Notes under the pieces: model-generated
What the model saw: only the letters and a program-made list of their open reading frames with translations
The model's database searches: none
What the model was told of the DNA's origin: nothing
Part shown: positions 1 through 64,000 of the stretch, piece by piece
How the letters are laid out: each line of letters begins with the position of its first letter
Position numbering within the stretch: the stretch's first letter is position 1
Origin: Candidatus Woesearchaeota archaeon
GTDB lineage: Archaea > Nanobdellota > Nanobdellia > Woesearchaeales > UBA11576
NCBI GenBank assembly: GCA_018675335.1
Contig: JABGYH010000007.1
Span: forward strand, 111,902 to 175,901
Direction: 5' to 3'
DNA length: 64,000 nt
Translations under genes and position numbers: made by a program

Positions 1-1
1 A

Positions 2-1171
2 AAAGAAGAAGATGAATTTAGCACAGACTTAGACGATATTGAAAAAGATGATGAAGGACTTAGCGCAAATGAACTTGAAGATTCAGACAAAAAGCTAGAT
101 GAAAATATGGATGATGATTTACTAGTTGAAGAAAAGGAAAAAATAGAGATTCCTGATGAAAAAACTACCGACGTTGAAGAAAAAACACAAAAGTTTTCAT
201 CCGCACTTAAAGATGATGAAGCAGCAAAATTAGACCTAAAAGAAGACGATCAAGCTGACTTGGAAGTAGCTGAAGAAATTAGTGAAAAAAAAGAAAAAAC
301 AGGATTTTTTGGAAAACTAAAACAAAAAGTTGCGGCAAAGACATTATCCGAATCAAAATTTGAAGATTTATTTTTTGAACTTGAAATAACATTACTTGAA
401 AATAATGTTGCAGTAGAAGTTATTGAAAAAATTAAAACAGATTTAAAAGAACGATTAGTCGATCATAAACTTAATCGATTTGAAATTGAAACAATAATTA
501 TGAGTACACTTAAAAAAAGCTTAAATGAAATACTAGATTTTGAGCCGTTTGATATTTTAGAAAAAGTTAAACATAAAAAACCATTCGTAATTACATTTGT
601 TGGAGTTAATGGCTGTGGAAAAACAACAACCATCGCAAAACTTGCAAGATTCTTTCAATCACAACAATTAAAACCAGTACTAGTTGCAGCAGATACATTT
701 AGAGCTGCAGCAATACAACAACTAGAAGAACATGCTAATCGCCTAGGTGTAAAAATGATCAAACATGATTATGGAAGTGATCCCGCAGCAGTAGCATTTG
801 ATGGAATAAAATATGCAGAATCAAAAGGTCTAGATGTAGTATTAATTGATACTGCAGGACGACTTCAATCAAACATAAACTTAATGGATGAAATGAAAAA
901 AATCATGAGAGTTGCAAATCCAGATCTTAAAATTTTTATTGGAGAATCAATAACTGGAAATGACTGCGTAGAACAAGCAAAAAAATTCAATGAAGCAGTA
1001 GAATTTGATGGAATAGTCTTATCAAAAGCAGATGTTGATGAAAAAGGCGGAGCTGCAATTTCAGTTTCATATGTTACAGGAAAACCAGTACTATTCATCG
1101 GAACTGGACAATCATATAAAGACTTAGAATTATTTAGTCGTACAAAAATCATGAAAACATTAGGATTTTAA
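2..1171 (+). CDS. ftsY: Signal recognition particle receptor FtsY. 5' partial: the reading frame is open to the window start. Acidic N-terminal domain followed by an NG GTPase domain.
   Basis: GVNGCGKTTTIAKLA P-loop, DTAGR and TGxGxxxK SRP-GTPase motifs. Frame 2 has no stop before the Met at 107. Confidence 0.88.
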   Translation, partial: KEEDEFSTDLDDIEKDDEGLSANELEDSDKKLDENMDDDLLVEEKEKIEIPDEKTTDVEEKTQKFSSALKDDEAAKLDLKEDDQADLEVAEEISEKKEKTGFFGKLKQKVAAKTLSESKFEDLFFELEITLLENNVAVEVIEKIKTDLKERLVDHKLNRFEIETIIMSTLKKSLNEILDFEPFDILEKVKHKKPFVITFVGVNGCGKTTTIAKLARFFQSQQLKPVLVAADTFRAAAIQQLEEHANRLGVKMIKHDYGSDPAAVAFDGIKYAESKGLDVVLIDTAGRLQSNINLMDEMKKIMRVANPDLKIFIGESITGNDCVEQAKKFNEAVEFDGIVLSKADVDEKGGAAISVSYVTGKPVLFIGTGQSYKDLELFSRTKIMKTLGF

Positions 1172-1263
1172 ACATTAGTAGGACAATAACATCTATCAAT
1201 CATAATAAATTTTATATATATCTCAAATATTTTCAAACTCATCAATAAAACCATAATTATGGG

Positions 1264-1896
1264 GTGGTATACTTGGATAAATTTAAAAAAGCATTTTTGC
1301 ATCCGTTTCAAGACGTAAAGTCAGTGATCATAGGATGTTTGTTAAATATTTTACCAATAATTAATTTCTTCTCAACAGGATATATTGTTGAAGCAGGAAA
1401 ACTAAGTTTAAAACACAAAAAAGCATTACCTAAATGGGAAAATTTTGGTCATTTATGGATCACAGGATTACTAGTATTTTTGTTCGGACTTATTTGGTCC
1501 ATACCTGCATTAATTTTAACATTTTTATTTGTTGGAAAACAATTCGTTTCAATGCTTACCACAGGCAGTGCTTTTGAAATGCTCCCAGGATTTAGTTCGG
1601 GAATTGTTTTAGTTGCAATAGTTTTTGTGTTAACATTTTATTTAATGCCTGCCGCACTAATGAACTTTATTAAAAAAGGACACTTTGGCGCAGCATTTGA
1701 ATTTAAAAAAATATTTTCAAAAGCTTTAACTGGAAAATATTTTGTCGTCTGGGCATTTTTTGTAGTAGTTTATTTTGTACTTTCATTTATTGCAAACTTA
1801 ATTCCTTTCGCAAATATAGTTTTAGCACCTGCAGCAGGATATATTGCATACATGATCGGCGTTACTGCAATCGCACATGTATGGGACAAATTATAA
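1264..1896 (+). CDS. Hypothetical polytopic membrane protein (DUF4013-like)
   Basis: About 5 hydrophobic helices. I recognise no catalytic motif. Confidence 0.5.
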   Translation: MVYLDKFKKAFLHPFQDVKSVIIGCLLNILPIINFFSTGYIVEAGKLSLKHKKALPKWENFGHLWITGLLVFLFGLIWSIPALILTFLFVGKQFVSMLTTGSAFEMLPGFSSGIVLVAIVFVLTFYLMPAALMNFIKKGHFGAAFEFKKIFSKALTGKYFVVWAFFVVVYFVLSFIANLIPFANIVLAPAAGYIAYMIGVTAIAHVWDKL

Positions 1897-1941
1897 AATT
1901 TTAGAAAGCTTAAATTAAATTTTTTATTTTTCTTTTCTTTG

Positions 1942-2601
1942 TTAATCAAATTCTATTTTATTATTATAAAAAACACCTTTGCTCAATGTAACCGGACGCC
2001 AAGTGTCATGAACGAGTTTTGCCTCCAACCAATCTGCTAATTCTTGTTCATTACCAATAGTTGCGCTGAGACCCACAATTTGAAGACCCACAATTAATTG
2101 TTTTAGAAGAGTTATAAGAATCTCCAATGTTGGACCTCGCCTTGGCTCATTTAAAAGATGTATTTCATCAATTACCACAACACCCACTTCTTTAATCCAA
2201 GGAGTCCTGTGACGAATTAATGAATCTAACTTTTCAGATGTACAAATAATTAAATCATATTTTGCAAGATGAGAATCCGATGCGTCAAGATCACCTATTG
2301 ATAATGCTATTTGAAACTTATCAGCATACTTTTTTTTAAATTCTTTATACTTCTCTGATGCTAGCGCCTTTAATGGGACAATATATATCGCCTTAGAATG
2401 TTTTTCTAAAACTGCATTAAGAATTGCCAGCTCACCCACCAAAGTCTTACCAGATGCAGTAGGCGTGCAAACTAAAAGATTCTTTTTTTGGAAAAGACCT
2501 GCAGCGATAGATTTTTTCTGAGAAGGACGAAACTCCACAATGTTTTGATCCTTAATTATATCAAAAATTCTTTTTGGCATTAACTTTTTTTCTGCATCCA
2601 T
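1942..2601 (-). pseudogene. Hel308/Ski2-type helicase, N-terminal RecA domain only (219 aa). Truncated gene fragment.
   Basis: Motif I TPTASGKT, motif II DEIH and motif III SAT are present. Motifs IV-VI and the winged-helix/ratchet domains are absent. The ORF stops 45 bp before the neighbouring gene. Confidence 0.6.
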
Positions 2602-2837
2602 TTTTAAAATTTATAAAAAATTTTAGAGTTTAATAAACTTAGTCTATGAAGAAGATGTTTTTAAATAATTTGGTTGGAAGTTATAGAAATTTTAAAGAGT
2701 TTATATTCTTTTTCACCCTAAACTGATGGTGAAAACACCTCTTTTCCCCTAACCGCTATTGTTTAGAACAACAAACTTTAAAAAAGACTGTTTAATATAA
2801 TAGAATGTAAGTTTTAACGCCAAAAAAGCTTAGATTC

Positions 2838-2866
2838 GGAGAGCAATCTCCTCTTTTTGTTTTTTG
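2838..2866 (+). terminator. Short hairpin (GGAGA-GCAA-TCTCC) followed by a T5GT6 tract. Could be a terminator for an upstream unannotated transcript.
   Basis: 5-bp inverted repeat plus a T-run seen directly. The stem is weak. Confidence 0.2.
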
Positions 2867-3070
2867 AGTATGCGAAAAGGATTGAAAGATCTTTTTTTCG
2901 CTCAAAATTCATTTTTAGATGTTTTTTTGATCTTAGGCGAGTTAAAATGGCTTTGAATTATATTTATAATTTTATTTTAATCAATTCAAAAATCAATAAC
3001 TTAATTTGAAAACAAGCATAAACACACCAAATAAATTTCATAATTAATTTAAATAAAAGGTTTAATAAAA

Positions 3071-4024
3071 ATGGCACATACACTACCCAAAGTTTATTTT
3101 TCTGTTGAAGAAGGATTTCAAAATTATCCTGAAGAGTTTTATAGAACAAGTAGAAGAATTTTATCAAAACTGAGCGATATAACTGACTTGTTTCTTGTAG
3201 TTCCAGGAGACTACAATTTAGAAAAAGGCACAATAAAAAAAGCATTTCGATTTCTTAGTCCAACACAATTACAACAAATTTTAGGCGAACATCAACCTGA
3301 AGGAGATATGTTCATAATTTATGGAGATGAAACTTCAAAAAATATAGGGTTAGAATTTGCAAAAAGACAATACCAATTTCTTCAAAATCTTAAGTCCGAA
3401 GGTGCGTTTAAACAATTTTTAAACGAACCTGAAACTGAAGAAGCAACTCTAAAAGATCGCCTAGTAGAATTATCAAAAGATCCTTCTTTAAACATAGCTG
3501 AAACTATTAGATATACTTCAAGAGATCAAACGAAAAGATTAATTCAAAAATATGGAGGACAAATTATTCTTAAACCAATTTTTGGTTGCAGAGGTTCAGG
3601 AGTAACTATTGTAACTTCACTAGATGATTTATTTGCTCAAGTTAATTCTGAAGATGAATTAAAACGAGATTACATACTTCAAGAACCGCTAGATGGATCA
3701 GAAGTTAGAGTTGTACTTCTTGATGACCAATTGCTTTGTTCTAGAGTACACCATAACAGAAAAACTCCTTGGGACACAACCAGATCACAAACAACTTATG
3801 ACCACTCCCCGACCACCGATGAATTAGAAATCACATCAAGAATATCCACCCAGGTTGGTGCATATCTGATCGGAGTTGATTTTATTGGACCTAAAGTTAA
3901 TGAAATCAATGGAACTGGAACTGGTTTAGTAATTTATGATCATACGGGAAATTTAATTTATGATAAAACTGACGAATTCGTACGCCATGTCATGAGTACA
4001 ATTCAAGAGGATCACCAAACATGA
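3071..4024 (+). CDS. ATP-grasp ligase, RimK/glutathione-synthetase-like
   Basis: C-terminal ATP-grasp motifs: ILKPIFGCRGSGV, then GAYLIGVDFIG...VNEINGTGTG (RimK-like GVDF/NEIN signature). Confidence 0.7.
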   Translation: MAHTLPKVYFSVEEGFQNYPEEFYRTSRRILSKLSDITDLFLVVPGDYNLEKGTIKKAFRFLSPTQLQQILGEHQPEGDMFIIYGDETSKNIGLEFAKRQYQFLQNLKSEGAFKQFLNEPETEEATLKDRLVELSKDPSLNIAETIRYTSRDQTKRLIQKYGGQIILKPIFGCRGSGVTIVTSLDDLFAQVNSEDELKRDYILQEPLDGSEVRVVLLDDQLLCSRVHHNRKTPWDTTRSQTTYDHSPTTDELEITSRISTQVGAYLIGVDFIGPKVNEINGTGTGLVIYDHTGNLIYDKTDEFVRHVMSTIQEDHQT

Positions 4025-5109
4025 ACGAAAAAATATTAATTTGTGGCGCAGGACAAGGAGGGCATGCAATTGCGGGCTATGCTGCAACATTAGGAAATGA
4101 AGTTAGTTTATACACTCACACCCCAAAAAAAGCAGAAATTATTTCTTCTAACGGCAACAAAATTAAATTAACAGGAATACTAGACGGTGAAGCGCAATTA
4201 AGAAGTATAACCACCAACCTCCAAGAAGCAGTTTCAGATAATAAATATATTTTCATAATTACCGATGCAACAGTTCATAAATACTATGCAGAAAGACTAG
4301 CACCAATCTTAACAGATCAACAAGTTATGTTAATTTCTCCAGGAATTGGAGGAGCACTTGAATTTTTAAATTTAGTTAATTCAATAAATCCTGATGCCAA
4401 CATAGGAGTTAGTGAAACAGATACATTAGTTTACGCGTGCAAAGTTCCAGAAATAGGAACTTCATATATTAAAACAGAAAAAAAAAGCATAATTTATTCT
4501 TCAGTTCCTAATGCGGAAGGAATTGCTGGACTTTTAAATGAACTGTATCCTCAATTTGAAGATGTAGGAAATCCTTTAATGGGCTTAGATGATAGTCCAG
4601 TATTTCATATTGTTGGAATGTTATATAATGCACACAGAATTTTAAATAAAGAAGATTTTAATTTTTATATTGGTGGAACGACAGAAGAAAGTGCAGAAAT
4701 AATGGAAGAAATGGATGCTGAAAGATGCGAGGTTGCCCGCGCAGTAGGAATTGAACCTAGAACTGTGCGTGAATGGTTAAACATCGCTTATGGCGTTGAA
4801 ATGAGTTCTTTATTTAACATGATACATGCGACACCCCCATACCAAAACACTCCTGAAATTCCAAATAGATCTCCTGCCCCAAAAACTCTCTTTCACAGAT
4901 ATTTGTTAGAAGAGATTCCTTTAAGAGCAGTTCCAACAGTTAGCATAGCAAGAATATTTGATATTCCAACTCCCCGATATGAAGAAATGGTCGGTAGAGC
5001 AAGAGAATTAACTGGAATTGATTTTTGGAAAACTGGAAGAACTCTTGAAGATATGGGATTAACAGAGCAAGATATAAAAAGATGGACCAATTCACATACT
5101 TGGAGATGA
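4021..5109 (+). CDS. Opine (octopine/nopaline-type) dehydrogenase family NAD(P) oxidoreductase
   Basis: By-eye alignment to Arthrobacter CENDH: GAGQGGHAIAGYAA Rossmann, SPGIGGALEF, MDAERCEVARA, DIPTPRY, DFWKTGRTLEDMGL. Start ATGA overlaps the upstream stop. Confidence 0.75.
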   Translation: MNEKILICGAGQGGHAIAGYAATLGNEVSLYTHTPKKAEIISSNGNKIKLTGILDGEAQLRSITTNLQEAVSDNKYIFIITDATVHKYYAERLAPILTDQQVMLISPGIGGALEFLNLVNSINPDANIGVSETDTLVYACKVPEIGTSYIKTEKKSIIYSSVPNAEGIAGLLNELYPQFEDVGNPLMGLDDSPVFHIVGMLYNAHRILNKEDFNFYIGGTTEESAEIMEEMDAERCEVARAVGIEPRTVREWLNIAYGVEMSSLFNMIHATPPYQNTPEIPNRSPAPKTLFHRYLLEEIPLRAVPTVSIARIFDIPTPRYEEMVGRARELTGIDFWKTGRTLEDMGLTEQDIKRWTNSHTWR

Positions 5110-5981
5110 AGTCTAATAGTCGAATAATCGCACCATCAAAAAAAATTTCTAAACACGAATTAATTAAGGGAATACAAAGATTACATAAAATAGGATTTAT
5201 CCCAAAATATAATTCAGATATTACTAGTTCAGATATTTATTTTGCAGGCACTTTGCAACGTCGTGTATTAGAAATCGAAACTGCACTTTTAGAAGTAAAA
5301 AATCCATTTATTTTTTGCGCTCGCGGAGGATATGCTTCTATGGAACTTCTCTCACACATTAATCCGAAGCTAATAAAAAAATCAAAAAAAACAATCATAG
5401 GCCATAGCGATATTACAGCATTACTCCTCGGTTTTTATAAAAAAGGATTTCAAGGCAATTTAATACACGGACCTAATATTTGCACTAAAAACTGGATTGA
5501 AAATTCAGTATCAGAAAAGTTATTAATTGATTGTTTAACAAATAAACCATACAAAATTAATTTAAAAAATCACACCCACATTTTAAATGAAAAAAGTTTT
5601 AATGGACACATAATAGGGGGAAATTTAAGAATTATTTGCCACATGATTGGCACAGAATATGAAATTGATACTAACAAAAAAATATTATTTTTAGAAGATG
5701 TTAACGAAAGACCTGCCGCAATATATAATATGTTACTTCACCTAAAATTGGCAGGAAAGTTAAAAAATATTAAAGCATTACTTATAGGAAATTTTCAAAA
5801 ATCAAGAAATTATTTAAAATTACTAGAAAAATTTATCAAAACTCTTAAAATACCAATTATTTATGAGCTTAGATTAGGCCACCAAAATAATATAATACCC
5901 ATAAGGCTAGGAGATTATGTTCATTATAATACCTTAACAAAAAATTTATCTTTTAAAAACAATAAACAAACAAAAAAATAA
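5082..5981 (+). CDS. S66-family LD-carboxypeptidase (LdcA/MccF-like)
   Basis: GHSDITALL nucleophile-Ser motif and a C-terminal GH-containing segment. Overlaps the upstream gene by 28 nt. Confidence 0.7.
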   Translation: MDQFTYLEMKSNSRIIAPSKKISKHELIKGIQRLHKIGFIPKYNSDITSSDIYFAGTLQRRVLEIETALLEVKNPFIFCARGGYASMELLSHINPKLIKKSKKTIIGHSDITALLLGFYKKGFQGNLIHGPNICTKNWIENSVSEKLLIDCLTNKPYKINLKNHTHILNEKSFNGHIIGGNLRIICHMIGTEYEIDTNKKILFLEDVNERPAAIYNMLLHLKLAGKLKNIKALLIGNFQKSRNYLKLLEKFIKTLKIPIIYELRLGHQNNIIPIRLGDYVHYNTLTKNLSFKNNKQTKK

Positions 5982-5998
5982 ATAATTTTTAAATATGT

Positions 5999-6616
5999 GT
6001 GATATTCATGAAACCATATAAACAAACAACGAGGTATACATCTGCGAGTAGTGCTCTATTGATGGTGTTGAATCACTTTGATTCTAAGTTTGAGTTAAGT
6101 CGCGATAACGAATTTTGGATTTGGCAGAGAAGTGCCACTCTTCCTACAAGAGGATCTTCCATATATGCGCTTGGGACTTTGGCTGCAAAAAAAGGAATTT
6201 CTGTATCCATTATTGTGGAAGAACCAGAATATAAATTTCCAGGATATAGATTTAAAGCATACAAGAAAAAAGAAATTGATGTTGCCAATTTTCGTTCAGA
6301 ATTATTTTACAAACAAGCAACCAAAGAAAATATTAAAATTGAAGAAAGAGATTTTGAATTAACTGAAGTTAAAGACTTACTTTGTCAAGGAAAATTGTTA
6401 ATGGTTAGATTAATAGTTGGAATTTTAAGACAAAGTAAATTAAATAGACGAAATCCACATTATGTTTTAATTACAAATTATGATTCTGATAAAAAAGAAT
6501 TTAAAATAATTGATACTCGAAAAGGAAAATTAAAAATTTCTGAAGAACTAATGATTGAAGCTTTTGAAACAGTACATACCTGCAAAAGAGATAATAGAAT
6601 GATCATATTTGGATAA
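5999..6616 (+). CDS. C39-like (papain-fold) peptidase domain protein. The canonical Cys is replaced, so it is possibly Ser-nucleophile or inactive.
   Basis: His in HYVLI followed about 17 residues later by IIDT, matching C39 His/Asp topology. The N-terminal TSASSALLMVL occupies the position of the CGxxxL nucleophile motif but has no Cys. Confidence 0.4.
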   Translation: MIFMKPYKQTTRYTSASSALLMVLNHFDSKFELSRDNEFWIWQRSATLPTRGSSIYALGTLAAKKGISVSIIVEEPEYKFPGYRFKAYKKKEIDVANFRSELFYKQATKENIKIEERDFELTEVKDLLCQGKLLMVRLIVGILRQSKLNRRNPHYVLITNYDSDKKEFKIIDTRKGKLKISEELMIEAFETVHTCKRDNRMIIFG

Positions 6617-6646
6617 AATATATTTTTAACTTATGTGTGCGAATCA

Positions 6647-7492
6647 TTATTTCTTTTTTCTTACGTTTTTAGAAATTGTTTTTACTTTTAATTTATTAGA
6701 AGTTATTTTTTTGAACTTTACATTTTTTTTAACAACTTTTACTAAATCATTTTGCACCAAACCATTTGATGCTATTAATTGCGAAGTATTAACTGTTGCA
6801 GATTTTCCTTTAAAATCACTCACACTTCCCCCTGATTCAGTTACAATTAATAATCCTGCCGCAATATCCCAACTATTAATACCATGCATAATACACCCAT
6901 CCAGTCTTCCCGCACCAACATATGCAAGTTCTAATGCCGCAGAACCTAACCTGCGAATTCTTAATTTATGTTTAATTAAATCAGAATAAATATTTACGGC
7001 TTCACGAGTTTCTTTATGGGTTTTTCTATGACCTAAATCAAGAACAGTTCCTTTTAGTGTTTTTGCACGCGACACTCTAATTGGTTTTCCATTTAATTCT
7101 GCGCCTTTGCCTTTTTCTGCACAAAACATCTCTTTAGTGTAAGGATTAAAAACAACTGCAACAACACTTTCATTATTTACTACAAGACCAATTGACACAT
7201 TAAAATAAGGAAGTTGAATTTTATAATTGGTTGTTCCGTCGATAGGATCAATAAACCACACATGATCCGAACTTAAATTTGTACACCCAAATTCTTCACC
7301 ACAAAAACCATGATCAGGAAATTCTTTTAAAATAATTTGTTTAATCTTTTTTTCAGATGCTTTGTCTGCATTGCTCACCAAAGAATCATCGTTTTTAAAT
7401 TCAAATGTTGCACAACCATAATTTTTTAGAATTATTTTTCCTGCAGCACGTGCTGCTTTAATTGCAACTTTTAATAATTTTGATTTCTTCAT
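6647..7492 (-). CDS. suhB: Inositol monophosphatase / archaeal FBPase-IMPase family, with a Lys-rich C-terminal tail
   Basis: WFIDPIDGTTNY metal-binding motif and WDIAAG motif. Confidence 0.8.
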   Translation of the reverse strand: MKKSKLLKVAIKAARAAGKIILKNYGCATFEFKNDDSLVSNADKASEKKIKQIILKEFPDHGFCGEEFGCTNLSSDHVWFIDPIDGTTNYKIQLPYFNVSIGLVVNNESVVAVVFNPYTKEMFCAEKGKGAELNGKPIRVSRAKTLKGTVLDLGHRKTHKETREAVNIYSDLIKHKLRIRRLGSAALELAYVGAGRLDGCIMHGINSWDIAAGLLIVTESGGSVSDFKGKSATVNTSQLIASNGLVQNDLVKVVKKNVKFKKITSNKLKVKTISKNVRKKK

Positions 7493-7555
7493 TTGTATGA
7501 TCTCTAATTTTTGTGTTTTTTATTAAATTTAATGTAAACTATTGTTAAATATAAA

Positions 7556-9151
7556 TTAAAATAAAGGATATGACATCTCATTAGGAATTGGAAGATCCAT
7601 TAATTTAAGAATCGTCGGTGCAACATTTGCAATACTACTTTTTTTCTTAGTTAATTTTATGTTATTATTTGAAAATTTATTATTTTCTTCAAGGATTAAA
7701 ATTAAAGGAACTTTATTTGTAGTATGACTTGTTTTATGAACTCCTGCCATTTCTTCAGCATTGCCATGATCTGCAGTAACAATTATATTGTAATTATTTA
7801 ATTTTGCAACTTTCATTACTTTTTCTAAACAAGCATCAGTTATTTGAACTGCATTAATTGCAGCATCAAGATATCCTGTGTGTCCAACCATATCCGGATT
7901 TGAAAAATTTATTAAAATAAAATCTTGAGACTTATTTTTAATTTGTGAAACTACCTTTTTAGTTATTTCATTTGCTCTCATTTGAGGAGTTTCATCATAA
8001 GTTTTAACTTTGCGACTAGGAATAATTATTCGATCTTCTTTTTTGAATGGAGTTTCTTTTCCCCCATTAAAGAAAAAAGTAACATGCGCATATTTTTCCG
8101 TTTCAGCAATCCTTAATTGAGATTTATTATTTTTAAATAAAATTTCACCCAAAGTGTTTTTAGGCAAGGAAGGAGGAAACGCCACAGGTGCTTTAATTTT
8201 TTTATCATATTGAGCAAGACACACAAAATCAAGATCGAAAATCTTTTTTCGTTTAAACTCAAGAAATTTTCCTTGAACAAACGCTTTGGTTATTTCTCTT
8301 GCGCGATCTCCTCTGAAATTAAAAAATATCATCGAGTCATTTTTATCAACTGTTGAATTATCAGTTATTGTTGGAGGAATAAACTCATCAGTAATTCCTT
8401 TTTTATAAAAATCTTTTATTAAATTTTTAATCTGTTTAATTGACATAAATCCAGGATGTTTTTTACGATGATCTTTTTTACTCACCAAGGATTCATACGC
8501 CCTATGTTCTCTGTGCCACCTATGATCCCTATCCATACCATAATACCTGCCAATAATTGTTGAAATTACTACTTTAATTTTTAAAGTGCGTAATTTTTTT
8601 CCTAATAAATCAAAATATTTTAAAGCGCTCATTGGAGGTACATCTCTACCGTCGAGAATAGGGTGAAAATAAACCGTTTTAATCCCTTTTGACCCCATTA
8701 ATTTTAGAATTGCGAATAAATGATTAATGTGTGCATGAACTCCTGCATCACTAAATAAACCCAACAAATGCATTTTACTTTTATTTTTTTTAACGTGCGT
8801 AATTGATTTAAGAAGTGCTTTATTTTTGAAAAATGAACCATTTTTAATTGACCTATTAATTAAAACTAATTCTTGAGGAATTACTCTTCCAGCACCAAGA
8901 TGAAGATGACCTACTTCACTATTTCCAATTACTGATTTTGGGAGCCCAACACTTGGCCCACTTGCGTCAAGTAACATATGAGAATTTTTTTTCCAAAGAG
9001 AATCAAAACAAGGAGTTTTAGCTTTTTGAATCGCATTATTTACTTGGCTAGTTCTTATTCCCCAACCGTCCAGAACAATTAGCACAGATTTGGAACTAGA
9101 ATTTATTTTAGACTGCCCGCGCTTAGAACTCTGTTTAGTTGTCATTTTCAC
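7556..9151 (-). CDS. gpmI: 2,3-bisphosphoglycerate-independent phosphoglycerate mutase, bacterial GpmI type
   Basis: VLIVLDGWGIR N-terminus, metalloenzyme domain DHGNAEEM, length 531 aa. Confidence 0.85.
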   Translation of the reverse strand: MKMTTKQSSKRGQSKINSSSKSVLIVLDGWGIRTSQVNNAIQKAKTPCFDSLWKKNSHMLLDASGPSVGLPKSVIGNSEVGHLHLGAGRVIPQELVLINRSIKNGSFFKNKALLKSITHVKKNKSKMHLLGLFSDAGVHAHINHLFAILKLMGSKGIKTVYFHPILDGRDVPPMSALKYFDLLGKKLRTLKIKVVISTIIGRYYGMDRDHRWHREHRAYESLVSKKDHRKKHPGFMSIKQIKNLIKDFYKKGITDEFIPPTITDNSTVDKNDSMIFFNFRGDRAREITKAFVQGKFLEFKRKKIFDLDFVCLAQYDKKIKAPVAFPPSLPKNTLGEILFKNNKSQLRIAETEKYAHVTFFFNGGKETPFKKEDRIIIPSRKVKTYDETPQMRANEITKKVVSQIKNKSQDFILINFSNPDMVGHTGYLDAAINAVQITDACLEKVMKVAKLNNYNIIVTADHGNAEEMAGVHKTSHTTNKVPLILILEENNKFSNNNIKLTKKKSSIANVAPTILKLMDLPIPNEMSYPLF

Positions 9152-9240
9152 CTCTACAAATATTTGAAACGATTAAATAAAAAAATAAAAAATTAAATAA
9201 AATAAATATTTTAACTTAATCTTATAACCATTACATTAAA

Positions 9241-10281
9241 TTATAACAATGATGCGAACACTTCAAATTTTTGTTCCCTATAACTAATTAATGTGTCATA
9301 ATTTTTAACTCGATCTTTAAATTCAAGACGGATCTTACGAATAGTGTCATGAAATCCCTTTTGATTTCTAGCAACAACTTTTAACACAATATTATAATCC
9401 CCCATTGTTTTCATTGCACGAACAATATTTGGGTGCATCCTTACAAGTTGCTTGAATTTCATCTCATCTTCTTTAGTCATGTATTTCATATTCAAAAATA
9501 AAGTATAAAATTGATATCCTATTAAAGACCAGTTAATGATTGTGCTAAATTGTTGAATTACGCCTTTGTCCACTAGTTTTTTAATTCGGTAATTAACAGT
9601 ATCTGCACTGACACTTAATTTTTCAGCTAACGCATATAATGATTCCCTGCCATTTTTTGCGAGAAGATTCATTAAATTCCTATCAGTTTCATCCAATTTA
9701 ATATCATCTTGCCCTAATTCTTTATGCTTTTTTGGTTTATCCAAATTTTCGATTTCAGGTGGCTCTTCAATTTTTTGTTTTACAAATTCTCTTGGTATGT
9801 TAACATAGGAATAATTTTTGATAACATGAAAAATTTCCATATTTTCAACTAGATCAGAAAACTTTGTTAAAAAATCATTTAATACTTCATCAAATTCATC
9901 AACAGTTTTAGAATAAACCGCCAATTCAAGCTCCCATTTATCACTATATTCTATAATATTTAGAAAATTAGGATTTTTTTTAAGATAATCAAATAATTCT
10001 TTTTCTTTGCTTGACTCTAATTCGACAATTTGCAAATATACCTTAAAATGCTTATAATCAAATAAAGAATATTTAGATAAAATTGTGAATTTTTGTATAA
10101 CTCCTAATTCTTGCATGCGATTAATTCTATACCTAACTGCATCTCGTGATAACATCACTTTTTTTGCAAGCTCAGAAAATGTTAAACGACAATTATTAAC
10201 TAACAACCCAATAATTTTCCTATCTTTTAGGTCGAGCTTAGGAAGCTCAGAAACTTCATCCAGTATTCTTGTTACAACCAT
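9241..10281 (-). CDS. Tandem-fused Lrp/AsnC family transcriptional regulator (two HTH+RAM modules)
   Basis: Two repeats of an HTH (DRKIIGLLVNNCRLTFSELAKKV / DRNLMNLLAKNGRESLYALAEKL) each followed by a RAM-like domain. 346 aa is about 2 x 170. Confidence 0.7.
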   Translation of the reverse strand: MVVTRILDEVSELPKLDLKDRKIIGLLVNNCRLTFSELAKKVMLSRDAVRYRINRMQELGVIQKFTILSKYSLFDYKHFKVYLQIVELESSKEKELFDYLKKNPNFLNIIEYSDKWELELAVYSKTVDEFDEVLNDFLTKFSDLVENMEIFHVIKNYSYVNIPREFVKQKIEEPPEIENLDKPKKHKELGQDDIKLDETDRNLMNLLAKNGRESLYALAEKLSVSADTVNYRIKKLVDKGVIQQFSTIINWSLIGYQFYTLFLNMKYMTKEDEMKFKQLVRMHPNIVRAMKTMGDYNIVLKVVARNQKGFHDTIRKIRLEFKDRVKNYDTLISYREQKFEVFASLL

Positions 10282-10520
10282 TTTAGATATTTTAAAATTT
10301 ATTATTATTTAAAACTTACGATTTAATTAGCTAATTATGTGAAAACTTAATTAAATCACTAATCAAACTCAAGAATAATAAGAAAAATAAGTAAACTGAT
10401 AAAACTAAGAAAAATAAGACAACTAATAAAAATAAGAAAACTCAAAAAAATAAAATCAACCATAATAATAAAAATAATAATAAAAATAATAATAATTATA
10501 AAAATACGCAAGACCCATAG

Positions 10521-11813
10521 TTAATACTTAGCTCTTTTACCAAGTTCCACTTCTATTTGCATGAGCCTATTGTATTTTGCTAAACGTTCTCCCCTACAAG
10601 GCGCTCCAGATTTGATTTGACCCGAACCCAAACCCACAACTAAATCCGAAATAAATGTACTAGTAGTCTCACCACTACGATGACTAACCATCACATTCCA
10701 ATCATTTTTCAACGCCAACTTTGCAGCAGCTAATGCTTCTGTTACGGTCCCAATTTGATTCACCTTTAACAAAAGTGCATTGCATAAATTCCTGTCAAGT
10801 GCAAGTTTAACACGATCAACACTCGTAACTAACAAATCATCACCAACAATTTGAACTTTTTTTCTCTTAAGAACTTTATTTTGTCGCAACATAGAAAAGC
10901 CAGAAAAATCATCTTGATCAAAAGGATCTTCAATAGATACAATAGGATATTTTTTAACTAACTCTTCATAAAAATCAACAAATTTGTTTTTCGAAAATCG
11001 TTTTCCATCAACTTTGTAATAACCTTTATGAAAAAACTCAGACGCTGCCGCATCCATTGCAATCTTAATTTTTTTAGAATAACCTAAATCATCAATTGCA
11101 GTCACCAGTAAATTTAATGCTTGTTCAACACAATCAATTCTTGGAGCAAACCCTCCTTCATCACCAACATTAGTGGAATCCTTGCCATACTTATGACCAA
11201 TAACTCTTTTTAATTCGTGATATGTTTCGGCACCAATACGAACACTATCCGCAAAATTCTTCCCTTTAGGCGCAATCATAAATTCTTGAAACGCCAATTT
11301 ATTTTCTGCGTGCTTCCCACCATTTAAAACATTGAAAAATGGAGTTGGCAAGCGATTTTTAGTACCAATAATCGAATATAACTTTTTATTTTTGACAATG
11401 GAACAAAGACGATATGATGCCAAACTAACTCCTAAAATTGCATTCGCACCAAGTCGAGATTTGTTTTTAGTTCCATCCAAATCCACTAATGCGCGATCTA
11501 TTTTTTTAGGTTCACGAACATCAAAACCTTTTAATTTACGATTTATAATTGTATTAACATTATTAACTGCTTTTAAAACTCCTTTACCACCGTACCGTTT
11601 GCCACCATCTCTTAGTTCCCACGCTTCATGAATCCCTGTTGATGCACCACTTGGTACTTCTTCTGTTGCAGAGTGAGTTTTTGTAAATACTGTAACTTCA
11701 ACTGTAGGATTACCTCTAGAATCAAGAATTTCTCTAGCAAAAATCTTTCTTATGAAAAAATCGTCTTTTGCAGCCCTAACAGAAATAAATTTTGTAGCCA
11801 AGTTACACCTCAA
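10521..11813 (-). CDS. eno: Enolase (phosphopyruvate hydratase)
   Basis: [15 protein letters not shown] and SHRSGETEDTFIADL-like [15 protein letters not shown] motifs. The track ORF starts at TTG. The real start may lie about 20 codons in from the track start. Confidence 0.92.
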
Positions 11814-12040
11814 TTTTTGAAAATAATATTTTTACAAACCCATTTATGACCTAATCGCCAACAAATTAGATCTGATTATTAAAAATATAATATAATAGAT
11901 GAAAATAGTTATTTATAAACTTTATGTAGCACTAGCGAGTAAACTATCTGGTTAATATTAAAAATAACGAATTGATAGTACCCCAAATTGATTAAATTAA
12001 ATCAGTAATTGATTCAATACTTAATTATTGAATCAGTGCA

Positions 12041-12931
12041 TTAACCAATATAACTAGTTTCTTTAGTTAGTCTTTGAGTAATTTTTTTCAAACTACTTTT
12101 AGATACTTTACTTGCATCACCTGGTTCTTGTGATAATTCTTTTTCTAATTCGGCAATTTCCTTATCAAGCTTTTTGATACTAATGCCTAAATTAAGTTTT
12201 TTATCTAAGATCTTAATTATTTCTCTTGCTCCACCCACACCTAAATAAGCAGGATGACCAAGAGTTTCTGCAAGTAAACAAATACCAGGAACATCTTGTC
12301 TTTCTGCAAGACCAATTAACAATCCACTCACACCAATAATTGGGCCCACAACACCAAATATATTATGATTAATTTTAATGCCTTTTTGAAACGAAGTCAT
12401 AAAATCAGAATTATTAGCAGTACAATAAACTTGAGGTTTCTTAGGTGCTTGACCCAAACCAATACCTCCCAAAGTAATTATTTCAGATCCCCCAACTTTT
12501 TTAAACAAACTTAGAACTGAATCGCAAAAAGCATAACAACTCCTGCCATCAGTTGGTTGAAGATCTCCAGTTATGATTATTAAATCTCGTTTATCGCAAG
12601 ACTTAATTTTTTTTACTTTTTTTTCCGATTTAGAATTTTTAGTTAGTTTAGCTTTATCTTTTCCATTACCATTAAATTTTTTGTAATAAACTTCAATAAG
12701 TGGAAGTTCAACACGATTATGCTCATTAATAAAAACAGAATTTGGCAAATCATACGAAAAAATCTCAAAAACTTTTTTAGCCTTAATTTGTTCAATAATA
12801 AAATCTACAGCAATTTTACCAACATTACCAATTCCAGGCATTCCTTCCACTAAAACAGGATTGTTAAGTTTAGGTATTTTGTTTGTTTGCGGGATAAATT
12901 TCCAATCAGTCAATTTAAGGTACCTCACCAA
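12041..12931 (-). CDS. PAC2-family proteasome assembly chaperone
   Basis: PVLVEGMPGIGNVGKIAVDFII and IIITGDLQ PAC2 signature segments. Confidence 0.7.
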   Translation of the reverse strand: MVRYLKLTDWKFIPQTNKIPKLNNPVLVEGMPGIGNVGKIAVDFIIEQIKAKKVFEIFSYDLPNSVFINEHNRVELPLIEVYYKKFNGNGKDKAKLTKNSKSEKKVKKIKSCDKRDLIIITGDLQPTDGRSCYAFCDSVLSLFKKVGGSEIITLGGIGLGQAPKKPQVYCTANNSDFMTSFQKGIKINHNIFGVVGPIIGVSGLLIGLAERQDVPGICLLAETLGHPAYLGVGGAREIIKILDKKLNLGISIKKLDKEIAELEKELSQEPGDASKVSKSSLKKITQRLTKETSYIG

Positions 12932-13075
12932 ATATTATTTTAAATCATTATTTTAACGCATTATCTTAACACATTATCTTAAATCAGCAATTCAAAACAT
13001 CATTTCAAATCAACAGTTCAAAACATCAGTTCAAAGTATAATTACAAATAAATCATATTAGCAATTATTCATTAA

Positions 13076-13255
13076 TTATAGACGACCATCATTTTCAAGA
13101 AGTTCTTTTCTCGCCTTACGACGATAACTACCATAAGGATCTTCAGGACTAAATTTAGCAGGAGCAGGATTAACTGTTTTCGCATTACAAGAAGGGCAAT
13201 CAGCCTCCATAGAATAAACATCACAACTTTTGCACTTAAGTATATGTCTCGCCAT
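13076..13255 (-). CDS. nop10: H/ACA ribonucleoprotein subunit Nop10 (59 aa). Not in the ORF track.
   Basis: Manual translation gives MARHILKCKSCDVYSMEADCPSCNAKTVNPAPAKFSPEDPYGSYRRKARKELL: zinc ribbon plus the P-x-FSP-D-Y Nop10 motif. It sits in the conserved Nop10-aIF2alpha-S27e-L44e neighbourhood. Confidence 0.7.
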   Translation of the reverse strand: MARHILKCKSCDVYSMEADCPSCNAKTVNPAPAKFSPEDPYGSYRRKARKELLENDGRL

Positions 13256-13413
13256 TTTTAGAATGTAAGTATCTTCTTCCTTATATTTTTTACTTTTGAA
13301 ATTTGAAAAAAAAGGTTTTATTTCGAAAAAAATAAATTTTCATCGAATAATTAATGAATTAATATGTGAATAAATATTATCAACTGACTGAATTTTATTA
13401 AATTAATAAGATG

Positions 13414-14202
13414 TTAAGACTTTTGCTCAATTCGCTTGAATTCAGCATAACCATCAACTTTTTCAATTCCCTCAATCACATATTCTGTAACCGCTTTTAA
13501 TTTTTTCTCAACACTTTTGTAATCAGTATCTGAAACTTCTAAAATATATGCGCCACCGCCCTTATATTTAATCATTGAATCTTTTGCTTTTTTCAAAGAT
13601 TCAGTAAGAACTTTTTTAATTGTTTCAATACCATCTGGAGTGAAAAGTTTAATTTTGAATTCTCCTGATGCAAATTTAATAGAAGGTTTAATTCTTTGTT
13701 TAATTGTAACGCCAAGTAACTTCATAATATTTTCAGGAAGTTTATAATCATCCAGTGCAGAGTCATCAGAAATATAATCTTCAAAACACGGATAAATATT
13801 ATCATAATCATTTAAAATCTTATCACAAAGAGTTTTGTAAATATCTTTAACATTTAGCTTTAACTCTCCTGCAACAAACTCAATAATTTTTTCAGCCTTT
13901 TGTTCTTGCTTAATCTCGTCGACTTTCGCACGTCTTTGAGTTTCAGTAACTCTCCTTAAACTTAAATCAACATGACCTCGTTCTTTATCAGTTTTAAGAA
14001 CTTTACAAATAACTTTTTTACCCTCTTTAACATAATCGTGAATATTTCTAATTCTACCAGGAGATACTTCCCCAATGTGAATCATACCACTTTTACCACC
14101 AAAATCATCAATGGTTACAAAAACACAATGCGGATAAATTTTAGTAACATTACAAAGAAGAATTTCCCCATCCTCTGGCAAGCCAGTTTTTTGTCTTAAC
14201 AT
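13414..14202 (-). CDS. eif2a: Translation initiation factor 2 alpha subunit
   Basis: N-terminal S1 domain (GEILLCNVTKI...SLRRV), helical domain and C-terminal alpha/beta domain. 262 aa. Confidence 0.85.
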   Translation of the reverse strand: MLRQKTGLPEDGEILLCNVTKIYPHCVFVTIDDFGGKSGMIHIGEVSPGRIRNIHDYVKEGKKVICKVLKTDKERGHVDLSLRRVTETQRRAKVDEIKQEQKAEKIIEFVAGELKLNVKDIYKTLCDKILNDYDNIYPCFEDYISDDSALDDYKLPENIMKLLGVTIKQRIKPSIKFASGEFKIKLFTPDGIETIKKVLTESLKKAKDSMIKYKGGGAYILEVSDTDYKSVEKKLKAVTEYVIEGIEKVDGYAEFKRIEQKS

Positions 14203-14306
14203 TTTTATTAAACACTCAAATCAGCAATATATACAATTAACACAACAATTAAAAAAAAATGTGTAAAAAAACTATAAAAATTATTAAACGTATTAAAAGA
14301 GCAGAA

Positions 14307-14489
14307 TTACTCAAGAACCTCAAGGATTCTTGCCTTAACTTTGGACTTTCCACCAGTACTTTCAGCCAAAGGCTTATCACAAACTAAACATTTAACGGTA
14401 GATGCAGTTTTTCCAAACATAATCTGTTCATTCTTACATTTAGGACATCGAACTTTTATAAATCTTGATGATGGATCTTTAACTCTCAT
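14307..14489 (-). CDS. rps27e: 30S ribosomal protein S27e
   Basis: C4 zinc finger: VRCPKCKNEQIMFGKTASTVKCLVCDKPL. Confidence 0.85.
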   Translation of the reverse strand: MRVKDPSSRFIKVRCPKCKNEQIMFGKTASTVKCLVCDKPLAESTGGKSKVKARILEVLE

Positions 14490-14502
14490 TTTATTTCCTC
14501 AA

Positions 14503-14814
14503 CTATTTCAACTCAACTCGTTTAGCACGAATTCCTTTTTTCTGACAATGACTTTTTTTACACTCTTTACATTCATATCTAAAATCAGTTTTTTTAGAAA
14601 CTTTCTTTCCAGTCATTTTGAATGCGCTAATAGCAGGCTTACTACCATACTTACCAAGATTACCAGCACCTTTTCCGAAACCAGTTCTCTTCTTAGCATT
14701 AATACCTAGAGGTTTTGCACTACCAGGACTTCTTCTTTTAGCTTGAGTCACTTTATGCTCTGTATGTTTCTTACACTTAGGACAGAGCCTTTTGATTAAT
14801 TTTGGTTTTTTCAT
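14503..14814 (-). CDS. rpl44e: 50S ribosomal protein L44e (eL42)
   Basis: CPKCKKHTEHKV...ECKECKK zinc ribbon. Probable ATG start MKKPKL, 3 codons inside the track ORF (which starts at GTG). Confidence 0.8.
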   Translation of the reverse strand: MKKPKLIKRLCPKCKKHTEHKVTQAKRRSPGSAKPLGINAKKRTGFGKGAGNLGKYGSKPAISAFKMTGKKVSKKTDFRYECKECKKSHCQKKGIRAKRVELK

Positions 14815-14976
14815 AATTAACACCGAATTTATTAATGAATATGAGTACGAATTATATTTATAAAGCGCATTTGTTCTGATTTAGGGGTCATTTATAAATA
14901 TTTTGGTTTAACCACCACAGCGCCCGAAAACATTGAAAACTGGGTTTAAGAAGGTTTTAAATTCAGACCTTAAGTT

Positions 14977-15702
14977 TTAAAGTTTTACTGCTTGTTCTTT
15001 ACTTATTAACACTTGCGCAAGTTCTGAGGGGAGCTCAACTTCATCACCCTCATTAAAAGGCCCGTAAATCTCTAGATCTGGACCTACAACCTCCTCAACT
15101 TGCTTAGTTATTTTAAGCTTGAATGGCGAGTTTAATTGATCTTTTTGTATCCCCTTATCTTTAGTTTCCATAACAGGAATTGATGATTCTGATTGGGATA
15201 CTCGCTTTACTGAGTTAGATTCAGATAAAAATTCTAAATCATCCTCAATCTCACTTGGAAGTTTTACCTCTAAAATTCCCACAGGAGTTCTAAAATTAAC
15301 AAGATTAAACAAAATATCAGACCTGTGCTGAGACAAAGTTGAAAAAATATTATCAAAAAAATCCTTCTCAACACCCAACATATTAGTGGCATTAATAATA
15401 CTTGAGCCAGTTTTAGCTTTCATAACTGCCATCATAAGAATTTTTTTCTCCCTATGATCATAAATATCCTTTAAAATTTTCCGTAAATTTTCGAGTTGAA
15501 TTCTAGCTTTATCTTTTTCTCCTTGTGCAAAAAGATTTTTCTGATCTTCCTCTTTATCAAAAATGGCACGTTTATCCTTTAAATAAGCTAAAACCTGCCC
15601 ATAAAACTCAGGATCCAATTTCTGAAGCTCATCTTTTGTTTTTTCTACTCTAAGTATATCAAAAAGACTCTCGTAAGTAATAATTACGTCTTTATCTGCC
15701 AT
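14977..15702 (-). CDS. Hypothetical protein: helical K/E-rich N-terminal half and a beta-rich C-terminal half. A GINS-like fold is possible but unsupported.
   Basis: Clean 241-aa ORF adjacent to the ribosomal cluster. No diagnostic motif. Confidence 0.4.
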   Translation of the reverse strand: MADKDVIITYESLFDILRVEKTKDELQKLDPEFYGQVLAYLKDKRAIFDKEEDQKNLFAQGEKDKARIQLENLRKILKDIYDHREKKILMMAVMKAKTGSSIINATNMLGVEKDFFDNIFSTLSQHRSDILFNLVNFRTPVGILEVKLPSEIEDDLEFLSESNSVKRVSQSESSIPVMETKDKGIQKDQLNSPFKLKITKQVEEVVGPDLEIYGPFNEGDEVELPSELAQVLISKEQAVKL

Positions 15703-16089
15703 TTGTTAAAAACACCCCAAAACATTAACTAATTTGAAACTTTATTTAGTTTTGTATTATTGGCAACTAGAATTATTTCAATTAAATAAATACTCAACTT
15801 GAATTACCAGATAAACAATCCAGAATCACCAAATAAACACTCCAAAATAACCAAATAAACAAGCCACAATCATCAAATAACTAAATCCACACCAAATTTT
15901 AAACAAACTGAATTACTACAATTACAACATAAACAAAATTGAATCAGTCTGATTTAATTTATAACTTCATTTAAATAACACTTAAATAGAGATTGTGATT
16001 TTATTTTTGTAACAATAAATAAAAATATTTTGTAATAAATACCTCAAAATATTTAGATATAATGTTTAGCAATAATAACTAATGATAAA

Positions 16090-17316
16090 ATGGCAATATT
16101 AGAATTTGAAGATATGAGTTTTGAAAAATTTGAGAATCAAATTAGAATTGTTTTTCTTAAAAATTATGAATGCTTCATCCCAATAGATGAACTAACGAAA
16201 ATAGGCGAGTTTGAAATTTTTCCAAATAAAATAGAACTGAAAAATATTAATGAAAATATTGCTGAGAGAAAATTTAATAACTTACTTACTCGCGCATTTC
16301 AAAATTTAACAAACACAATAACTAAGAAAAAAACAATTTATGTTCACAAACAAAGTAAAATACCCTTGAAAGGCACAATTTATTTTGGAGTTGTTGACCG
16401 AGGAAGTGATATGTTAGATGTGAGACCACTTACTGGCTGTAATCTTAATTGCGTATTTTGCTCAGTTGATGAAGGCATAAGCTCAAAAAAAACAACTGAT
16501 TATGTAGTGGAAAAAGATTATTTAATACAAGAACTTAAAGAATTAATAAAATTTAAACAAAAACAAACAGAAGAAAATATCCCATACTCAGTATTTATCA
16601 ATCCCCTCGGAGAACCATTACTTTATCCGAAACTAGTTGAACTAATTGCAGATATTAAAAAAATAAACGGAATTAAATTAATTTCAATTATGACTAATGC
16701 AGAATTATTAACTCCCAAAAAAGCAGATGAATTAATTAATTCAGGACTCAATCAATTAAATATTTCAATACATTCATTGGATCCTGAAAAAGGGAAAAAA
16801 ATAATGGGAACAAATAATTACTCCACTGAAAAAATTAAAAAAACTATTTTATACATAAGAGAAAAATACCCTTTAGTGAAAATCATACTCGCACCAGTTT
16901 TTATGAAAAAATCAAATGAAGAAGACATAAAACAAATAATTAAATTTGGACAAGATAATGGTTGCGACACAGGAATTCAAAATTTCTTACGATACAAAAC
17001 AGGCAGAAATATGCTTAAAACAAAAGAAGTTAAATTCATTAAATTCTTTGAGATGTTAAAACAATGGGAAACTGAATTTAAAATAGAACTTATAAAAAAT
17101 TATAAATTAACCAAAACACCCCAATATGATCGAGCGTTCAAAAAAGGGGAAATTGTTAAAGCTGAAATTATTGCTCCGGGAAGATTGCCTGGCGAAGTTC
17201 TTGCAAAAGCCAACAATGTTTTAATAACTGTAACTGATGTTAAAAATAATTCAGGATTTCTAAAAGTAAAAATTGTCAGAATTAAAGATGGACTTTATTT
17301 AGGAATTCATGCGTAA
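16090..17316 (+). CDS. Radical SAM enzyme with a C-terminal TRAM-like domain, a probable RNA-modifying enzyme
   Basis: CNLNCVFCS (CxxxCxxC). The C-terminal segment KGEIVKAEIIAPGRLPGEVLAKANNVLITV...KVKIVRIKDG resembles a TRAM fold. Confidence 0.65.
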   Translation: MAILEFEDMSFEKFENQIRIVFLKNYECFIPIDELTKIGEFEIFPNKIELKNINENIAERKFNNLLTRAFQNLTNTITKKKTIYVHKQSKIPLKGTIYFGVVDRGSDMLDVRPLTGCNLNCVFCSVDEGISSKKTTDYVVEKDYLIQELKELIKFKQKQTEENIPYSVFINPLGEPLLYPKLVELIADIKKINGIKLISIMTNAELLTPKKADELINSGLNQLNISIHSLDPEKGKKIMGTNNYSTEKIKKTILYIREKYPLVKIILAPVFMKKSNEEDIKQIIKFGQDNGCDTGIQNFLRYKTGRNMLKTKEVKFIKFFEMLKQWETEFKIELIKNYKLTKTPQYDRAFKKGEIVKAEIIAPGRLPGEVLAKANNVLITVTDVKNNSGFLKVKIVRIKDGLYLGIHA

Positions 17317-17400
17317 ATAATTCTTGCAGATTTAACCTAATCAAATATAAATTTTAGAAAATAAAAAAAAAGTAAAAAAAATATTGAAAAAAATTTAGTC

Positions 17401-17964
17401 TTATGGACAGTTTACAACACGTACAAATGTACCATCTGGTGTGTTAATTGCAACTCTATTTTCTCCAGAAATAACACCCATGTCAAGACCAACACAAATT
17501 GTTGATTCTCCAGGTGTTAAAACTTCAGAACTACATTCAGGAGTTACATCAGATAAACCACGATTCATAATACCTACATTTGGTTTTGCATCAGCAGTTT
17601 TTGTTAAAACCCAATCTTTCTCACCAGTATTAACTAATTCGAAACTGATTTTATCTGCATCACAAACAACATCAGAAAATTCTGCGCTTTCAACAGTAAC
17701 ATCCATTGCTAGACCTTTATCTTCTTTTTCTGCCATTACTTCGTCAGAAATTTCTTCACCTTCTCCTTCTGGAAGAGTTGGTTTTTGTTCTACAACTTCA
17801 ACAGGTTCTGCTACCACAACTGGTTCTGGCACTACAACAGGTTCAGGAGCCACAGGTTCAGGTGCTACAGGAGCTTCCTCAACAGGTGTTTCTTTTGAAC
17901 CACAACCAAAAACAAAAAGTAGAGCTACTGCCAAAATTGCAATTGCTAATAATACTTTTTTCAT
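17401..17964 (-). CDS. Secreted lipoprotein with a Pro/Glu/Val-rich linker and a 4-Cys C-terminal domain
   Basis: Signal peptide ending in the lipobox-like LFVFGC. PEPV repeats (APVAPEPVAPEPVVVPEPVVVAEPVEV). Locally elevated GC. Confidence 0.6.
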   Translation of the reverse strand: MKKVLLAIAILAVALLFVFGCGSKETPVEEAPVAPEPVAPEPVVVPEPVVVAEPVEVVEQKPTLPEGEGEEISDEVMAEKEDKGLAMDVTVESAEFSDVVCDADKISFELVNTGEKDWVLTKTADAKPNVGIMNRGLSDVTPECSSEVLTPGESTICVGLDMGVISGENRVAINTPDGTFVRVVNCP

Positions 17965-18241
17965 TTTTTAATACCTCAATAATAGGTTATATTATTTAAT
18001 CACCAATTTTATGATTTAATAACCAATTTTGAATAATCTAATAACCACTTTTTAAATAAATCGCAGCATAATCATACACGCCGATTTAAAAGCCAATAAA
18101 CGCATGTGAGTTTATAAAACTTTGCAAATATATTTAAGAACCTATATTTAACAGAATATAATAAAACTGGACTTGAAGTGATAAAAATATTCAATCCCCT
18201 TAAATCACCAAAATTATTCAAATAAACTCTGCTAAATATAA

Positions 18242-18736
18242 CTATATTTTGCGTATTTCATCACAAATTATAGACTGCGAAGGATATTTGGTTGACGGAT
18301 CATTATTTTCCCCAGATATTTTTCCTCTCACTTCAATAAAATCACCTTTATTTAAATCAAATGAGTTTGGTTTGAAAGCAACTAAATTAAAGGAATTAGT
18401 TGATTCTAAGGTAATAAACAAAGTAGAATTTGTTTTAGTCTTAGATATTTTTGTGACTATTCCTGTTAATTTCACAGAAGATTCATCTAATAAATTACAA
18501 GACTGCGCAATATCTATTGAAATTTCAGAAATATTCTTAGAAGGAATAATTGAAAAAAGGTTGGTTAACGCAAATAATATAATAATCCCAAAAATTGAAC
18601 ATACCAAAGCTATTTTAATCAACGTCTTTTCTTTCACTTGAAAATCACCCGAATACTTAATTGATTTACGAGTTTTTATCGTTTCAGTTGAAAAAGCTGG
18701 AAAAGTTATTAAATAACCCGAAATTAATTCAAACAA
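18242..18736 (-). CDS. Membrane-anchored OB-fold (tRNA_anti-like) domain protein
   Basis: One TM helix, then a beta-rich segment ...GDFIEVRGKISGENN... typical of an OB fold. Confidence 0.4.
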   Translation of the reverse strand: MFELISGYLITFPAFSTETIKTRKSIKYSGDFQVKEKTLIKIALVCSIFGIIILFALTNLFSIIPSKNISEISIDIAQSCNLLDESSVKLTGIVTKISKTKTNSTLFITLESTNSFNLVAFKPNSFDLNKGDFIEVRGKISGENNDPSTKYPSQSIICDEIRKI

Positions 18737-18779
18737 ACAAAATTAAATTTTTAAATAATCAAACAAACGATAAACAAAA

Positions 18780-19751
18780 TTGAATAATAAAAATCAAAAT
18801 GCGAGTAAAAAAATGAGTAAAAAACTTCCTAAATTCAAAAGCAATGCATTTTTAGCACCAATGGCGGGGGTTACCGATGTAGCATTTAGAACACTTTGTA
18901 GAAAAATGGGTTGTGGTCTTGCCGTAACTGAAATGATTTCTGCAAATGCACTTTCACGCATGAACAAGACAACCATGCAAATGATAGATACGCAAAAAGA
19001 AGAAACGCCACGATGCATCCAATTATTTGGACAAAATGTTGAAACACTAGTTAAATCTGCAAAATATTGTGAAGATAAATGTGAAATAATTGATTTGAAT
19101 TTTGGGTGTCCTGCAAGTAAAATAATAAAACAAGGCGCAGGAAGTGCACTTATGGAACGACCTGCTAAAGTTTTAGAAATTGTAAAAGCAGTAAGCAAAT
19201 CTGTTAATATTCCCGTAAGTTGTAAAATAAGAAGCGGAATAAGTACCCGAAAAATAAATTGCATAGAAATTGCCAAAGCGTGCGAAGAAGGCGGCGCTCA
19301 AATGATTATTGTTCATCCCAGAACACAAAAACAAGGATATAGTGGAAGATCAAATTGGGAGTTAATCAAAAAAGTTAAAGATGAAGTTAATTCAGATATT
19401 GTCGTTGTTGGAAACGGAGATGTTGCAACACTTTCCGATTATGAACTAATGAAAAAAGAAACAAACTGTGATCATGTTATGATTGGAAGGGGAGCCATGG
19501 GCAATCCATTCATATTTAGCAAAATAAAATTAAAAAAAGGATTTGAAGTTAGTTCAAAATTAAAATATGATGCATTCACAAAATATGTCACTTTAGCAAA
19601 TAAATTCGGCATAGGAATTAATTCAATAAAATTACACGCACAATCATTTACTAAAGGCGAAAAAAAATCAGGAAGAGTGCGACTTGCCATAAGCAAATCA
19701 CAAAAAATAGAAAAAATAGAAAAACTCATGGAAGAATTTTTTGATGAATAA
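18780..19751 (+). CDS. dus: tRNA-dihydrouridine synthase
   Basis: LAPMAGVTDVAFR, IDLNFGCPASK, FMN/TIM-barrel motifs. Confidence 0.8.
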   Translation: MNNKNQNASKKMSKKLPKFKSNAFLAPMAGVTDVAFRTLCRKMGCGLAVTEMISANALSRMNKTTMQMIDTQKEETPRCIQLFGQNVETLVKSAKYCEDKCEIIDLNFGCPASKIIKQGAGSALMERPAKVLEIVKAVSKSVNIPVSCKIRSGISTRKINCIEIAKACEEGGAQMIIVHPRTQKQGYSGRSNWELIKKVKDEVNSDIVVVGNGDVATLSDYELMKKETNCDHVMIGRGAMGNPFIFSKIKLKKGFEVSSKLKYDAFTKYVTLANKFGIGINSIKLHAQSFTKGEKKSGRVRLAISKSQKIEKIEKLMEEFFDE

Positions 19752-19900
19752 GATAACAATAATAATGCCCATAATAATGAGAAGAATCATAATTCATCGT
19801 GTTAATATTTAATAGCGAAAACCTTTAAATAGTATAATAATAAAATCATATATTAATATAATTTTTGAATTACAATTTGAATAATTAAATTATAAGAAAA

Positions 19901-21925
19901 ATGGTCTCAAAAACAACTAAAAAAACTATCAATGCAAAAAAAACTGCTAAAAAAGAATCTAAATCTAACACCAAAATTGATTCTAAAAAGACTACTAAAA
20001 CAGTCGCAGCTAAAAAAAATCCTAATTCAATTAATCCTAAATTAACACCAAAAGCAAAATTTGCAAAATTTAAAGATACTTCAGAGATTACTGTATCAAA
20101 AAGTCTTGTTCATCAAGTTATAGGACAAGAAAATGCAGTAGAAATTGTAAAAAAAGCATCAAAACAAAGAAGACATGTTTTTCTTATTGGTGAACCTGGA
20201 ACTGGAAAAAGTATGTTAGGTTTAGCACTCGCAGAACTTCTTCCAAAAGAAAAATTAGTAGACATTGTTGCATTCCCAAACCCGAATGATGAAAATTCAC
20301 CATTAATTCGAACAGTTCCAGCAGGAGAAGGAAGAACACTTGTTGCAAAAAATAGATTACAATCAAATAACATATTCAAAAATCAAAATATACTCATGTT
20401 CGCATTACTTATTGTTGCAATGATTGCGCCTTGGTGGGCAAGATCCCATTACAACTCAGACATAATGTTTGCAGCATTTTTCTTAGGATCAATGATATTT
20501 TTAGCAGCATTTGTTTTATTTATGAATTTAGGCAAAAAAATGCCTGGAAAAAACCAATCACCAAAAGTAATTGTTGATAATTTTGGAAAAAACCAAGCAG
20601 CATTTTTTGATGCAACTGGAAGTCATGCAGGTGCACTTCTTGGAGATGTATTACACGACCCATTTCAATCAGGAGGACTTGGAACTCCCGCTCATGAAAG
20701 AGTAGTTGCAGGAATGATACATAAAGCAAACAAAGGAGTTTTATTTGTTGACGAAGTTGCAATACTACAACCACACACACAACAAGAATTATTATCCGCA
20801 TTACAAGAAAGAAAATTTTCAATTACTGGACAAAGTGAACGAAGTGCTGGCGCCATGGTTAGAACAGAACCCGTTCCTTGTGATTTTGTACTTGTTGCTG
20901 CAGGAAATTTAGAAACTGTAAAACACATGCACCCGGCATTAAGATCTAGAATTCGAGGATATGGTTACGAAGTATATATGAAAGAAACAATGCATGACAC
21001 TGAACAAAATAGGTGGAAACTTGCAGTATTTATTTCACAAGAAGTTAACAAAGATACCAAAATACCTCACTTTAGTAAAGAAGCAGTAATGGAAATAATT
21101 GAAGAAGCAAGACGAAGAGCTAATAGAAAAAATCATTTAACTGTAAGACTTCGAGAACTAGGTGGACTAGTAAGAGCTGCAGGAGATTTAGCTAGCGAAG
21201 AAGGTGCAAAACTAGTTGAGAAAATACATGTTACTAATGCAAAAAAAGTTGCGAGAACGCTCGAACATCAAATTGCTGATAAATATATTGAACACAAAAA
21301 AGAATATGAAGTAATAAGAACTCATGGAACTCGAATTGGCCGCGTAAATGGACTTGCAGTAATTGGTGCAGGATCAACACACAGCGGAATTATTTCCCCA
21401 CTAGAATCTCAAGTTACACCAGGCGGAAAACAAAAAGAGTTTATTGCAACTGGAAAACTTGGAGAAATTGCAAAAGAATCAGTAATTAATGTAAGCGCAA
21501 TTGTTAAAAAATATTTCGGAGATGATTTACTCGAGAAATATGATGTATATGTTCAATTTTTACAAACCTATGAAGGAGTGGAAGGAGATAGCGCAAGTAT
21601 TGCAATTGCCACATCAATTGTTTCTGCACTTAAACAAATTCCAATCAAACAAACAGTTGCAATGACCGGAAGTCTTTCTGTACGTGGAGAAGTATTACCT
21701 ATTGGAGGTGTTAGTAGCAAAGTAGATGCTGCAATTGATGCAGGAATTAAAACAGTAATTGTTCCTAAATCAAACTTAAAAGATATTGTTGTAGATCCAG
21801 AAAAGTTAAAGAAAATTAACTTAATTCCTGTTGAAACAATCAGCCAAGTATTACAACAAGCACTTGATTGGAAAGGACATGAAAGTTTGTTAAAGAAAGT
21901 TAAGAAAATGAATGGTTGTGATTAA
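19901..21925 (+). CDS. lonB: Archaeal membrane-bound Lon protease (LonB) with a Lys-rich N-terminal extension
   Basis: [11 protein letters not shown] Walker A, two TM helices inserted in the AAA domain, C-terminal Lon protease domain ([11 protein letters not shown], Ser-Lys dyad). Confidence 0.85.
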
Positions 21926-22028
21926 AAATTTTTTATTAATATTTTTATTATTTTTATTTCTTAAATTTTATTAATTTATTAAAAAAAAATAAACAGTTTA
22001 GAAATTATTGTGTTAGTTTTAATAGAAC

Positions 22029-23087
22029 TTATTCAACCATTTCTTGACGCCACAAACCTTTAGTTGCATCCACAAGAACTAACCTTACATGAGGTGCTTT
22101 GCCCGCATCGTAAACCTCAATACTATCGGAAGTTAAAACGCACTTGTGAAGACTAACTTCTTGATCTGTAAGAATCTTATACTGAGTAACCAAATGAGTT
22201 GTCATCTTCTCAAAATCTTCTGCAACTTCATGAAAATTCAAAAAAAACGTGTTGATTCCCTCTTGTTCTAATGCTTCATGAATTTTAATAGGTTTAATTT
22301 TTAATTGCCTTGTACGCACGTATTCATTTTTACGATACAACTGATTTTTATCTGCAAATAACAAATAAGTCATAACTGCTTCAGGAAACAATTCTCGTAA
22401 TGGCTCAAATAAATTTGAAACTAATTTAGGTTCTTCAATATCTAACGCACCAGTTTTTGCTTCTAACACAACTAAATGTCTTTGCCTATAAAACCTATAA
22501 TCAAACAAACCATCTAATTCTTTAACTGCAGTATAACCATAATCATCCTCCCCTGTAGATCTTAAAATAACCATATTAGGATAACCTGCAATTTTTAAAA
22601 TATGATCAGGAGTGTGCCTTACAATATACCCTTCACGATCTTGCGGATCAAACCTTGAATCAAATAACCCACCCATTTTTCCAGAAGACGAAAGTCTACG
22701 AAGAAAATATTTTGTAATCCTTCTTGCAATACGTTCAGAAAGTTCACCACGTAAATCTCTCACCCTATTTTCGAGAGGAGTTTCTAATTCATCACTTTCT
22801 CCACTTTCAATTAAAATTTGTTTATGTGTTTGTGCAAAATTCAACAAATCTTCAACAGTAAACAAATCAAAACTCAACCCATCGAGATTGTATTCAATAA
22901 GAACTCTATGAGGGAGATCTCTACCCCTGTTAATCCCATCATTTTGATTGTGCAATGCGTAACCAGTTTTAAACCCATGATTTCCCCGCGTAGAATATAT
23001 TAATTTACCATTTCTTGGAGCCCACTGCACAGGTGATTGAATAACAAAAGGAGACGAATAACGATCTGATTCATTATGATTTTGCAT
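22029..23087 (-). CDS. Hypothetical protein with a possible PD-(D/E)xK nuclease-like motif (ELDGLFD ... VVLEAKTG)
   Basis: 352-aa ORF with GC and amino-acid composition distinct from its neighbours (R/H/Y-rich). D...ExK pattern seen. No other family recognised. Confidence 0.45.
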   Translation of the reverse strand: MQNHNESDRYSSPFVIQSPVQWAPRNGKLIYSTRGNHGFKTGYALHNQNDGINRGRDLPHRVLIEYNLDGLSFDLFTVEDLLNFAQTHKQILIESGESDELETPLENRVRDLRGELSERIARRITKYFLRRLSSSGKMGGLFDSRFDPQDREGYIVRHTPDHILKIAGYPNMVILRSTGEDDYGYTAVKELDGLFDYRFYRQRHLVVLEAKTGALDIEEPKLVSNLFEPLRELFPEAVMTYLLFADKNQLYRKNEYVRTRQLKIKPIKIHEALEQEGINTFFLNFHEVAEDFEKMTTHLVTQYKILTDQEVSLHKCVLTSDSIEVYDAGKAPHVRLVLVDATKGLWRQEMVE

Positions 23088-23159
23088 GAAGAAAAAAAGG
23101 TGTTTTAAGTTTTAAAATGATTATTGTGATCCAATTTATATTGTGGAGTTTTGGTAAAA

Positions 23160-24167
23160 TCACCAATAAACATCAATATCATCAGTTCTAAGATATGGCT
23201 CAATATTAGCATTTTCGGGAAGAGTAATTCCTCCAGCTTTGTGCATGAGAATTCCAAGCCACGCAATCATCAAACCATTATCAACATTAACTTCAACTGG
23301 AAGAGAATATGATTTTGCATCTCGTTCTTTACACATAATAGAACACATTTCTTGAAGCCTTAAACTAGACGCGACACCGCCTCCGAGAAGAAGCTCTTTT
23401 TTACCGCAATGCGCCATAGCACGCTCACTAACTTCAACTAACGCTGCAAAAGATACTTCTTGCATACTATACGCTAAATCTTCTTTAGAATAAATTTCGG
23501 ACTTAAACTTTTGTTTTAAATTTGTGAGAAGCCCACCTAAACTAATGTCCATCCCTTTAACAACATAGGGCAATTCAATCAACGGTTTTGGATTTTTAGA
23601 ATTTGGATTAATATCACTCTTTAAAGAAAGTTGATATAATTTAGGCCCTCCCGGAAAACCCAAACCAATATGTCTTGCAAAACTATCAAGAAAATTGCCA
23701 ATTCCCATATCAAGTGTTTCACCAAATACTCTATACTTGCCACCTTCATAAGCAATAATTTGAGTATTCGCACCAGATGCGTACAAAAAGACTGGATCTT
23801 TTGCAGGACTCATCAACTTACCAATTTCAAGATGTGCAATACAATGATTAACTCCAATTAATGGAATATCATATTCGAGTGCAATTGCTCGTGCAACCAT
23901 CGCACCAATTCTTAAACAATTACCAATACCCGGACTTTGCGAAAATGCAATAAGATCAATTTTAGATAAAGTCAAATTAGCTTTTTCTAAAGCTTGATCA
24001 AGAATTTTTTCAAAATTTAATAAATGATGTTCTGCTGCTTTTGCAGGAATAATTCCCCCTTCTTCTGTTGTGTAGAGAATTCTCTCATTAGCAAGCTTTT
24101 TACCCGAATCATCAATAATTCCAACTCCAAACGTGTGTGCTGTGCTTTCGATACCTAAACAAATCAT
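23160..24167 (-). CDS. kae1: tRNA N6-threonylcarbamoyladenosine synthase Kae1 (KEOPS catalytic subunit)
   Basis: ASKHA fold: MICLGIESTAHTFGVGI, HxxxH-like CIAHLE, GGVASSLRLQ. Confidence 0.85.
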   Translation of the reverse strand: MICLGIESTAHTFGVGIIDDSGKKLANERILYTTEEGGIIPAKAAEHHLLNFEKILDQALEKANLTLSKIDLIAFSQSPGIGNCLRIGAMVARAIALEYDIPLIGVNHCIAHLEIGKLMSPAKDPVFLYASGANTQIIAYEGGKYRVFGETLDMGIGNFLDSFARHIGLGFPGGPKLYQLSLKSDINPNSKNPKPLIELPYVVKGMDISLGGLLTNLKQKFKSEIYSKEDLAYSMQEVSFAALVEVSERAMAHCGKKELLLGGGVASSLRLQEMCSIMCKERDAKSYSLPVEVNVDNGLMIAWLGILMHKAGGITLPENANIEPYLRTDDIDVYW

Positions 24168-24385
24168 AAAAAATGCCTCACAAAAAATAGTTTATTAATT
24201 TATGAATAACCGTCAATAAATAATATTTTATAAATGATGTTTCATAAAAATATCATACTTAACAAAGTAAATATTGAAAAAAAAGCGTTAAAATGCTTTA
24301 ATCAATCAAATAAGGGCAAAATAAACTAATTTCCCCCTAAAACCACCAAAAACAATATATAGTATAAATAGTTTTTCCAAAAAAA

Positions 24386-26332
24386 ATGGCATTTGAAAAA
24401 AAATCTCCAACAGAGGAAGAATTTTTAGTACAAATAAAAGCCAATAATCCAAATGCAAACTTCGAATTAATTCAAAAAGCATACCGCTTTGCAGAAAATG
24501 CGCACAAAGGACAAAAAAGAGAATCAGGCGAAGATTTTTTTATTCATCCCTTGCAAACTGCAACAATTCTAGTACAATTAAAAGCTGACACTGCAACTAT
24601 TTGTGCAGCACTATTACATGATACAGTAGAAGACACCCCTAATTCAATCGACGTAGTTCGAAAAGAATTTGGAGAGGAAATTGCCGTACTTGTTGAAGGA
24701 GTTACCAAAACACAAGGCATTTGGTTTGATTCAAAAGAAGAATACAAAGCAGAAAATCTTCGTAAAATACTTCTTGCAACAACAAAAGACTTCAGAGTTA
24801 TAGTTGTCAGACTTGCAGACAGACTCCACAATATGCGAACTCTTTCTTATTTTAGAGAAGATAAACAAAAAAGAATAGCAAAAGAAACAATGGAAATTTA
24901 TGCACCCATCGCACACAAATTAGGAATTTGGAGAATTAAAGGAGAGTTAGAAGATTTATCATTAAGATATTTAGATTACAAAACATACAGCATTCTACGA
25001 GAAAAAATAGCTGAGAAAAGAGGAGAACGAGAAAAAGCAACAACTGATCTTACTCAACAAATAAAAGATGCACTAAAAAAAGAAGGAATCGATGCAGATG
25101 TAAAAGGACGTGCAAAATATTTCTACTCAATATATAAAAAGATGACAAAAAAGAATCGTCGCTTTGATGAAATATATGATTTAATAGCATTCAGAATAGT
25201 TACTTCTCGCGTCGAGGAATGCTATAAAGCAGTTGAAATAATAAATAAATTATTCACACCTCACCCAGAAAGATTTAAAGATTATGTAGCACACCCGAAA
25301 GCCAACGAATACCAATCAATACACATGACTGTAGGGTATAAGAAAAAATTACTCGAAGTTCAAATAAGAACTAATGATATGGACCACATCGCAGAAGAAG
25401 GAATTGCTGCACACTGGAGATACAAAGGAACAGAACGAGACAAGAAATTTGATAGAAAAATTGCCTGGTTAAAACAAATTCTTGATTGGAAACGAAAATC
25501 AAAAAACGCAATAGAATTCGTCGAGTCACTAAAAATAGATTTATTTGAAAATGAAATAATAGTTTTTACTCCACAAGGAGATCCGATTTCATTACCTGAA
25601 TGTGCAACCCCTGTTGATTTCGCATATGCAGTCCATAGTAATTTAGGAAATCAATGCAGTAAAACAAAAGTCAATAATAAAATCGAATCACTAGATTACG
25701 AACTTCACAGCGGAGATGTTGTCGAAGTAATCACTCAAAAAAATGCTAAACCCTCTAGGTCGTGGCTTAATTTTGTAAAAACAACTAAAGCAAAAAGTAA
25801 AATTAGAATTTTCTTAGAAATCAAACCCGATAAAAAACTTGGAGATAAAAAACGAAAAGCAATAGCTCGCGGCGAACTTGAAGAAAAAATACCCGTACTT
25901 GAAAATATACTAATCCACGGAAAAGATTCTGGCAAAAATAATTTAATAAAATTGTCAGGATGTTGTGAAATAAAACATGGAGAAAAAATAGTTGGATTTT
26001 ATACAAAAGAAAAAAAAATAAGCATCCACAAACAGGGATGTATCAATATTCACTCACTTGATTCAAATCGCGAAGTAAAATTAAGTTGGATAGTTCCAAA
26101 AGATTATAATATTAAAAAACTCAAAGTATTTGTTGATGATAGGCCAGGAGTTTTAGCAGATATTTTAAACTATTTGGGAACCAAACAAATCAAAGTTAAA
26201 TCTGTTAATACAAGAGCTAAGAAAAAGAAAATACTACTAACATTCAAAATAGAACTTTCTGATGAGAATAAATTAAATAAAACGATTCAAGAAATAAGTG
26301 AAATCCGAGATGTTATTGAAACTAGAATTTAA
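24386..26332 (+). CDS. Long RelA/SpoT-homologue (p)ppGpp synthetase/hydrolase: HD + synthetase + TGS + ACT domains
   Basis: HD: HPLQTATILVQL...LHDTVEDT. Synthetase: DLIAFRIVT...YQSIHMTV. TGS: IVFTPQGDPISLPECATPVDFAYAVHS. C-terminal ACT-like region. Confidence 0.85.
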   Translation: MAFEKKSPTEEEFLVQIKANNPNANFELIQKAYRFAENAHKGQKRESGEDFFIHPLQTATILVQLKADTATICAALLHDTVEDTPNSIDVVRKEFGEEIAVLVEGVTKTQGIWFDSKEEYKAENLRKILLATTKDFRVIVVRLADRLHNMRTLSYFREDKQKRIAKETMEIYAPIAHKLGIWRIKGELEDLSLRYLDYKTYSILREKIAEKRGEREKATTDLTQQIKDALKKEGIDADVKGRAKYFYSIYKKMTKKNRRFDEIYDLIAFRIVTSRVEECYKAVEIINKLFTPHPERFKDYVAHPKANEYQSIHMTVGYKKKLLEVQIRTNDMDHIAEEGIAAHWRYKGTERDKKFDRKIAWLKQILDWKRKSKNAIEFVESLKIDLFENEIIVFTPQGDPISLPECATPVDFAYAVHSNLGNQCSKTKVNNKIESLDYELHSGDVVEVITQKNAKPSRSWLNFVKTTKAKSKIRIFLEIKPDKKLGDKKRKAIARGELEEKIPVLENILIHGKDSGKNNLIKLSGCCEIKHGEKIVGFYTKEKKISIHKQGCINIHSLDSNREVKLSWIVPKDYNIKKLKVFVDDRPGVLADILNYLGTKQIKVKSVNTRAKKKKILLTFKIELSDENKLNKTIQEISEIRDVIETRI

Positions 26333-26394
26333 GAATATACTTCAAAATATATCTTTTAGTAAAGTTTAAATAATAGCTTTTTATCATTAGGCAC

Positions 26395-26733
26395 ATGGAA
26401 GAAACAAAAAGCCAAGAAACCATAGAAAAATTCAAAATAAAGACCAAAAGCGTCCTAATAAGTAGATTGCCCCGTAAAGAAGGCGATGACTTCAAAACAG
26501 TGGTTTTAAAGCTTTATGACATCAATAACCCACATAAAACCGCAGAGTTTCCTACTAAAACACTAGAATTCGCTAATAATGAGAAAGTAAGAATTAGACG
26601 ACTTAATGTTTCATACTATATGGAAGGCAATGATATTGTAATAAACGACTTAGAAGAAATATATATAGAAAAACGACCTAAAAAGCTTTTACTACGAGGA
26701 TATCAAGTCGAAGTAGAAGAAAGAGACGAATAA
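26395..26733 (+). CDS. Hypothetical protein (112 aa)
   Basis: ORF immediately downstream of the RSH gene on the same strand. No motif recognised. Confidence 0.4.
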   Translation: MEETKSQETIEKFKIKTKSVLISRLPRKEGDDFKTVVLKLYDINNPHKTAEFPTKTLEFANNEKVRIRRLNVSYYMEGNDIVINDLEEIYIEKRPKKLLLRGYQVEVEERDE

Positions 26734-26793
26734 AAAAAAGAAAAAAAATATGTTCTAATTTATTATTTTTTAAAAATAACAAACTAAATCTAA

Positions 26794-27531
26794 TTATATT
26801 TTTCCAACTAACACAACCGAATCTCCCGAATCATAATCTAATTCTAAAACATCTTTAAAAAATGCAGATGCTTTTTTATGATGTTGAACTTGATCATACA
26901 AGCAACGACCATAAAGTCCCCTAATTACCATTCGATCATCAGGCAATTTTGGTGTTGGAACTGCCAGTGCAATATCGCGGATGGTTTCAGGAATGGCCCC
27001 TTCAGACAATGCAACATTTGGAAATAACTCTGACACCAGATTACTCGTTGCAGCATAAATAACTGGATTTTGAGTTCGCATAACTAAATAATCGAATCCC
27101 GATTCTGAAAGATCACTTATTGCGCGTTTGTTAACTTCGTAAAAATGTTTATGTTTTTGAATTTCTTTTTCTAACACAACACCTTTAAGATGTAAAATTT
27201 TTTGACCCTTATGCTCAATAAATTTATATGAACAAAAACCCTTAATTTTATCACCATACGAAATCAGATAAAGCGCATCACAATTAAATGCATTATCCCT
27301 TACTTCTTCAATAGGGATGTCAGTTCCAAACCCATCTCTTGCAATCCCTAACAGAATATCAGTTAATTCATCTTGATTAGCACCCCTAAAAACTTCTCCC
27401 GGAGCTCTTACTAAATCAACTCGAACATCGGAGAGACCCAAACGTTTACCTAAAGAATGATTTCTTGCAAAATCACTCGCCATTAATTCTTTTGTTACCC
27501 CTTCTGTAAATATTAAATCTCCAAATACCAT
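26794..27531 (-). CDS. Hypothetical protein (245 aa)
   Basis: Clean ORF. A GNAT-like core is possible, but the Q/RxxGxG/A motif was not found. Confidence 0.4.
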   Translation of the reverse strand: MVFGDLIFTEGVTKELMASDFARNHSLGKRLGLSDVRVDLVRAPGEVFRGANQDELTDILLGIARDGFGTDIPIEEVRDNAFNCDALYLISYGDKIKGFCSYKFIEHKGQKILHLKGVVLEKEIQKHKHFYEVNKRAISDLSESGFDYLVMRTQNPVIYAATSNLVSELFPNVALSEGAIPETIRDIALAVPTPKLPDDRMVIRGLYGRCLYDQVQHHKKASAFFKDVLELDYDSGDSVVLVGKI

Positions 27532-27977
27532 TTTTTTATTCCTCCAATAAAATCTAATTATTAATTTTTATAATTTAATTTAGCGCCATAGCTAAACCTA
27601 GCTAAAACCTAATAATTCGTTGTGACAAATATTTTATGAAAAACACATTTGTCGTCGATAAAACTAACGTTAAAAACTAGTTTAATTACTAAAATCGCCA
27701 GCGTTTAACCTTGTTAAAGAAAAAGAAACAGATAAAACTAAGTGATTCAAAAACAAAACAATGAGACATAAGTGCAACTAACGAAAAGAAATTATTGCCC
27801 TTGCCAGGCACAACCACCCAATATAATTGATGATTTCATAGTATTAATTAAACGAGTTCATAGTTTATAAGTCTTTTGGATGAAAAATTATTCAAAATAA
27901 AGATTAAACCAAATAATTAGGTGAACTGCAAACATACAAAAAATATACAGAATTTAAAATACCAACTGAATTAAACA

Positions 27978-28415
27978 TCATTCAAAATTAAATCCTTCTC
28001 GTTTTATGTCTTCCAAAATATAATGAATTTCAGTGTTAGCAATATTAAATACGTCAAGCGACTCAATAAAATAATCCAATTCGCGCACATTACGATGTAC
28101 TGTTTCTGCGATAAAATCCCACCCATTGTTAATTTTAAATAAATTATTCACAGACTTATGAAGTAAAAGATGAGATCTTAATCTATTCCTAAAAATAGGA
28201 TCACATTTTATGAAAATTTGTGCTTTAACATCAAAACCCAATTCAGAAAAATTAAGTAAAATTGTTGAATGAGAAATAATCTGATGTTTTAAAAACTTTA
28301 AAGAATCAAAAAGAGTAGAAATAGGAATATTTGTTTTTTTACTAATAACCGTAAGTTTTTGCCTAGAATCTACCCTTAGCTGAGTTAACAGCTTTATATT
28401 TTTTGAATCCAACAT
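27978..28415 (-). CDS. Lrp/AsnC-family regulator (single HTH+RAM)
   Basis: HTH followed by a KINNGWDF RAM-type segment. Paralogue of 29484..29936. Confidence 0.65.
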   Translation of the reverse strand: MLDSKNIKLLTQLRVDSRQKLTVISKKTNIPISTLFDSLKFLKHQIISHSTILLNFSELGFDVKAQIFIKCDPIFRNRLRSHLLLHKSVNNLFKINNGWDFIAETVHRNVRELDYFIESLDVFNIANTEIHYILEDIKREGFNFE

Positions 28416-28502
28416 AATACCAACATAATAATCAAACCAGTATTAAAAAGCAGTTACCAAAAAAGTTAACTTTTTAAAATAAACCACCTTAACAAATTTA
28501 TA

Positions 28503-29468
28503 ATGTTAATTGATGCGATAAATAACAAAATTTTAGCAGAATTAGATCAGAACTCTCGCGCTCAATATTCTACAATTGCAAAAAAACTTAAATTAAGCAA
28601 ACAATCAATAAAAAAACGTATCGACAAATTAATAGATGAAAAAATAATAACTCAATTTACGACAATTATAAATTCTGCAATCTATCCATTAAACCCTGCT
28701 CAAATATTTATTTCACTCCATAACACTTCAAAAGATGATAAAGAAAAAATCGTTTTGGAACTATTTAATAATTTCAAAATACCCCAATTAACTGTTTGTG
28801 ATGGGACCTATGATCTTTTCTTCGGATTACGTGCAGAAAACATTAGAGAATTTGATTGCGAATTAAGAAAAATATGCACTAAATATTCTAGCCACATCAA
28901 AGACCGAAAAATTATCCAGTTAGTTGAAACCAAATTACTTCCAAGAACTTTTTTGACTGGAAAAAAAAGAGAAATAATTCCCTCAGATAAAGGATTTCAC
29001 TCTAAAATAAATAAAACTCAACTTAGTCCATTAAAAGAAATGGATTATGCAATTCTAAATAAACTCGCAGAAAATCCTAAAATCAGTTATGTTTCGTTAG
29101 CAAATGAACTAAATATTACAACACAAACTGCAATGAATAAAGTTAAAAATTTAGAAAAATCAAACATCATCATAGGCTATTCTTACCTTTTAGATGCACA
29201 TAAATTTGTTCATTATCAACTTTTACTTGCATTCACAACAATCACCAAAGAATTAGACCAAAAACTAAACAATTATTTTTTGATCAATCCCAACGTGATT
29301 TTTGTTAGTAAAACTTTAGGCGAATTTGATTACACAATCGCGTTTGAAACTAATAATTTTGAAGACTACAGAAAATTCAATGAAGAATTTAAAAAAGAAT
29401 TTTCAACACACCTAAAAAGTTTTGTCCCACTTTTAGTTACTGACTTTGTAAAATTAAAATTTCTTTAA
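28503..29468 (+). CDS. Tandem-fused Lrp/AsnC-family regulator (two modules)
   Basis: Two HTH segments (NNKILAELDQNSRAQYSTIAKKL / DYAILNKLAENPKISYVSLANEL), each followed by a RAM-like domain. Confidence 0.65.
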   Translation: MLIDAINNKILAELDQNSRAQYSTIAKKLKLSKQSIKKRIDKLIDEKIITQFTTIINSAIYPLNPAQIFISLHNTSKDDKEKIVLELFNNFKIPQLTVCDGTYDLFFGLRAENIREFDCELRKICTKYSSHIKDRKIIQLVETKLLPRTFLTGKKREIIPSDKGFHSKINKTQLSPLKEMDYAILNKLAENPKISYVSLANELNITTQTAMNKVKNLEKSNIIIGYSYLLDAHKFVHYQLLLAFTTITKELDQKLNNYFLINPNVIFVSKTLGEFDYTIAFETNNFEDYRKFNEEFKKEFSTHLKSFVPLLVTDFVKLKFL

Positions 29469-29483
29469 AAAAAATTACCTTAA

Positions 29484-29936
29484 TTAAACTGCATGATCAG
29501 GTTTAAACTCTTCTTTTTTAATCTCATCAATTAAATAATGAATCTCTTGATTTTCTAAACCAAATCTTTGAGATATGTTTTCTAAAAAAAAATCTAAATC
29601 TTTTACATTAGGGTGTATTGTTTCAATCATAAAATCCCACCCATTATTTATTTTATAAAACGAATTAACCGAGTTATTACAACTCAAGTGATTTCGTAAA
29701 GACTCTTTTGACTCCCCTGACGTTTTTAAAAAAACCATTGCCCGAGTATGATATCCTAATTCAGAAAAATTAAGTAACACAGTATTTTTATGAATAATAT
29801 TTTTTTGAAGAATTTTTATCGAATCAAATAGAGTCGAAACTGGAACTCCCGTTGTCTTACTAATCTTAGTTAGTTTTTCCCTAGAATTATCTCTTAGACA
29901 AGATATTAGTTTTATTAGTTTTTCATTCATAAACAA
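29484..29936 (-). CDS. Lrp/AsnC-family regulator, paralogue of 27978..28415
   Basis: About 50% identical to the 27978..28415 product (VSTLFDS..., LLNFSELG, KINNGWDF). Confidence 0.65.
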   Translation of the reverse strand: MFMNEKLIKLISCLRDNSREKLTKISKTTGVPVSTLFDSIKILQKNIIHKNTVLLNFSELGYHTRAMVFLKTSGESKESLRNHLSCNNSVNSFYKINNGWDFMIETIHPNVKDLDFFLENISQRFGLENQEIHYLIDEIKKEEFKPDHAV

Positions 29937-30160
29937 ATCAACTCACAATCCGGAAAAATTTTGGCGAAAACACCTATTCCCATCAACCTAATAACACTTA
30001 AGTAAAACTAACTTTTAATAATTCGGATTTTTGATTGTAATAAAAAAAGTAGATCCAAAAAATTTGTGCTCAATACCGGAAGAAATACAACAAAACTGCA
30101 AGTATTATGAACACTCAACAATTATCGTAAAAACTACGGGAAAAAATCAAGTTAGAAAAC

Positions 30161-30562
30161 TTACTTTTTCTTAGAAATTGCAGACTTTTTTTGAGATTTA
30201 AGTTTAGACCTATTTTGAGATTTAAGTTTAGACTTAGTTTTCCTTTTGTTGTTTAATTCAGTAACCTTTCTAATACCTCGTTTTGTTTGACGAGTAACAT
30301 GATTAAATGATTTTTTGTGCAAATCATAATACCAATGCTTAGCTGCCTTGTAACCTTCCCTGCCACAAAGATAAACCCCAAAAAATAACAACACCCAAGT
30401 TAAAATATAAATATAAAAATTAATTTTGATAAATAAACTTGCAGAAGCAGGATGCAGAATATATAAAAAAGTACCAGGTTTTGTAATAAACCCTACAATG
30501 AAGCTTATAATAATAAGAAGAAACCCTACCAAAAATCTGATTGAATGATCTTTTATATCCAT
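30161..30562 (-). CDS. Small membrane protein with a Lys/Ser-rich C-terminal tail
   Basis: Two TM helices plus a KSKLKSQ repeat tail. Confidence 0.4.
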   Translation of the reverse strand: MDIKDHSIRFLVGFLLIIISFIVGFITKPGTFLYILHPASASLFIKINFYIYILTWVLLFFGVYLCGREGYKAAKHWYYDLHKKSFNHVTRQTKRGIRKVTELNNKRKTKSKLKSQNRSKLKSQKKSAISKKK

Positions 30563-30593
30563 TATTACACAAAATAACTAAAAACGCGTTAAC

Positions 30594-31304
30594 TTATTTT
30601 AATCTTTTGATTATCTTTTGAAAAATACCCATTAATGCAAATGATTCTCTACGACTTAAAAAACTACGAGTGAAAATCTTTTTCCACAACTTTTTTTGAG
30701 TTTGAACTCGTTCAGGTCTTGTAAAATGTAACCTCCCCATAATTTGATTTAACATCAAATTTAATTGTTTGATTTCAATTTTAGAAATTGGCGCAATATT
30801 TGAGACTTGAGAACTGTTAGAATTAAGATTTTTATGAAACTCATATAACAAAATAGACACTGCATGTGAAATGTTTAATGTAGAATAACTAGGAGCAGCA
30901 GGAATTGATACTGTAAAATCACATTTTTGAATTTCCTCATTTATGAGTCCACTACTTTCCCTGCCAATAACCAAACCAATTTTTGTTTCTGATAAATTTA
31001 ATTTAGATAATCTTATTGAAAGTTGTTCAGGAGTTATGGGAGACCTAGGAATATTATATGAAGTTCCAATTTTGGCAGTTGTTGCAATCAAATAATCAAA
31101 ATTAGAAAGAACCCTATTTGTCCTAACCTTTGCTTTAACAATCACTTCTTGCGCATTTTTAGCACGATTTCTCGCAGTTTGCGACAAATGATCACACTTA
31201 GGATTAATCAATATAAGATTTGAAAAACCAAAATTTTTCATAACCCTTGCAATCGCACCCACATTACCTGCAGTTTCTGGTTCAATTAAAATAACTGAAA
31301 TCAT
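30594..31304 (-). CDS. SpoU/TrmH-family RNA 2'-O-methyltransferase (TrmJ-like)
   Basis: SPOUT motifs: ILIEPETAGNVGAIARVMKNFG, LVIGRESSGL, SIP...LNISHAVSILLYE. Confidence 0.75.
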   Translation of the reverse strand: MISVILIEPETAGNVGAIARVMKNFGFSNLILINPKCDHLSQTARNRAKNAQEVIVKAKVRTNRVLSNFDYLIATTAKIGTSYNIPRSPITPEQLSIRLSKLNLSETKIGLVIGRESSGLINEEIQKCDFTVSIPAAPSYSTLNISHAVSILLYEFHKNLNSNSSQVSNIAPISKIEIKQLNLMLNQIMGRLHFTRPERVQTQKKLWKKIFTRSFLSRRESFALMGIFQKIIKRLK

Positions 31305-31364
31305 AAACTAAGAGAAAAAGAATAAAATATTTAAAATGAACTTAAAAGACTTCAAAAAAAATAT

Positions 31365-31889
31365 TTACGCAGCATATGAATGATGCCCCTCCAGTGGAAG
31401 TTCACGTTGCGCTAATACATACCCTTTCACAGTTCGACTTCCAACTTCTTTTCCAGGAATCGTTTGCTTAAATGTAAGATCGACTCCTACAATTGAATGT
31501 TCGTCCATTAACAACTTAAGTGCTTCAGAATACTGCGGCGCATGAACTCTTCTACACTCACCGCCAATAACCATTCTTGATGCAACTCGATTTAATAACG
31601 TATCCTCAGCAATTCCTTGTTCAGATTCGTTTAATGCCGCAACAATATAAGTTTGTAACGTAGGAATTTGATTTCTTGCATATACTATATTACCCACACC
31701 GATTGGTTTTCCAGAATCAATAGGTCTTGCAATTAAAACCTCATCTTCAACCATTCTTGCTAAATGTGATTCAAGATCAACTCCTGCAACTATTTGTGAC
31801 AATGCTAAAAAAGAATCAGGTCTAGCTTCAAAAAAAGTAAGCAATGCATCATATAATCCCGAACTTCCTGATATTAATTTTTGATTCAT
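31365..31889 (-). CDS. Hypothetical protein (174 aa), GC-elevated
   Basis: Clean ORF. No family recognised. Confidence 0.4.
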   Translation of the reverse strand: MNQKLISGSSGLYDALLTFFEARPDSFLALSQIVAGVDLESHLARMVEDEVLIARPIDSGKPIGVGNIVYARNQIPTLQTYIVAALNESEQGIAEDTLLNRVASRMVIGGECRRVHAPQYSEALKLLMDEHSIVGVDLTFKQTIPGKEVGSRTVKGYVLAQRELPLEGHHSYAA

Positions 31890-32574
31890 TTAAACTACCC
31901 CCAAAAAATAATTTAATAATTATACTGATTCAAAATATACTCCCGTTTATAAGAATTTCTAGCTTGAAATATTCGCGAAAAATTAGTATAAAAAAGAAGT
32001 TATATAAATCGCCCAAAATAAATATTATTATCACTTTAACTAATTCTCCTCGATGATTCTTTGAATTGCATAGTGCACACTAATCGCATTTTTATTTTTT
32101 AAAAACAACTAATTAAATTTGAATATAATTTTTGAAATGTGAAAAAATATTTAGAAAAACTAATTACAAGGGATACTGCATTCTTTTTATACAATATCAA
32201 AAATAAACTAGAAATAAAGTTGAGTTTTATTTTTTTATTAAATTTAACACATAGCATGCACACAAATAATAAATCAATAACATATTTAAATACTTTTTGT
32301 TACTATAATAACATTAAGTTTTTATATTAGTTTGTAATTAATATGATAATGTCAAACAAAATTACCTCAATTCAAATTGGATTAATACTCACAATTGTAA
32401 ATTGCAATAAACTGAAGCGTAAGTAAATAGAAACACATAGGCAAACAATTATTTCTAATTTTATTTTTTATTAAAAAACTGGTTAAAACACACAATAAAC
32501 CACAATAAAAAATCTAAAAAATTGAGACTAAAATCTAAAAAAATATAGGAAAAAAATAATGCGAGGGCACACAT

Positions 32575-33918
32575 ATGAATGTTTACAAATTTGGAGGCAC
32601 CAGTCAAAAAGATCGTCAATCATTACAACAATGTATAAAAATTATCAGAGATGGGTCTGTGAACGATATAGTCATCGTCTCAGCACCCGCAGGAGTTACA
32701 GATTTATTAATTCAAGGATTTGATGAACAAACCAGCACAGGAGAATTTACTCGAGAAACGTTTGAAAAAATTCAATCTAGATTTTTTGAAGTTCATCCAG
32801 AACAAGAAAAACGAGCAATAATTGAATCTGGAATGAATGAATTAGAGCTTAGAATATCCCAGGGAATGCAAGATGGTTTTGGAACAGAACAATTAAAAGA
32901 TTTACACTATGCAAGAATTGCTTCATTTGGCGAATTTTTAGAACCCAGATTATTTTCAGAAAATTTAAAAATGGAAGGAATTAGAAGTCGCGTTGGAAGA
33001 ATTGAACAAACAATGAGAGTTCATGGGCCACCAAGAAATGCAAAATATGATCGATGTTCCGACCCAAGAATACTTGAAGAAGTTAGTGGATTTGATGGAG
33101 TCACAGTATTTAGTGGGTTTTATGGCTTTGATTCTGATGGAAACATATTAGTGTTTAGCCGAGGCGGATCAGATTTTACCCAAACACTAGTTTCAAGAGC
33201 AGTAAATGCGGACGCTTGCTTTAATTGTACAGATGTTAATGGAGTATTCCCCATAAATCCAAACCTACTTACTCCAAATGCTGCTGAAAAATTAAGAACC
33301 ATACCCGAATTACAATATGAACAAGCACAAGAATTATCAAAACAAGGTGCTAAAGTTTTACATCCTAAATGTATCGAACCATTAAAAGAAAAAGGAATTC
33401 CACTTTATGTAATAAACACATTTGATCCCCTTGGTCCAAACACAGTTATTGGTCCTGAAAGTCGAGCATACATCGGAGTTAATGCAGTCACAGGACGAAA
33501 ACAAGCATTCACCAAAATAAGTTTAACTACTGGATGCATGGATGGCGCAACAGGATACTTGCAAAATTTTGCAAATTCATTTGAAGGAGTAGATGTAGAA
33601 ACAATAAGTACATCTGCCATCGAATTAAGCGCAGGATTTTCAGATCCAACTGCAGATACGGATTTAATACTTGAAAGATTAGCACAATATGGAACTGCAA
33701 AAAAACAAAATGGACAATCCATGATTGCAATAGTTGGAAAAGGAATTGGCAGAAGTCCTGCAATAATTGGTAAGTTTTTTTCCACTTTAGGAGTTTTGGA
33801 CATTCCAGTTGATCAAATAACCAAATCAAATGATTATTGTCTTTGGGTTTCAATACCACAACACCATTATGAACGTGCAATGGTTGGAATCTACAATGCA
33901 ATGCTTACTCGACAATAA
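32575..33918 (+). CDS. lysC: Aspartate kinase
   Basis: KFGGTS N-terminus, SRGGSDFTQT...TDVNGVF...GAKVLHP amino-acid-kinase motifs, C-terminal ACT region. Confidence 0.8.
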   Translation: MNVYKFGGTSQKDRQSLQQCIKIIRDGSVNDIVIVSAPAGVTDLLIQGFDEQTSTGEFTRETFEKIQSRFFEVHPEQEKRAIIESGMNELELRISQGMQDGFGTEQLKDLHYARIASFGEFLEPRLFSENLKMEGIRSRVGRIEQTMRVHGPPRNAKYDRCSDPRILEEVSGFDGVTVFSGFYGFDSDGNILVFSRGGSDFTQTLVSRAVNADACFNCTDVNGVFPINPNLLTPNAAEKLRTIPELQYEQAQELSKQGAKVLHPKCIEPLKEKGIPLYVINTFDPLGPNTVIGPESRAYIGVNAVTGRKQAFTKISLTTGCMDGATGYLQNFANSFEGVDVETISTSAIELSAGFSDPTADTDLILERLAQYGTAKKQNGQSMIAIVGKGIGRSPAIIGKFFSTLGVLDIPVDQITKSNDYCLWVSIPQHHYERAMVGIYNAMLTRQ

Positions 33919-34026
33919 ATTAAGTCGCAGAAGAATCGGCAAACTATGCGCAAGAAAAAAAAGGAATGAATAGCCTGGAAAAAAAAAGAAAAGAAGAGAC
34001 TAAAAAAAAATGGAATGTGATTATAA

Positions 34027-35307
34027 ATGAATTCAGAAAAACTAATCGAAGCTGCTCAAAAATTTAAAACTCCACTTTATGTTTATGATGGAAATTTAAT
34101 TAAAACAAGATATAGAGAATTAAATCATTCATTGAATTGTGCAACTGATGTTAAAACTAAATTATTTTATGCAATGAAAGCAAATTATAATCCGTCAATA
34201 TTAAAATTATTGCTAAATGAAGGTGCAGGAATTGATGCAGTAAGTCCTGCAGAAGTAATGCTCGCTTTAGAAGTAGGATTTTTCCCAAACCAAATACTTT
34301 TCACAGCAAATAAAATAACTGATGAAGAAATGAGACTTGTCAAGTCAACAGGAGTTTTATTTAATATTGGCTCAATTTCTCGATTAAAAAAATATTGTAA
34401 AGAATTCCCAAAAAGCTCAGTATGCATTCGATTTAATCCCATGATTGTTGCAGGAGAAACTGAAAAAGTTAGAACTGGAGGAGAAAATAGCAAATTTGGA
34501 ATTTTTATTTCACAACTAGATCAAGTATTAGAAATTACCCGCTCAGCAGATGTAAAAATTGTTGGAGTTCACGAACACACAGGGTCAGGAATTCCCGAAA
34601 TGGTACAAATGAAAGCAGGCATGCAAAATCTACTTGACATAGTTACTCCAAAAAATTTTCCAGACCTAATATTCGTAGATTTTGGAGGAGGATTTAAAGT
34701 ACCATACACCCCCGGAGAAGAAAAAATTAATTATGATTTATTTGGAAAAGATGCAACACAAATTTTTCTTAATCGAACAAAGGATTTTTACACACAATTT
34801 AATCGACGCATTGAAATGTGGTTTGAACCAGGAAAATATCTTGTTGCAGAATCAGGAAATTTACTCGTTGAAGTTACTGCAATCAAACATAACCCCCATA
34901 AAACATTTGCAGGAACAAATTCAGGCTTCCCTCAGCTCATAAGACCTATGTTTTATCAAGCATACCACCACATAATAAACTTAACAGCAAACCAAGATAA
35001 TCAACGTAGAAATAACTGTGACGAAATCTCAAAACAAATACACCAATATGATATTGTTGGAAATATTTGCGAGAGTGGTGATTGTTTTGGCGTGAATCGT
35101 GAAATGGAAGAAATACATGAAGGAGACATACTATCAATTCAAACTGCCGGAGCTTATTGTTATTCAATGGGTAGCGTTTACAATTTAAGAGTAATGCCTG
35201 CCGAAGTCATGTTTTTAAATAATTCAATTACACTCATTCGTAAAAGACTAACTGAACAAGAGCTAGTCGCACAAATAATTGGAGAATGTAGTACAGATAC
35301 TGAATAA
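34027..35307 (+). CDS. lysA: Diaminopimelate decarboxylase (Orn/DAP/Arg decarboxylase family 2)
   Basis: PLYVYD, YAMKAN (PLP Lys), EPGKYLVAESG, CESGD motifs. Confidence 0.8.
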   Translation: MNSEKLIEAAQKFKTPLYVYDGNLIKTRYRELNHSLNCATDVKTKLFYAMKANYNPSILKLLLNEGAGIDAVSPAEVMLALEVGFFPNQILFTANKITDEEMRLVKSTGVLFNIGSISRLKKYCKEFPKSSVCIRFNPMIVAGETEKVRTGGENSKFGIFISQLDQVLEITRSADVKIVGVHEHTGSGIPEMVQMKAGMQNLLDIVTPKNFPDLIFVDFGGGFKVPYTPGEEKINYDLFGKDATQIFLNRTKDFYTQFNRRIEMWFEPGKYLVAESGNLLVEVTAIKHNPHKTFAGTNSGFPQLIRPMFYQAYHHIINLTANQDNQRRNNCDEISKQIHQYDIVGNICESGDCFGVNREMEEIHEGDILSIQTAGAYCYSMGSVYNLRVMPAEVMFLNNSITLIRKRLTEQELVAQIIGECSTDTE

Positions 35308-35340
35308 GAAATTAGAAAAAAATTAAAAAGAAAAAAAAAA

Positions 35341-36522
35341 TTAAACAGCAACATTTAACAACCATTGAATAAATGGCCAAATTAAATTAACTGCAAGTAA
35401 AATAAGAGTTATTAGCGCAACTCGTTTCCAAATCTTATTGCCTTTTGTTTTACCTTTTGCACGATGAGTTAATACTTGAAGCATTCTTCCACCATCAACA
35501 GGCCCTAAAGGAAGTAAGTTTGCCAAACCAATACCTAAACTTAAAATTGCCGTAACAACTAACAATTCAAGAATTGCTTTTACAATCCAACTTAAAATTT
35601 TGAAACTTAAGAGTTCACTTTTTAATTCAGTCTTCGGCGCAGATGATACCATAACACCTAAAAATGCACTTCTTTCATCATCAGGATTTGGACCCACTTC
35701 AAATGAAAACTTCTTATTATCTGCCTTAACTTGAACATCATCTCCCGGACGCAAATACTTGAGCTCACTTGAAAAATCTTCAAATGTTCTTACTTCAACC
35801 CCATTTACTTGAGTGATAACCATATCTTTTTGTATGCCTGCATCTGCAGCACTCATATTAGGAAACGTATCAACAACTTGAACTCCAAGAGGATTTACCA
35901 TTGCATCTGCTAAAGGATTAAATGCGAAAGATAACAAAGCCAAACATGCTATTGCCAACAATACATTAGAAAAAGGACCTGCTGCATAAACACTATATTG
36001 AGTAGTATCTGATGATGCACGTAATTGTTTTTCGTCAGGCTCAACAAATGCACCCATTAAAGGTCCTAAGAAAAAAATACCACTTGACTTAACTTTGATT
36101 TTATGAGTTCTTGCAATAACTCCGTGAGAAAATTCGTGAACGACAACTACCAAAAATAACGCAATCCATCCAGAAAATAATGGAATCGTAACAGGTGACC
36201 CTGGAACTGCCACCCCTGGTATTACTAAAGATACTGCGCTTGCAGCACTTGGCATCATCACAATGTCAACAAGATTTTTAACAAGAAGATAGAACATACC
36301 TATTACTCCTGCAAAACCTACACCAATACCAATAAAACCTAGTACTCGGAAATATTCTCTGTATTTAGAACTCCACGAGTCCATAAGTTTTAAGCCGATC
36401 TTAGTTTTATAAAGTGCAATTATCTTACTTTGAATAATAAAATGTTTTCTGTTTAGATAAACAAGCAAAACAATCGCAACATAGAAACTAAGAACAAACC
36501 ATCCAGAATCAACAAAACTCAT
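35341..36522 (-). CDS. Site-2 protease (M50 family) with a PDZ domain
   Basis: HEFSHGV HExxH in a TM helix, a PDZ-like segment, and multiple TM helices. Confidence 0.8.
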   Translation of the reverse strand: MSFVDSGWFVLSFYVAIVLLVYLNRKHFIIQSKIIALYKTKIGLKLMDSWSSKYREYFRVLGFIGIGVGFAGVIGMFYLLVKNLVDIVMMPSAASAVSLVIPGVAVPGSPVTIPLFSGWIALFLVVVVHEFSHGVIARTHKIKVKSSGIFFLGPLMGAFVEPDEKQLRASSDTTQYSVYAAGPFSNVLLAIACLALLSFAFNPLADAMVNPLGVQVVDTFPNMSAADAGIQKDMVITQVNGVEVRTFEDFSSELKYLRPGDDVQVKADNKKFSFEVGPNPDDERSAFLGVMVSSAPKTELKSELLSFKILSWIVKAILELLVVTAILSLGIGLANLLPLGPVDGGRMLQVLTHRAKGKTKGNKIWKRVALITLILLAVNLIWPFIQWLLNVAV

Positions 36523-36766
36523 TTTGGGTTACCTCTTTTTTAATTTAAAATGTTAACTCAAACAAATAAATATCATCCAAATTAAATTTAAAATGAATTT
36601 AATTCAAATATTTGAATTTGAAAAAAATAATACGCGAAAACGGATGTGTACAAATTAATGCGCAACAATGATTGCCCACATAATTTCAAAAAACTATTAA
36701 AAAATATTTAAAAAATTCAAAAATAAACAAAACATAAAAGTTTGATTTTACGTTCAGATTTTATGT

Positions 36767-36928
36767 TTATTTCTTACGCTTAGGTCTTAAGGCTTTACCC
36801 TTGCAATGTCTACAAGAAATTTTACCTTGAATAACTTTTAAACCTGGCGCTCTAATTTTATGTTTACAACGCTTACACACGAAAATGTTTTTAAAAAATC
36901 GTGCATTTGCTTCTTCAAATTTTGCCAT
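36767..36928 (-). CDS. rpl40e: 50S ribosomal protein L40e (53 aa). Not in the ORF track.
   Basis: Manual translation gives MAKFEEANARFFKNIFVCKRCKHKIRAPGLKVIQGKISCRHCKGKALRPKRKK: C4 zinc ribbon with an LRPK(R)KK tail. Confidence 0.55.
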   Translation of the reverse strand: MAKFEEANARFFKNIFVCKRCKHKIRAPGLKVIQGKISCRHCKGKALRPKRKK

Positions 36929-37030
36929 TTTTAACGTCCCTTCATATTAATTTTATAAATTTAAATAAAATTGAATTAAAAAAAGTGTTTTTTTAATTCT
37001 CAATTATAATTTTTAATTATTAAACAATTA

Positions 37031-37429
37031 TTATCCTTTAACTTGTTTCATAACCATCTGATCAAGTACAACCCAGAAAAGAACAGTACATCCTTCAACA
37101 ACGTCATCTTTTAGTTCATCAGGAATCAATAAATCAAATGTTTCAAAGGTTTCAGAGTCCATAATATTTGCCTTATCACCTGCGATAGATAGGACCTGCG
37201 CATTTCGTTTATCAATAATAGGTGCATCAACATGATCGTGTCCAGGCATTACAACAATTCTCTTTTTTCCATCTAAAAGACCCATTGCAGTGATTCTTGC
37301 TTTTGCGTGACCGTGTTTTCCAGGACGACTAACTGATACGTCTGTAACTTTACTTGCCACACCATCAACAATCATATAACTACCTCGTTGAATACTGGAT
37401 ACTTCAATCTTTTTTGTTTCACCTTTCAT
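37031..37429 (-). CDS. eif5a: Translation initiation factor 5A (aIF-5A)
   Basis: Hypusine loop SRPGKHGHAKA. OB-fold C-terminal domain. Confidence 0.85.
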   Translation of the reverse strand: MKGETKKIEVSSIQRGSYMIVDGVASKVTDVSVSRPGKHGHAKARITAMGLLDGKKRIVVMPGHDHVDAPIIDKRNAQVLSIAGDKANIMDSETFETFDLLIPDELKDDVVEGCTVLFWVVLDQMVMKQVKG

Positions 37430-37607
37430 ATAAACACCTTTAATCTACGTTTTAACTTGAAAAAATCTCCAAGTAATATATAAAAGTTACCTAATCATAA
37501 ATAATCTATTATAAATGAAAATTACAATAAATGGGCGATGAATAGGTAATTTAAATAAAAATTATATTTAAAAAATTCATCAATAAAAATATATTAAAAA
37601 TAAAAAT

Positions 37608-37826
37608 TTATTTAGCTGCTAATTTGATATCTCCAGCTTTAACAGTTTTACGCCCTGCATGAACTGCTAACTTAACTGCATTTTCAGCAATCTCTTCTGC
37701 AATATCTTCAATAACATTCTTTAACGCTTCTTTAGCTTTGTCAGAAACACGTTCTGCGCCACATTGCTTAAGAATTTTTTCCATAGCTGCTAAAGGCAAT
37801 AATCTTTTACTTTGACTAGCACTCAT
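37608..37826 (-). CDS. Archaeal histone (HMf-like)
   Basis: 72-aa histone fold: [11 protein letters not shown]...[10 protein letters not shown]...[12 protein letters not shown]. Confidence 0.8.
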
Positions 37827-38482
37827 ATTTTACACCTTCAATAGTTAATCTTTTGAAGAAAACAAACTTCTTTTATAAAGGTTTTGATTTAAACCGCAAA
37901 AAAAGGCTTTAAGAAACTAAAAACGACTCAGAATTCCCCTAAACGATCAACTAAGGCAAATCATAAGCCAGTTAATACTAAAACAATTTATTTGATGAGT
38001 TTAAACCAATTTCAACTCTTACCTAAACACAGATGATTCATTCTGCATTTCGAAAATGCATTTAGTAGTTTGAAAAGTTATTTTTCCCGACCAAACAAAC
38101 CAATAGAACTAGTCTTAAAATAATTATCATTAATTTTATCCTAAATATTATCCATTTAGTTTAATTCTATAAAGAAAAATATATGGGAGGAATAAGCGAT
38201 GTAGTCTTAATTGAGAATTTTTAATGGGCTCGTACTACACCCGTAAGGATAAATGCAATTGACCCTCCATTTTGCATTGCCTTCTTATTCACCATATGTC
38301 TTTTGCGTTTAGTTTCGCAAAGATCAAAAACCTCTTTTGATTGTTTTTTGTTTTTGACCACACTACAATGTATAACACCTCGAGTATTTAAAATTTTAAT
38401 TTGAAAACTGCGCTTAAACAGATAAAAAATTAGAATTTATGCGGAAAATTTGTCGTATTTTTTTAGTAATTACGCTTTTAAC

Positions 38483-39208
38483 TCAACATTTAATTACCTT
38501 TAGCGGCGCTCTAGAGCCCAACAATTCAGTTATTTTCCCTTTTTCAATATCAGATACAGATTCTAAATGAAATGATGCAATTTCTTTACCATTCCAATTA
38601 GAAATTTTAAGAATTGCTGCTTTTTGATTTTTTAATTGAGAATTGGAATAATTCGTTAAGAATTCGCCAACTAAACTCATAAACTCTTCAGATTCAGATT
38701 TGATTAAAGTCATATTTCGATCATCACTCACAATTTCACAATTCCCAAAATAAAAAGAAATTTGGTTAGAATAAATTTCAGACTTTTTCTCAAACCCATT
38801 AAAACGTTTTAACTGATAAAAATTATGATTTAAAAAATTTTTAAAAGATTTAATTAAACTTGATTTTAAGTAAAATGTTACCCCCAACCAAAAACCACCA
38901 CAACATTTAGAAACTTCTCGCGGGCGTAAATATTTAATGTCTTTCAAATTAATTTTTAGAAACTCATTTTGTCCTTTAGATAAATAACTCGTCAATTTAC
39001 TCATAAGCTTTAAATTTTTAGAAGGGTTAACTAATTCAAATTTGATTTGAGGAGATTTTAGATTAAATTTTTTTTGGAATTCTAAAATGAAATGCACAAA
39101 ATCAATGCCTCCGAGTTCTATTAGTTTGTTATCTGAACCCACAAAAGAATACACAATAGTTGATTTAATTTCAAATTTATTTTTAAAAAAATTAATTTTA
39201 TTTAACAT
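38483..39208 (-). CDS. Hypothetical protein (241 aa)
   Basis: Tightly coupled downstream of the SprT-like gene (3-nt gap). No motif recognised. Confidence 0.4.
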   Translation of the reverse strand: MLNKINFFKNKFEIKSTIVYSFVGSDNKLIELGGIDFVHFILEFQKKFNLKSPQIKFELVNPSKNLKLMSKLTSYLSKGQNEFLKINLKDIKYLRPREVSKCCGGFWLGVTFYLKSSLIKSFKNFLNHNFYQLKRFNGFEKKSEIYSNQISFYFGNCEIVSDDRNMTLIKSESEEFMSLVGEFLTNYSNSQLKNQKAAILKISNWNGKEIASFHLESVSDIEKGKITELLGSRAPLKVIKC

Positions 39209-39211
39209 TTT

Positions 39212-39988
39212 TTAATTTAATGAATTTTTAATTGATTCGACTAGTCCCGACAAAAAACTTTGTTGAGGCTTTGGTGATTTTGGCTGTACTTTTCTTTTTT
39301 TTGCCTCAATTTTATTTTTTTCTTCTACAAAAAGATGTTTTTTATAACCAACCCCTTTAAGACGGCGTTCCATTTCTTCTTGATTTTCAAAAACTTTTTC
39401 TAAACGCTTAAACTTACGATCATGATAAAGTGTTTTAGATCCAGAACGCACAAATTTTCTTTGCTTATGCAAAACTTCATGATACATCACATAATCAAGC
39501 AAAACAGGATCTTCATTTAACAACATTTTACTAATCGATACTGTATCTGCCTTGTAATCATATGTCCCAAAAACTCTAGTCGCATTTGTCCAAACAAGAT
39601 TTGGTCGTTCTACTAACCCCAAAAAATAACGCTCATTAATCCGATTAAAAGATCGTTCCAGAATGGGATGCGATCTATGTTTTGGAATTGCAAGATGAAG
39701 ATTTTTAACAAAATTATGATACAAATCAATATTTAACGTCGTAAATTTACCTTTAATTTTCCACAACCTTAACATTAACTCTTGAATAAAACCCATTTGA
39801 ATTTCTTCAGAAATCGAAAACCATTTCCTATTAAGTTTAACAGTCAGTTTATTATGATCCAATAAAATGTGCCCACCATAATCTTTAATCCGACCAGAAT
39901 AAATCACGCTTGGTTTGTAATTAAACGCACGATCAGGATATAATTCAAGAAATGACTTTTCTATTAAGTAATCTTTTTTTGAAAACAT
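39212..39988 (-). CDS. SprT-like/WLM-type zinc metalloprotease domain protein
   Basis: ...NLVWTNATRVFGTYDYKADTVSISKMLL...VMYHEVLHKQ...HDRKFKRLEKVF (HExxH plus a distal His). Confidence 0.5.
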   Translation of the reverse strand: MFSKKDYLIEKSFLELYPDRAFNYKPSVIYSGRIKDYGGHILLDHNKLTVKLNRKWFSISEEIQMGFIQELMLRLWKIKGKFTTLNIDLYHNFVKNLHLAIPKHRSHPILERSFNRINERYFLGLVERPNLVWTNATRVFGTYDYKADTVSISKMLLNEDPVLLDYVMYHEVLHKQRKFVRSGSKTLYHDRKFKRLEKVFENQEEMERRLKGVGYKKHLFVEEKNKIEAKKRKVQPKSPKPQQSFLSGLVESIKNSLN

Positions 39989-40098
39989 TAAAGAATAAGA
40001 AAAAAGAATTGAGTTAAATAAGTTTTGAATTAATATAAAGGTCAGCTAAATTAAATAGAATCTAAATTGAGATGCGAATTAACAAGCCCAACAATAAA

Positions 40099-41196
40099 TT
40101 ACAATAAATCTAATGAAGTATCAAACTCAGTTAAAATTTCATCAGTAGTATCTTTATCAATAAATGCTGCTTTAACCCCATTCTTAACCAGTTTTTTTAG
40201 ATCTCCTTTTCTAAATCCAAGATGATTTACCAATAAATACATTTCTTTAGTAATATTGGTGTTGCTAACTAAACGATTATCAGTATTAATACAAACTCGT
40301 AACCCGCGCATCATCATTTGACGAATCGGGTGTGCTTGAATTGACGGTATTGTTTTTGTATGAACATTACTTGAGATACAAACTTCGAATGGAAGTCTAC
40401 TCGTATTTGCTTCCCTCACCAATAGAGTACTACCCAACACATGAGTTCCATGACCAATACGTTTTGCCCTTAAGTAAACTAATGATTCAGAAATACTTTT
40501 AGCACCATATGCTTCACCAGCATGAATTGTGACCGGAACATGATGCTTAAAAACAGGCATACAAACTTTTTCTAATTCTTTTGGCCTATGACCATATTCT
40601 GCTCCCGCAATATCAAATCCAACAACCCCCTGACCATAATAATTAATTGCAATTCTAACTGCTTCTTCAGTTGCAGATTTATCTGTTCTAATTCCACAAA
40701 CAATTAAACCAACATGAATTCGCTTTTTTAATTTTTCTTTACAATATTTTTTTCCTGCATCCAATCCTTCAAGAACTGCTTCAATAATTTGAGGAAGTTT
40801 AAGTTTTGGAGTAACATAGTTTGTCGGCGCAAATCGTACTTCAAGAAGACGCACATTTTCAGAAACACAATCAACAACAAGTTCGAATGCAACTCGTTTT
40901 AATGTACGCTCACTTTTCATCACACTTTCAGTTAAATGAAACGCTTTAAGATATTCTTCAAGATCCAGGGCATTTTCTTTTATTACCAATTTTTTAAGTG
41001 TTTCAATATTATAAGAAGGAAGTTTAATTTTTTGACGTTTAGCTTCATCAATCAAAGTTGTAATTCTCATGCTACCACCAAGATGAACATGAATGTCAGT
41101 TTTTGGAATTTTTTTAATCCAAGCAATAGTTGGAAATTCTAAGTCTGACTTTTTTTTATACTTATTTAATGGTTGGATGTATTTGAAGCTGTTCAT
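40099..41196 (-). CDS. Adenosine/adenine deaminase family amidohydrolase
   Basis: DIHVHLGGS, HAGE, CINTDN motifs. Confidence 0.75.
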   Translation of the reverse strand: MNSFKYIQPLNKYKKKSDLEFPTIAWIKKIPKTDIHVHLGGSMRITTLIDEAKRQKIKLPSYNIETLKKLVIKENALDLEEYLKAFHLTESVMKSERTLKRVAFELVVDCVSENVRLLEVRFAPTNYVTPKLKLPQIIEAVLEGLDAGKKYCKEKLKKRIHVGLIVCGIRTDKSATEEAVRIAINYYGQGVVGFDIAGAEYGHRPKELEKVCMPVFKHHVPVTIHAGEAYGAKSISESLVYLRAKRIGHGTHVLGSTLLVREANTSRLPFEVCISSNVHTKTIPSIQAHPIRQMMMRGLRVCINTDNRLVSNTNITKEMYLLVNHLGFRKGDLKKLVKNGVKAAFIDKDTTDEILTEFDTSLDLL

Positions 41197-41488
41197 AACA
41201 ACAGTTTTTGGCGTTGTCTTTTATAAGTCTTTCGGTTTTTGATTACTGTTGAGTGGTTAAAGTGAGACGATCTTGTTTTGTAGTTGCATCATTTGAATGA
41301 GTCCACACATATTTACGAAGAGTTGATTAACTTTTTTCTAAACATTCGAAACAATCAAACATCCAAACTAATTAAACATCTAAACCACTTAAACATTCAA
41401 AACAATTAAACTCCTAAACAGATCAGACATACAAAATATATTCAATACATAAGATAAATTTATAAGGAAATATTGTGAATGAAATAAT

Positions 41489-42031
41489 ATGAAAGAAATA
41501 GAAGTAAAAATACTAGATATTGACAAAGAAAAAATTGTTACAAAGTTATTAGATCTTGGAGCAAAAAAAGTTTTCGAAGGAGATATGAACATCGAATTCT
41601 TCGACTATCCCGATAAACGATTAAAAAATGAGAATAAAATTTTACGTTTGCGTACAAAAGGAGATCAGGCAGAATTGACATTTAAACACGCATTGAGTCG
41701 AGAAGGAGTGAAAATTGCAGAAGAAATAGAAACTCACACAGATGATTTTGAGACTACGCGAGAAATAATAGAACAAATAGGATTAAAATTATTAATCCAA
41801 ACACAAAAACACAGAGAATCATATTTACTACAAATTTCTGAAAAAGAAAAAATACAATTTGAATTTGATACGCACAAGGGAATCCCAACATTTCTTGAAA
41901 TTGAAGCAAGCAGCGTTGAACTTGTTGAAACATATGTGAACAAATTAGGATTTAATATGCAAGATACAACTACCATGAACGGCAAACAAGTAATGGAGAA
42001 ATATGGCCAAAAATTATCAAAATTATTTTAG
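41489..42031 (+). CDS. CYTH-domain protein (CyaB-like class IV adenylyl cyclase / triphosphate tunnel metalloenzyme)
   Basis: N-terminal EIEVK motif. 180-aa beta-barrel pattern. Confidence 0.6.
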   Translation: MKEIEVKILDIDKEKIVTKLLDLGAKKVFEGDMNIEFFDYPDKRLKNENKILRLRTKGDQAELTFKHALSREGVKIAEEIETHTDDFETTREIIEQIGLKLLIQTQKHRESYLLQISEKEKIQFEFDTHKGIPTFLEIEASSVELVETYVNKLGFNMQDTTTMNGKQVMEKYGQKLSKLF

Positions 42032-42089
42032 AAAAAAAAATATCAATAAAAAAATAATTTAAAAAAATCTAAAAAGAGGGTTTAATAAA

Positions 42090-42614
42090 ATGGCTGAAGA
42101 AGAAATGCTAATTGTTGTGGATGAGCAAGACAATATTATCAGACATGCGACAAGACATGAATGTCATGAAAAAAAATTATTACACAGAATAATTGAAGTG
42201 CTCGTTTTCAAAGATAATACATACAAAGAAGTCTTAATTCAAAAAAGAAGCAGCACTAAAAAAGTAGAACATAATATGTTCGCACTCACAGAAGGCCATG
42301 TTGGCAAAGGAGAAACTTATTCATTAGCTGCAAGACGCGAAGTAGCAGAAGAATTATTTTGCGAAAAAGAATTACCTTCCGACGTTGAAATTGAAGAATT
42401 ATTTAAAATTTCAAAACTTGAAGGAGATCCGACATTCATGCAAGTTTTTAGAATTATTCATCCAGGACCATTTAACATAGACCTCGTCGAAGTTGGAGAA
42501 GTATTTTTTCAAGACATAAATAAAGTTATTAAAAACATAACTGAAAGCCCTGATGAATACACCCACTCATGCAGATATGTTTTAGAAGAATATCAAAACA
42601 AATTTATGAATTAA
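42090..42614 (+). CDS. Nudix hydrolase (IDI-like)
   Basis: Nudix box GHVGKGETYSLAARREVAEELF. Confidence 0.65.
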   Translation: MAEEEMLIVVDEQDNIIRHATRHECHEKKLLHRIIEVLVFKDNTYKEVLIQKRSSTKKVEHNMFALTEGHVGKGETYSLAARREVAEELFCEKELPSDVEIEELFKISKLEGDPTFMQVFRIIHPGPFNIDLVEVGEVFFQDINKVIKNITESPDEYTHSCRYVLEEYQNKFMN

Positions 42615-42696
42615 TCTTTTTATTTTTATCTCATTTACAAAAATTTCAAACAGAACTAACTTAAAAATTAATTAAAACTAACACCTAATTAAGATA

Positions 42697-43797
42697 TTAA
42701 CTCTGAACAGGATAACGCAATATTGCTGCAAATTTACCCATATCTTTTAATTGAACACCCTCGCGAGTGTCAGTAGAAATTATTTGAACATCAGACCCAA
42801 GATTAATTGCGATTTCTTCTAACTCTTCAATTTCTTCATCTTCACAAGAATCAGATACTAGAACAGTTTCTACCGCACCCATCTCCAATACTTTTTTGAC
42901 TTGAGCTTTACCGTACGCGACCATATTTTGATCTTTTGCCAGATGCCCAAAAAACACACCCATTAATTTCTTTTCATCAGCAATTCCTTCTTCTGCAAGA
43001 AGATCTTGAGCTTTATCAACAAGTTCGTTTAAGCCAAATTCACCAGTATACGATAAATCTTTAGAACCAATAATTTTTTTTTTGACATCTCCCGTAATAT
43101 AATCTTTATTTAAAAAATTATTAACAGTAGTTCCTGGACCACCAATGATTATTCCTTTAAGTTTTTCAAGATGAAGAAAATTTTCTTTCATGTAATCCGC
43201 AATTTTTTTGAAATGATCTTTAACTGCACCCTCCCTTAAACGTTGAAAACGAGGAGCGGATTGACCTCCAGCACGCATTTTACCTGGAACTTCACTATGT
43301 GTTTTTTTCAATGGAATAATTGCTTTACCCTTAAGAAGTGCAAGCATACCATCCCTTTGATCTAAAACAACAAGACCATAAATCTCATCCGTATCAATCA
43401 TTTCTTGTAATGGTTCAACAATAAATTCCTTATCACACCTATAAGTCCTAAAATTAAGGGGGACTGGAGGTTCAAGTGACCAAACTTTAATATCATCTTG
43501 ACCTTCCCTTTCAGAAACATTTCCCGAAAAAATTGCAAGACCATTCGGAGGAGTTTTTGGAATTAATTTTAGATGTTGAATCATACGTTCCAATGCACCA
43601 ATAACATTTTCCCTAGTATTTTTTGACTTAATATTAGAAGCAGTTCCTTGCTCTTGTGAAAGATGATTTGAAATTGCATTAATATCATAACCCGCAGGAA
43701 CATAAACAGTAACAAGCTCAGTATGCCTACCACGATAACTCGCAATTTGTTTAACAAATTTTTTAAGTTTAAATTTATCTTTTTCTGTAATAGCCAT
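42697..43797 (-). CDS. prf1: Peptide chain release factor aRF1
   Basis: NIKS and GGQ (AGGQSA) motifs. Confidence 0.85.
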   Translation of the reverse strand: MAITEKDKFKLKKFVKQIASYRGRHTELVTVYVPAGYDINAISNHLSQEQGTASNIKSKNTRENVIGALERMIQHLKLIPKTPPNGLAIFSGNVSEREGQDDIKVWSLEPPVPLNFRTYRCDKEFIVEPLQEMIDTDEIYGLVVLDQRDGMLALLKGKAIIPLKKTHSEVPGKMRAGGQSAPRFQRLREGAVKDHFKKIADYMKENFLHLEKLKGIIIGGPGTTVNNFLNKDYITGDVKKKIIGSKDLSYTGEFGLNELVDKAQDLLAEEGIADEKKLMGVFFGHLAKDQNMVAYGKAQVKKVLEMGAVETVLVSDSCEDEEIEELEEIAINLGSDVQIISTDTREGVQLKDMGKFAAILRYPVQS

Positions 43798-43966
43798 ATT
43801 TAAACCAAAAAAAAGGAATGGGTATTTAAAGTTAATTGTTGGTATTAAACTATAAAATACAGAAGATTCAAGTTAAACAGGGTTGAGACTGGTTCAAACG
43901 GGAATTCTTACGAGTCGGAAGATTTAAATATGTCTTGGAAATTCACTTAAAAACCATAGAACATAT

Positions 43967-44040
43967 GGGGCTATAGTGTAACTTGGTTATCACTCGTGGT
44001 TTGGGGCCATGCGATCGGGGTTCAAATCCTCGTAGCCCCA
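43967..44040 (+). tRNA. tRNA-Pro (anticodon UGG)
   Basis: Cloverleaf folded by hand. 7-bp acceptor stem GGGGCUA/UAGCCCC. T-arm CGGGG-UUCAAAU-CCUCG. Anticodon stem CGUGG/CCAUG with loop UUUGGGG. Discriminator A. No encoded CCA. Confidence 0.85.
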
Positions 44041-44135
44041 TATTAATTCATTAAATAAGGTTTATTTAACAATATTTAATAAACACAACAAAAATAAACC
44101 AAAATCATAATAAACTAAATAAAAGGTAAATAAAA

Positions 44136-44330
44136 ATGGCAAGTAGAACAAAAAGACGAGAAATACAAGCTATGAAGAAAACAGTAATTAAGATAAAAAG
44201 ACCTAAAACTTTCAAAACAGAAGAAGCGGCAAATACCTGGGCAAAGGCTCAAGGAATCGGAAAATACACATTACAAAATATTAAAAGTCCTGAAGCTGCA
44301 ACAAAAAAGATTAGAGTCATAGCAGAATAA
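44136..44330 (+). CDS. Small basic hypothetical protein (64 aa)
   Basis: ORF between the tRNA and L37ae. No motif recognised. Confidence 0.35.
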   Translation: MASRTKRREIQAMKKTVIKIKRPKTFKTEEAANTWAKAQGIGKYTLQNIKSPEAATKKIRVIAE

Positions 44331-44482
44331 ACAAAAACATTCATAAAATTATAAATAGCTTAAAAGTGAAAAGATTTTTAAAGAGACAACAATACCTCTA
44401 AATCAATCGAAAATCAATAATAGAGCTTAAAATAGCCCTGTTAAATCATAAAAAGTTAAAATAAACTATTAAGAGCTAAAAA

Positions 44483-44788
44483 ATGGCTAAAACAAGACTT
44501 AGAACTACGACAAAAAGATATGGACCTAGATATGGGGCTCGAAATAAAATTAAAGCTGCTAGAATCGAAGAAGAAAGCAGAAGAAAACATAAATGTCCTT
44601 ACTGTAATTATATTCAAGTTAGAAGAATAAGCAAAGGAATTTGGTTTTGCTCAAAATGTAAAGTTAAATTCGTAGGAAAAGCTTATACTATTCCTAAAGA
44701 AAAGAAAAAAGAGATAACACCAGAGATTTATGATCTGGTAAGTGAAGACATGTATAACAAAGAAGAAGCAGAAGAACAAGAAGCGTAA
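44483..44788 (+). CDS. rpl37ae: 50S ribosomal protein L37ae with an acidic C-terminal extension
   Basis: RYGPRYGARNK and C4 zinc ribbon CPYC...CSKC. Confidence 0.85.
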   Translation: MAKTRLRTTTKRYGPRYGARNKIKAARIEEESRRKHKCPYCNYIQVRRISKGIWFCSKCKVKFVGKAYTIPKEKKKEITPEIYDLVSEDMYNKEEAEEQEA

Positions 44789-44809
44789 AAATAGCTTCAT
44801 ACATCAAAA

Positions 44810-44947
44810 ATGGTAGAATATAAATGTTTCAATTGTAACAAAAAAGTCAGCATGGACTACTTACGAAAAAAAGTAAGATGCCCATATTGCGGATCTAAAG
44901 TTCTATACAAACAAAGACTTGTTTCAACAAAAGTAAAAGCAAGATAG
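44810..44947 (+). CDS. rpoP: DNA-directed RNA polymerase subunit P (RpoP/Rpb12, 45 aa). Not in the ORF track.
   Basis: Manual translation gives MVEYKCFNCNKKVSMDYLRKKVRCPYCGSKVLYKQR: CxxC...CxxC zinc ribbon. Confidence 0.6.
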   Translation: MVEYKCFNCNKKVSMDYLRKKVRCPYCGSKVLYKQRLVSTKVKAR

Positions 44948-45196
44948 ATGATGACATACAAATCAACTATTACCGTAGAGATCACAGAAAACGAACAAAA
45001 AGAAAAATTACTCAAGTTATTCGCTCCGGAAGAAAAACAATTTGAAAGATCGGAATTTGTTGTAAAAACTGTTGAAGAAGGAATATTGTTTGAAGTGAAA
45101 TCTAAAGATCCTACTGCTTTGAGAGCCACACTCAATACCATTACTCAATGCTTAACGATTCAATATAAAATTCAAAAAAATAATACGAGAGATTAA
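44948..45196 (+). CDS. pcc1: KEOPS subunit Pcc1-like
   Basis: 82 aa, ...ALRATLNTITQCLTI... It lies in the conserved archaeal neighbourhood of L37ae and prefoldin beta. Confidence 0.5.
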   Translation: MMTYKSTITVEITENEQKEKLLKLFAPEEKQFERSEFVVKTVEEGILFEVKSKDPTALRATLNTITQCLTIQYKIQKNNTRD

Positions 45197-45197
45197 A

Positions 45198-45527
45198 ATG
45201 AGTGACGTACCAGCTGAAACACAAGAAAAAATTAATAAATTGCAAATAATGGAACAATCCATGCAAAACTATTTAGGACAAAAACAACAATTCCAATCAC
45301 AACTTCTAGAAATTGAATCTGCATTAAGCGAACTTGAAAAAACTAACCAAGCTTACAAAATAGTTGGCAATATAATGGTTGTTGCAGAAAAAAGTAAATT
45401 AACAGAAGAACTAACAACAAAAAAAGAAACAACTGAATTAAGAATAAAAACTCTTGAAAAACAAGAAGCAAAATTAAGAGAAAAAACAAGCGAAATACAA
45501 AAAGAAGTTATGAAAGAAATGAAATAA
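45198..45527 (+). CDS. pfdB: Prefoldin beta subunit
   Basis: 109-aa coiled coil-hairpin-coiled coil. Position next to Pcc1 and L37ae. Confidence 0.65.
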   Translation: MSDVPAETQEKINKLQIMEQSMQNYLGQKQQFQSQLLEIESALSELEKTNQAYKIVGNIMVVAEKSKLTEELTTKKETTELRIKTLEKQEAKLREKTSEIQKEVMKEMK

Positions 45528-45606
45528 TTGTTCTTTAACTCACATTAACTTAATCAAATTTTAAAATTAAAAAAATTATTAACAAGGTCATCTATTATGC
45601 AACAAA

Positions 45607-45852
45607 ATGGACCAAAAAATACAAAGCATAACTCAAGCCTTAAAAGACTTGACTGAAGATACCACTGTTCCTAAAAACATTCGAAATAGAGTTCTAAATA
45701 TTATACAAATATTACAAGATGATTCTGACTTGAACATAAAAATTAACAGAGCATTACAAGAATTAGATGAGATTAGCGAAGACACAAACATTCAACAATA
45801 TACTCGAACACAAGTTTGGAATATTGCAAGTATGCTTGAAATGTTAAATTAA
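45607..45852 (+). CDS. UPF0147-family protein
   Basis: VPKNIRNR...LDEISEDTNIQQYTRTQVWNIASMLE matches the remembered UPF0147 consensus. Confidence 0.55.
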   Translation: MDQKIQSITQALKDLTEDTTVPKNIRNRVLNIIQILQDDSDLNIKINRALQELDEISEDTNIQQYTRTQVWNIASMLEMLN

Positions 45853-45858
45853 CAAAAA

Positions 45859-46491
45859 TTACTTAGATTTAGAAACATTCTTTTTTTCTGATTTTTTATC
45901 AATTAACTCTTTTGTTGATAATTTCTTCTTAACTTTAATAATAGAAGTTCTAGTTAAAACAGAGTTAGGAATAAAAATAACATCTCCTTCTTCAGTCTCA
46001 AGTTTAGTTTCGACTAATGAAATATGTGAAACTTTCCCCTTCATACCCTTTACTTTAATTATCTCATCAGGTTTAATTAGTTGTTTACTTTGAATAACTA
46101 CTCCTGCGATCGCATTAGGAATAAAATCTTTCACACCTAAAAATGTTGAAAGAATTATAATCAAAATAATTGCTCCTGCAATCATATTTAGAATAGTTGT
46201 TGCTAAACCAATCTGTTGGAGAACAATTACTACCGTAACAAAATATACAAAATATGTCGTGAATGCTTCAGCAAGTTCTTCTGCTTCAACCCTCATGCCA
46301 CCAAGCTTATTTAGTAATCTGTTAAGTTCAAATGAATGAAGAAATTTATAAACTAATTTTCCAAGAAATCTCCCAAAAACAAACCCTATTAATAAAATAA
46401 TAATCGCAACAACAAACTTACCTAAAAACCCCAGAATGTTATTTTGAATATAATCGTAAAGTTTATTGAAGATATCTAATGAAATGTCCAT
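45859..46491 (-). CDS. MscS-family small mechanosensitive channel (short form)
   Basis: TM helices, then the beta domain ...GMKGKVSHISLVETKLETEEGDVIFIPNS. Confidence 0.6.
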   Translation of the reverse strand: MDISLDIFNKLYDYIQNNILGFLGKFVVAIIILLIGFVFGRFLGKLVYKFLHSFELNRLLNKLGGMRVEAEELAEAFTTYFVYFVTVVIVLQQIGLATTILNMIAGAIILIIILSTFLGVKDFIPNAIAGVVIQSKQLIKPDEIIKVKGMKGKVSHISLVETKLETEEGDVIFIPNSVLTRTSIIKVKKKLSTKELIDKKSEKKNVSKSK

Positions 46492-46543
46492 TAGTCAAAT
46501 CAACAGATATATATTTATAAAAGTATTGATTTTGTGGTCAGAT

Positions 46544-47638
46544 ATGCCAGATTATAATGATAGAATAAAAGAATTTGAAGATGAATTACGTAAAACGAAG
46601 TACAATAAACGAACTCAACACTCCATTGGTCTGTTAAAAGCTAAAATCGCTGTTCTCAAAGATAAAGAAGTATCTAGAGGAAAAAAAGGAAAAAAAGGCG
46701 AAGGATATTCTGTTAAAAAAAGTGGAGATGGAACTGTAATTATGGTTGGATTTCCAAGTGCAGGTAAAAGTAGTTTACTTAATGCAATTACCAACGCGAA
46801 TAGCCCCGTAGGTGCATATGAGTTCACCACGCTCGATGTTGTTCCAGGACTAATGGAACATAAAGATGCAAAAATACAAATCTTAGATGTCCCTGGAATC
46901 GTAAGAGGTGCTGCAAGTGGAAGAGGTCGAGGTCGCGAAGTTCTTTCAGTAATACGAAACGCAGAACTTGTTTTAATAATTGTTGATGTTACAAGACCTG
47001 AAGCATATCCAGTTATCCAGAAAGAAATTTATGATTCCCACGTAAGACTCAATCAATCAAAACCAGATATTAGAATAAGAAAAAAAATGAAAAATGGAAT
47101 TAGAATTGGTAAAACTGTTCGTCTTCCAGATTTAAATGATGATACAATTAAACTCATATGTAAAGAGTTCAGAATAAGTAATGCAGAAATTTTAATTCGA
47201 ACACCAATAAATGCAGATCAATTAATAGATATGATTGAAGGCAATAAAAAATATCTCCCTTCAGTAGTTGTATTAAACAAAATTGATTTAGTTGATAAAA
47301 AAAGACTCGAAGAAATTAAAAAAGAAATTAAACCAGATATTTGCATAAGTGTGCAAGACGGATTTGATACTGAAGAAATAAAAGAAATAATATTTCAAAA
47401 AATGAATTTAATTAGAGTCTATTGTAAAGAAACTGGGAAAAAGGCAGACTTAGATATCCCACTCATAATACGTGCAAACTCCACAATTGAAACTATGTGT
47501 AGAAAATTACACAAAGACTTCGTAAGTAAGTTTCGATTTGCAAAAGTCTGGGGGCCAAGTTCAAAATTTGGCGGCCAAATATTAAGACTAAAACACAAAC
47601 TTAAAGACACAGATATTGTTGAAATACATCTGAGGTAA
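46544..47638 (+). CDS. DRG/Obg-family GTPase with a C-terminal TGS domain
   Basis: VGFPSAGKSSLLNAIT, FTTLDVVPG, DVPGIV. Start taken at ATG 46544 (MPDYNDRIKEFE...) rather than the TTG track start that overlaps the convergent gene. Confidence 0.8.
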   Translation: MPDYNDRIKEFEDELRKTKYNKRTQHSIGLLKAKIAVLKDKEVSRGKKGKKGEGYSVKKSGDGTVIMVGFPSAGKSSLLNAITNANSPVGAYEFTTLDVVPGLMEHKDAKIQILDVPGIVRGAASGRGRGREVLSVIRNAELVLIIVDVTRPEAYPVIQKEIYDSHVRLNQSKPDIRIRKKMKNGIRIGKTVRLPDLNDDTIKLICKEFRISNAEILIRTPINADQLIDMIEGNKKYLPSVVVLNKIDLVDKKRLEEIKKEIKPDICISVQDGFDTEEIKEIIFQKMNLIRVYCKETGKKADLDIPLIIRANSTIETMCRKLHKDFVSKFRFAKVWGPSSKFGGQILRLKHKLKDTDIVEIHLR

Positions 47639-47644
47639 ATATTT

Positions 47645-48454
47645 ATGTTTATAATTGATTTTAATCCAATCATTGTTTCAATTGGCACCATGCAAATTAG
47701 ATGGTATGGAATAATTTACATTCTAGGATTTGTATTCGCATATTTTTGGCTTAATTATGTTGGCAAAAAATGGGTAAAACAATTTGATAAAGAGAATGTA
47801 GAAGAATTTATTTTATATTTAATGATTGGAATTATTGCAGGTTCAAGATTATTTGAAATGATTTTTTATCGGTTTGAAAGTTTTATTGCAAACCCCCTTG
47901 AATTGTTTAAAATCTGGGAAGGTGGAATGAGCTTTCATGGCGGACTTATCGGAACATTTTTGGCAGTTAAAATTTGGAGTGTTCGTCGACGAATTGAGTT
48001 TTGGAAAATACTTGACTTAATAAGTCCAGTCGCAATATTTTCATTAATGCTTGGACGAATAGGCAATTTATTGAATGGAGAATTAATCGGAACTCCATTT
48101 AATGGACCGTGGTGTGCAATTTTTTCTGGAGTGGATAATGTTTGTAGACACCCATACCCAATTTATGCATTTATCTCGCATTTGTTATTATTTAGTTGGC
48201 TAATATTTTTAATTTATTTGAATAGGTCAACGCTTAAAAAGTTTTTTGGTTCTAAACTATTATCAATTAATTTTTTAATAGGCTATGGAATATTAAGAAT
48301 CATTACAGACATTTGGAAAATTGACAATATAGTTTTAGGTTTGAAAACAGGACAATTGCTAAGTGTTATTATGATTATTATAGGACTTGGAATTTTTGCT
48401 TGGACAAAGAAAAAATGGATTTTAAATAAGATAACCTCGGAGCACAAAAAATGA
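47645..48454 (+). CDS. lgt: Prolipoprotein diacylglyceryl transferase (bacterial-type Lgt)
   Basis: By-eye alignment with E. coli Lgt: FNPIIVSIGTMQIRWYGIIYILGF, WEGGMSFHGGLIG, GRIGNLLNGELIG, LIGYGILRII. Confidence 0.85.
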   Translation: MFIIDFNPIIVSIGTMQIRWYGIIYILGFVFAYFWLNYVGKKWVKQFDKENVEEFILYLMIGIIAGSRLFEMIFYRFESFIANPLELFKIWEGGMSFHGGLIGTFLAVKIWSVRRRIEFWKILDLISPVAIFSLMLGRIGNLLNGELIGTPFNGPWCAIFSGVDNVCRHPYPIYAFISHLLLFSWLIFLIYLNRSTLKKFFGSKLLSINFLIGYGILRIITDIWKIDNIVLGLKTGQLLSVIMIIIGLGIFAWTKKKWILNKITSEHKK

Positions 48455-48831
48455 AAGATGTCAGCACATACTTAGTTTGTAAAGAACACATATTAGAAGT
48501 AAAAGAATTTCTTAAACAGTTTTTTGAAGAAGAAAAAGGAAGATATAACCATAAAGAATGGATCACATTCAAATTATTAAATTCAGATTTTAAAATTTGT
48601 TTAATGACTGGAGATAATCAACCAATAACACAAAATATTACATTCGAAATTAATTGTAAATCTCTTGAAGAACTAAAAAATTATGCTCATAAATTTAATA
48701 AAAAAATTGAAAACTTTTTAGCTACAGCAACCGAAAAACCATATAGATTTTATTTTATAGAAATACAAGGACCTAATGGAATTTGTAAAATAGATATTAG
48801 CTGTTGTGAAGAAGAACCTAAAACTAATTAA
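48451..48831 (+). CDS. Hypothetical protein, possibly VOC/glyoxalase-like fold
   Basis: 126-aa ORF whose start overlaps the lgt stop. A weak beta-alpha-beta-beta-beta pattern. Confidence 0.35.
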   Translation: MKDVSTYLVCKEHILEVKEFLKQFFEEEKGRYNHKEWITFKLLNSDFKICLMTGDNQPITQNITFEINCKSLEELKNYAHKFNKKIENFLATATEKPYRFYFIEIQGPNGICKIDISCCEEEPKTN

Positions 48832-48834
48832 ATC

Positions 48835-49230
48835 TTAAACTGCAACCACATACGCCAAAATACATAAAAGAGTAATAATTGCAGACGATAAATGCCACTC
48901 CCAATCATCCTTTTTCTTTTTACGTAAATAATAAATACCAATAAAAACAAATACTAAAGCCAATAAAAAATATGGTTGTTTGAAATTAGATAAGTAGCAC
49001 AAATACAAATTGTAAAATATTAATGAATATGCTAAAATTTTATCAATTAATTCGAATTTTTTTTCTTTGTGTGCGTGATACAAACAAGAAAAAATAATCA
49101 CCCCTGCAAGCAAGATTGAATGTAGTATAAGATGATTCCAAATAGCAATTGTTAACGGAATTATAAAAAAAATATTGCTCCAAACTTTAGAATTTAAACA
49201 TTTATTTTTTAGTTTTTGATCAAATAACAT
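48835..49230 (-). CDS. Hypothetical membrane protein (4 TM)
   Basis: Hydrophobic 131-aa ORF. Confidence 0.4.
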   Translation of the reverse strand: MLFDQKLKNKCLNSKVWSNIFFIIPLTIAIWNHLILHSILLAGVIIFSCLYHAHKEKKFELIDKILAYSLIFYNLYLCYLSNFKQPYFLLALVFVFIGIYYLRKKKKDDWEWHLSSAIITLLCILAYVVAV

Positions 49231-49537
49231 GTTGCCCTAATAAAACTAGTTCGTAATTAACACTTTCTAATCTTTTTTTGTTTAGTTCTTTTTTCAATCA
49301 GAGGATGATCCGAGTCAGGATTATAATCATATAAATCAGACGATTCTTCTTCTAACTCTCCCTGTTTCTTACAAAGTTTAGACTTAGGTTTTTTGATTCG
49401 CTCCATAAATTAAGATAAAGGATTTTTTAGACTATAAATTTTTTGGTTTTTAGAAATTAATTATGAATTATTGAGTAAGAAATTATATTTGTACATGCAC
49501 CACAGATAATCTGATTTTTATTTTGTTTAGAATTTGT

Positions 49538-50938
49538 TTACCTATAAGTTTTACGTTTACCACGACCCATACCTTTCATGCCACCCATAAGTCCACCAAT
49601 TCCCCCTCTCTGCATCATTTTTTGCATTTGTTCAGGAGATCCAGACTTACCCGCAAAAGATTTGATCATTTTTTTACTTTGCCTATATTGTTTTATTAAT
49701 TCTCGAACATCAGAAATAGTTTTTCCACTACCTGTTGCAATACGATCAATACGACTAGGAGTCATTACATTTTCAGGATCTTCAAGTTCTTTTTTAGTCA
49801 TAGAATTCATCATGTGTTTCCACACTTTTAATTTTTCTTCTTGACCTTTTAACATATCTTTAGGAATTTTAAGACCACCAAATCCAGGAATCATATCAAC
49901 AATTTTACCCAGAGGACCCATTTTAGACATCGCACTCATTTGTTCATACAAATCAATTAGATTAAAATCACCTTTAATTAATTTTTTACCCATATCTTGA
50001 GCATCCTCTTCAGAAATTGCTTCTCTTGCTTTTTCAAGCAAACCCTCTAAATCTCCCATACCAAGAAGCTTACCTACAAAACGTTCAGGAACAAAAGTTT
50101 CAAGATCATCAATTTTCTCCCCGACACCAATAAATTTTACTTTAGCACCAGTAATAGAACAAGCAATTAACGAGCCACCACCTTTAGCAGTACCTTCAAG
50201 TTTAGTAATAACAACACCTGACACATTACATGTTTCATGAAATGCTGCAGCTTGTTTTTCTGCTGCTTGACCCACATCACCACCAATAACTAATAATCTT
50301 TCATCAGCTTGAACTTCAGTTGCGATATGATTAAGTTCTTCAATAAGCTCATCAGACAATGCATCTCTTCCTGCAGTATCTATAATTACAATATCAAATT
50401 TGTTAAGTTCTTCTTCAAACTCTTTAAAAATATCAACAGGATTTTTGGCTTTGGGATTTCCAAAAACAGGAACTTCGATTTGCGCACCTAATTGTTGAAG
50501 TTGAATGAATGCTGCGGGACGCCAGGTATCTGTTGATACAAGTGCAACTTTATGTCCTCGTTTTTTGTAATATTTTGCAAGCTTACCAGAAGTTGTCGTC
50601 TTACCATGACCAAATAAACCAACCAACATAATTCTTGTTGGTTTTTTAGAAACATCAATTTTGGATTCTTTTTCACCAAGAAATTTTACTAACTCTTCAT
50701 ACACTATTTTTATTAAAAATTCTTTTTTTGTTAAACCGGCAGGAGGTTCATCTTTTAAAATTCTTTTTTTGATCTCTTTTGTTAATTCAAAAACCATTCG
50801 AACATTAACATCAGATTGTAAAAGAGCCCGCTGAATATCTTTAACTAATTCATTAACTAGTTTTTCATCTACAAATAATGCACCTGAAATCTTAGATAAT
50901 GTATCCTTTAATGATGAACCGAGTTTTTCTAATACCAT
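49538..50938 (-). CDS. srp54: Signal recognition particle protein SRP54
   Basis: GLFGHGKTTTSGKLA, DTAGR, and a Met/Gly-rich M-domain (GGLMGGMKGMG). Confidence 0.93.
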   Translation of the reverse strand: MVLEKLGSSLKDTLSKISGALFVDEKLVNELVKDIQRALLQSDVNVRMVFELTKEIKKRILKDEPPAGLTKKEFLIKIVYEELVKFLGEKESKIDVSKKPTRIMLVGLFGHGKTTTSGKLAKYYKKRGHKVALVSTDTWRPAAFIQLQQLGAQIEVPVFGNPKAKNPVDIFKEFEEELNKFDIVIIDTAGRDALSDELIEELNHIATEVQADERLLVIGGDVGQAAEKQAAAFHETCNVSGVVITKLEGTAKGGGSLIACSITGAKVKFIGVGEKIDDLETFVPERFVGKLLGMGDLEGLLEKAREAISEEDAQDMGKKLIKGDFNLIDLYEQMSAMSKMGPLGKIVDMIPGFGGLKIPKDMLKGQEEKLKVWKHMMNSMTKKELEDPENVMTPSRIDRIATGSGKTISDVRELIKQYRQSKKMIKSFAGKSGSPEQMQKMMQRGGIGGLMGGMKGMGRGKRKTYR

Positions 50939-51360
50939 TTTTTCCTTAATTTTGCTTAAACAAACTTAAATTTTTATTAAAAGGTTATATGTTCGGCTTA
51001 GTTAACAATTTCGAACAATTGTACTGCCAAGTTATTAATTTATTAATAAAAGTATTAAAAATTAATGTTATTTATAAAGATTATCAATTATAATGTATTT
51101 TAGATTATTTTAAAATATACTATATAAATAAGGTTAGATAAGGTTAAACAATGATACCCAACAGTAAAATGTATTTTAAAAGCGATTAACTCATATAATA
51201 ATTATTTTGTATTATGAATAGTTCATATTATAAGTATTTCATATTTAAATTATTAATATCTTTAAAGATACTATCTTTATATTAAAAATACTCATAAAAT
51301 AATTATTTATTATTAAGTGGTCACTCAAATTTATAAATATAATTTAAGTAAAATAGCAAT

Positions 51361-52698
51361 ATGGCCAAAAAAGAGTGTGAAGAACAGATTGAAAAGGATT
51401 CTGAAAGCACTAAACTTAAGTCTAATTCTAACACAGACATTAAAGATTCTAAATCTAAAACAGACTCTGAAAATGAAAAAAACCCAAAAATAGAGCAAAT
51501 AGGCACAAAAAAAGAAAAAACTAGCAAAAAACTTGTTGAGAAAAGTAAAAAAGACTCAAAAAAAGAAAAAAACAGTGAAAACGATAATAACCCAGATAAT
51601 TTGGAAATTAAAACAGAAAAATCAACTTCTAAACATTCTGAAAAAAAACAAAAAGATGAAAAAAACAAAGACGAATTAGGAATTGATGATCAAGAAACAA
51701 AAGAACAAAAAAAATCATTAATTAGAGTAACAAAATTAACAAAAAGATTTGGTAAAAAACTAGTTTTAGAAAAAACCAACATGGAAATATATGATGGAGA
51801 CATATTTGGGATTGTTGGAATGAGCGGAAGTGGAAAAACAACATTACTGCACATGCTCATAGGATTCATAAAAACAACAGAAGGAGATGTTGAATACAGA
51901 ACTCATGTTAAACATAATGGAGTCATAAAACCAGAATACAAATCAGTCTTTAAATTTTTTAATCAGAATAAAATAAAAAAGTTATATGGTTACAGCTCTC
52001 AAACCCCTTCATTTTATGAACATTTAACTGTTGAAGAAAATCTCAAATTATATGGCAGATTATACAAATTATCTGGAAAAATAATAAAAGAAAGAATAAC
52101 TGAGATACTAAACTTTGTTGACCTTGAAGCAGATAGAAACTCCATATCTTCTGAACTTAGCGGAGGAATGCAAAAAAGACTTGACATAGGTTGTAGTTTA
52201 ATTCATAAACCCAAAATTCTTTTTATGGATGAGCCAACAGCAGACTTAGATCCAATTATAAGAAAACAAATGTGGAAACTAATAAAAAAAATCTCAAATG
52301 AAGGAACTACAGTAATTCTCAGCTCACACTTACTAGACGAAATAGAACACCTCTGTACCAAAATAGGAGTTTTACACGATCATCGAATGCTCGGATATGG
52401 AACACTACACGAACTAAAAGAACTATTTTCAAAAAATCAAGAAATACACATCCACACAAAACCTGGCAACTATGAAAAATTAATTGAAAAGTTCAAAAAA
52501 AGAAAATTAAAAATTAAAAAAACAGAAGAAAAAGATGAAACCCTAATTTTATATGCATTAAATGCTCAAAAGATACTTCCTAAAATTGCAGAAATAATAA
52601 ATGATTCAAGAGAAAAAATTATCAGTTTGGATTTGAAAGAACCAACTCTTAAAGAAATATTTGAGATACTAACTAAAACTAAAAAAGAAACAAAATAA
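51361..52698 (+). CDS. ABC transporter ATP-binding protein with a ~115-aa Lys/Ser/Glu-rich N-terminal low-complexity extension
   Basis: Walker A GMSGSGKTT, signature LSGGMQKRL, Walker B LFMDEPTADLD. Confidence 0.85.
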   Translation: MAKKECEEQIEKDSESTKLKSNSNTDIKDSKSKTDSENEKNPKIEQIGTKKEKTSKKLVEKSKKDSKKEKNSENDNNPDNLEIKTEKSTSKHSEKKQKDEKNKDELGIDDQETKEQKKSLIRVTKLTKRFGKKLVLEKTNMEIYDGDIFGIVGMSGSGKTTLLHMLIGFIKTTEGDVEYRTHVKHNGVIKPEYKSVFKFFNQNKIKKLYGYSSQTPSFYEHLTVEENLKLYGRLYKLSGKIIKERITEILNFVDLEADRNSISSELSGGMQKRLDIGCSLIHKPKILFMDEPTADLDPIIRKQMWKLIKKISNEGTTVILSSHLLDEIEHLCTKIGVLHDHRMLGYGTLHELKELFSKNQEIHIHTKPGNYEKLIEKFKKRKLKIKKTEEKDETLILYALNAQKILPKIAEIINDSREKIISLDLKEPTLKEIFEILTKTKKETK

Positions 52699-52713
52699 AA
52701 AATATAAATTAAA

Positions 52714-54834
52714 ATGATGAAATTATTAATCTTAATTGCTAAGAACTTCAAACTTTTGCTTAGAAGTAAAACTTCTGCACTCATCATATTTATAGGCCCA
52801 TTACTTCTTGTTTGTTTACTGGGCTTAGCGTTTAGTAAAACATCAGGATTTTTACTTACAGCAGGAATATTCTCAGAAAATTATACTGCGCTTGCAGAAG
52901 ACACCATCAGTCAGATGGAAAGTCAGAATTTTAATGTAATAAGATATGAAGATCAATTAAGCTGCATTAATTCAGTTAAAGGAGGAGAAACACAAAGCTG
53001 CATAATATTTCCTCCAGACATGAATATTTCTCCTGGAAAAATAAATGAGCTTACATTTTATGTAGATTATTCTCAAGCAAATCTCGTTTGGATAATTCTT
53101 GATTCGATGAATGCAAAACTCAATAACAAAACAAATGAAATCTCTAAAGAATTAGTAACTGATATTCTTGCAAGATTAAGTTTTGTTGAAGGCAGAATTA
53201 TGGATGCGCAAGCAGAATTAGAAGTTTTAAAAAATAAAGAAATTGATGTAAAAAATAAAGTTTTAGATGTAAAACAAGAAGTTGCAGCACTTGATATTTC
53301 GGTTGATTTTAGCAGCGTTGATTTAAACGGAGTTGACGATGCATCAGACATAATCATTTCCAAAACTAAGCTCATTAAAACTGCAGTTGAGAACAATGTT
53401 AAAACTGCACTTGACAAAGCTACTGGAACAATAAATGTACTAGCAGATATTAAAGATCGAACAGGAGTTTTGAATGAAACAAAAGAAGATGTTGATGATG
53501 CAATATCAAAATTAAATCTGCTAAAAGATACTATTGAAGAAACTCCCGCTTATGCAAATTTACAATATACTGAAATTGTTAATCAAATAGGGAATATATC
53601 CGGCATGATGAATTCAGTTGATCTTCAACTAAAAATTACAAAACAAAATGTAGCAAAAATTTCTGATCAAAGAGATTTACTACTTCCGGAATTTGATAAT
53701 GTAACTTCGCAAATAGAAGAAGCAATAATAATCATTAATAATTCAGACTTAATACTTCAAGAAGCATTAGATAAAATAAATGGACTTGAAATAAAAGAAG
53801 CAGGAGAAATAATATCACCTATAACTTCAAAAGTAGAACCTATAACCACTCAAAAAAGTCATTTTCACAGTTTATTTCCTGCACTTCTTGTAATTGTTAT
53901 AATGATTACAGGGATATTATTATCATCAACCATAATGATTGTTGAAAAGAACAGTAAATCATTTTTTAGAAATGCGATAAGTCCTACAAACTATTTTACA
54001 TTCACTACTGCTAATTTTATTAGCACACTCATAATTTTAGCAGTTCAATTAATGATGTTTATTAGCGTGTCCATATTTTATTTTCAAGTTGATATATTAT
54101 CCAATTTCCACAATATTGCACTTATTCTGTTTATTGCAACTGTCTTATTCATATTTTTAGGAATATTTTTAGGATTCATATTTAAGACTGCAGAAACAGT
54201 AACACTCGCATCAATAACTGCATCAAGTTTATTTTTATTATTTTCAAATATAATAATTCCATTAGAAAGCATGCCTGAATCAATAAAACAAATTGCAATG
54301 TATAATCCATTCGTTGTTGTTGAAACCGCGCTTAAAAAAGCAATAGTATTTAATTTTGGATTCGAACAATTACTTTACCCACACATCATAACTTTAACAT
54401 ATTATGCTGCAGGAATCATACTACTCCTACTAGTATTGCAAGGTCTTTTGAAAAAACTTGCATTCACTCATTTTAATTTCCATTTTAGCGAGAAAAAAGG
54501 AGAAATAAAACTTACTGGAACTTCAGATTGGGGGCGAGCTGAAGAAAAATTTAAATCCCAAGAAATAGATTCCAAACATAATAAAGACGTTAAAGATTGT
54601 GAAGATAATGATGATGATGACCTGGACAAAGAAACTGATGAAGAAAAAGTCGAATTAATAATTGATGAAAAAAATTCAGATCATAAATTAAGCGAATATA
54701 GTGATGAAGAAAGAAAAATTGAAGAAGATAAGAAGAAAAAAGAAGACGAAGAAAAATTAAAAGCTGAAATTGATAAAGTATTAAGTGATGAAGATTTAGA
54801 TGATTCAGACAGAGCAATGCTAAGTAAGATTTAA
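52714..54834 (+). CDS. ABC-2 family permease (YhgE/Pip-like) with a large extracytoplasmic coiled-coil domain and an acidic/Lys-rich C-terminal tail
   Basis: N-terminal TM helix, a ~330-aa soluble insert, 5 C-terminal TM helices, then a DNDDDDLDKETDEEK... tail. Confidence 0.6.
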   Translation: MMKLLILIAKNFKLLLRSKTSALIIFIGPLLLVCLLGLAFSKTSGFLLTAGIFSENYTALAEDTISQMESQNFNVIRYEDQLSCINSVKGGETQSCIIFPPDMNISPGKINELTFYVDYSQANLVWIILDSMNAKLNNKTNEISKELVTDILARLSFVEGRIMDAQAELEVLKNKEIDVKNKVLDVKQEVAALDISVDFSSVDLNGVDDASDIIISKTKLIKTAVENNVKTALDKATGTINVLADIKDRTGVLNETKEDVDDAISKLNLLKDTIEETPAYANLQYTEIVNQIGNISGMMNSVDLQLKITKQNVAKISDQRDLLLPEFDNVTSQIEEAIIIINNSDLILQEALDKINGLEIKEAGEIISPITSKVEPITTQKSHFHSLFPALLVIVIMITGILLSSTIMIVEKNSKSFFRNAISPTNYFTFTTANFISTLIILAVQLMMFISVSIFYFQVDILSNFHNIALILFIATVLFIFLGIFLGFIFKTAETVTLASITASSLFLLFSNIIIPLESMPESIKQIAMYNPFVVVETALKKAIVFNFGFEQLLYPHIITLTYYAAGIILLLLVLQGLLKKLAFTHFNFHFSEKKGEIKLTGTSDWGRAEEKFKSQEIDSKHNKDVKDCEDNDDDDLDKETDEEKVELIIDEKNSDHKLSEYSDEERKIEEDKKKKEDEEKLKAEIDKVLSDEDLDDSDRAMLSKI

Positions 54835-54867
54835 TTACAACAAAAGCAGCACCAACTTATTAACTAT

Positions 54868-56052
54868 CTAGTTTAATTCTGAAATTATTAGTTCAAATAA
54901 ATCCAATGAACCATTTTCTAATTGAATATTAAACAACAAAAAGTTATCTTGATGCTGTTTAATAAATCTATGATTGAATAAGGACTCAGAATTATAAGTT
55001 ACATGAGAATAATTAAAATCACCCGCACTCATTTGTTTTGATGAAAATCCAGAAATATTAAAGTTTGATTCAAGTTCATTTAATAAAAAAAGATAATCGC
55101 TTGCATCTTGTTTTGAATCAAATGAGAATACTGATTGAGATAAAATTGAATTTTCATTAATTGTGTGGATTTTTGTTGTATATTGTACGTCCACAAAAGA
55201 TGAAAAAAAAGCAAAAAGTTCGGGATTGTACACTAAATGAATTGTTGACATAAAATTAATTCTTGCGTTATTAAGCAAATGATCTGATTGTTTCTTAAAT
55301 TTAGTTGAATCTATTTCATTTATTTTTACAACATTATCTAACTCGTTTAAATTCGAACCATCAAGAATAACTGCTGATAGTGATTCATTTCTTATACGAA
55401 TACTATCACTTAAACTTTCACTAATAAATGCACCAGTCACATAAACTTCAACGATTGCTGCAATTAATAAAAGAAGAATTACAATTTCTATAAATGCTTT
55501 CAAATTATTTCTTGCAAACTTCCAAAATGAGAATTGAATAAACAATTTTTTTCTAAAAATTAATTTTAATAAAACTGCAACCCCTAATGTTGATGAAAGA
55601 AATAACGCAGGCAATTCAAAAATTCCATGAGGAATGATTCCCAATACCATTTGAATTGGAATAAACCCATTAAGATGCGCTAACTTAAACCCCAAATCAA
55701 ACATCAATCCAATAACTAACCCGTTGGATAGCAAGAGCAAGAATGGAGGCAATAATAACAAGCCTGACAGAGACATTAAAACTGCCACATACAAATTGTT
55801 GAAGAATATATTAAACGTTAAGAGCGCAGAATTAGATGTGTGGACAGACTCAACTAACAAAGCTAGTGAATCAAATAATTGAAGTTTAAAATTATTAGGC
55901 ATGAAAAATGCAGCAATAAAACCTAACATGAAAAAAGAAATGACAACATACAATAAATACCGATGAGAGTAAAAAATAGATTTGAAAAAAGCAAAATACT
56001 CGTGTTCGTATTTTTTAATTGATTTTGATTTGTTTTTTGTTTTTTTTCTCAT
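54868..56052 (-). CDS. SpoIIM/DUF95-family membrane protein with a C-terminal extracytoplasmic domain
   Basis: ...NGLVIGLMF...IIPHGIFELPALFLSS... DUF95 signature. Confidence 0.55.
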   Translation of the reverse strand: MRKKTKNKSKSIKKYEHEYFAFFKSIFYSHRYLLYVVISFFMLGFIAAFFMPNNFKLQLFDSLALLVESVHTSNSALLTFNIFFNNLYVAVLMSLSGLLLLPPFLLLLSNGLVIGLMFDLGFKLAHLNGFIPIQMVLGIIPHGIFELPALFLSSTLGVAVLLKLIFRKKLFIQFSFWKFARNNLKAFIEIVILLLLIAAIVEVYVTGAFISESLSDSIRIRNESLSAVILDGSNLNELDNVVKINEIDSTKFKKQSDHLLNNARINFMSTIHLVYNPELFAFFSSFVDVQYTTKIHTINENSILSQSVFSFDSKQDASDYLFLLNELESNFNISGFSSKQMSAGDFNYSHVTYNSESLFNHRFIKQHQDNFLLFNIQLENGSLDLFELIISELN

Positions 56053-56105
56053 TAAACCCTTAAAAACAATTAATATTTAAATAAGTTTAGTTAATAATTA
56101 AAATA

Positions 56106-56426
56106 ATGCACGAACAAGCAATTGCCCAACAAATAATAGAAAAAGCAAAAGAATTAGGCCAAGTTAAACAAATTTTTGTTGAAGTTGGGGATTTAGGCCA
56201 CTTGCCCGCCAATGAAATGAAAGAAGTTCTAGAAAATCGAGTTGATTGGAAAATAATTATTGAAGAAAAAAAAGCAACAGTTAAATGCGAATGTGGATAT
56301 TTAGGCGAACCAAATATTATTGAAAAACGACATGCCTCAACACTATATGAGTGTCCTAACTGCGGAAATTTACCCCAAATTATTGACGGAGACAAAATCA
56401 TACTCACAAAAGTTGAAATTGAATAA
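56106..56426 (+). CDS. hypA: [NiFe]-hydrogenase nickel-insertion protein HypA
   Basis: MHE N-terminus and CECG...CPNCG zinc site. Confidence 0.75.
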   Translation: MHEQAIAQQIIEKAKELGQVKQIFVEVGDLGHLPANEMKEVLENRVDWKIIIEEKKATVKCECGYLGEPNIIEKRHASTLYECPNCGNLPQIIDGDKIILTKVEIE

Positions 56427-56493
56427 ATTTTTAAAGAATTATTATAAAATTATAAGAAAAATTTAAATACGCACAAAAGAGACATATCATAAA

Positions 56494-57267
56494 ATGACAG
56501 ACAATGTCAAAAAAATAACAAAACCACGTAAACCGAAAGTAGGTTTTTTTTCATTCACTTGCTGTCAAGGCTGCCAATTTACAGTTTTATTCATCGATGA
56601 AATTCTAAATATATTAAATAAATTTGATGTTAAATATTTCCACCTAATAAAAGAAAAAAATAGAGAGGGAAAGTTTGACATAGTATTTGTCGAAGGTGCT
56701 ATAACCACAAAAAAGGAATTAAAAAAACTAAAACAAATTAGAGAAAAATCAAAAATTGTTGTTGCTATGGGTGCTTGTGCATGCCATGGAGGGATACCTG
56801 CAATGCGAAACTTTCTTGAAAATTCTGAATTAAATAAATATGTATATAACCAAAATATGTTAAAAGATTCCATTGAAGCAAAAGGCGTTGGAGAACACAT
56901 AACAGTAGATTACTATCTTAGAGGATGTCCAATAATTAAAGAAGAATTTGTTGAATTTGTAAAAAAATATTTGAAAAAAGAAAAAATAGAAGAATTCATA
57001 GGTCCAGTATGTGTTCAATGTTCAAAACGAGGAAAGGATTGTTTCTTAACTCAAAAGAAAATGTGTTTAGGTGCTATAACTCATGGAGGTTGTGGTGCCA
57101 TATGTACAAAAGAAAATATTCCTTGTGTTCTTTGTCGAGGACCAGTTGATCACGCAAATTTTACAGGAGAAATAAAATTATTTGAAAGTTGGGGAGTTAG
57201 TTATGAAGAAATCAAAAATAAACTAACTGAATTTGATAATATCAAATTGGATGATCCCAAAAAATAA
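56494..57267 (+). CDS. [NiFe]-hydrogenase small subunit (group 3-like)
   Basis: FSFTCCQGCQ proximal-cluster motif plus additional Cys clusters (CACHGG, CVQCSKRGKDC...CGAIC...CVLC). Confidence 0.75.
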   Translation: MTDNVKKITKPRKPKVGFFSFTCCQGCQFTVLFIDEILNILNKFDVKYFHLIKEKNREGKFDIVFVEGAITTKKELKKLKQIREKSKIVVAMGACACHGGIPAMRNFLENSELNKYVYNQNMLKDSIEAKGVGEHITVDYYLRGCPIIKEEFVEFVKKYLKKEKIEEFIGPVCVQCSKRGKDCFLTQKKMCLGAITHGGCGAICTKENIPCVLCRGPVDHANFTGEIKLFESWGVSYEEIKNKLTEFDNIKLDDPKK

Positions 57268-57282
57268 TTGTGAGAATAAAAA

Positions 57283-58581
57283 ATGAGCAAAACAATAAAT
57301 CTTAATCACATAACTAAAATTGAAGGGCATGCGAAGCTACACATAGTAGTAGATGGAAATAAAATAAAAAAAGCAGAATTGAAAATCTTTGAAGGAAGCA
57401 GATATTTTGAAGGAATACTGAAAGGTAAAAAATTTGATGAAGTTCCAATAATTGCTTCACGAATTTGTGGAGTGTGTTCTGTAGTTCATACGATTGCAGC
57501 AAACAAAGCTATTGAAGATGCATTCGAAATAACGGTCAGCAAACAAACAAAATTACTTCGAGAACTTCTAAACATAGGAGGAATTATTCAGAGTCATGTT
57601 TTACACCTATATTTTTTAGTCTTACCAGACTATTATGGGTATAGCAGTGCAATTGAGATGGCGCCAACCCATAAAGAATTAATTAAAACTGCACTAAGAA
57701 TTAAAAAAGCAGGAAATAAAATAGTTAGAGTGGTTGCAGGACGAGATATACATCCAATTGCAGAAGTTATTGGCGGTCTTTCTCGAACTCCTGATGAAAC
57801 TGCATTGAAAAGTTTACTATCTGAATTAAAAAGCATAAAAAAAGATGCAAAATTTACTCTAAATGTTTTTGACGAATTAGATTATCCCTCAATTATTTTA
57901 GACCACCCTTATTTTGGGTTTGGAGGGGGAAGTTATTTTTATTCAGACAAAGTCATAAATGGTCTTGACGGTGAAGAATACACTGAAAAAGAATATGAAA
58001 AACATTTTAAAGAATTCTTAAGAAAAGGATCAACTGCAGAATTTGCCACAAAAGAAGGCAAAACCTACATGGTCGGAGCATTACCTCGAATATTACTTCG
58101 AATCGAAAAAAATGATTTAAAAACTCAAAAAAAATATTTAAAAAAAATCTTAAACAATAAATGGAATCCATATATGAATGTTCTTGCGCAAGCAATAGAA
58201 ATCAATGAAGGAATAATCAACTCAATTGAAATTTTAGAACAAGTTTTATTAAATTTTAAAAAAGAATCTCCTGCAACTTTTGTTGTTAAAAAATCTGAGG
58301 GAATTGGACGAGTAGAAGCTCCACGAGGGATGCTATTTCACCAATACAAATTTGACTCCAAAGGAAACTGTACTTTTGCAAATATCACCACCCCCACAAC
58401 GCAAAACTTAGCACATGTTGAGGATGCAATTAAGATACTTGTTGAAACATTATTACTTGATGAAAAAAAGAGTAAGAAAGACATTAAACTTGATATTGAA
58501 AAATTAATACGCGCATATGATCCTTGCATAAGTTGTTCAACGCACTTTTTAGAACTTAATTGGGAAGAATTCAAGAAATGA
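57283..58581 (+). CDS. [NiFe]-hydrogenase large subunit
   Basis: N-terminal RICGVCSVVH (RxCGxCxxxH) and C-terminal DPCISCSTHF (DPCxxCxxH) Ni-Fe ligand motifs, plus a C-terminal extension for proteolytic maturation. Confidence 0.88.
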   Translation: MSKTINLNHITKIEGHAKLHIVVDGNKIKKAELKIFEGSRYFEGILKGKKFDEVPIIASRICGVCSVVHTIAANKAIEDAFEITVSKQTKLLRELLNIGGIIQSHVLHLYFLVLPDYYGYSSAIEMAPTHKELIKTALRIKKAGNKIVRVVAGRDIHPIAEVIGGLSRTPDETALKSLLSELKSIKKDAKFTLNVFDELDYPSIILDHPYFGFGGGSYFYSDKVINGLDGEEYTEKEYEKHFKEFLRKGSTAEFATKEGKTYMVGALPRILLRIEKNDLKTQKKYLKKILNNKWNPYMNVLAQAIEINEGIINSIEILEQVLLNFKKESPATFVVKKSEGIGRVEAPRGMLFHQYKFDSKGNCTFANITTPTTQNLAHVEDAIKILVETLLLDEKKSKKDIKLDIEKLIRAYDPCISCSTHFLELNWEEFKK

Positions 58582-58589
58582 ATATCCAC

Positions 58590-58916
58590 CTATAATTCAT
58601 CATACTTCTTACTTAACCCATGGCATTTACTAATAGGATATTTTTTTTCATTTTCTGCCATCTTTTTTTCAAACCAGTAAATAATATCTAAATTTAAAAC
58701 ATCTGACAGTCTTAACAAAATATTTAACACATCTGCCAGTTCTAACGCAACGCTATCAGGATTTGCGTTTTCTTTAAATCTAAATAAATCAAGAACTTCG
58801 CTTGACTCTAGAACAAGAGCTATTGCTAATTCTTTAGGTGAATGATACTGTTCCCAATCCCTATCCACACTAAATTTTTTTACTTTTTCTTTTAATAAAT
58901 TTATTTCATTGACCAT
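58590..58916 (-). CDS. MazG-like nucleotide pyrophosphohydrolase
   Basis: DRDWEQYHSPKELAIALVLESSEV EExxE-type motif. Confidence 0.55.
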   Translation of the reverse strand: MVNEINLLKEKVKKFSVDRDWEQYHSPKELAIALVLESSEVLDLFRFKENANPDSVALELADVLNILLRLSDVLNLDIIYWFEKKMAENEKKYPISKCHGLSKKYDEL

Positions 58917-59007
58917 ATTAGTTGAGAGAAATTGATTTAATTTAATGATTATCCCCTCACCAGTAAGGGAAAATATTTAAATAATAAACAATTATTAATT
59001 ATTTAAT

Positions 59008-59748
59008 ATGAAAATACCCCTATTAACTGAAGGAGAATCCAAGGTCTATACCTCACTAAATGAATTAGGTGAAAGCACCACAGGCTTAATTTTGAAGAAT
59101 TCAGGAGTTTCACACTCCAAAATATATGATATTCTCAAAAGACTATCTAAAAAAGGATTAGTTAGCACAGTAAATAAAAATGGAGTTCAACATTTCAGCC
59201 CCGCACCACCTGAAAGATTAAATGAACTTGTAAACGAAACTGAACTCTCACTCGCGAATACAAAACAAGAAGTTAAAGAAATTATTAATAAACTAAAAAT
59301 AGTTGAAAAAACAGGAATTAAAACAAGTGCACTAAATTCATATGAAGGAATAAAAGGCATGAAGACAGTTCTCGAAAAAGTTTTGTCACATTTAGCCCCA
59401 GAAGAGACAGTATTAATATTGGGATCTCCAAAAAAAGTAGGAGAACAAACAGGAGGCTATTTGAAGAACTGGCAACAAAAAAGAATAAATAAAAAAGCTA
59501 AATGTAAAATCATAGTCAACAAAGACTCTATTTCATGGGATGACAAATGGTGGAAAGAAAGTAAACGCAAAAAATTAACAATCACCAAAAAATCAAATAA
59601 TTTGGCCCCAGCATACCTAGTCATAACTAATTCAGTTGTCGCCACAATATATTTTTCAGAAAAACCACTATCCTTCTTAATCGAACACAAAGAAATTGCT
59701 AAAAGTTATAAAGAGTTTTTTAATCAAGCTTGGAGAGAATCGAAGTAA
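59008..59748 (+). CDS. TrmB-family transcriptional regulator
   Basis: N-terminal wHTH LTEGESKVYTSLNELGESTTGLILKNSGVSHSKIYDILKRLSKKGLV. Confidence 0.65.
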   Translation: MKIPLLTEGESKVYTSLNELGESTTGLILKNSGVSHSKIYDILKRLSKKGLVSTVNKNGVQHFSPAPPERLNELVNETELSLANTKQEVKEIINKLKIVEKTGIKTSALNSYEGIKGMKTVLEKVLSHLAPEETVLILGSPKKVGEQTGGYLKNWQQKRINKKAKCKIIVNKDSISWDDKWWKESKRKKLTITKKSNNLAPAYLVITNSVVATIYFSEKPLSFLIEHKEIAKSYKEFFNQAWRESK

Positions 59749-60121
59749 GTTCTTTTTGAATTTGATCTCGGTTTCCTTCAGGAGGAATGCCAATAATTTG
59801 AATTTTTTTAAGTTCACCCATTTCTTTTTTTAATTTTAACCAAAAGCTAAGATCTAAATCATGACATCCAATGCAGCTAAATTGAGAAAGATGATCAATA
59901 TCAGTTATTAGTATTGATTTTGAAATATTCATGATAACGTCGAGAATTATTAAATTATTTGACTCTGGAAGATCATCAGGAGAAGAACAATTGATAAATT
60001 TTATATTAGGAAAAACGAGGTTAGATACTAATTTTTTAGCCAACGAATCAGTTTTGATGAATTCATTACCAAAACAGTAAATACATAATTCAGATTTTAT
60101 TTTGGGCATACCAACATACAT
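59720..60121 (-). CDS. Hydrogenase maturation endopeptidase (HycI/HybD family)
   Basis: ...ILDVIM...CHDLDLSFWL...IIGIPPE... pattern of the Ni-dependent C-terminal protease. Confidence 0.5.
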   Translation of the reverse strand: MYVGMPKIKSELCIYCFGNEFIKTDSLAKKLVSNLVFPNIKFINCSSPDDLPESNNLIILDVIMNISKSILITDIDHLSQFSCIGCHDLDLSFWLKLKKEMGELKKIQIIGIPPEGNRDQIQKELTSILSKLD

Positions 60122-60155
60122 TAATCAAAAAGTATTTATATGGTTTTGGATTTAA

Positions 60156-61079
60156 GTGAGCAATATGGAAAAAAGAGGACTAATATTTGTATTTCTAACC
60201 GCAGTAATAAGTGGACTGGCAATATTCCTAAATAAAATAGGAGTCGGCGGAATAAATCCTAGCGTTTTTACTTTTTCAAAAAATATTCTTGTTTTTGCAT
60301 TATTATTAGTCACCATAATTGGACTTAAAGAATTCAAACAAATTAAATCATTAAAAAAAAAAGAATGGGGTTTTTTGAGCGTTATTGGACTATTAGGTGG
60401 AAGCATACCATTTTTACTCTTCTTTAAAGGATTGAGTATCACCACAGGAATTAAAGGTGCGTTCATCCACAAAACAATGTTTGTTTATGTTGCGATACTA
60501 TCAATAATATTTTTTAAAGAAAAATTAAATAAACAAACCATATTTGTTGGTGCAACCCTCCTAATAGGAAATATTCTTCTTTTAAGATTAAGTTGGCAAA
60601 CCTTAAATTTAGGAGATTTACTTATTTTTCTTGCCACAGTATGTTGGGCAGGGGAAACTATTTTGTCAAAAAAAATATTAAAAACTGTTCAACCAAAGAT
60701 TGTAGCATTAGGCAGAATGGGATTTGGAAGCATGTTTATTTTAGGATATTTATTTGCAGCAGGAGAGATTAGAGAAGTATTAATGATGAATTATGAACAA
60801 ATATTATGGATCATTATCACTTCAATATTTTTGCTAGGTTATGTTTGGACGTGGTATACTGGACTGCAAAAAGTCAGCGCAACTGTTGCAACTTGCATTT
60901 TAATGTTCGGCTCAATAATAACCAGCTTACTTAACCTAATATTTTTAGACAATATTTTAAACATCAATCAAATTATTGGAGTTATGTTTATTGGAGTCGG
61001 AATAATATCAGTTATTTTTTTAGAAAAACAAATTATCACAAATAAAAATTCAAACCTAAAATTTAATTCTATTAATTAA
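60156..61079 (+). CDS. EamA/DMT-family transporter (10 TM)
   Basis: Duplicated EamA-like 5-TM halves. Confidence 0.65.
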   Translation: MSNMEKRGLIFVFLTAVISGLAIFLNKIGVGGINPSVFTFSKNILVFALLLVTIIGLKEFKQIKSLKKKEWGFLSVIGLLGGSIPFLLFFKGLSITTGIKGAFIHKTMFVYVAILSIIFFKEKLNKQTIFVGATLLIGNILLLRLSWQTLNLGDLLIFLATVCWAGETILSKKILKTVQPKIVALGRMGFGSMFILGYLFAAGEIREVLMMNYEQILWIIITSIFLLGYVWTWYTGLQKVSATVATCILMFGSIITSLLNLIFLDNILNINQIIGVMFIGVGIISVIFLEKQIITNKNSNLKFNSIN

Positions 61080-61582
61080 TCCCAGTTGGAATTTGCAATC
61101 TCAATAAGATAACCTAAATGAGTAAAAACTATATCACCAACTTTAACATTTGGAATTAACTTCACAATCATATGTTTTGGTCGATTAATATTGTCGTTAG
61201 GTTCTAAATACTCAACTTTGGCAGTTGTTTCATTACGCATAATAATTTTTACCCTATGAACTTTACAAAATTCTCTGAATGAGGGAGGAGTTTTAGAATA
61301 AAAACCTTCTTTTCCATCAATAAATTTATTATGAAATTCTTTAAAATAAACTTCAATAATTGATCTGTCCCAAATAGGTTTGTTTAACTGAATTGCCACT
61401 TGTTTAATTCTCCTAAAAGCAGAAGGAAAAAGAAGTTCAAGTTCAGATTTATCAAGAGGAGTTTTATTTAACAATGCAGTTTCTAATGCAAGGCGCTTTT
61501 CTTCAGTTATTTTCCCTTGTTGAACTAAAACAAATGCACAAGGAAATGCATATTTCAAAAAATAATGTTCTACTGATTCCAT
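61076..61582 (-). CDS. Hypothetical protein (168 aa) upstream of hypC
   Basis: Clean ORF. No motif recognised. Confidence 0.4.
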   Translation of the reverse strand: MESVEHYFLKYAFPCAFVLVQQGKITEEKRLALETALLNKTPLDKSELELLFPSAFRRIKQVAIQLNKPIWDRSIIEVYFKEFHNKFIDGKEGFYSKTPPSFREFCKVHRVKIIMRNETTAKVEYLEPNDNINRPKHMIVKLIPNVKVGDIVFTHLGYLIEIANSNWD

Positions 61583-61613
61583 TGTTACTTATTCCATTTT
61601 ATGACTGAATTAT

Positions 61614-61847
61614 TTACTCATCATCACAATAATTTACTGATTGTTCTTCCATTTGTTTTAATGTTTTCAGAAAATCAAGCGCTTCACGCTCACTTACAAT
61701 AGACACAATAAACCCGCCTGAGACTAAAACGTATTCGCCCAATTTAGGAATTTCAAGAAGTTTAACTTCGCGTTTAGTGTGACCATAGTCAACAATTGCA
61801 GTATCAGACTTAATTTCTACAATTTTTCCAGGTATTGACAAACACAT
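61614..61847 (-). CDS. hypC: Hydrogenase assembly chaperone HypC/HupF
   Basis: MCLSIP N-terminus (Cys2 essential) and GEYVLVSGGF. Confidence 0.75.
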   Translation of the reverse strand: MCLSIPGKIVEIKSDTAIVDYGHTKREVKLLEIPKLGEYVLVSGGFIVSIVSEREALDFLKTLKQMEEQSVNYCDDE

Positions 61848-61921
61848 ATGCCTGCAATTATGACCTAAATAATATATAAAAGTATTTGTAAACCCCCGAT
61901 TAAATTTATCGCTTCAAATGT

Positions 61922-62974
61922 TTAAAATAAACCTTCTGCAGTACAGGCAAGTGAATTTTGTGCCGCATAGTTATTTGATGGTGCATAAGGAGTCGTACCC
62001 CGCCGCGAAACTTCTTTCGCACGTTTTAATTTCGCTAACGCTGAATAAGTCTCAATATTTGAATTAATCTGATCTGTTCTATGAACATCTCCACTTTGCA
62101 CCGTAATTAACCCTAATGATCTAGCCAGATTATAATAATGCACATTTTGTTCAGGAGCATGATGTCTACTACCTGATTCGACACCCACAATACCAATCTG
62201 ATCTATTAATTTTTTAACAAGATAATCTTCAGCACCCAATTTTAGATTTCTTCCAGGATGTGCTAAAACCAAAACTCCTTTTGAAAGTGGAAGAATTTTG
62301 GTAGCATCAGGTCGTTTTAATTCAGGATAAACTTTTGAACCAGGAGTTAGATACGTTTTTTTGAACGCACTCTCAGAGGTTATTCCTTCTTTTTCTAATC
62401 GTGCTCGGTTTTTAGGTTTTTGATAAACTTCATGCGCAATATTATTTTTTACAATTAATTTACCATACTTTGAAAAATCGTCCATCGATATATCAAATCC
62501 ATTTTGAGATAGTAATGAAATTGTTTCTTGCGTTCTTGTTGAACGATCATACCTAAACTTAGCTAAAGCCCCCTTAAATTCTTGACTTGACTGATCAGGC
62601 CAATAAGATAATACATGAAGTTTCTTACCCTCAAATTGACAAGTGATTTCAACTGCAGGAATTACTTCAATACCAGTTATTTGTTCTAATTGCCCATAAG
62701 TAGAAATGCCCTCCATTGTATCATGATCTGATATTGCAACAAAATCATATGGTGCTGCCAATAAAAGATCTAAGGTTATCTCCCCATCAGAAAATGGAGT
62801 ATGAAGATGTAATTGTCCTTGTTTTTGTCCTCGATCTTGTCCTTGATCTTGTCCTCGACCTCGTCCCAGGTCTTGTCCTTGGTTTTGTCCTTGGTTTTGT
62901 CCTTGGTTTTGTCCTTGGTTTTGTCTTTGTTTATGGGTTGTTGATGTCATGATAGTAATTAAACATATACGCAA
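61922..62974 (-). CDS. PHP-domain phosphoesterase (TrpH/YciV-like) with an N-terminal [QNQG]/[QDRG] tandem-repeat extension
   Basis: LHLHTPFSDGE...AISDHDT PHP metal-binding motifs. No Met between the repeat and the PHP domain, so the repeat is translated. Confidence 0.65.
   Translation of the reverse strand: MRICLITIMTSTTHKQRQNQGQNQGQNQGQNQGQDLGRGRGQDQGQDRGQKQGQLHLHTPFSDGEITLDLLLAAPYDFVAISDHDTMEGISTYGQLEQITGIEVIPAVEITCQFEGKKLHVLSYWPDQSSQEFKGALAKFRYDRSTRTQETISLLSQNGFDISMDDFSKYGKLIVKNNIAHEVYQKPKNRARLEKEGITSESAFKKTYLTPGSKVYPELKRPDATKILPLSKGVLVLAHPGRNLKLGAEDYLVKKLIDQIGIVGVESGSRHHAPEQNVHYYNLARSLGLITVQSGDVHRTDQINSNIETYSALAKLKRAKEVSRRGTTPYAPSNNYAAQNSLACTAEGLF
62823..62928. repeat. About 9 units of a 12-nt tandem repeat (perfect core GGTTTTGTCCTT x4) inside the 5' end of the PHP gene, encoding QNQG/QDRG repeats
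   Basis: Direct reading of 62821-62940. Confidence 0.8.
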
Positions 62975-63082
62975 TATATTCGTTTTGTGTATGAAATATA
63001 TTTTAGAATATACGAATATACTTTTTTTAGAAGTATATTTTTTTAGAAAAGTTTAAATATATGCGCCACTCAGTAAATAACC

Positions 63083-63982
63083 ATGAGACGAAAAATAATC
63101 AAACAAGGTGCATCAACGCTCACAGTTAGTTTACCTGCTTCATGGGCAAAAAAATTCAGTTTAAATTCCGGAGACGAAATAAACCTTGAAGAAGATAATA
63201 AAAAACTCATAATCTCAACTCAAAAAGAATTCAAAAGTAAAAAAAGTGAAATTAATATTAGCTCATGGAGTAGAAGTTTAGTTTTTGTTTCCATAACCAA
63301 CGTATACATAAGAGGAGACGATGAGGTCATTGTAAAATATAAAGAACCAAAAGAAGCAGACTGGGTCATGCACATGACTGAAAGTTTAATTGGTTATGAA
63401 GCCGTCGAACAAACAAAAAATCATTTACTCATAAGAGATTTATCAGGAAATAATGAAGTAGAATTTGATATGATCGAAAGACGACTATTTCGCCTAGTAT
63501 TATTTATGGCAAAAGATGGTCTTGATTGTTTAAAGAAAAAAGACATAACTCAATTAAAAGAATTATGGATAAGGGATCGCGAAGTAAATAAATTCTGCGC
63601 GTATTGTTTGCGAATTTTAAATAAAAAAGGCCACAAAGACTTTGAAAAAACACAACACCACTACAACGTAATTCAATTTTTAGAATTACTCGGCGACGAG
63701 TATTCAAGACTTTACAAAAATACAGAAAAAGGAGTTAGAAAAGAATTAATACCACTATTTGAGCAAATTGTTAAAATGAATGAAGATTTTTATAATTTAT
63801 TTTACAACTATGATCCTAATCTTGCAATGAAAATACTCGATCAAAAAAATGATATTCGCGATCAAACTAAAAAAGTATATAAAAATGTAACTAGCGAAGA
63901 ATTACAGTTCACCTATAGGATGAGAAAGATTGCAGAACTAATAGCAGACATTATGAAAATCATGCTGGTTATGATGTGTTAA
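63083..63982 (+). CDS. PhoU-like regulator with an N-terminal AbrB/SpoVT-type swapped-hairpin DNA-binding domain
   Basis: KIIKQGASTLTVSLPASWAKKFSLNSGDEINLEED (AbrB-like), then a helical PhoU-like repeat. Confidence 0.5.
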   Translation: MRRKIIKQGASTLTVSLPASWAKKFSLNSGDEINLEEDNKKLIISTQKEFKSKKSEINISSWSRSLVFVSITNVYIRGDDEVIVKYKEPKEADWVMHMTESLIGYEAVEQTKNHLLIRDLSGNNEVEFDMIERRLFRLVLFMAKDGLDCLKKKDITQLKELWIRDREVNKFCAYCLRILNKKGHKDFEKTQHHYNVIQFLELLGDEYSRLYKNTEKGVRKELIPLFEQIVKMNEDFYNLFYNYDPNLAMKILDQKNDIRDQTKKVYKNVTSEELQFTYRMRKIAELIADIMKIMLVMMC

Positions 63983-64000
63983 TAAAAATATGATTAAAAA

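What the first reader, a model, noticed from the sequence alone, without database searches (positions are those of the whole stretch)
47645..48454. Bacterial-type prolipoprotein diacylglyceryl transferase (Lgt) in an archaeal genome, with a candidate lipobox substrate in the same window
Seen: strong by-eye alignment to E. coli Lgt, including the G-M-S-F-H-G-G-L-I-G signature. Also a secreted protein at 17401-17964 whose signal peptide ends in LFVFGC followed by a PEPV-rich linker. Established: Lgt catalyses the first step of bacterial lipoprotein maturation. Archaeal lipobox proteins exist, but canonical Lgt homologues are generally reported absent from archaea. Inference: this is a horizontally acquired bacterial lipoprotein pathway, fitting the other bacterial-type envelope genes here (S66 LD-carboxypeptidase, lysA).
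Basis: partly seen in the sequence, partly recalled or inferred. Interest (0 to 1): 0.65.

Follow-up and report, generated by a model that had tools for sequence, protein, structure and literature searches.

The report
Bacterial-type Lgt in a Woesearchaeote
An archaeal (Woesearchaeota, DPANN) chromosome carries an intact copy of Lgt, the bacterial enzyme that lipid-anchors secreted proteins; recent papers say archaea lack it, yet this copy belongs to a large archaeal clade that also has the partner signal peptidase Lsp and lipobox substrates.

Summary
ORF 47645-48454(+) is a full-length Lgt. It scores 207.6 bits on PF01790 and passes the curated cut-off of TIGR00544. The AF2 model (pLDDT 95) matches only E. 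coli Lgt. All core catalytic residues are kept.

The window is archaeal throughout (aRF1, aIF2alpha, Gins51, LonB, DRG, L37ae). lgt starts 6 nt after the DRG stop codon. Its synteny recurs in a 64%-identical orthologue from other samples, so chimerism is excluded.

The exact protein is already deposited (MBT7903216.1, Candidatus Woesearchaeota). All 19 archaeal-labelled homologues, plus 85 unlabelled ones, form one clade that excludes 77 named and 20 unlabelled bacterial-side sequences (NJ bootstrap 99/100). The donor lineage is unresolved.

A related Woesearchaeote has Lsp 4 kb from lgt. No Lsp lies in this window.

The candidate substrate 17401-17964(-) keeps its signal peptide and GC|G lipobox in 3 of 4 homologues.

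The clade replaces head-domain residues that are invariant in the sampled bacteria (E243D, R246K, G75F). Another lgt-bearing genome encodes CDP-archaeol synthase nearby. The lipid donor may therefore be archaeal; this is inferred.

Papers from 2018 to 2026 state that Lgt and Lsp are absent from archaea.

The parts
47645..48454 (+). lgt: prolipoprotein diacylglyceryl transferase homologue, 269 aa, 7 predicted TM helices. It has a shortened head domain, about 22 aa shorter than E. coli.
   Evidence: PF01790 at 207.6 bits. TIGR00544 at 168.4 bits against a cut-off of 118.9. 39.5% identity to E. coli Lgt with Y26, R73, H103, D129, R143, N146, E151, G154, H196, Y235 and R239 kept; E243 is D222 and R246 is K225. 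AF2 model pLDDT 95.2 and pTM 0.90. The only significant PDB match is 5AZB, E 2.4e-16, TM 0.73. Identical to NCBI MBT7903216.1.
47632..47636 (+). Shine-Dalgarno-like GAGGT, 8 nt upstream of the lgt ATG and overlapping the DRG stop codon (TAA, 47636-47638). This arrangement suggests co-transcription and translational coupling with the DRG gene.
   Evidence: Read directly from the sequence. The function is inferred.
46544..47638 (+). DRG-type GTPase (MMR_HSR1 + MMR_HSR1_Xtn + TGS), an archaeal/eukaryotic-type gene immediately upstream of lgt. It is context, not part of the lipidation machinery.
   Evidence: Pfam hits. The public gene call is 364 aa. The DRG-lgt linkage is kept in the P0002 locus.
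48451..48831 (+). 126-aa ORF whose ATG overlaps the lgt stop codon by 4 nt (ATGA). It has only a weak sub-threshold hit to PF06983. It is not conserved next to lgt in relatives, so it is probably unrelated.
17401..17964 (-). Candidate lipoprotein substrate, 187 aa. The signal peptide is residues 1-20 (17905-17964). The lipobox is V-F-G-C with Cys21 at 17902-17904. A Pro/Glu/Val/Ala-rich tether follows, then a Cys-containing C-terminal domain of unknown family.
   Evidence: Three homologues exist. Two of them keep the signal peptide and a canonical lipobox (LLVVGC|G, VLAIGC|G) plus the P/E-rich linker. The third carries an uncleaved TM anchor and no Cys. Homologue P0241 reports the same longest-contig length (159,462 bp) as the Lgt orthologue P0002, so the two probably share a contig.

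Best explanation
This is a functional, vertically inherited archaeal copy of the bacterial enzyme Lgt. It belongs to a large clade confined, as far as labelled sequences show, to Woesearchaeota/Nanoarchaeota (DPANN). An ancestor of that group most likely acquired it once from a bacterium, and it is now fully adapted to the host genome.

Proposed mechanism. Secreted proteins with a Sec signal peptide ending in a lipobox ([LVI]-x-[GAS]-C) are exported. One example is the protein at 17401-17964. Lgt then transfers the dialkyl- or diacyl-glyceryl moiety of a glycerophospholipid with a glycerol head group onto the Cys thiol. It would use the conserved H98, R138, N141, G149 and R218 centre. In related Woesearchaeota a bacterial-type signal peptidase II (Lsp) then removes the signal peptide.

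What is shown: family membership, catalytic residues, fold, archaeal context, clade structure, co-occurrence with Lsp in a relative, and conserved lipobox substrates.

What is inferred: enzymatic activity, and the donor lipid. I favour archaetidylglycerol, an ether lipid on a glycerol-1-phosphate (G1P) backbone, at about 50-60%. Two reasons support this. An lgt-bearing relative encodes CDP-archaeol synthase 5 kb away. The clade has also remodelled the head-domain H-bond network next to R239 that is invariant in the sampled bacteria.
For: Family and chemistry:
- PF01790 full length and TIGR00544 above the curated cut-off.
- All core residues are conserved in the window protein.
- Y26, R73, H103, R143, N146, N149, G154 and R239 are essentially invariant across all 104 clade members; R239 has one gapped sequence.
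- The AF2 model has pLDDT 95 and matches only 5AZB.

Archaeal residence:
- Archaeal markers occur across the window.
- lgt lies 6 nt after the DRG stop codon, preceded by an SD-like GAGGT.
- GC and GC3 match the neighbours.
- Synteny is conserved in orthologue P0002 on GCA_018659545.1, an ENA assembly and a Logan assembly.
- Seven other homologue loci are flanked by archaeal genes: RLI/ABCE1, aIF1A, V_ATPase_I, proteasome alpha, Rpp14, S19e, L31e, S17e, Alba, Cbf5 and LSM.

Clade: all 19 archaeal-labelled sequences plus 85 unlabelled ones form one clade that excludes 77 labelled and 20 unlabelled bacterial-side sequences, with NJ bootstrap 99/100.

Pathway partner:
- In L006, Peptidase_A8/Lsp (PF01252, E 3.5e-37) lies 4.3 kb from lgt.
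- That Lsp aligns to LspA structures 6RYO and 5DIR with the GNLIDR and FNIADS motifs.
- The 120 closest Lsp relatives were listed; every one that carries an organism name is Woesearchaeota or Nanoarchaeota.

Substrates:
- The window lipobox protein keeps its lipobox in 3 of 4 family members.
- There are 5 credible strict-lipobox proteins in 131 kb of lgt-bearing archaeal loci.
- These include lipobox cupredoxins two genes downstream of lgt in L005 and L007.

Lipid donor:
- CarS (PF01864, E 5e-36) lies 5 kb from lgt in L090.
- A GGR-like reductase occurs in L005.
- Clade-specific changes are E243D (85/104), R246K (33/33 in this subclade), G75F (88/104) and E202A (31/33). All 97 bacterial-side sequences keep E, R and G at the first three positions; E202 is E or Q in 95 of 97.

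Context from papers: Hong et al. [quoted passage not shown]
Against: - No Lsp or Lnt lies in the 64-kb window. The rest of the roughly 560-kb contig could not be read.
- In E. coli, E243A/Q/R and R246K mutants fail to complement (PMC4728403). D222 and K225 could therefore mean reduced or altered activity.
- The window lipobox has Phe at -2, which is non-canonical.
- The bacterial comparison set is biased. It holds the closest hits, mostly Proteobacteria and Nitrospirota, and the genome scan was truncated at 600 stretches.
- The midpoint root falls between the archaeal clade and the bacteria, so nesting within Bacteria, and hence the direction of transfer, is not formally shown.
- Only NJ trees were possible.
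- No activity or lipid data exist.
- Some Woesearchaeota carry bacterial G3P dehydrogenase and fatty-acid genes (PMC8204110), so a bacterial-type donor is not excluded.
Confidence: 0.8

Rival explanations
1. Assembly or binning artefact: the lgt gene is bacterial DNA wrongly joined to an archaeal contig.
For: Lgt is otherwise a bacterial hallmark. The sequence comes from metagenome assemblies.
Against: The gene is embedded between archaeal genes with a 6-nt gap upstream and a 4-nt overlap downstream. Its composition matches the neighbours. The same gene order recurs around a 64%-identical orthologue from different samples and assemblers. Seven further divergent homologues all lie in archaeal contexts. 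The archaeal sequences form a clade of their own.
Confidence: 0.02
2. Functional Lgt that uses a bacterial-type (G3P, ester-linked) phosphatidylglycerol. The lipid would be made by the archaeon from laterally acquired fatty-acid and G3P genes, or taken from a bacterial host. The chemistry would then be exactly bacterial.
For: All residues that contact phosphatidylglycerol and catalyse transfer are kept. Castelle et al. 2021 report bacterial G3P dehydrogenase, fatty-acid synthesis genes and murein-lytic proteins in Woesearchaeota, and suggest that some have bacterial hosts (PMC8204110). The window itself holds other bacterial-type genes: a long RelA/SpoT and an S66 LD-carboxypeptidase.
Against: CDP-archaeol synthase lies 5 kb from lgt in L090, and a GGR-like reductase occurs in L005. 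The clade has changed E243, R246, G75 and E202; the first three are invariant and E202 is E or Q in the sampled bacteria, and all sit next to the lipid glycerol site (PMC4728403). No bacterial phospholipid genes were seen in the window or in any fetched locus.
Confidence: 0.25
3. The homologue has changed its job or is decaying. It may no longer lipidate prolipoproteins. It could act on another acceptor, act as a lipid hydrolase, or be a relic. Lipobox proteins would then be handled by the archaeal AliA system.
For: D222 and K225 replace E243 and R246, and R246K and E243A/Q/R are inactive in E. coli complementation (PMC4728403). The head domain is shortened. AliA occurs in some DPANN (PMC12462473). 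SpoIIM, a frequent AliA neighbour, lies 6.4 kb from lgt.
Against: Core catalytic residues are essentially invariant across 104 clade members that diverge to about 35-40% identity, which indicates strong purifying selection. A dedicated archaeal clade of Lsp co-occurs, and Lsp needs a lipidated Cys. Lipobox proteins sit beside lgt in L005 and L007. The E243D and R246K pair is fixed in 33/33 subclade members, which looks like co-adaptation rather than decay.
Confidence: 0.1

Closest known systems
Bacterial Lgt (E. coli Lgt, PDB 5AZB/5AZC; PF01790, TIGR00544)
   Same: Full-length homology at 39.5% identity. The H103-GGLIG arm-2 motif is identical, and the G142-G154 signature is conserved at its key positions (GRIGNLLNGELIG against GRLGNFINGELWG). 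Y26, R73, D129, R143, N146, E151, G154, H196, Y235 and R239 are all conserved. Both have a 7-TM fold (TM-score 0.73). Lipobox substrates are present, and a partner Lsp occurs in relatives.
   Different: The host is an archaeon. The head domain is about 22 aa shorter. E243 is D, R246 is K, G75 is F and E202 is A in this subclade. All 97 bacterial-side sequences keep E, R and G at the first three positions, and two of these changes are lethal in E. coli assays (PMC4728403). The membrane lipids available are probably archaeal, which is inferred.
AliA/AliB (arCOG02177/02178) of Haloferax volcanii, the only experimentally supported archaeal lipoprotein lipidation factors
   Same: The same predicted biological role: thioether lipidation of the lipobox Cys of secreted archaeal proteins. 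A similar neighbourhood theme also appears, with SpoIIM and inositol monophosphatase genes near lgt here and in L008.
Bacterial LspA (signal peptidase II; PF01252; PDB 5DIR, 6RYO), as the pathway partner found in related Woesearchaeota
   Same: The L006 protein (151 aa) matches PF01252 at E 3.5e-37 and carries the GNLIDR and FNIADS motifs that hold the catalytic Asp pair.
   Different: It was not found in this 64-kb window. It forms its own large set of relatives labelled Woesearchaeota or Nanoarchaeota.
Other bacterial-type systems already described in Woesearchaeota/Pacearchaeota (MEP pathway, G3P dehydrogenase, fatty-acid genes, DnaK and GroEL, murein-like lytic transglycosylases; Castelle et al. 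2021, PMC8204110)
   Same: The same pattern: a bacterial module acquired by, and maintained in, these DPANN lineages.
   Different: That paper's main text does not mention Lgt or Lsp lipoprotein maturation. No searchable paper pairs 'diacylglyceryl transferase' with a Woesearchaeota name, and none of the 25 listed hits for 'prolipoprotein' plus DPANN lineage names contained 'prolipoprotein'.

Membership tests
Lgt (prolipoprotein diacylglyceryl transferase, PF01790/TIGR00544) | Full-length match to the family profile above the curated threshold | tested here: met
   PF01790 profile 1-240/240, 207.6 bits against 24.9. TIGR00544 equivalog, 168.4 bits against 118.9.
Lgt (prolipoprotein diacylglyceryl transferase, PF01790/TIGR00544) | Arm-2 motif GGMSFHGGLIG with H103, and the signature G142-RLGNFINGELWG-154 with R143, N146, E151 and G154 | tested here: met
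   Window residues 93-103 read GGMSFHGGLIG. Residues 137-149 read GRIGNLLNGELIG. R138, N141, E146 and G149 align to the E. coli residues.
Lgt (prolipoprotein diacylglyceryl transferase, PF01790/TIGR00544) | Essential residues Y26, Y235 and R239 | tested here: met
   These correspond to Y21, Y214 and R218. Y26 is invariant, and R239 is invariant apart from one gapped sequence, in all 104 clade members.
Lgt (prolipoprotein diacylglyceryl transferase, PF01790/TIGR00544) | Head-domain H-bond network residues E243 and R246, invariant and mutation-intolerant in bacteria | tested here: not met
   They are D222 and K225 here. The changes are conservative but fixed: 33/33 in this subclade, while all 97 bacterial-side sequences keep E and R. 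R246K and E243A/Q/R do not complement in E. coli (PMC4728403). This argues for a variant site, not against homology.
Lgt (prolipoprotein diacylglyceryl transferase, PF01790/TIGR00544) | Seven-TM fold with arms and head, as in 5AZB | tested here: met
   AF2 pLDDT 95.2 with 7 long helices. Foldseek finds 5AZB at E 2.4e-16, TM 0.73/0.69, and no other hit below E 0.8.
Lgt (prolipoprotein diacylglyceryl transferase, PF01790/TIGR00544) | Transfers diacylglyceryl from phosphatidylglycerol to the lipobox Cys (enzymatic activity) | not testable with these tools
   Needs complementation or an in-vitro assay.
Bacterial-type lipoprotein maturation pathway (Lgt + Lsp, with or without Lnt) | Lsp (PF01252) encoded in the same genome | tested here: inconclusive
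   None lies in the 64-kb window (tblastn; Pfam scans). One is present 4.3 kb from lgt in the related Woesearchaeote L006.
Bacterial-type lipoprotein maturation pathway (Lgt + Lsp, with or without Lnt) | Lipobox-bearing secreted substrates | tested here: met
   One in the window, conserved in 3 of 4 homologues. Five credible ones in 131 kb of related loci, two of them beside lgt.
Bacterial-type lipoprotein maturation pathway (Lgt + Lsp, with or without Lnt) | Lnt (apolipoprotein N-acyltransferase) | tested here: inconclusive
   No Pfam hit suggestive of Lnt among the window ORFs scanned. The rest of the genome was not tested. Lnt is optional even in bacteria.
Inter-domain horizontal transfer (bacteria to Woesearchaeota ancestor) | Archaeal sequences monophyletic and restricted to one archaeal lineage | tested here: met
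   A clade of 104 sequences, including 19 archaeal-labelled and no bacterial-labelled ones, with 99/100 NJ bootstrap. All labels are Woesearchaeota, Nanoarchaeota or 'archaeon'. Papers report absence elsewhere in archaea (PMC13251419, PMC12462473).
Inter-domain horizontal transfer (bacteria to Woesearchaeota ancestor) | Archaeal clade nested inside bacterial diversity with an identifiable donor | tested here: inconclusive
   The midpoint root separates the archaeal clade from the sampled bacteria. Bacterial sampling is biased and truncated.
AliA/AliB (arCOG02177/02178) | Homology to the AliA family | not tested
The window protein is PF01790, which the authors report as at most marginally similar to AliA (PMC12462473).

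The most novel reading that the evidence does not exclude
Woesearchaeota and related DPANN archaea run a complete bacterial-type Lgt + Lsp lipoprotein pathway in place of the archaeal AliA system. Their Lgt would have been re-tuned (E243D, R246K, G75F, E202A and a shortened head) to take archaetidylglycerol as donor. That lipid is ether-linked on a G1P backbone. The enzyme family would then have crossed the bacterial/archaeal 'lipid divide'. [quoted passage not shown] 2025 invoked for archaea with many lipoproteins but no AliA or AliB.
Probability: 0.35. Interest if true: 0.8.

Novelty: new member of a known kind. Interest (0 to 1): 0.6.

Why it matters
Reviews and primary papers up to 2026 state that no archaeal genome encodes Lgt, Lsp or Lnt. 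That supposed absence motivated the search for AliA and AliB (PMC6098224, PMC12462473, PMC13251419).

This locus contradicts the statement for one major uncultivated archaeal lineage. The evidence is the locus itself plus more than 100 clade-mates and a parallel archaeal Lsp set. The proteins are already auto-annotated in NCBI, but they appear undiscussed in the searchable literature.

It offers three things:
- A candidate explanation for lipobox proteins in DPANN genomes that lack AliA.
- A natural experiment on whether a bacterial lipid-transfer enzyme can work with archaeal lipids of opposite glycerol stereochemistry. The clade-specific substitutions are concrete mutations to test.
- Another marker of deep bacterial gene flow into Woesearchaeota cell-surface biology, which bears on who their hosts are.

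Tried and rejected
- Chimeric assembly: rejected on synteny, gene spacing, composition and clade structure.
- Lsp in the window: tblastn with the Woesearchaeote Lsp found nothing (best E 0.56).
- Lsp on the same contig: I tried to spot this genome's Lsp by matching contig lengths between the Lgt and Lsp hit lists. Only the L006 contig matched.
- Lsp in other loci: a search of the 13 other archaeal loci found it only in L006.
- Donor lineage: the GTDB scan stopped at 600 stretches and returned mainly Proteobacteria and Nitrospirota at 32-41% identity. The midpoint-rooted NJ tree gave reciprocal monophyly and no donor.
- AliA test: the supplements of Hong et al. are not held and no Pfam or NCBIfam model was identified, so presence or absence of AliA is untested.
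- SpoIIM extension: I considered that the C-terminal extension of SpoIIM (54868-56052) might be an AliA-like domain. Its sequence is non-membrane, so I dropped the idea.
- Unannotated window ORFs: NCBIfam scans gave nothing related to lipoproteins.
- The 126-aa ORF overlapping the lgt stop codon is not conserved beside lgt in relatives, so I do not count it as part of the system.
- Literature: five searches found no paper describing archaeal Lgt or Lsp. Most 'LGT' hits mean lateral gene transfer.
Full report
**Observation**

The ORF at 47645-48454(+) encodes 269 aa.
- It matches Pfam PF01790 (LGT) over the whole profile, at E 2.4e-61 and 207.6 bits against a gathering score of 24.9.
- It passes NCBIfam's curated cut-off for the equivalog TIGR00544 lgt, at 168.4 bits against 118.9.
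- Its only relative among solved structures is E. coli Lgt, 5AZB/5AZC, at E 6.6e-41.
- The second element, ORF 17401-17964(-), begins MKKVLLAIAILAVALLFVFGC followed by GSKETPVEEAPVAPEPVAPEPVVVPEPVVV.

Both observations are therefore real and far beyond chance.

**Anatomy of the enzyme**

I aligned the window protein with E. coli Lgt. The E. coli sequence was written from memory but agrees with the PDB alignment. Identity is 39.5%.

Every residue highlighted by mutagenesis and structure work is kept: W25/Y26, R73, H103-G104, D129, R143, N146, E151, G154, H196, Y235 and R239. Two positions are conservatively changed, E243 to D222 and R246 to K225. The periplasmic head domain is about 22 residues shorter.

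An AlphaFold2 model built on 119 homologues has mean pLDDT 95.2 and pTM 0.90, with seven long helices. Foldseek against the PDB finds 5AZB at E 2.4e-16 and TM 0.73/0.69. No other hit is below E 0.8.

**Is the contig archaeal, and is the gene really part of it?**

The window carries these archaeal markers:
- aRF1 (TIGR03676, 413.6 bits against 234.7) at 42697-43797.
- aIF2-alpha at 13414-14202.
- Gins51 at 14977-15702.
- Archaeal LonB at 19901-21925.
- PAC2 at 12041-12931.
- Kae1 at 23160-24167.
- aIF5A at 37031-37429.
- SRP54 at 49538-50938.
- TrmB at 59008-59748.
- Ribosomal protein L37ae and prefoldin between 44 and 46 kb.

lgt starts 6 nt after the stop codon of a DRG-type GTPase (MMR_HSR1_Xtn + TGS). 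A GAGGT lies 8 nt upstream of its ATG. Its own stop codon overlaps the next ORF's ATG. Its GC (0.295) and GC3 (0.233) are those of its neighbours (window GC about 0.30).

The identical protein is in NCBI as MBT7903216.1, 'prolipoprotein diacylglyceryl transferase [Candidatus Woesearchaeota archaeon]'. It sits on contigs of 556-564 kb in several assemblies.

A 64%-identical orthologue (P0002) lies in the same gene order: eRF1, L37ae, UPF0147, MscS, DRG, lgt, SRP54, ABC transporter, SpoIIM, Hyp. That orthologue comes from other samples and assemblers: GCA_018659545.1, an ENA assembly and a Logan assembly.

Seven more divergent homologues (38-57% identity) are each flanked by archaeal genes. These include RLI/ABCE1, aIF1A, A/V-ATPase subunit I, proteasome alpha, RNase P Rpp14, S19e, L31e, S17e, Alba, Cbf5, LSM and ELP3.

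Chimerism is excluded for practical purposes.

**How widespread, and where from?**

Among the 120 best database relatives, every one that carries an organism name is labelled Woesearchaeota, Nanoarchaeota or 'archaeon', down to the first bacterial name at rank 93 (a Nitrospirales bacterium, 35% identity).

The scan of GTDB representative genomes stopped at its 600-stretch limit. It returned five more archaeal loci and about 75 bacterial ones, mostly Gamma- and Betaproteobacteria, Nitrospirota and Desulfobacterota, at 30-41% identity.

I built a neighbour-joining tree of 201 sequences. All 19 archaeal-labelled sequences plus 85 unlabelled ones fall in one clade. That clade excludes all 77 labelled bacterial sequences and 20 unlabelled ones that group with them. 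Support is 99/100 bootstraps. The window's subclade (P0001-P0032) has 87/100.

Midpoint rooting puts the root between this clade and the sampled bacteria. Neither a donor nor nesting inside Bacteria can therefore be claimed from these data.

The clade is deep, with identities down to about 35-40%. The gene is compositionally at home. Synteny persists at 64% identity. One old acquisition followed by vertical descent is the best reading, but it is an inference.

**The rest of the pathway**

No Lsp is present in the 64-kb window, and none appeared in the Pfam scans of its ORFs.

In the Woesearchaeote contig L006 (GCA_019322805.1), a 151-aa gene lies 4.3 kb from lgt and next to aIF1A. It matches PF01252 (signal peptidase II) at E 3.5e-37. 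It aligns to the LspA structures 6RYO and 5DIR, and has the GNLIDR and FNIADS motifs that carry the catalytic aspartates (the role of these motifs is from my own knowledge).

Its 120 closest relatives were listed. All those that carry an organism name are Woesearchaeota or Nanoarchaeota. Both bacterial enzymes therefore exist as archaeal clades. Whether this particular genome has Lsp remains open.

**Substrates**

It fits only the relaxed pattern because position -2 is Phe.

The protein has only three database homologues. Two keep a signal peptide with a canonical lipobox (LLVVGC|G and VLAIGC|G) and the same Pro/Glu-rich tether. The third has a longer uncleaved anchor and no Cys. Homologue P0241 reports the same longest-contig length (159,462 bp) as the Lgt orthologue P0002, so the two probably share a contig.

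In 131 kb of lgt-bearing archaeal loci there are five credible strict-lipobox proteins, plus two antisense artefacts. In L005 and L007, a lipobox cupredoxin lies two genes downstream of lgt. This recalls halocyanin, the classical archaeal lipoprotein (my own knowledge).

**What differs from bacterial Lgt**

Across the 104 clade members the catalytic core is conserved: Y26, R73, H103, R143, N146, N149 and G154 are invariant, and R239 is invariant apart from one gapped sequence.

Several positions differ systematically from the 97 bacterial-side sequences, which are invariant at the first three:

| E. coli position | Change in the archaeal clade | Count |
|---|---|---|
| G75 | F | 88/104 |
| E243 | D | 85/104 overall; 33/33 in the window's subclade |
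| R246 | K | 33/33 in the window's subclade |
| E202 | A | 31/33 in the window's subclade |

At E202 the bacterial-side sequences are not invariant: 74 have E and 21 have Q.

In the E. coli structure, E243 and R246 sit with R239 in a buried H-bond network of the head domain, next to the C3 hydroxyl of the bound diacylglycerol. The mutants E243A/Q/R and R246A/E/H/K/Q all fail to complement (PMC4728403).

A fixed, correlated change in such a site looks like re-tuning rather than decay. What it is tuned to is not shown.

**Lipid donor**

Three indirect facts bear on the donor:
- An lgt-bearing genome of the window's subclade (L090, P0027) encodes CDP-archaeol synthase (PF01864, E 5.2e-36) 5 kb from lgt.
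- L005 has a geranylgeranyl-reductase-like gene.
- Castelle et al. 2021 report bacterial G3P dehydrogenase and fatty-acid genes in some Woesearchaeota, and Huang et al. 2021 report missing GGGPS and DGGGPS (PMC8204110, PMC8421398).

I therefore favour an archaeal ether-lipid donor, archaetidylglycerol, at about 50-60%. A bacterial-type phosphatidylglycerol is the main alternative.

**Comparison with what is known**

The protein is a member of the Lgt family by every sequence and fold criterion. The one exception is the strict invariance of E243 and R246.

It is not AliA or AliB, the Haloferax factors, which the authors found to be at most marginally similar to PF01790 (PMC12462473).

The literature position is explicit:
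[quoted passage not shown] Hong et al. also note that archaeal genomes exist with many predicted lipoproteins but without AliA or AliB.

No searchable paper pairs 'diacylglyceryl transferase' with a Woesearchaeota name, and none of the 25 papers listed for 'prolipoprotein' plus DPANN lineage names contained 'prolipoprotein'. The DPANN protein-family survey that catalogues bacterial systems in these lineages does not mention lipoproteins.

The genes are, however, already named correctly by automatic annotation in NCBI and JGI.

**Verdict**

In family terms it is a new, already auto-annotated member of a known enzyme family in an unexpected domain.

Its value lies in three things. It contradicts a repeated statement in the literature. 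It supplies a candidate for the 'missing' lipidation route in DPANN. It defines testable substitutions that may mark adaptation of a bacterial lipid transferase to archaeal membranes.

The main gaps are the rest of this genome (Lsp, AliA, lipid genes), a properly sampled phylogeny, and any biochemistry.

Noticed in passing
window 24386-26332 (+): A bacterial-type long RelA/SpoT (HD_4 + RelA_SpoT + TGS + ACT; TIGR00691, 679.8 bits against a cut-off of 499.2) lies in this archaeal contig. It is another probable inter-domain acquisition, with (p)ppGpp signalling in a DPANN archaeon.
   Followed up: partly
window 3071-6616 (+): A same-strand, partly overlapping cluster: ATP-grasp (GSH-S_ATP/RimK-like), an Octopine_DH-like dehydrogenase, an S66 LD-carboxypeptidase (MccF/LdcA-like) and a DUF3335/C39-like peptidase. 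It looks like a small peptide-making or peptide-processing module of unknown role.
   Followed up: partly
window 54868-56052 (-); also window 6647-7492 (-) and L008 12062-12835: A SpoIIM-family membrane protein (394 aa, with a roughly 190-aa non-membrane C-terminal extension) lies 6.4 kb from lgt, and this is conserved in the P0002 locus. Inositol monophosphatase genes lie in the window and 3.3 kb from lgt in L008. Hong et al. 2025 list SpoIIM and inositol monophosphatase as typical neighbours of aliA in other archaea. This could be coincidence or a shared neighbourhood logic.
   Followed up: partly
L005 1372-3029 and L007 2773-4439: A conserved trio: lgt, a MamF/MmsF-family small membrane protein, and a cupredoxin with a strict lipobox (LILTSC, MLVAC). 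A halocyanin-like predicted lipoprotein is thus encoded right beside lgt in two Woesearchaeota/Nanoarchaeota MAGs.
   Followed up: partly
L090 15586-16137 (-): CDP-archaeol synthase (CarS, PF01864, E 5.2e-36) lies 5 kb from a subclade-I lgt. This indicates archaeal polar-lipid assembly in an Lgt-bearing genome.
   Followed up: partly
window 32575-35307 (+): Aspartokinase (just below the TIGR00657 cut-off) lies next to a bona fide lysA (TIGR01048 above the cut-off). This is part of the DAP-pathway route to lysine, not an envelope function.
   Followed up: yes
window 56494-58581 (+) with HypA at about 56106-56426: Small and large subunits of a [NiFe] hydrogenase lie next to hypA. The hyp genes, but not obviously the hydrogenase subunits, are also present in the syntenic P0002 locus.
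   Followed up: no
window 9241-10281 (-) and 28503-29468 (+): Two regulators each carry a duplicated AsnC/Lrp-type HTH (two HTH_AsnC/HTH_24 stretches in one chain). Two single-domain Lrp-like proteins lie at 27978-28415 and 29484-29936.
   Followed up: no
window 48835-49230 (-), 22029-23087 (-), 38483-39988 (-), 26794-27531 (-): Several ORFs of 130-350 aa have no Pfam or NCBIfam match. One is a 131-aa multi-TM protein immediately downstream of the lgt operon on the opposite strand.
   Followed up: partly

Follow-up and report, generated by a model that had tools for sequence, protein, structure and literature searches.

A two-subunit [NiFe]-hydrogenase on a Woesearchaeotal contig belongs to a group 3b-related DPANN clade without adjacent diaphorase genes

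With what partner could a [NiFe]-hydrogenase work if only its two core subunits are encoded together? This question is raised by a locus in the window, by which we mean the whole 64,000-nucleotide stretch of a Candidatus Woesearchaeota contig (JABGYH010000007.1) analyzed here. The original prediction had named hypA, the small and large subunits, a TrmB-type regulator, a HycI-like protease and hypC, and each of these open reading frames was recovered at its predicted coordinates (Table 1). Three further genes within the same span had been passed over, namely a MazG-like gene, an EamA transporter and a 168-aa DUF6390-related protein.

Table 1. Genes of the hydrogenase locus, in window positions.
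Feature	Position	Strand	Remarks
hypA, nickel metallochaperone	56106..56426	+	106 aa; first gene of hypA-small-large unit
[NiFe]-hydrogenase small (delta) subunit	56494..57267	+	257 aa; three [4Fe-4S] sites
[NiFe]-hydrogenase large (alpha) subunit	57283..58581	+	432 aa; 11-residue C-terminal extension past His421
MazG-like gene, convergent neighbor	58590..58916	-	PF12643, 39 bits
TrmB-type helix-turn-helix regulator	59008..59748	+	246 aa; PF01978, 50.1 bits
Divergent HycI/HybD-type maturation endopeptidase (candidate)	59720..60121	-	133 aa; Pfam HycI (PF01750) 16.1 bits, under the cut-off of 23; E 0.011
EamA-family transporter	60156..61079	+	PF00892, 129 bits
DUF6390-related protein with HypC-like C-terminus	61076..61582	-	168 aa; HupF_HypC E 0.0017
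hypC, Fe(CN)2CO-transfer chaperone	61614..61847	-	PF01455 63.9 bits and TIGR00074 61.1 bits (cut-off 48), both above cut-off

The large subunit matched the Pfam family NiFeSe_Hases (E 7e-36), and the small subunit matched Oxidored_q6 (E 1.4e-26). Against NCBIfam, the large subunit scored 302 bits with ShyA and 279 bits with HydA compared to 173 bits with FrhA and 150 bits with VhuA, all of these scores being below the equivalog cut-offs (302 vs 700 bits). Against the PDB, it scored 260 bits with the alpha subunit of Pyrococcus furiosus sulfhydrogenase I (SHI), compared to 179 for Mvh, 129 for HoxH and 124 for Frh. The best matches of the small subunit were sulfhydrogenase HydD in NCBIfam (168 bits) and the SHI delta subunit in the PDB (152 bits). 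By sequence comparison, then, the nearest characterized relatives of the enzyme belong to group 3b, represented by P. furiosus SHI, and not to groups 3a, 3c or 3d or to groups 1, 2 or 4. Woesearchaeotal enzymes of this type have been assigned by HydDB to group 3b, NADPH-coupled (PMC8421398), and a protein identical to the large subunit has been deposited under the name Ni/Fe hydrogenase alpha subunit from Woesearchaeota, its contigs measuring at most 564 kb.

The group 3b enzymes that gave the best matches for both subunits, P. furiosus sulfhydrogenases I and II and Thermococcus Hyh, have an alpha-beta-gamma-delta composition. The locus resembles them in its L1 and L5 motifs, three delta [4Fe-4S] sites, C-terminal extension and putative HycI-type protease, and in having accessory genes common to archaeal 3b relatives. 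In contrast, the tetramer is normally co-encoded as beta (Fe-S)-gamma (FAD, NAD(P), [2Fe-2S])-delta-alpha, whereas neither beta (HyhB) nor gamma (HyhG) is present here in about 75 kb.

Missing partner subunits, a reduced genome and the lack of HypD, HypE and HypF nearby could mean that the locus is a decaying, functionless remnant of a four-subunit operon. The state of the genes makes this scarcely credible. The open reading frames are intact, and a 28-sequence alignment of the large subunit revealed that both the N-terminal motif RICGVCSVVH (residues 60-69, with R60, C62, C65 and H69) and the C-terminal motif DPCISCSTH (residues 413-421, with D413, C415, C418 and H421) are invariant, as are the four Ni-ligand cysteines together with the catalytic E14 and R348 and with H421. 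The 11 residues that follow H421 are also conserved in this alignment, with F422 and L423 nearly invariant. In the small subunit, 12 cysteines (C24, 27, 95, 145, 173, 176, 183, 191, 200, 204, 211 and 214) align to P. furiosus HydD and do not vary among relatives with either two or four subunits, so that the ligands of the proximal, medial and distal [4Fe-4S] clusters are all kept. This invariance of catalytic and cluster ligands holds although the relatives share only 47-60% identity. Moreover, many genomes keep maturation genes beside the hydrogenase, including hypF-C/E/D/C/A in locus L087.

The maturation genes near the enzyme, among them the candidate protease gene, are likewise intact. HypA exceeded its Pfam cut-off (PF01155, 35.4 bits, cut-off 28.9), with NCBIfam scores below equivalog cut-offs, and 13 homologues retain both its N-terminal MHE nickel site and its four-Cys zinc site (CxC...CPxC). 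HypC starts MCLSIPG, and the N-terminal MCLxIPG with its essential Cys2 is conserved. For the protease candidate, 10 of 12 family members match Pfam HycI (best E 1.3e-5), and hhalign aligned the family with the canonical 3b operon proteases at 96.2% probability (E 2e-9), pairing D25, D61 and H87 with the canonical D, D and H; these three residues and a GN motif are invariant in the family. HycI/HybD endopeptidases bind metal through three such residues (Glu/Asp, Asp and His). The protease gene adjoins the alpha gene in most DPANN loci, and the comparisons support homology of the 133-aa protein to the canonical 3b operon proteases. The 168-aa protein is a putative accessory maturation factor: HupF_HypC is matched by five of six family members and DUF6390 by two of six (best E 1.6e-36), and in many DPANN loci its gene is the one that immediately follows hypC. 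HypB, HypD, HypE and HypF are presumably encoded elsewhere in this genome. Taken together, these alignments show that the active-site ligands, the predicted Fe-S relay of three clusters, the extension at the C-terminus and the nearby genes for HypA, HypC and the putative protease are intact and conserved.

The TrmB-type gene, located 430 bp downstream of the hydrogenase, raised the question of whether this two-subunit enzyme without an electron-transfer partner could be a regulatory, H2-sensing hydrogenase, an alternative offered by the original prediction, and could signal to the adjacent regulator. L087, L108 and L109 do have a TrmB homologue close to the hydrogenase, but most clade loci have none. 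Known sensors (group 2b) have neither a C-terminal extension nor a maturation protease, whereas here the extension, with its nearly invariant F422 and L423, is conserved and a putative dedicated protease is present. In addition, all three Fe-S clusters are kept, the nearest relatives belong to 3b rather than group 2, and no histidine kinase was found within 10 kb on either side of the hydrogenase. We thus regard the sensing alternative as highly improbable. The regulator itself matches NCBIfam TrmB and TrmBL1 over residues 6-96 only, and the 246-aa protein gave no match to the TrmB sugar-binding domain; TrmB sugar-sensing regulators, in contrast, combine the helix-turn-helix with a C-terminal sugar-binding domain in about 340 aa. 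It may control the hydrogenase cluster.

Profile searches of the six-frame translation of the window and of its 7 kb and 4.6 kb flanks, which together make up about 75 kb of the contig's 556 kb, found no match to beta, gamma, HypD, HypE, HypF-C, POR (pyruvate:ferredoxin oxidoreductase) or ferredoxin, which confirms over this span the earlier observation that no beta, gamma or membrane subunit is encoded adjacent to the enzyme. Comparison with related loci extended this result. In a neighbor-joining analysis, the only tree method used throughout, 23 two-gene loci were monophyletic (92 of 100 bootstraps), and beta-gamma genes adjoin delta-alpha in none of the about 18 clade loci with at least 3 kb of upstream DNA. 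The nearest DPANN relatives (L005-L009, L057 and L085), in contrast, all have beta-gamma-delta-alpha, and several of them also have the protease, EamA, hypC and hypA genes as neighbors. The two-gene layout thus defines a monophyletic clade nested among DPANN 3b enzymes and, since 23 related loci form one clade, it is not a local accident. With its Woesearchaeotal contig, its 3b affinity and a layout common to this clade, the enzyme fits the streamlined, two-subunit cytosolic DPANN hydrogenase without diaphorase that had been proposed.

These data also bear on the alternative of a conventional NADP(H)-coupled group 3b tetramer, with beta and gamma encoded elsewhere in the genome. Surveys file Woesearchaeotal enzymes as group 3b, NADPH-coupled (PMC8421398), some Woesearchaeota MAGs carry asrAB-like genes (PMC9723730), and our view of this genome spans only about 75 kb. 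Furthermore, inserted genes already separate beta, gamma and delta from one another in L085, and in L094, which belongs to the clade, a canonical beta-gamma-delta-alpha operon is located 5 kb away from the two-subunit pair. Both forms can thus coexist, and beta-gamma might be shared. However, beta-gamma adjoins delta-alpha in the four-gene DPANN relatives and in none of the about 18 clade loci, and clade small subunits share 56-63% identity among themselves and no more than 34-42% with their counterparts from four-subunit DPANN relatives, a divergence that a switch of partner would predict. Among the best 120 DPANN-type gamma homologues, none lies on a contig that matches in length any large contig bearing a clade alpha gene, while four contigs with an alpha subunit at ≤50% identity did reappear in the same comparison; with 90% clustering and the limit to 120 homologues, this is a weak test. 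On balance, a dispersed tetramer is unlikely, though it is the alternative that we take most seriously.

Although no adjacent partner gene is conserved across the whole clade, the neighborhoods of individual members are suggestive. In L084 and L107, a POR gamma-delta-alpha-beta operon and an ADP-forming acetyl-CoA synthetase gene lie divergently beside the hydrogenase; the contigs of L100 and L104 carry POR gamma at their edge. Upstream of the hydrogenase there is a small ferredoxin gene in L088 and L101, and there are glycogen genes in L086. POR adjacency is limited to one subclade, of which the window is not a member. The suggestion that the enzyme uses an unlinked partner such as ferredoxin is supported by these clade relatives.

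We lean, with moderate confidence, toward a functional, natural delta-alpha heterodimer that is cytosolic, ferredoxin- or POR-linked and H2-evolving, and that descended from group 3b by loss of beta-gamma. Its ancestor would have been a four-subunit group 3b enzyme (sulfhydrogenase/NADP-coupled) that lost the beta-gamma diaphorase module, and since no FAD/NAD(P) module remains, coupling to NADPH should be impossible. The exposed distal [4Fe-4S] cluster would instead take electrons from reduced ferredoxin or directly from POR, and with electrons from these sources the enzyme would serve as a fermentative H2-evolving valve. Nevertheless, catalytic direction is not fixed by sequence, and group 3 hydrogenases work both ways in vitro, so the same two subunits could oxidize H2 (that of a host or partner, for instance) and reduce ferredoxin or another low-potential carrier. 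Woesearchaeota do inhabit H2-rich anoxic consortia (PMC8421398). The clade neighbors, however, are fermentative (POR, ADP-forming acetyl-CoA synthetase and glycogen breakdown), and H2-driven reduction of ferredoxin would be unfavorable at low H2 pressure, making the uptake direction improbable.

The closest functional precedent for the favored heterodimer is an engineered alpha-delta dimer of P. furiosus SHI, which has full methyl-viologen activity and no NADPH activity (Hopkins et al. 2011, PMC3200332). This dimer accepts electrons directly from POR, albeit at a low rate (0.2 U/mg vs 145 U/mg with methyl viologen), and, as a laboratory truncation, is less stable (PMC3200332). It resembles the enzyme described here in combining delta and alpha, with three [4Fe-4S] clusters and a NiFe site, and natural clade members adjoin POR operons; it differs in that ours belongs to a conserved lineage that occurs in nature and whose small subunit has diverged. 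A more specific reading would make the clade a natural "plug-in" hydrogenase whose bare distal cluster docks directly onto POR, such that POR and the alpha-delta dimer would form a two-enzyme pyruvate-to-H2 system without a soluble carrier. In a bolder variant, organisms like this one, where HypA, HypC and the putative protease are the sole maturation proteins encoded close to the hydrogenase, would lack HypD, HypE and HypF and take the Fe(CN)2CO cofactor from their host. We consider this line of reading rather doubtful. If the plug-in reading were true, the clade would be nature's equivalent of the engineered dimer and the minimal [NiFe] solution in genome-reduced archaea.

Two other minimal hydrogenase types invite comparison. 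The 3b-related "hyd2" hydrogenases of CPR bacteria consist of large and small subunits with no consistent beta-gamma association (Jaffe et al. 2020, PMC7304191), and, like the enzyme studied here, they occur in ultrasmall, genome-reduced hosts with hypC nearby (PMC7304191). Their small subunits, however, are truncated (mean 164 aa; PMC7304191), compared to 257 aa with 12 Cys here, and they form a CPR-specific long-branch clade, whereas this clade has an archaeal host and nests among DPANN 3b enzymes. We therefore rejected a "hyd2" identity based on the full-length small subunit and the clustering with DPANN 3b enzymes. The minimal and ultraminimal [FeFe]-hydrogenases of DPANN often lie beside 2-oxoacid:ferredoxin oxidoreductase genes in Nanoarchaeota MAGs, and the same physiology has been proposed for them, namely ferredoxin-linked fermentative H2 evolution (Greening et al. 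2024, PMC11216029), but they belong to an unrelated superfamily with a different maturation system.

The label "group 3b, NADPH-coupled, possibly sulfhydrogenase" is routinely given to these Woesearchaeotal enzymes in metagenomic surveys. Should the module for NADPH and sulfur reduction be missing throughout the clade, such metabolic reconstructions would name both the electron partner and the role incorrectly. An alpha-delta [NiFe]-hydrogenase that is natural and conserved would be the smallest known working group 3 architecture and a parallel to the minimal [FeFe]-hydrogenases that DPANN archaea were recently found to encode. It would also offer a ready-made template for the kind of "minimal hydrogenase" that engineering has produced from P. 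furiosus SHI at a cost in stability. The POR adjacency suggests, in a form open to direct test, how these fermenters might link pyruvate oxidation to the release of H2.

Finally, two of the previously overlooked genes differ in their relation to the hydrogenase. No homologue of the MazG-like gene was found in any related hydrogenase locus, and it probably lies outside the hydrogenase system. The EamA transporter, with homologues in L004, L009, L057, L084, L085, L088, L094, L100 and L107, is a conserved neighbor of DPANN 3b hydrogenase clusters.

Every ORF of the original prediction was reproduced at its coordinates by ORF calls and Pfam/NCBIfam searches, with hypA and the small (delta) and large (alpha) subunit genes lying co-directionally and separated by gaps of 67 and 15 bp. 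G+C content is ~30% across the window, and the hydrogenase locus shows no compositional break. The hydrogenase genes are already public under generic annotation, an identical large-subunit protein being recorded as 'Ni/Fe hydrogenase subunit alpha [Candidatus Woesearchaeota archaeon]'.

Hydrogenase locus and other genes of the window (window positions)
Feature	Position	Strand	Profile result
octopine-dehydrogenase-like protein, bacterial-type	4021-5109	+	
LD-carboxypeptidase, bacterial-type	5082-5981	+	
putative lipoprotein	17401-17964	-	
long RelA/SpoT homologue (RSH), full length	24386-26332	+	HD_4, RelA_SpoT, TGS, ACT domains
prolipoprotein diacylglyceryl transferase Lgt, bacterial-type	47645-48454	+	207 bits
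hypA	56106-56426	+	HypA above Pfam threshold
small (delta) subunit, 257 aa	56494-57267	+	Oxidored_q6 above Pfam threshold
large (alpha) subunit, 432 aa	57283-58581	+	NiFeSe_Hases above Pfam threshold
MazG-like gene, convergent	58590-58916	-	
TrmB-type gene	59008-59748	+	TrmB above Pfam threshold
133-aa ORF, candidate protease	59720-60121	-	
EamA transporter	60156-61079	+	EamA above Pfam threshold
168-aa ORF, DUF6390-related	61076-61582	-	
hypC	61614-61847	-	HypC above Pfam threshold
PHP-domain phosphoesterase	61922-62974	-	

Against NCBIfam, the large subunit scored 302 bits with ShyA and 279 bits with HydA, both Pyrococcus furiosus sulfhydrogenase alpha models, compared to 173 bits with FrhA and 150 bits with VhuA. 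Its top PDB matches were the alpha subunit of P. furiosus sulfhydrogenase I (SHI) and T. kodakarensis HyhL (~260 bits), compared to 179 bits for Mvh, 129 bits for the NAD-reducing enzyme and 124 bits for Frh. The small subunit likewise scored 152 bits with SHI delta but 88 bits with MvhG. Since both subunits score best against P. furiosus-type sulfhydrogenase, group 3b, to which SHI belongs, is the nearest known group for this enzyme, albeit at scores far below the NCBIfam equivalog cut-offs. The F420-reducing (3a) and Mvh (3c) types were ruled out by their lower scores and the lack of an FrhB or MvhD gene, and group 4 or another membrane-bound type by the lack of Nuo-like membrane subunits.

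The canonical 3b operon has the order beta-gamma-delta-alpha-protease (e.g. locus L029 among the hydrogenase loci fetched for comparison, whose gene calls are our own ORF and HMM assignments), beta-gamma being the diaphorase pair. Using profiles built from the fetched loci, we searched a six-frame translation of the window and its flanks (~75 kb; positions 375,518-451,028 of the 556,578-bp ENA contig k141_91901) and found no beta, gamma, HypD, HypE, HypF-C, pyruvate:ferredoxin oxidoreductase (POR) or ferredoxin gene in this span, which bears out the predicted absence of beta/gamma or membrane subunits. The CxxCxxCxxxC motif was absent from every window ORF. Queries with DPANN gamma and clade HypD sequences likewise gave no gamma or HypD on the window's contig among the 120 matches listed from a 5.8-billion-protein database, a weak search since 90% clustering hid even the gamma subunit that L085 encodes on its own 731-kb contig.

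The two-gene layout was found in all sampled relatives with a large subunit at least 50% identical (L002, L004, L084, L086, L087 and L088) and in ~20 more metagenomic loci retrieved with clade-specific small-subunit motifs. This metagenome scan served the clade better than a large-subunit scan of GTDB genomes, whose matches (at least 600, mostly bacterial 3b) we used as a control set. Beta-gamma adjoined delta-alpha in none of the ~18 clade loci having at least 3 kb of upstream sequence, whereas all next-nearest relatives, 39-47% identical and from Woesearchaeota, Altiarchaeota and unclassified archaea (L005-L009, L057 and L085), have beta-gamma-delta-alpha. Identity to the window's small subunit is 56-63% within the clade, compared to only 34-42% for four-subunit relatives. 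A normal tetramer completed by beta-gamma encoded elsewhere in the genome seems less likely, given both the clade-wide two-gene pattern and the divergence of the clade's small subunit. Several four-gene DPANN loci share with the window a divergent protease, EamA, hypC and hypA as neighbours.

In a neighbour-joining (NJ) tree of 76 large subunits, the only type of tree built, the 23 two-gene loci formed one clade in 92/100 bootstraps. This clade was placed among four-gene DPANN loci, with L085 as a weak sister (42/100 bootstraps). Its simplest history would be one in which DPANN 3b enzymes underwent duplication or loss. Two loci look like intermediates, snapshots of the two-subunit form arising: L006 (7431-13319) carries beta-gamma-delta-alpha and, after it, an additional delta-alpha pair, and L094 (9971-20735 of a 35-kb contig) has both forms, its two-subunit pair lying 5 kb from a canonical beta-gamma-delta-alpha operon and the maturation genes that they share located in the interval. 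A second, independent 3b-like delta-alpha clade without upstream beta-gamma was recovered from groundwater metagenomes in 98/100 NJ bootstraps (L119-L122, L124, L131, L133, L144, L146, L159 and L167); its small subunits are full length, and 6 of the 7 loci checked have an AIR-synthase-like gene 3-8 kb upstream, the exception being L121. Separately, in three loci a 3b-like large subunit without beta-gamma is preceded by a long ORF that contains a small-subunit-like domain (L068, 3004-4746; L074, 4180-5661; L082, 3802-5286); these ORFs may be of the HydA-HyhS hybrid [FeFe]/[NiFe] type described previously (PMC11216029).

The catalytic subunits appear intact. When the large subunit was aligned with 28 relatives (47-59% identical), E14, R60, C62, C65, H69, R348, D413, P414, C415, C418 and H421 were invariant, so the nickel-ligand cysteines (C62, C65, C415 and C418), whose loss the original prediction had raised as a concern, are all retained; F422 and L423, with which the C-terminal extension starts, were nearly invariant. 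Twelve small-subunit cysteines are invariant in two- and four-subunit relatives alike, a number sufficient for three [4Fe-4S] clusters (proximal, medial and distal) like those of P. furiosus HydD. HypA retains its MHE nickel motif and CxC...CPxC site, and HypC begins with MCLSIPG, including the essential Cys2. With such sequence conservation, a decaying relic is barely credible.

The 133-aa ORF scored 16.1 bits against Pfam HycI, under the cut-off of 23, and matched no hydrogenase protease in the PDB either as a single sequence or as a 12-sequence profile. However, most DPANN loci examined have an orthologue next to the large-subunit gene, 10 of 12 orthologues match Pfam HycI (best E 1.3e-5), and hhalign aligned the family with canonical 3b operon proteases at 96.2% probability (E 2e-9), placing its invariant D25, D61 and H87 opposite the Asp, Asp and His of those proteases. 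AlphaFold2 single-sequence models were too poor for use (pLDDT 43.9 for this protein and 62.4 for the 168-aa protein). Based on gene neighbourhood, the family-level HycI matches and the hhalign result, we accept the ORF as a putative divergent maturation endopeptidase, which fits the conserved C-terminal extension on the large subunit. This extension, the protease and the affinity to 3b all argue against the H2-sensing role that had been offered as an alternative, making a sensor very improbable.

Without the FAD/NAD(P)-binding gamma subunit, no NADPH coupling would be possible; because the Fe-S relay is nevertheless kept through to the distal cluster, an external low-potential partner would be expected. 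Hopkins et al. produced an SHI alpha-delta dimer that had methyl-viologen activity of 145 U/mg, compared to 163 U/mg for native SHI, but none with NADPH; electrons from pyruvate reached it through POR at 0.2 U/mg whether or not ferredoxin was present, a route that native SHI did not use (PMC3200332). This dimer has the same delta-alpha make-up as the window enzyme, although it is a laboratory product. Upstream of delta, no small partner gene is conserved throughout the clade. L084 and L107 have a POR gamma-delta-alpha-beta operon and an ADP-forming acetyl-CoA synthetase gene adjoining the hydrogenase in divergent orientation; POR gamma lies just upstream, at the contig edge, in L100 and L104, and these four loci form one subclade in the NJ tree. 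A 65-aa ferredoxin gene lies upstream in L088 and L101, L086 has upstream genes for glycogen synthesis and breakdown, and TrmB homologues also occur in L087, L108 and L109. The partner would then be ferredoxin or POR, with the enzyme evolving H2 in service of fermentation; operation in the uptake direction seems quite unlikely. Taken together, comparative gene context and the SHI dimer precedent suggest that this hydrogenase is probably a naturally occurring heterodimer that evolves H2 with electrons from ferredoxin or POR, for which we infer partner, direction and TrmB regulation alike. In the two-subunit clade, the small subunits have variable, Lys-rich C-terminal tails (window 57220-57267; also L084, L087 and L002) that four-subunit relatives lack; speculatively, these tails might assist in docking ferredoxin or other acidic partners.

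Near the window enzyme, the maturation set comprises only HypA, HypC, the protease and the 168-aa protein. Since hypF (C-terminal part), hypE, hypD, hypC and hypA adjoin the hydrogenase in L087, and several clade contigs recur among the HypD matches listed, the clade taken together relies on the standard Hyp pathway, and the remaining Hyp genes of the window's genome are presumably encoded elsewhere. In the 168-aa protein, which is related to DUF6390 (PF19927), the N-terminal region contains an invariant Cys15 and the C-terminal domain is HypC-like. Members of this family (150-180 aa) adjoin hypC in many DPANN 3b loci, with or without beta-gamma, and the EamA transporter also recurs in many such loci (L004, L084, L085, L088, L094, L097, L105, L107 and L108 were noted for one or the other); either may be a maturation or metal-supply factor not yet recognised as such. 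Beside 3b hydrogenases of several bacterial phyla and some Woesearchaeota (L086, 11715-14377; L091, L099, L027, L029, L041, L045, L049, L062, L063 and L083) lies a fusion of a HypC domain to a radical-SAM/BATS protein (~430 aa), followed in L086 and L099 by a second radical-SAM gene.

Earlier papers describe '3b' hydrogenases from Woesearchaeota (PMC8421398, PMC9723730), one of them a survey that placed them in group 3b with HydDB and called them NADPH-coupled (PMC8421398). In the open-access literature we found no description of the monophyletic two-subunit lineage or its POR adjacency. The 'hyd2' of CPR bacteria also has large and small subunits only, but differs in its truncated small subunit (PMC7304191).

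Several genes elsewhere in the window are of bacterial type (see table). Since long RSH enzymes are, to our knowledge, usually missing from Archaea, the full-length RSH gene looks like a bacterial acquisition. The PHP-domain phosphoesterase carries an N-terminal low-complexity run, (QNQG)n/GQD, and the putative lipoprotein contains VAPEPV/PEPVVV repeats.
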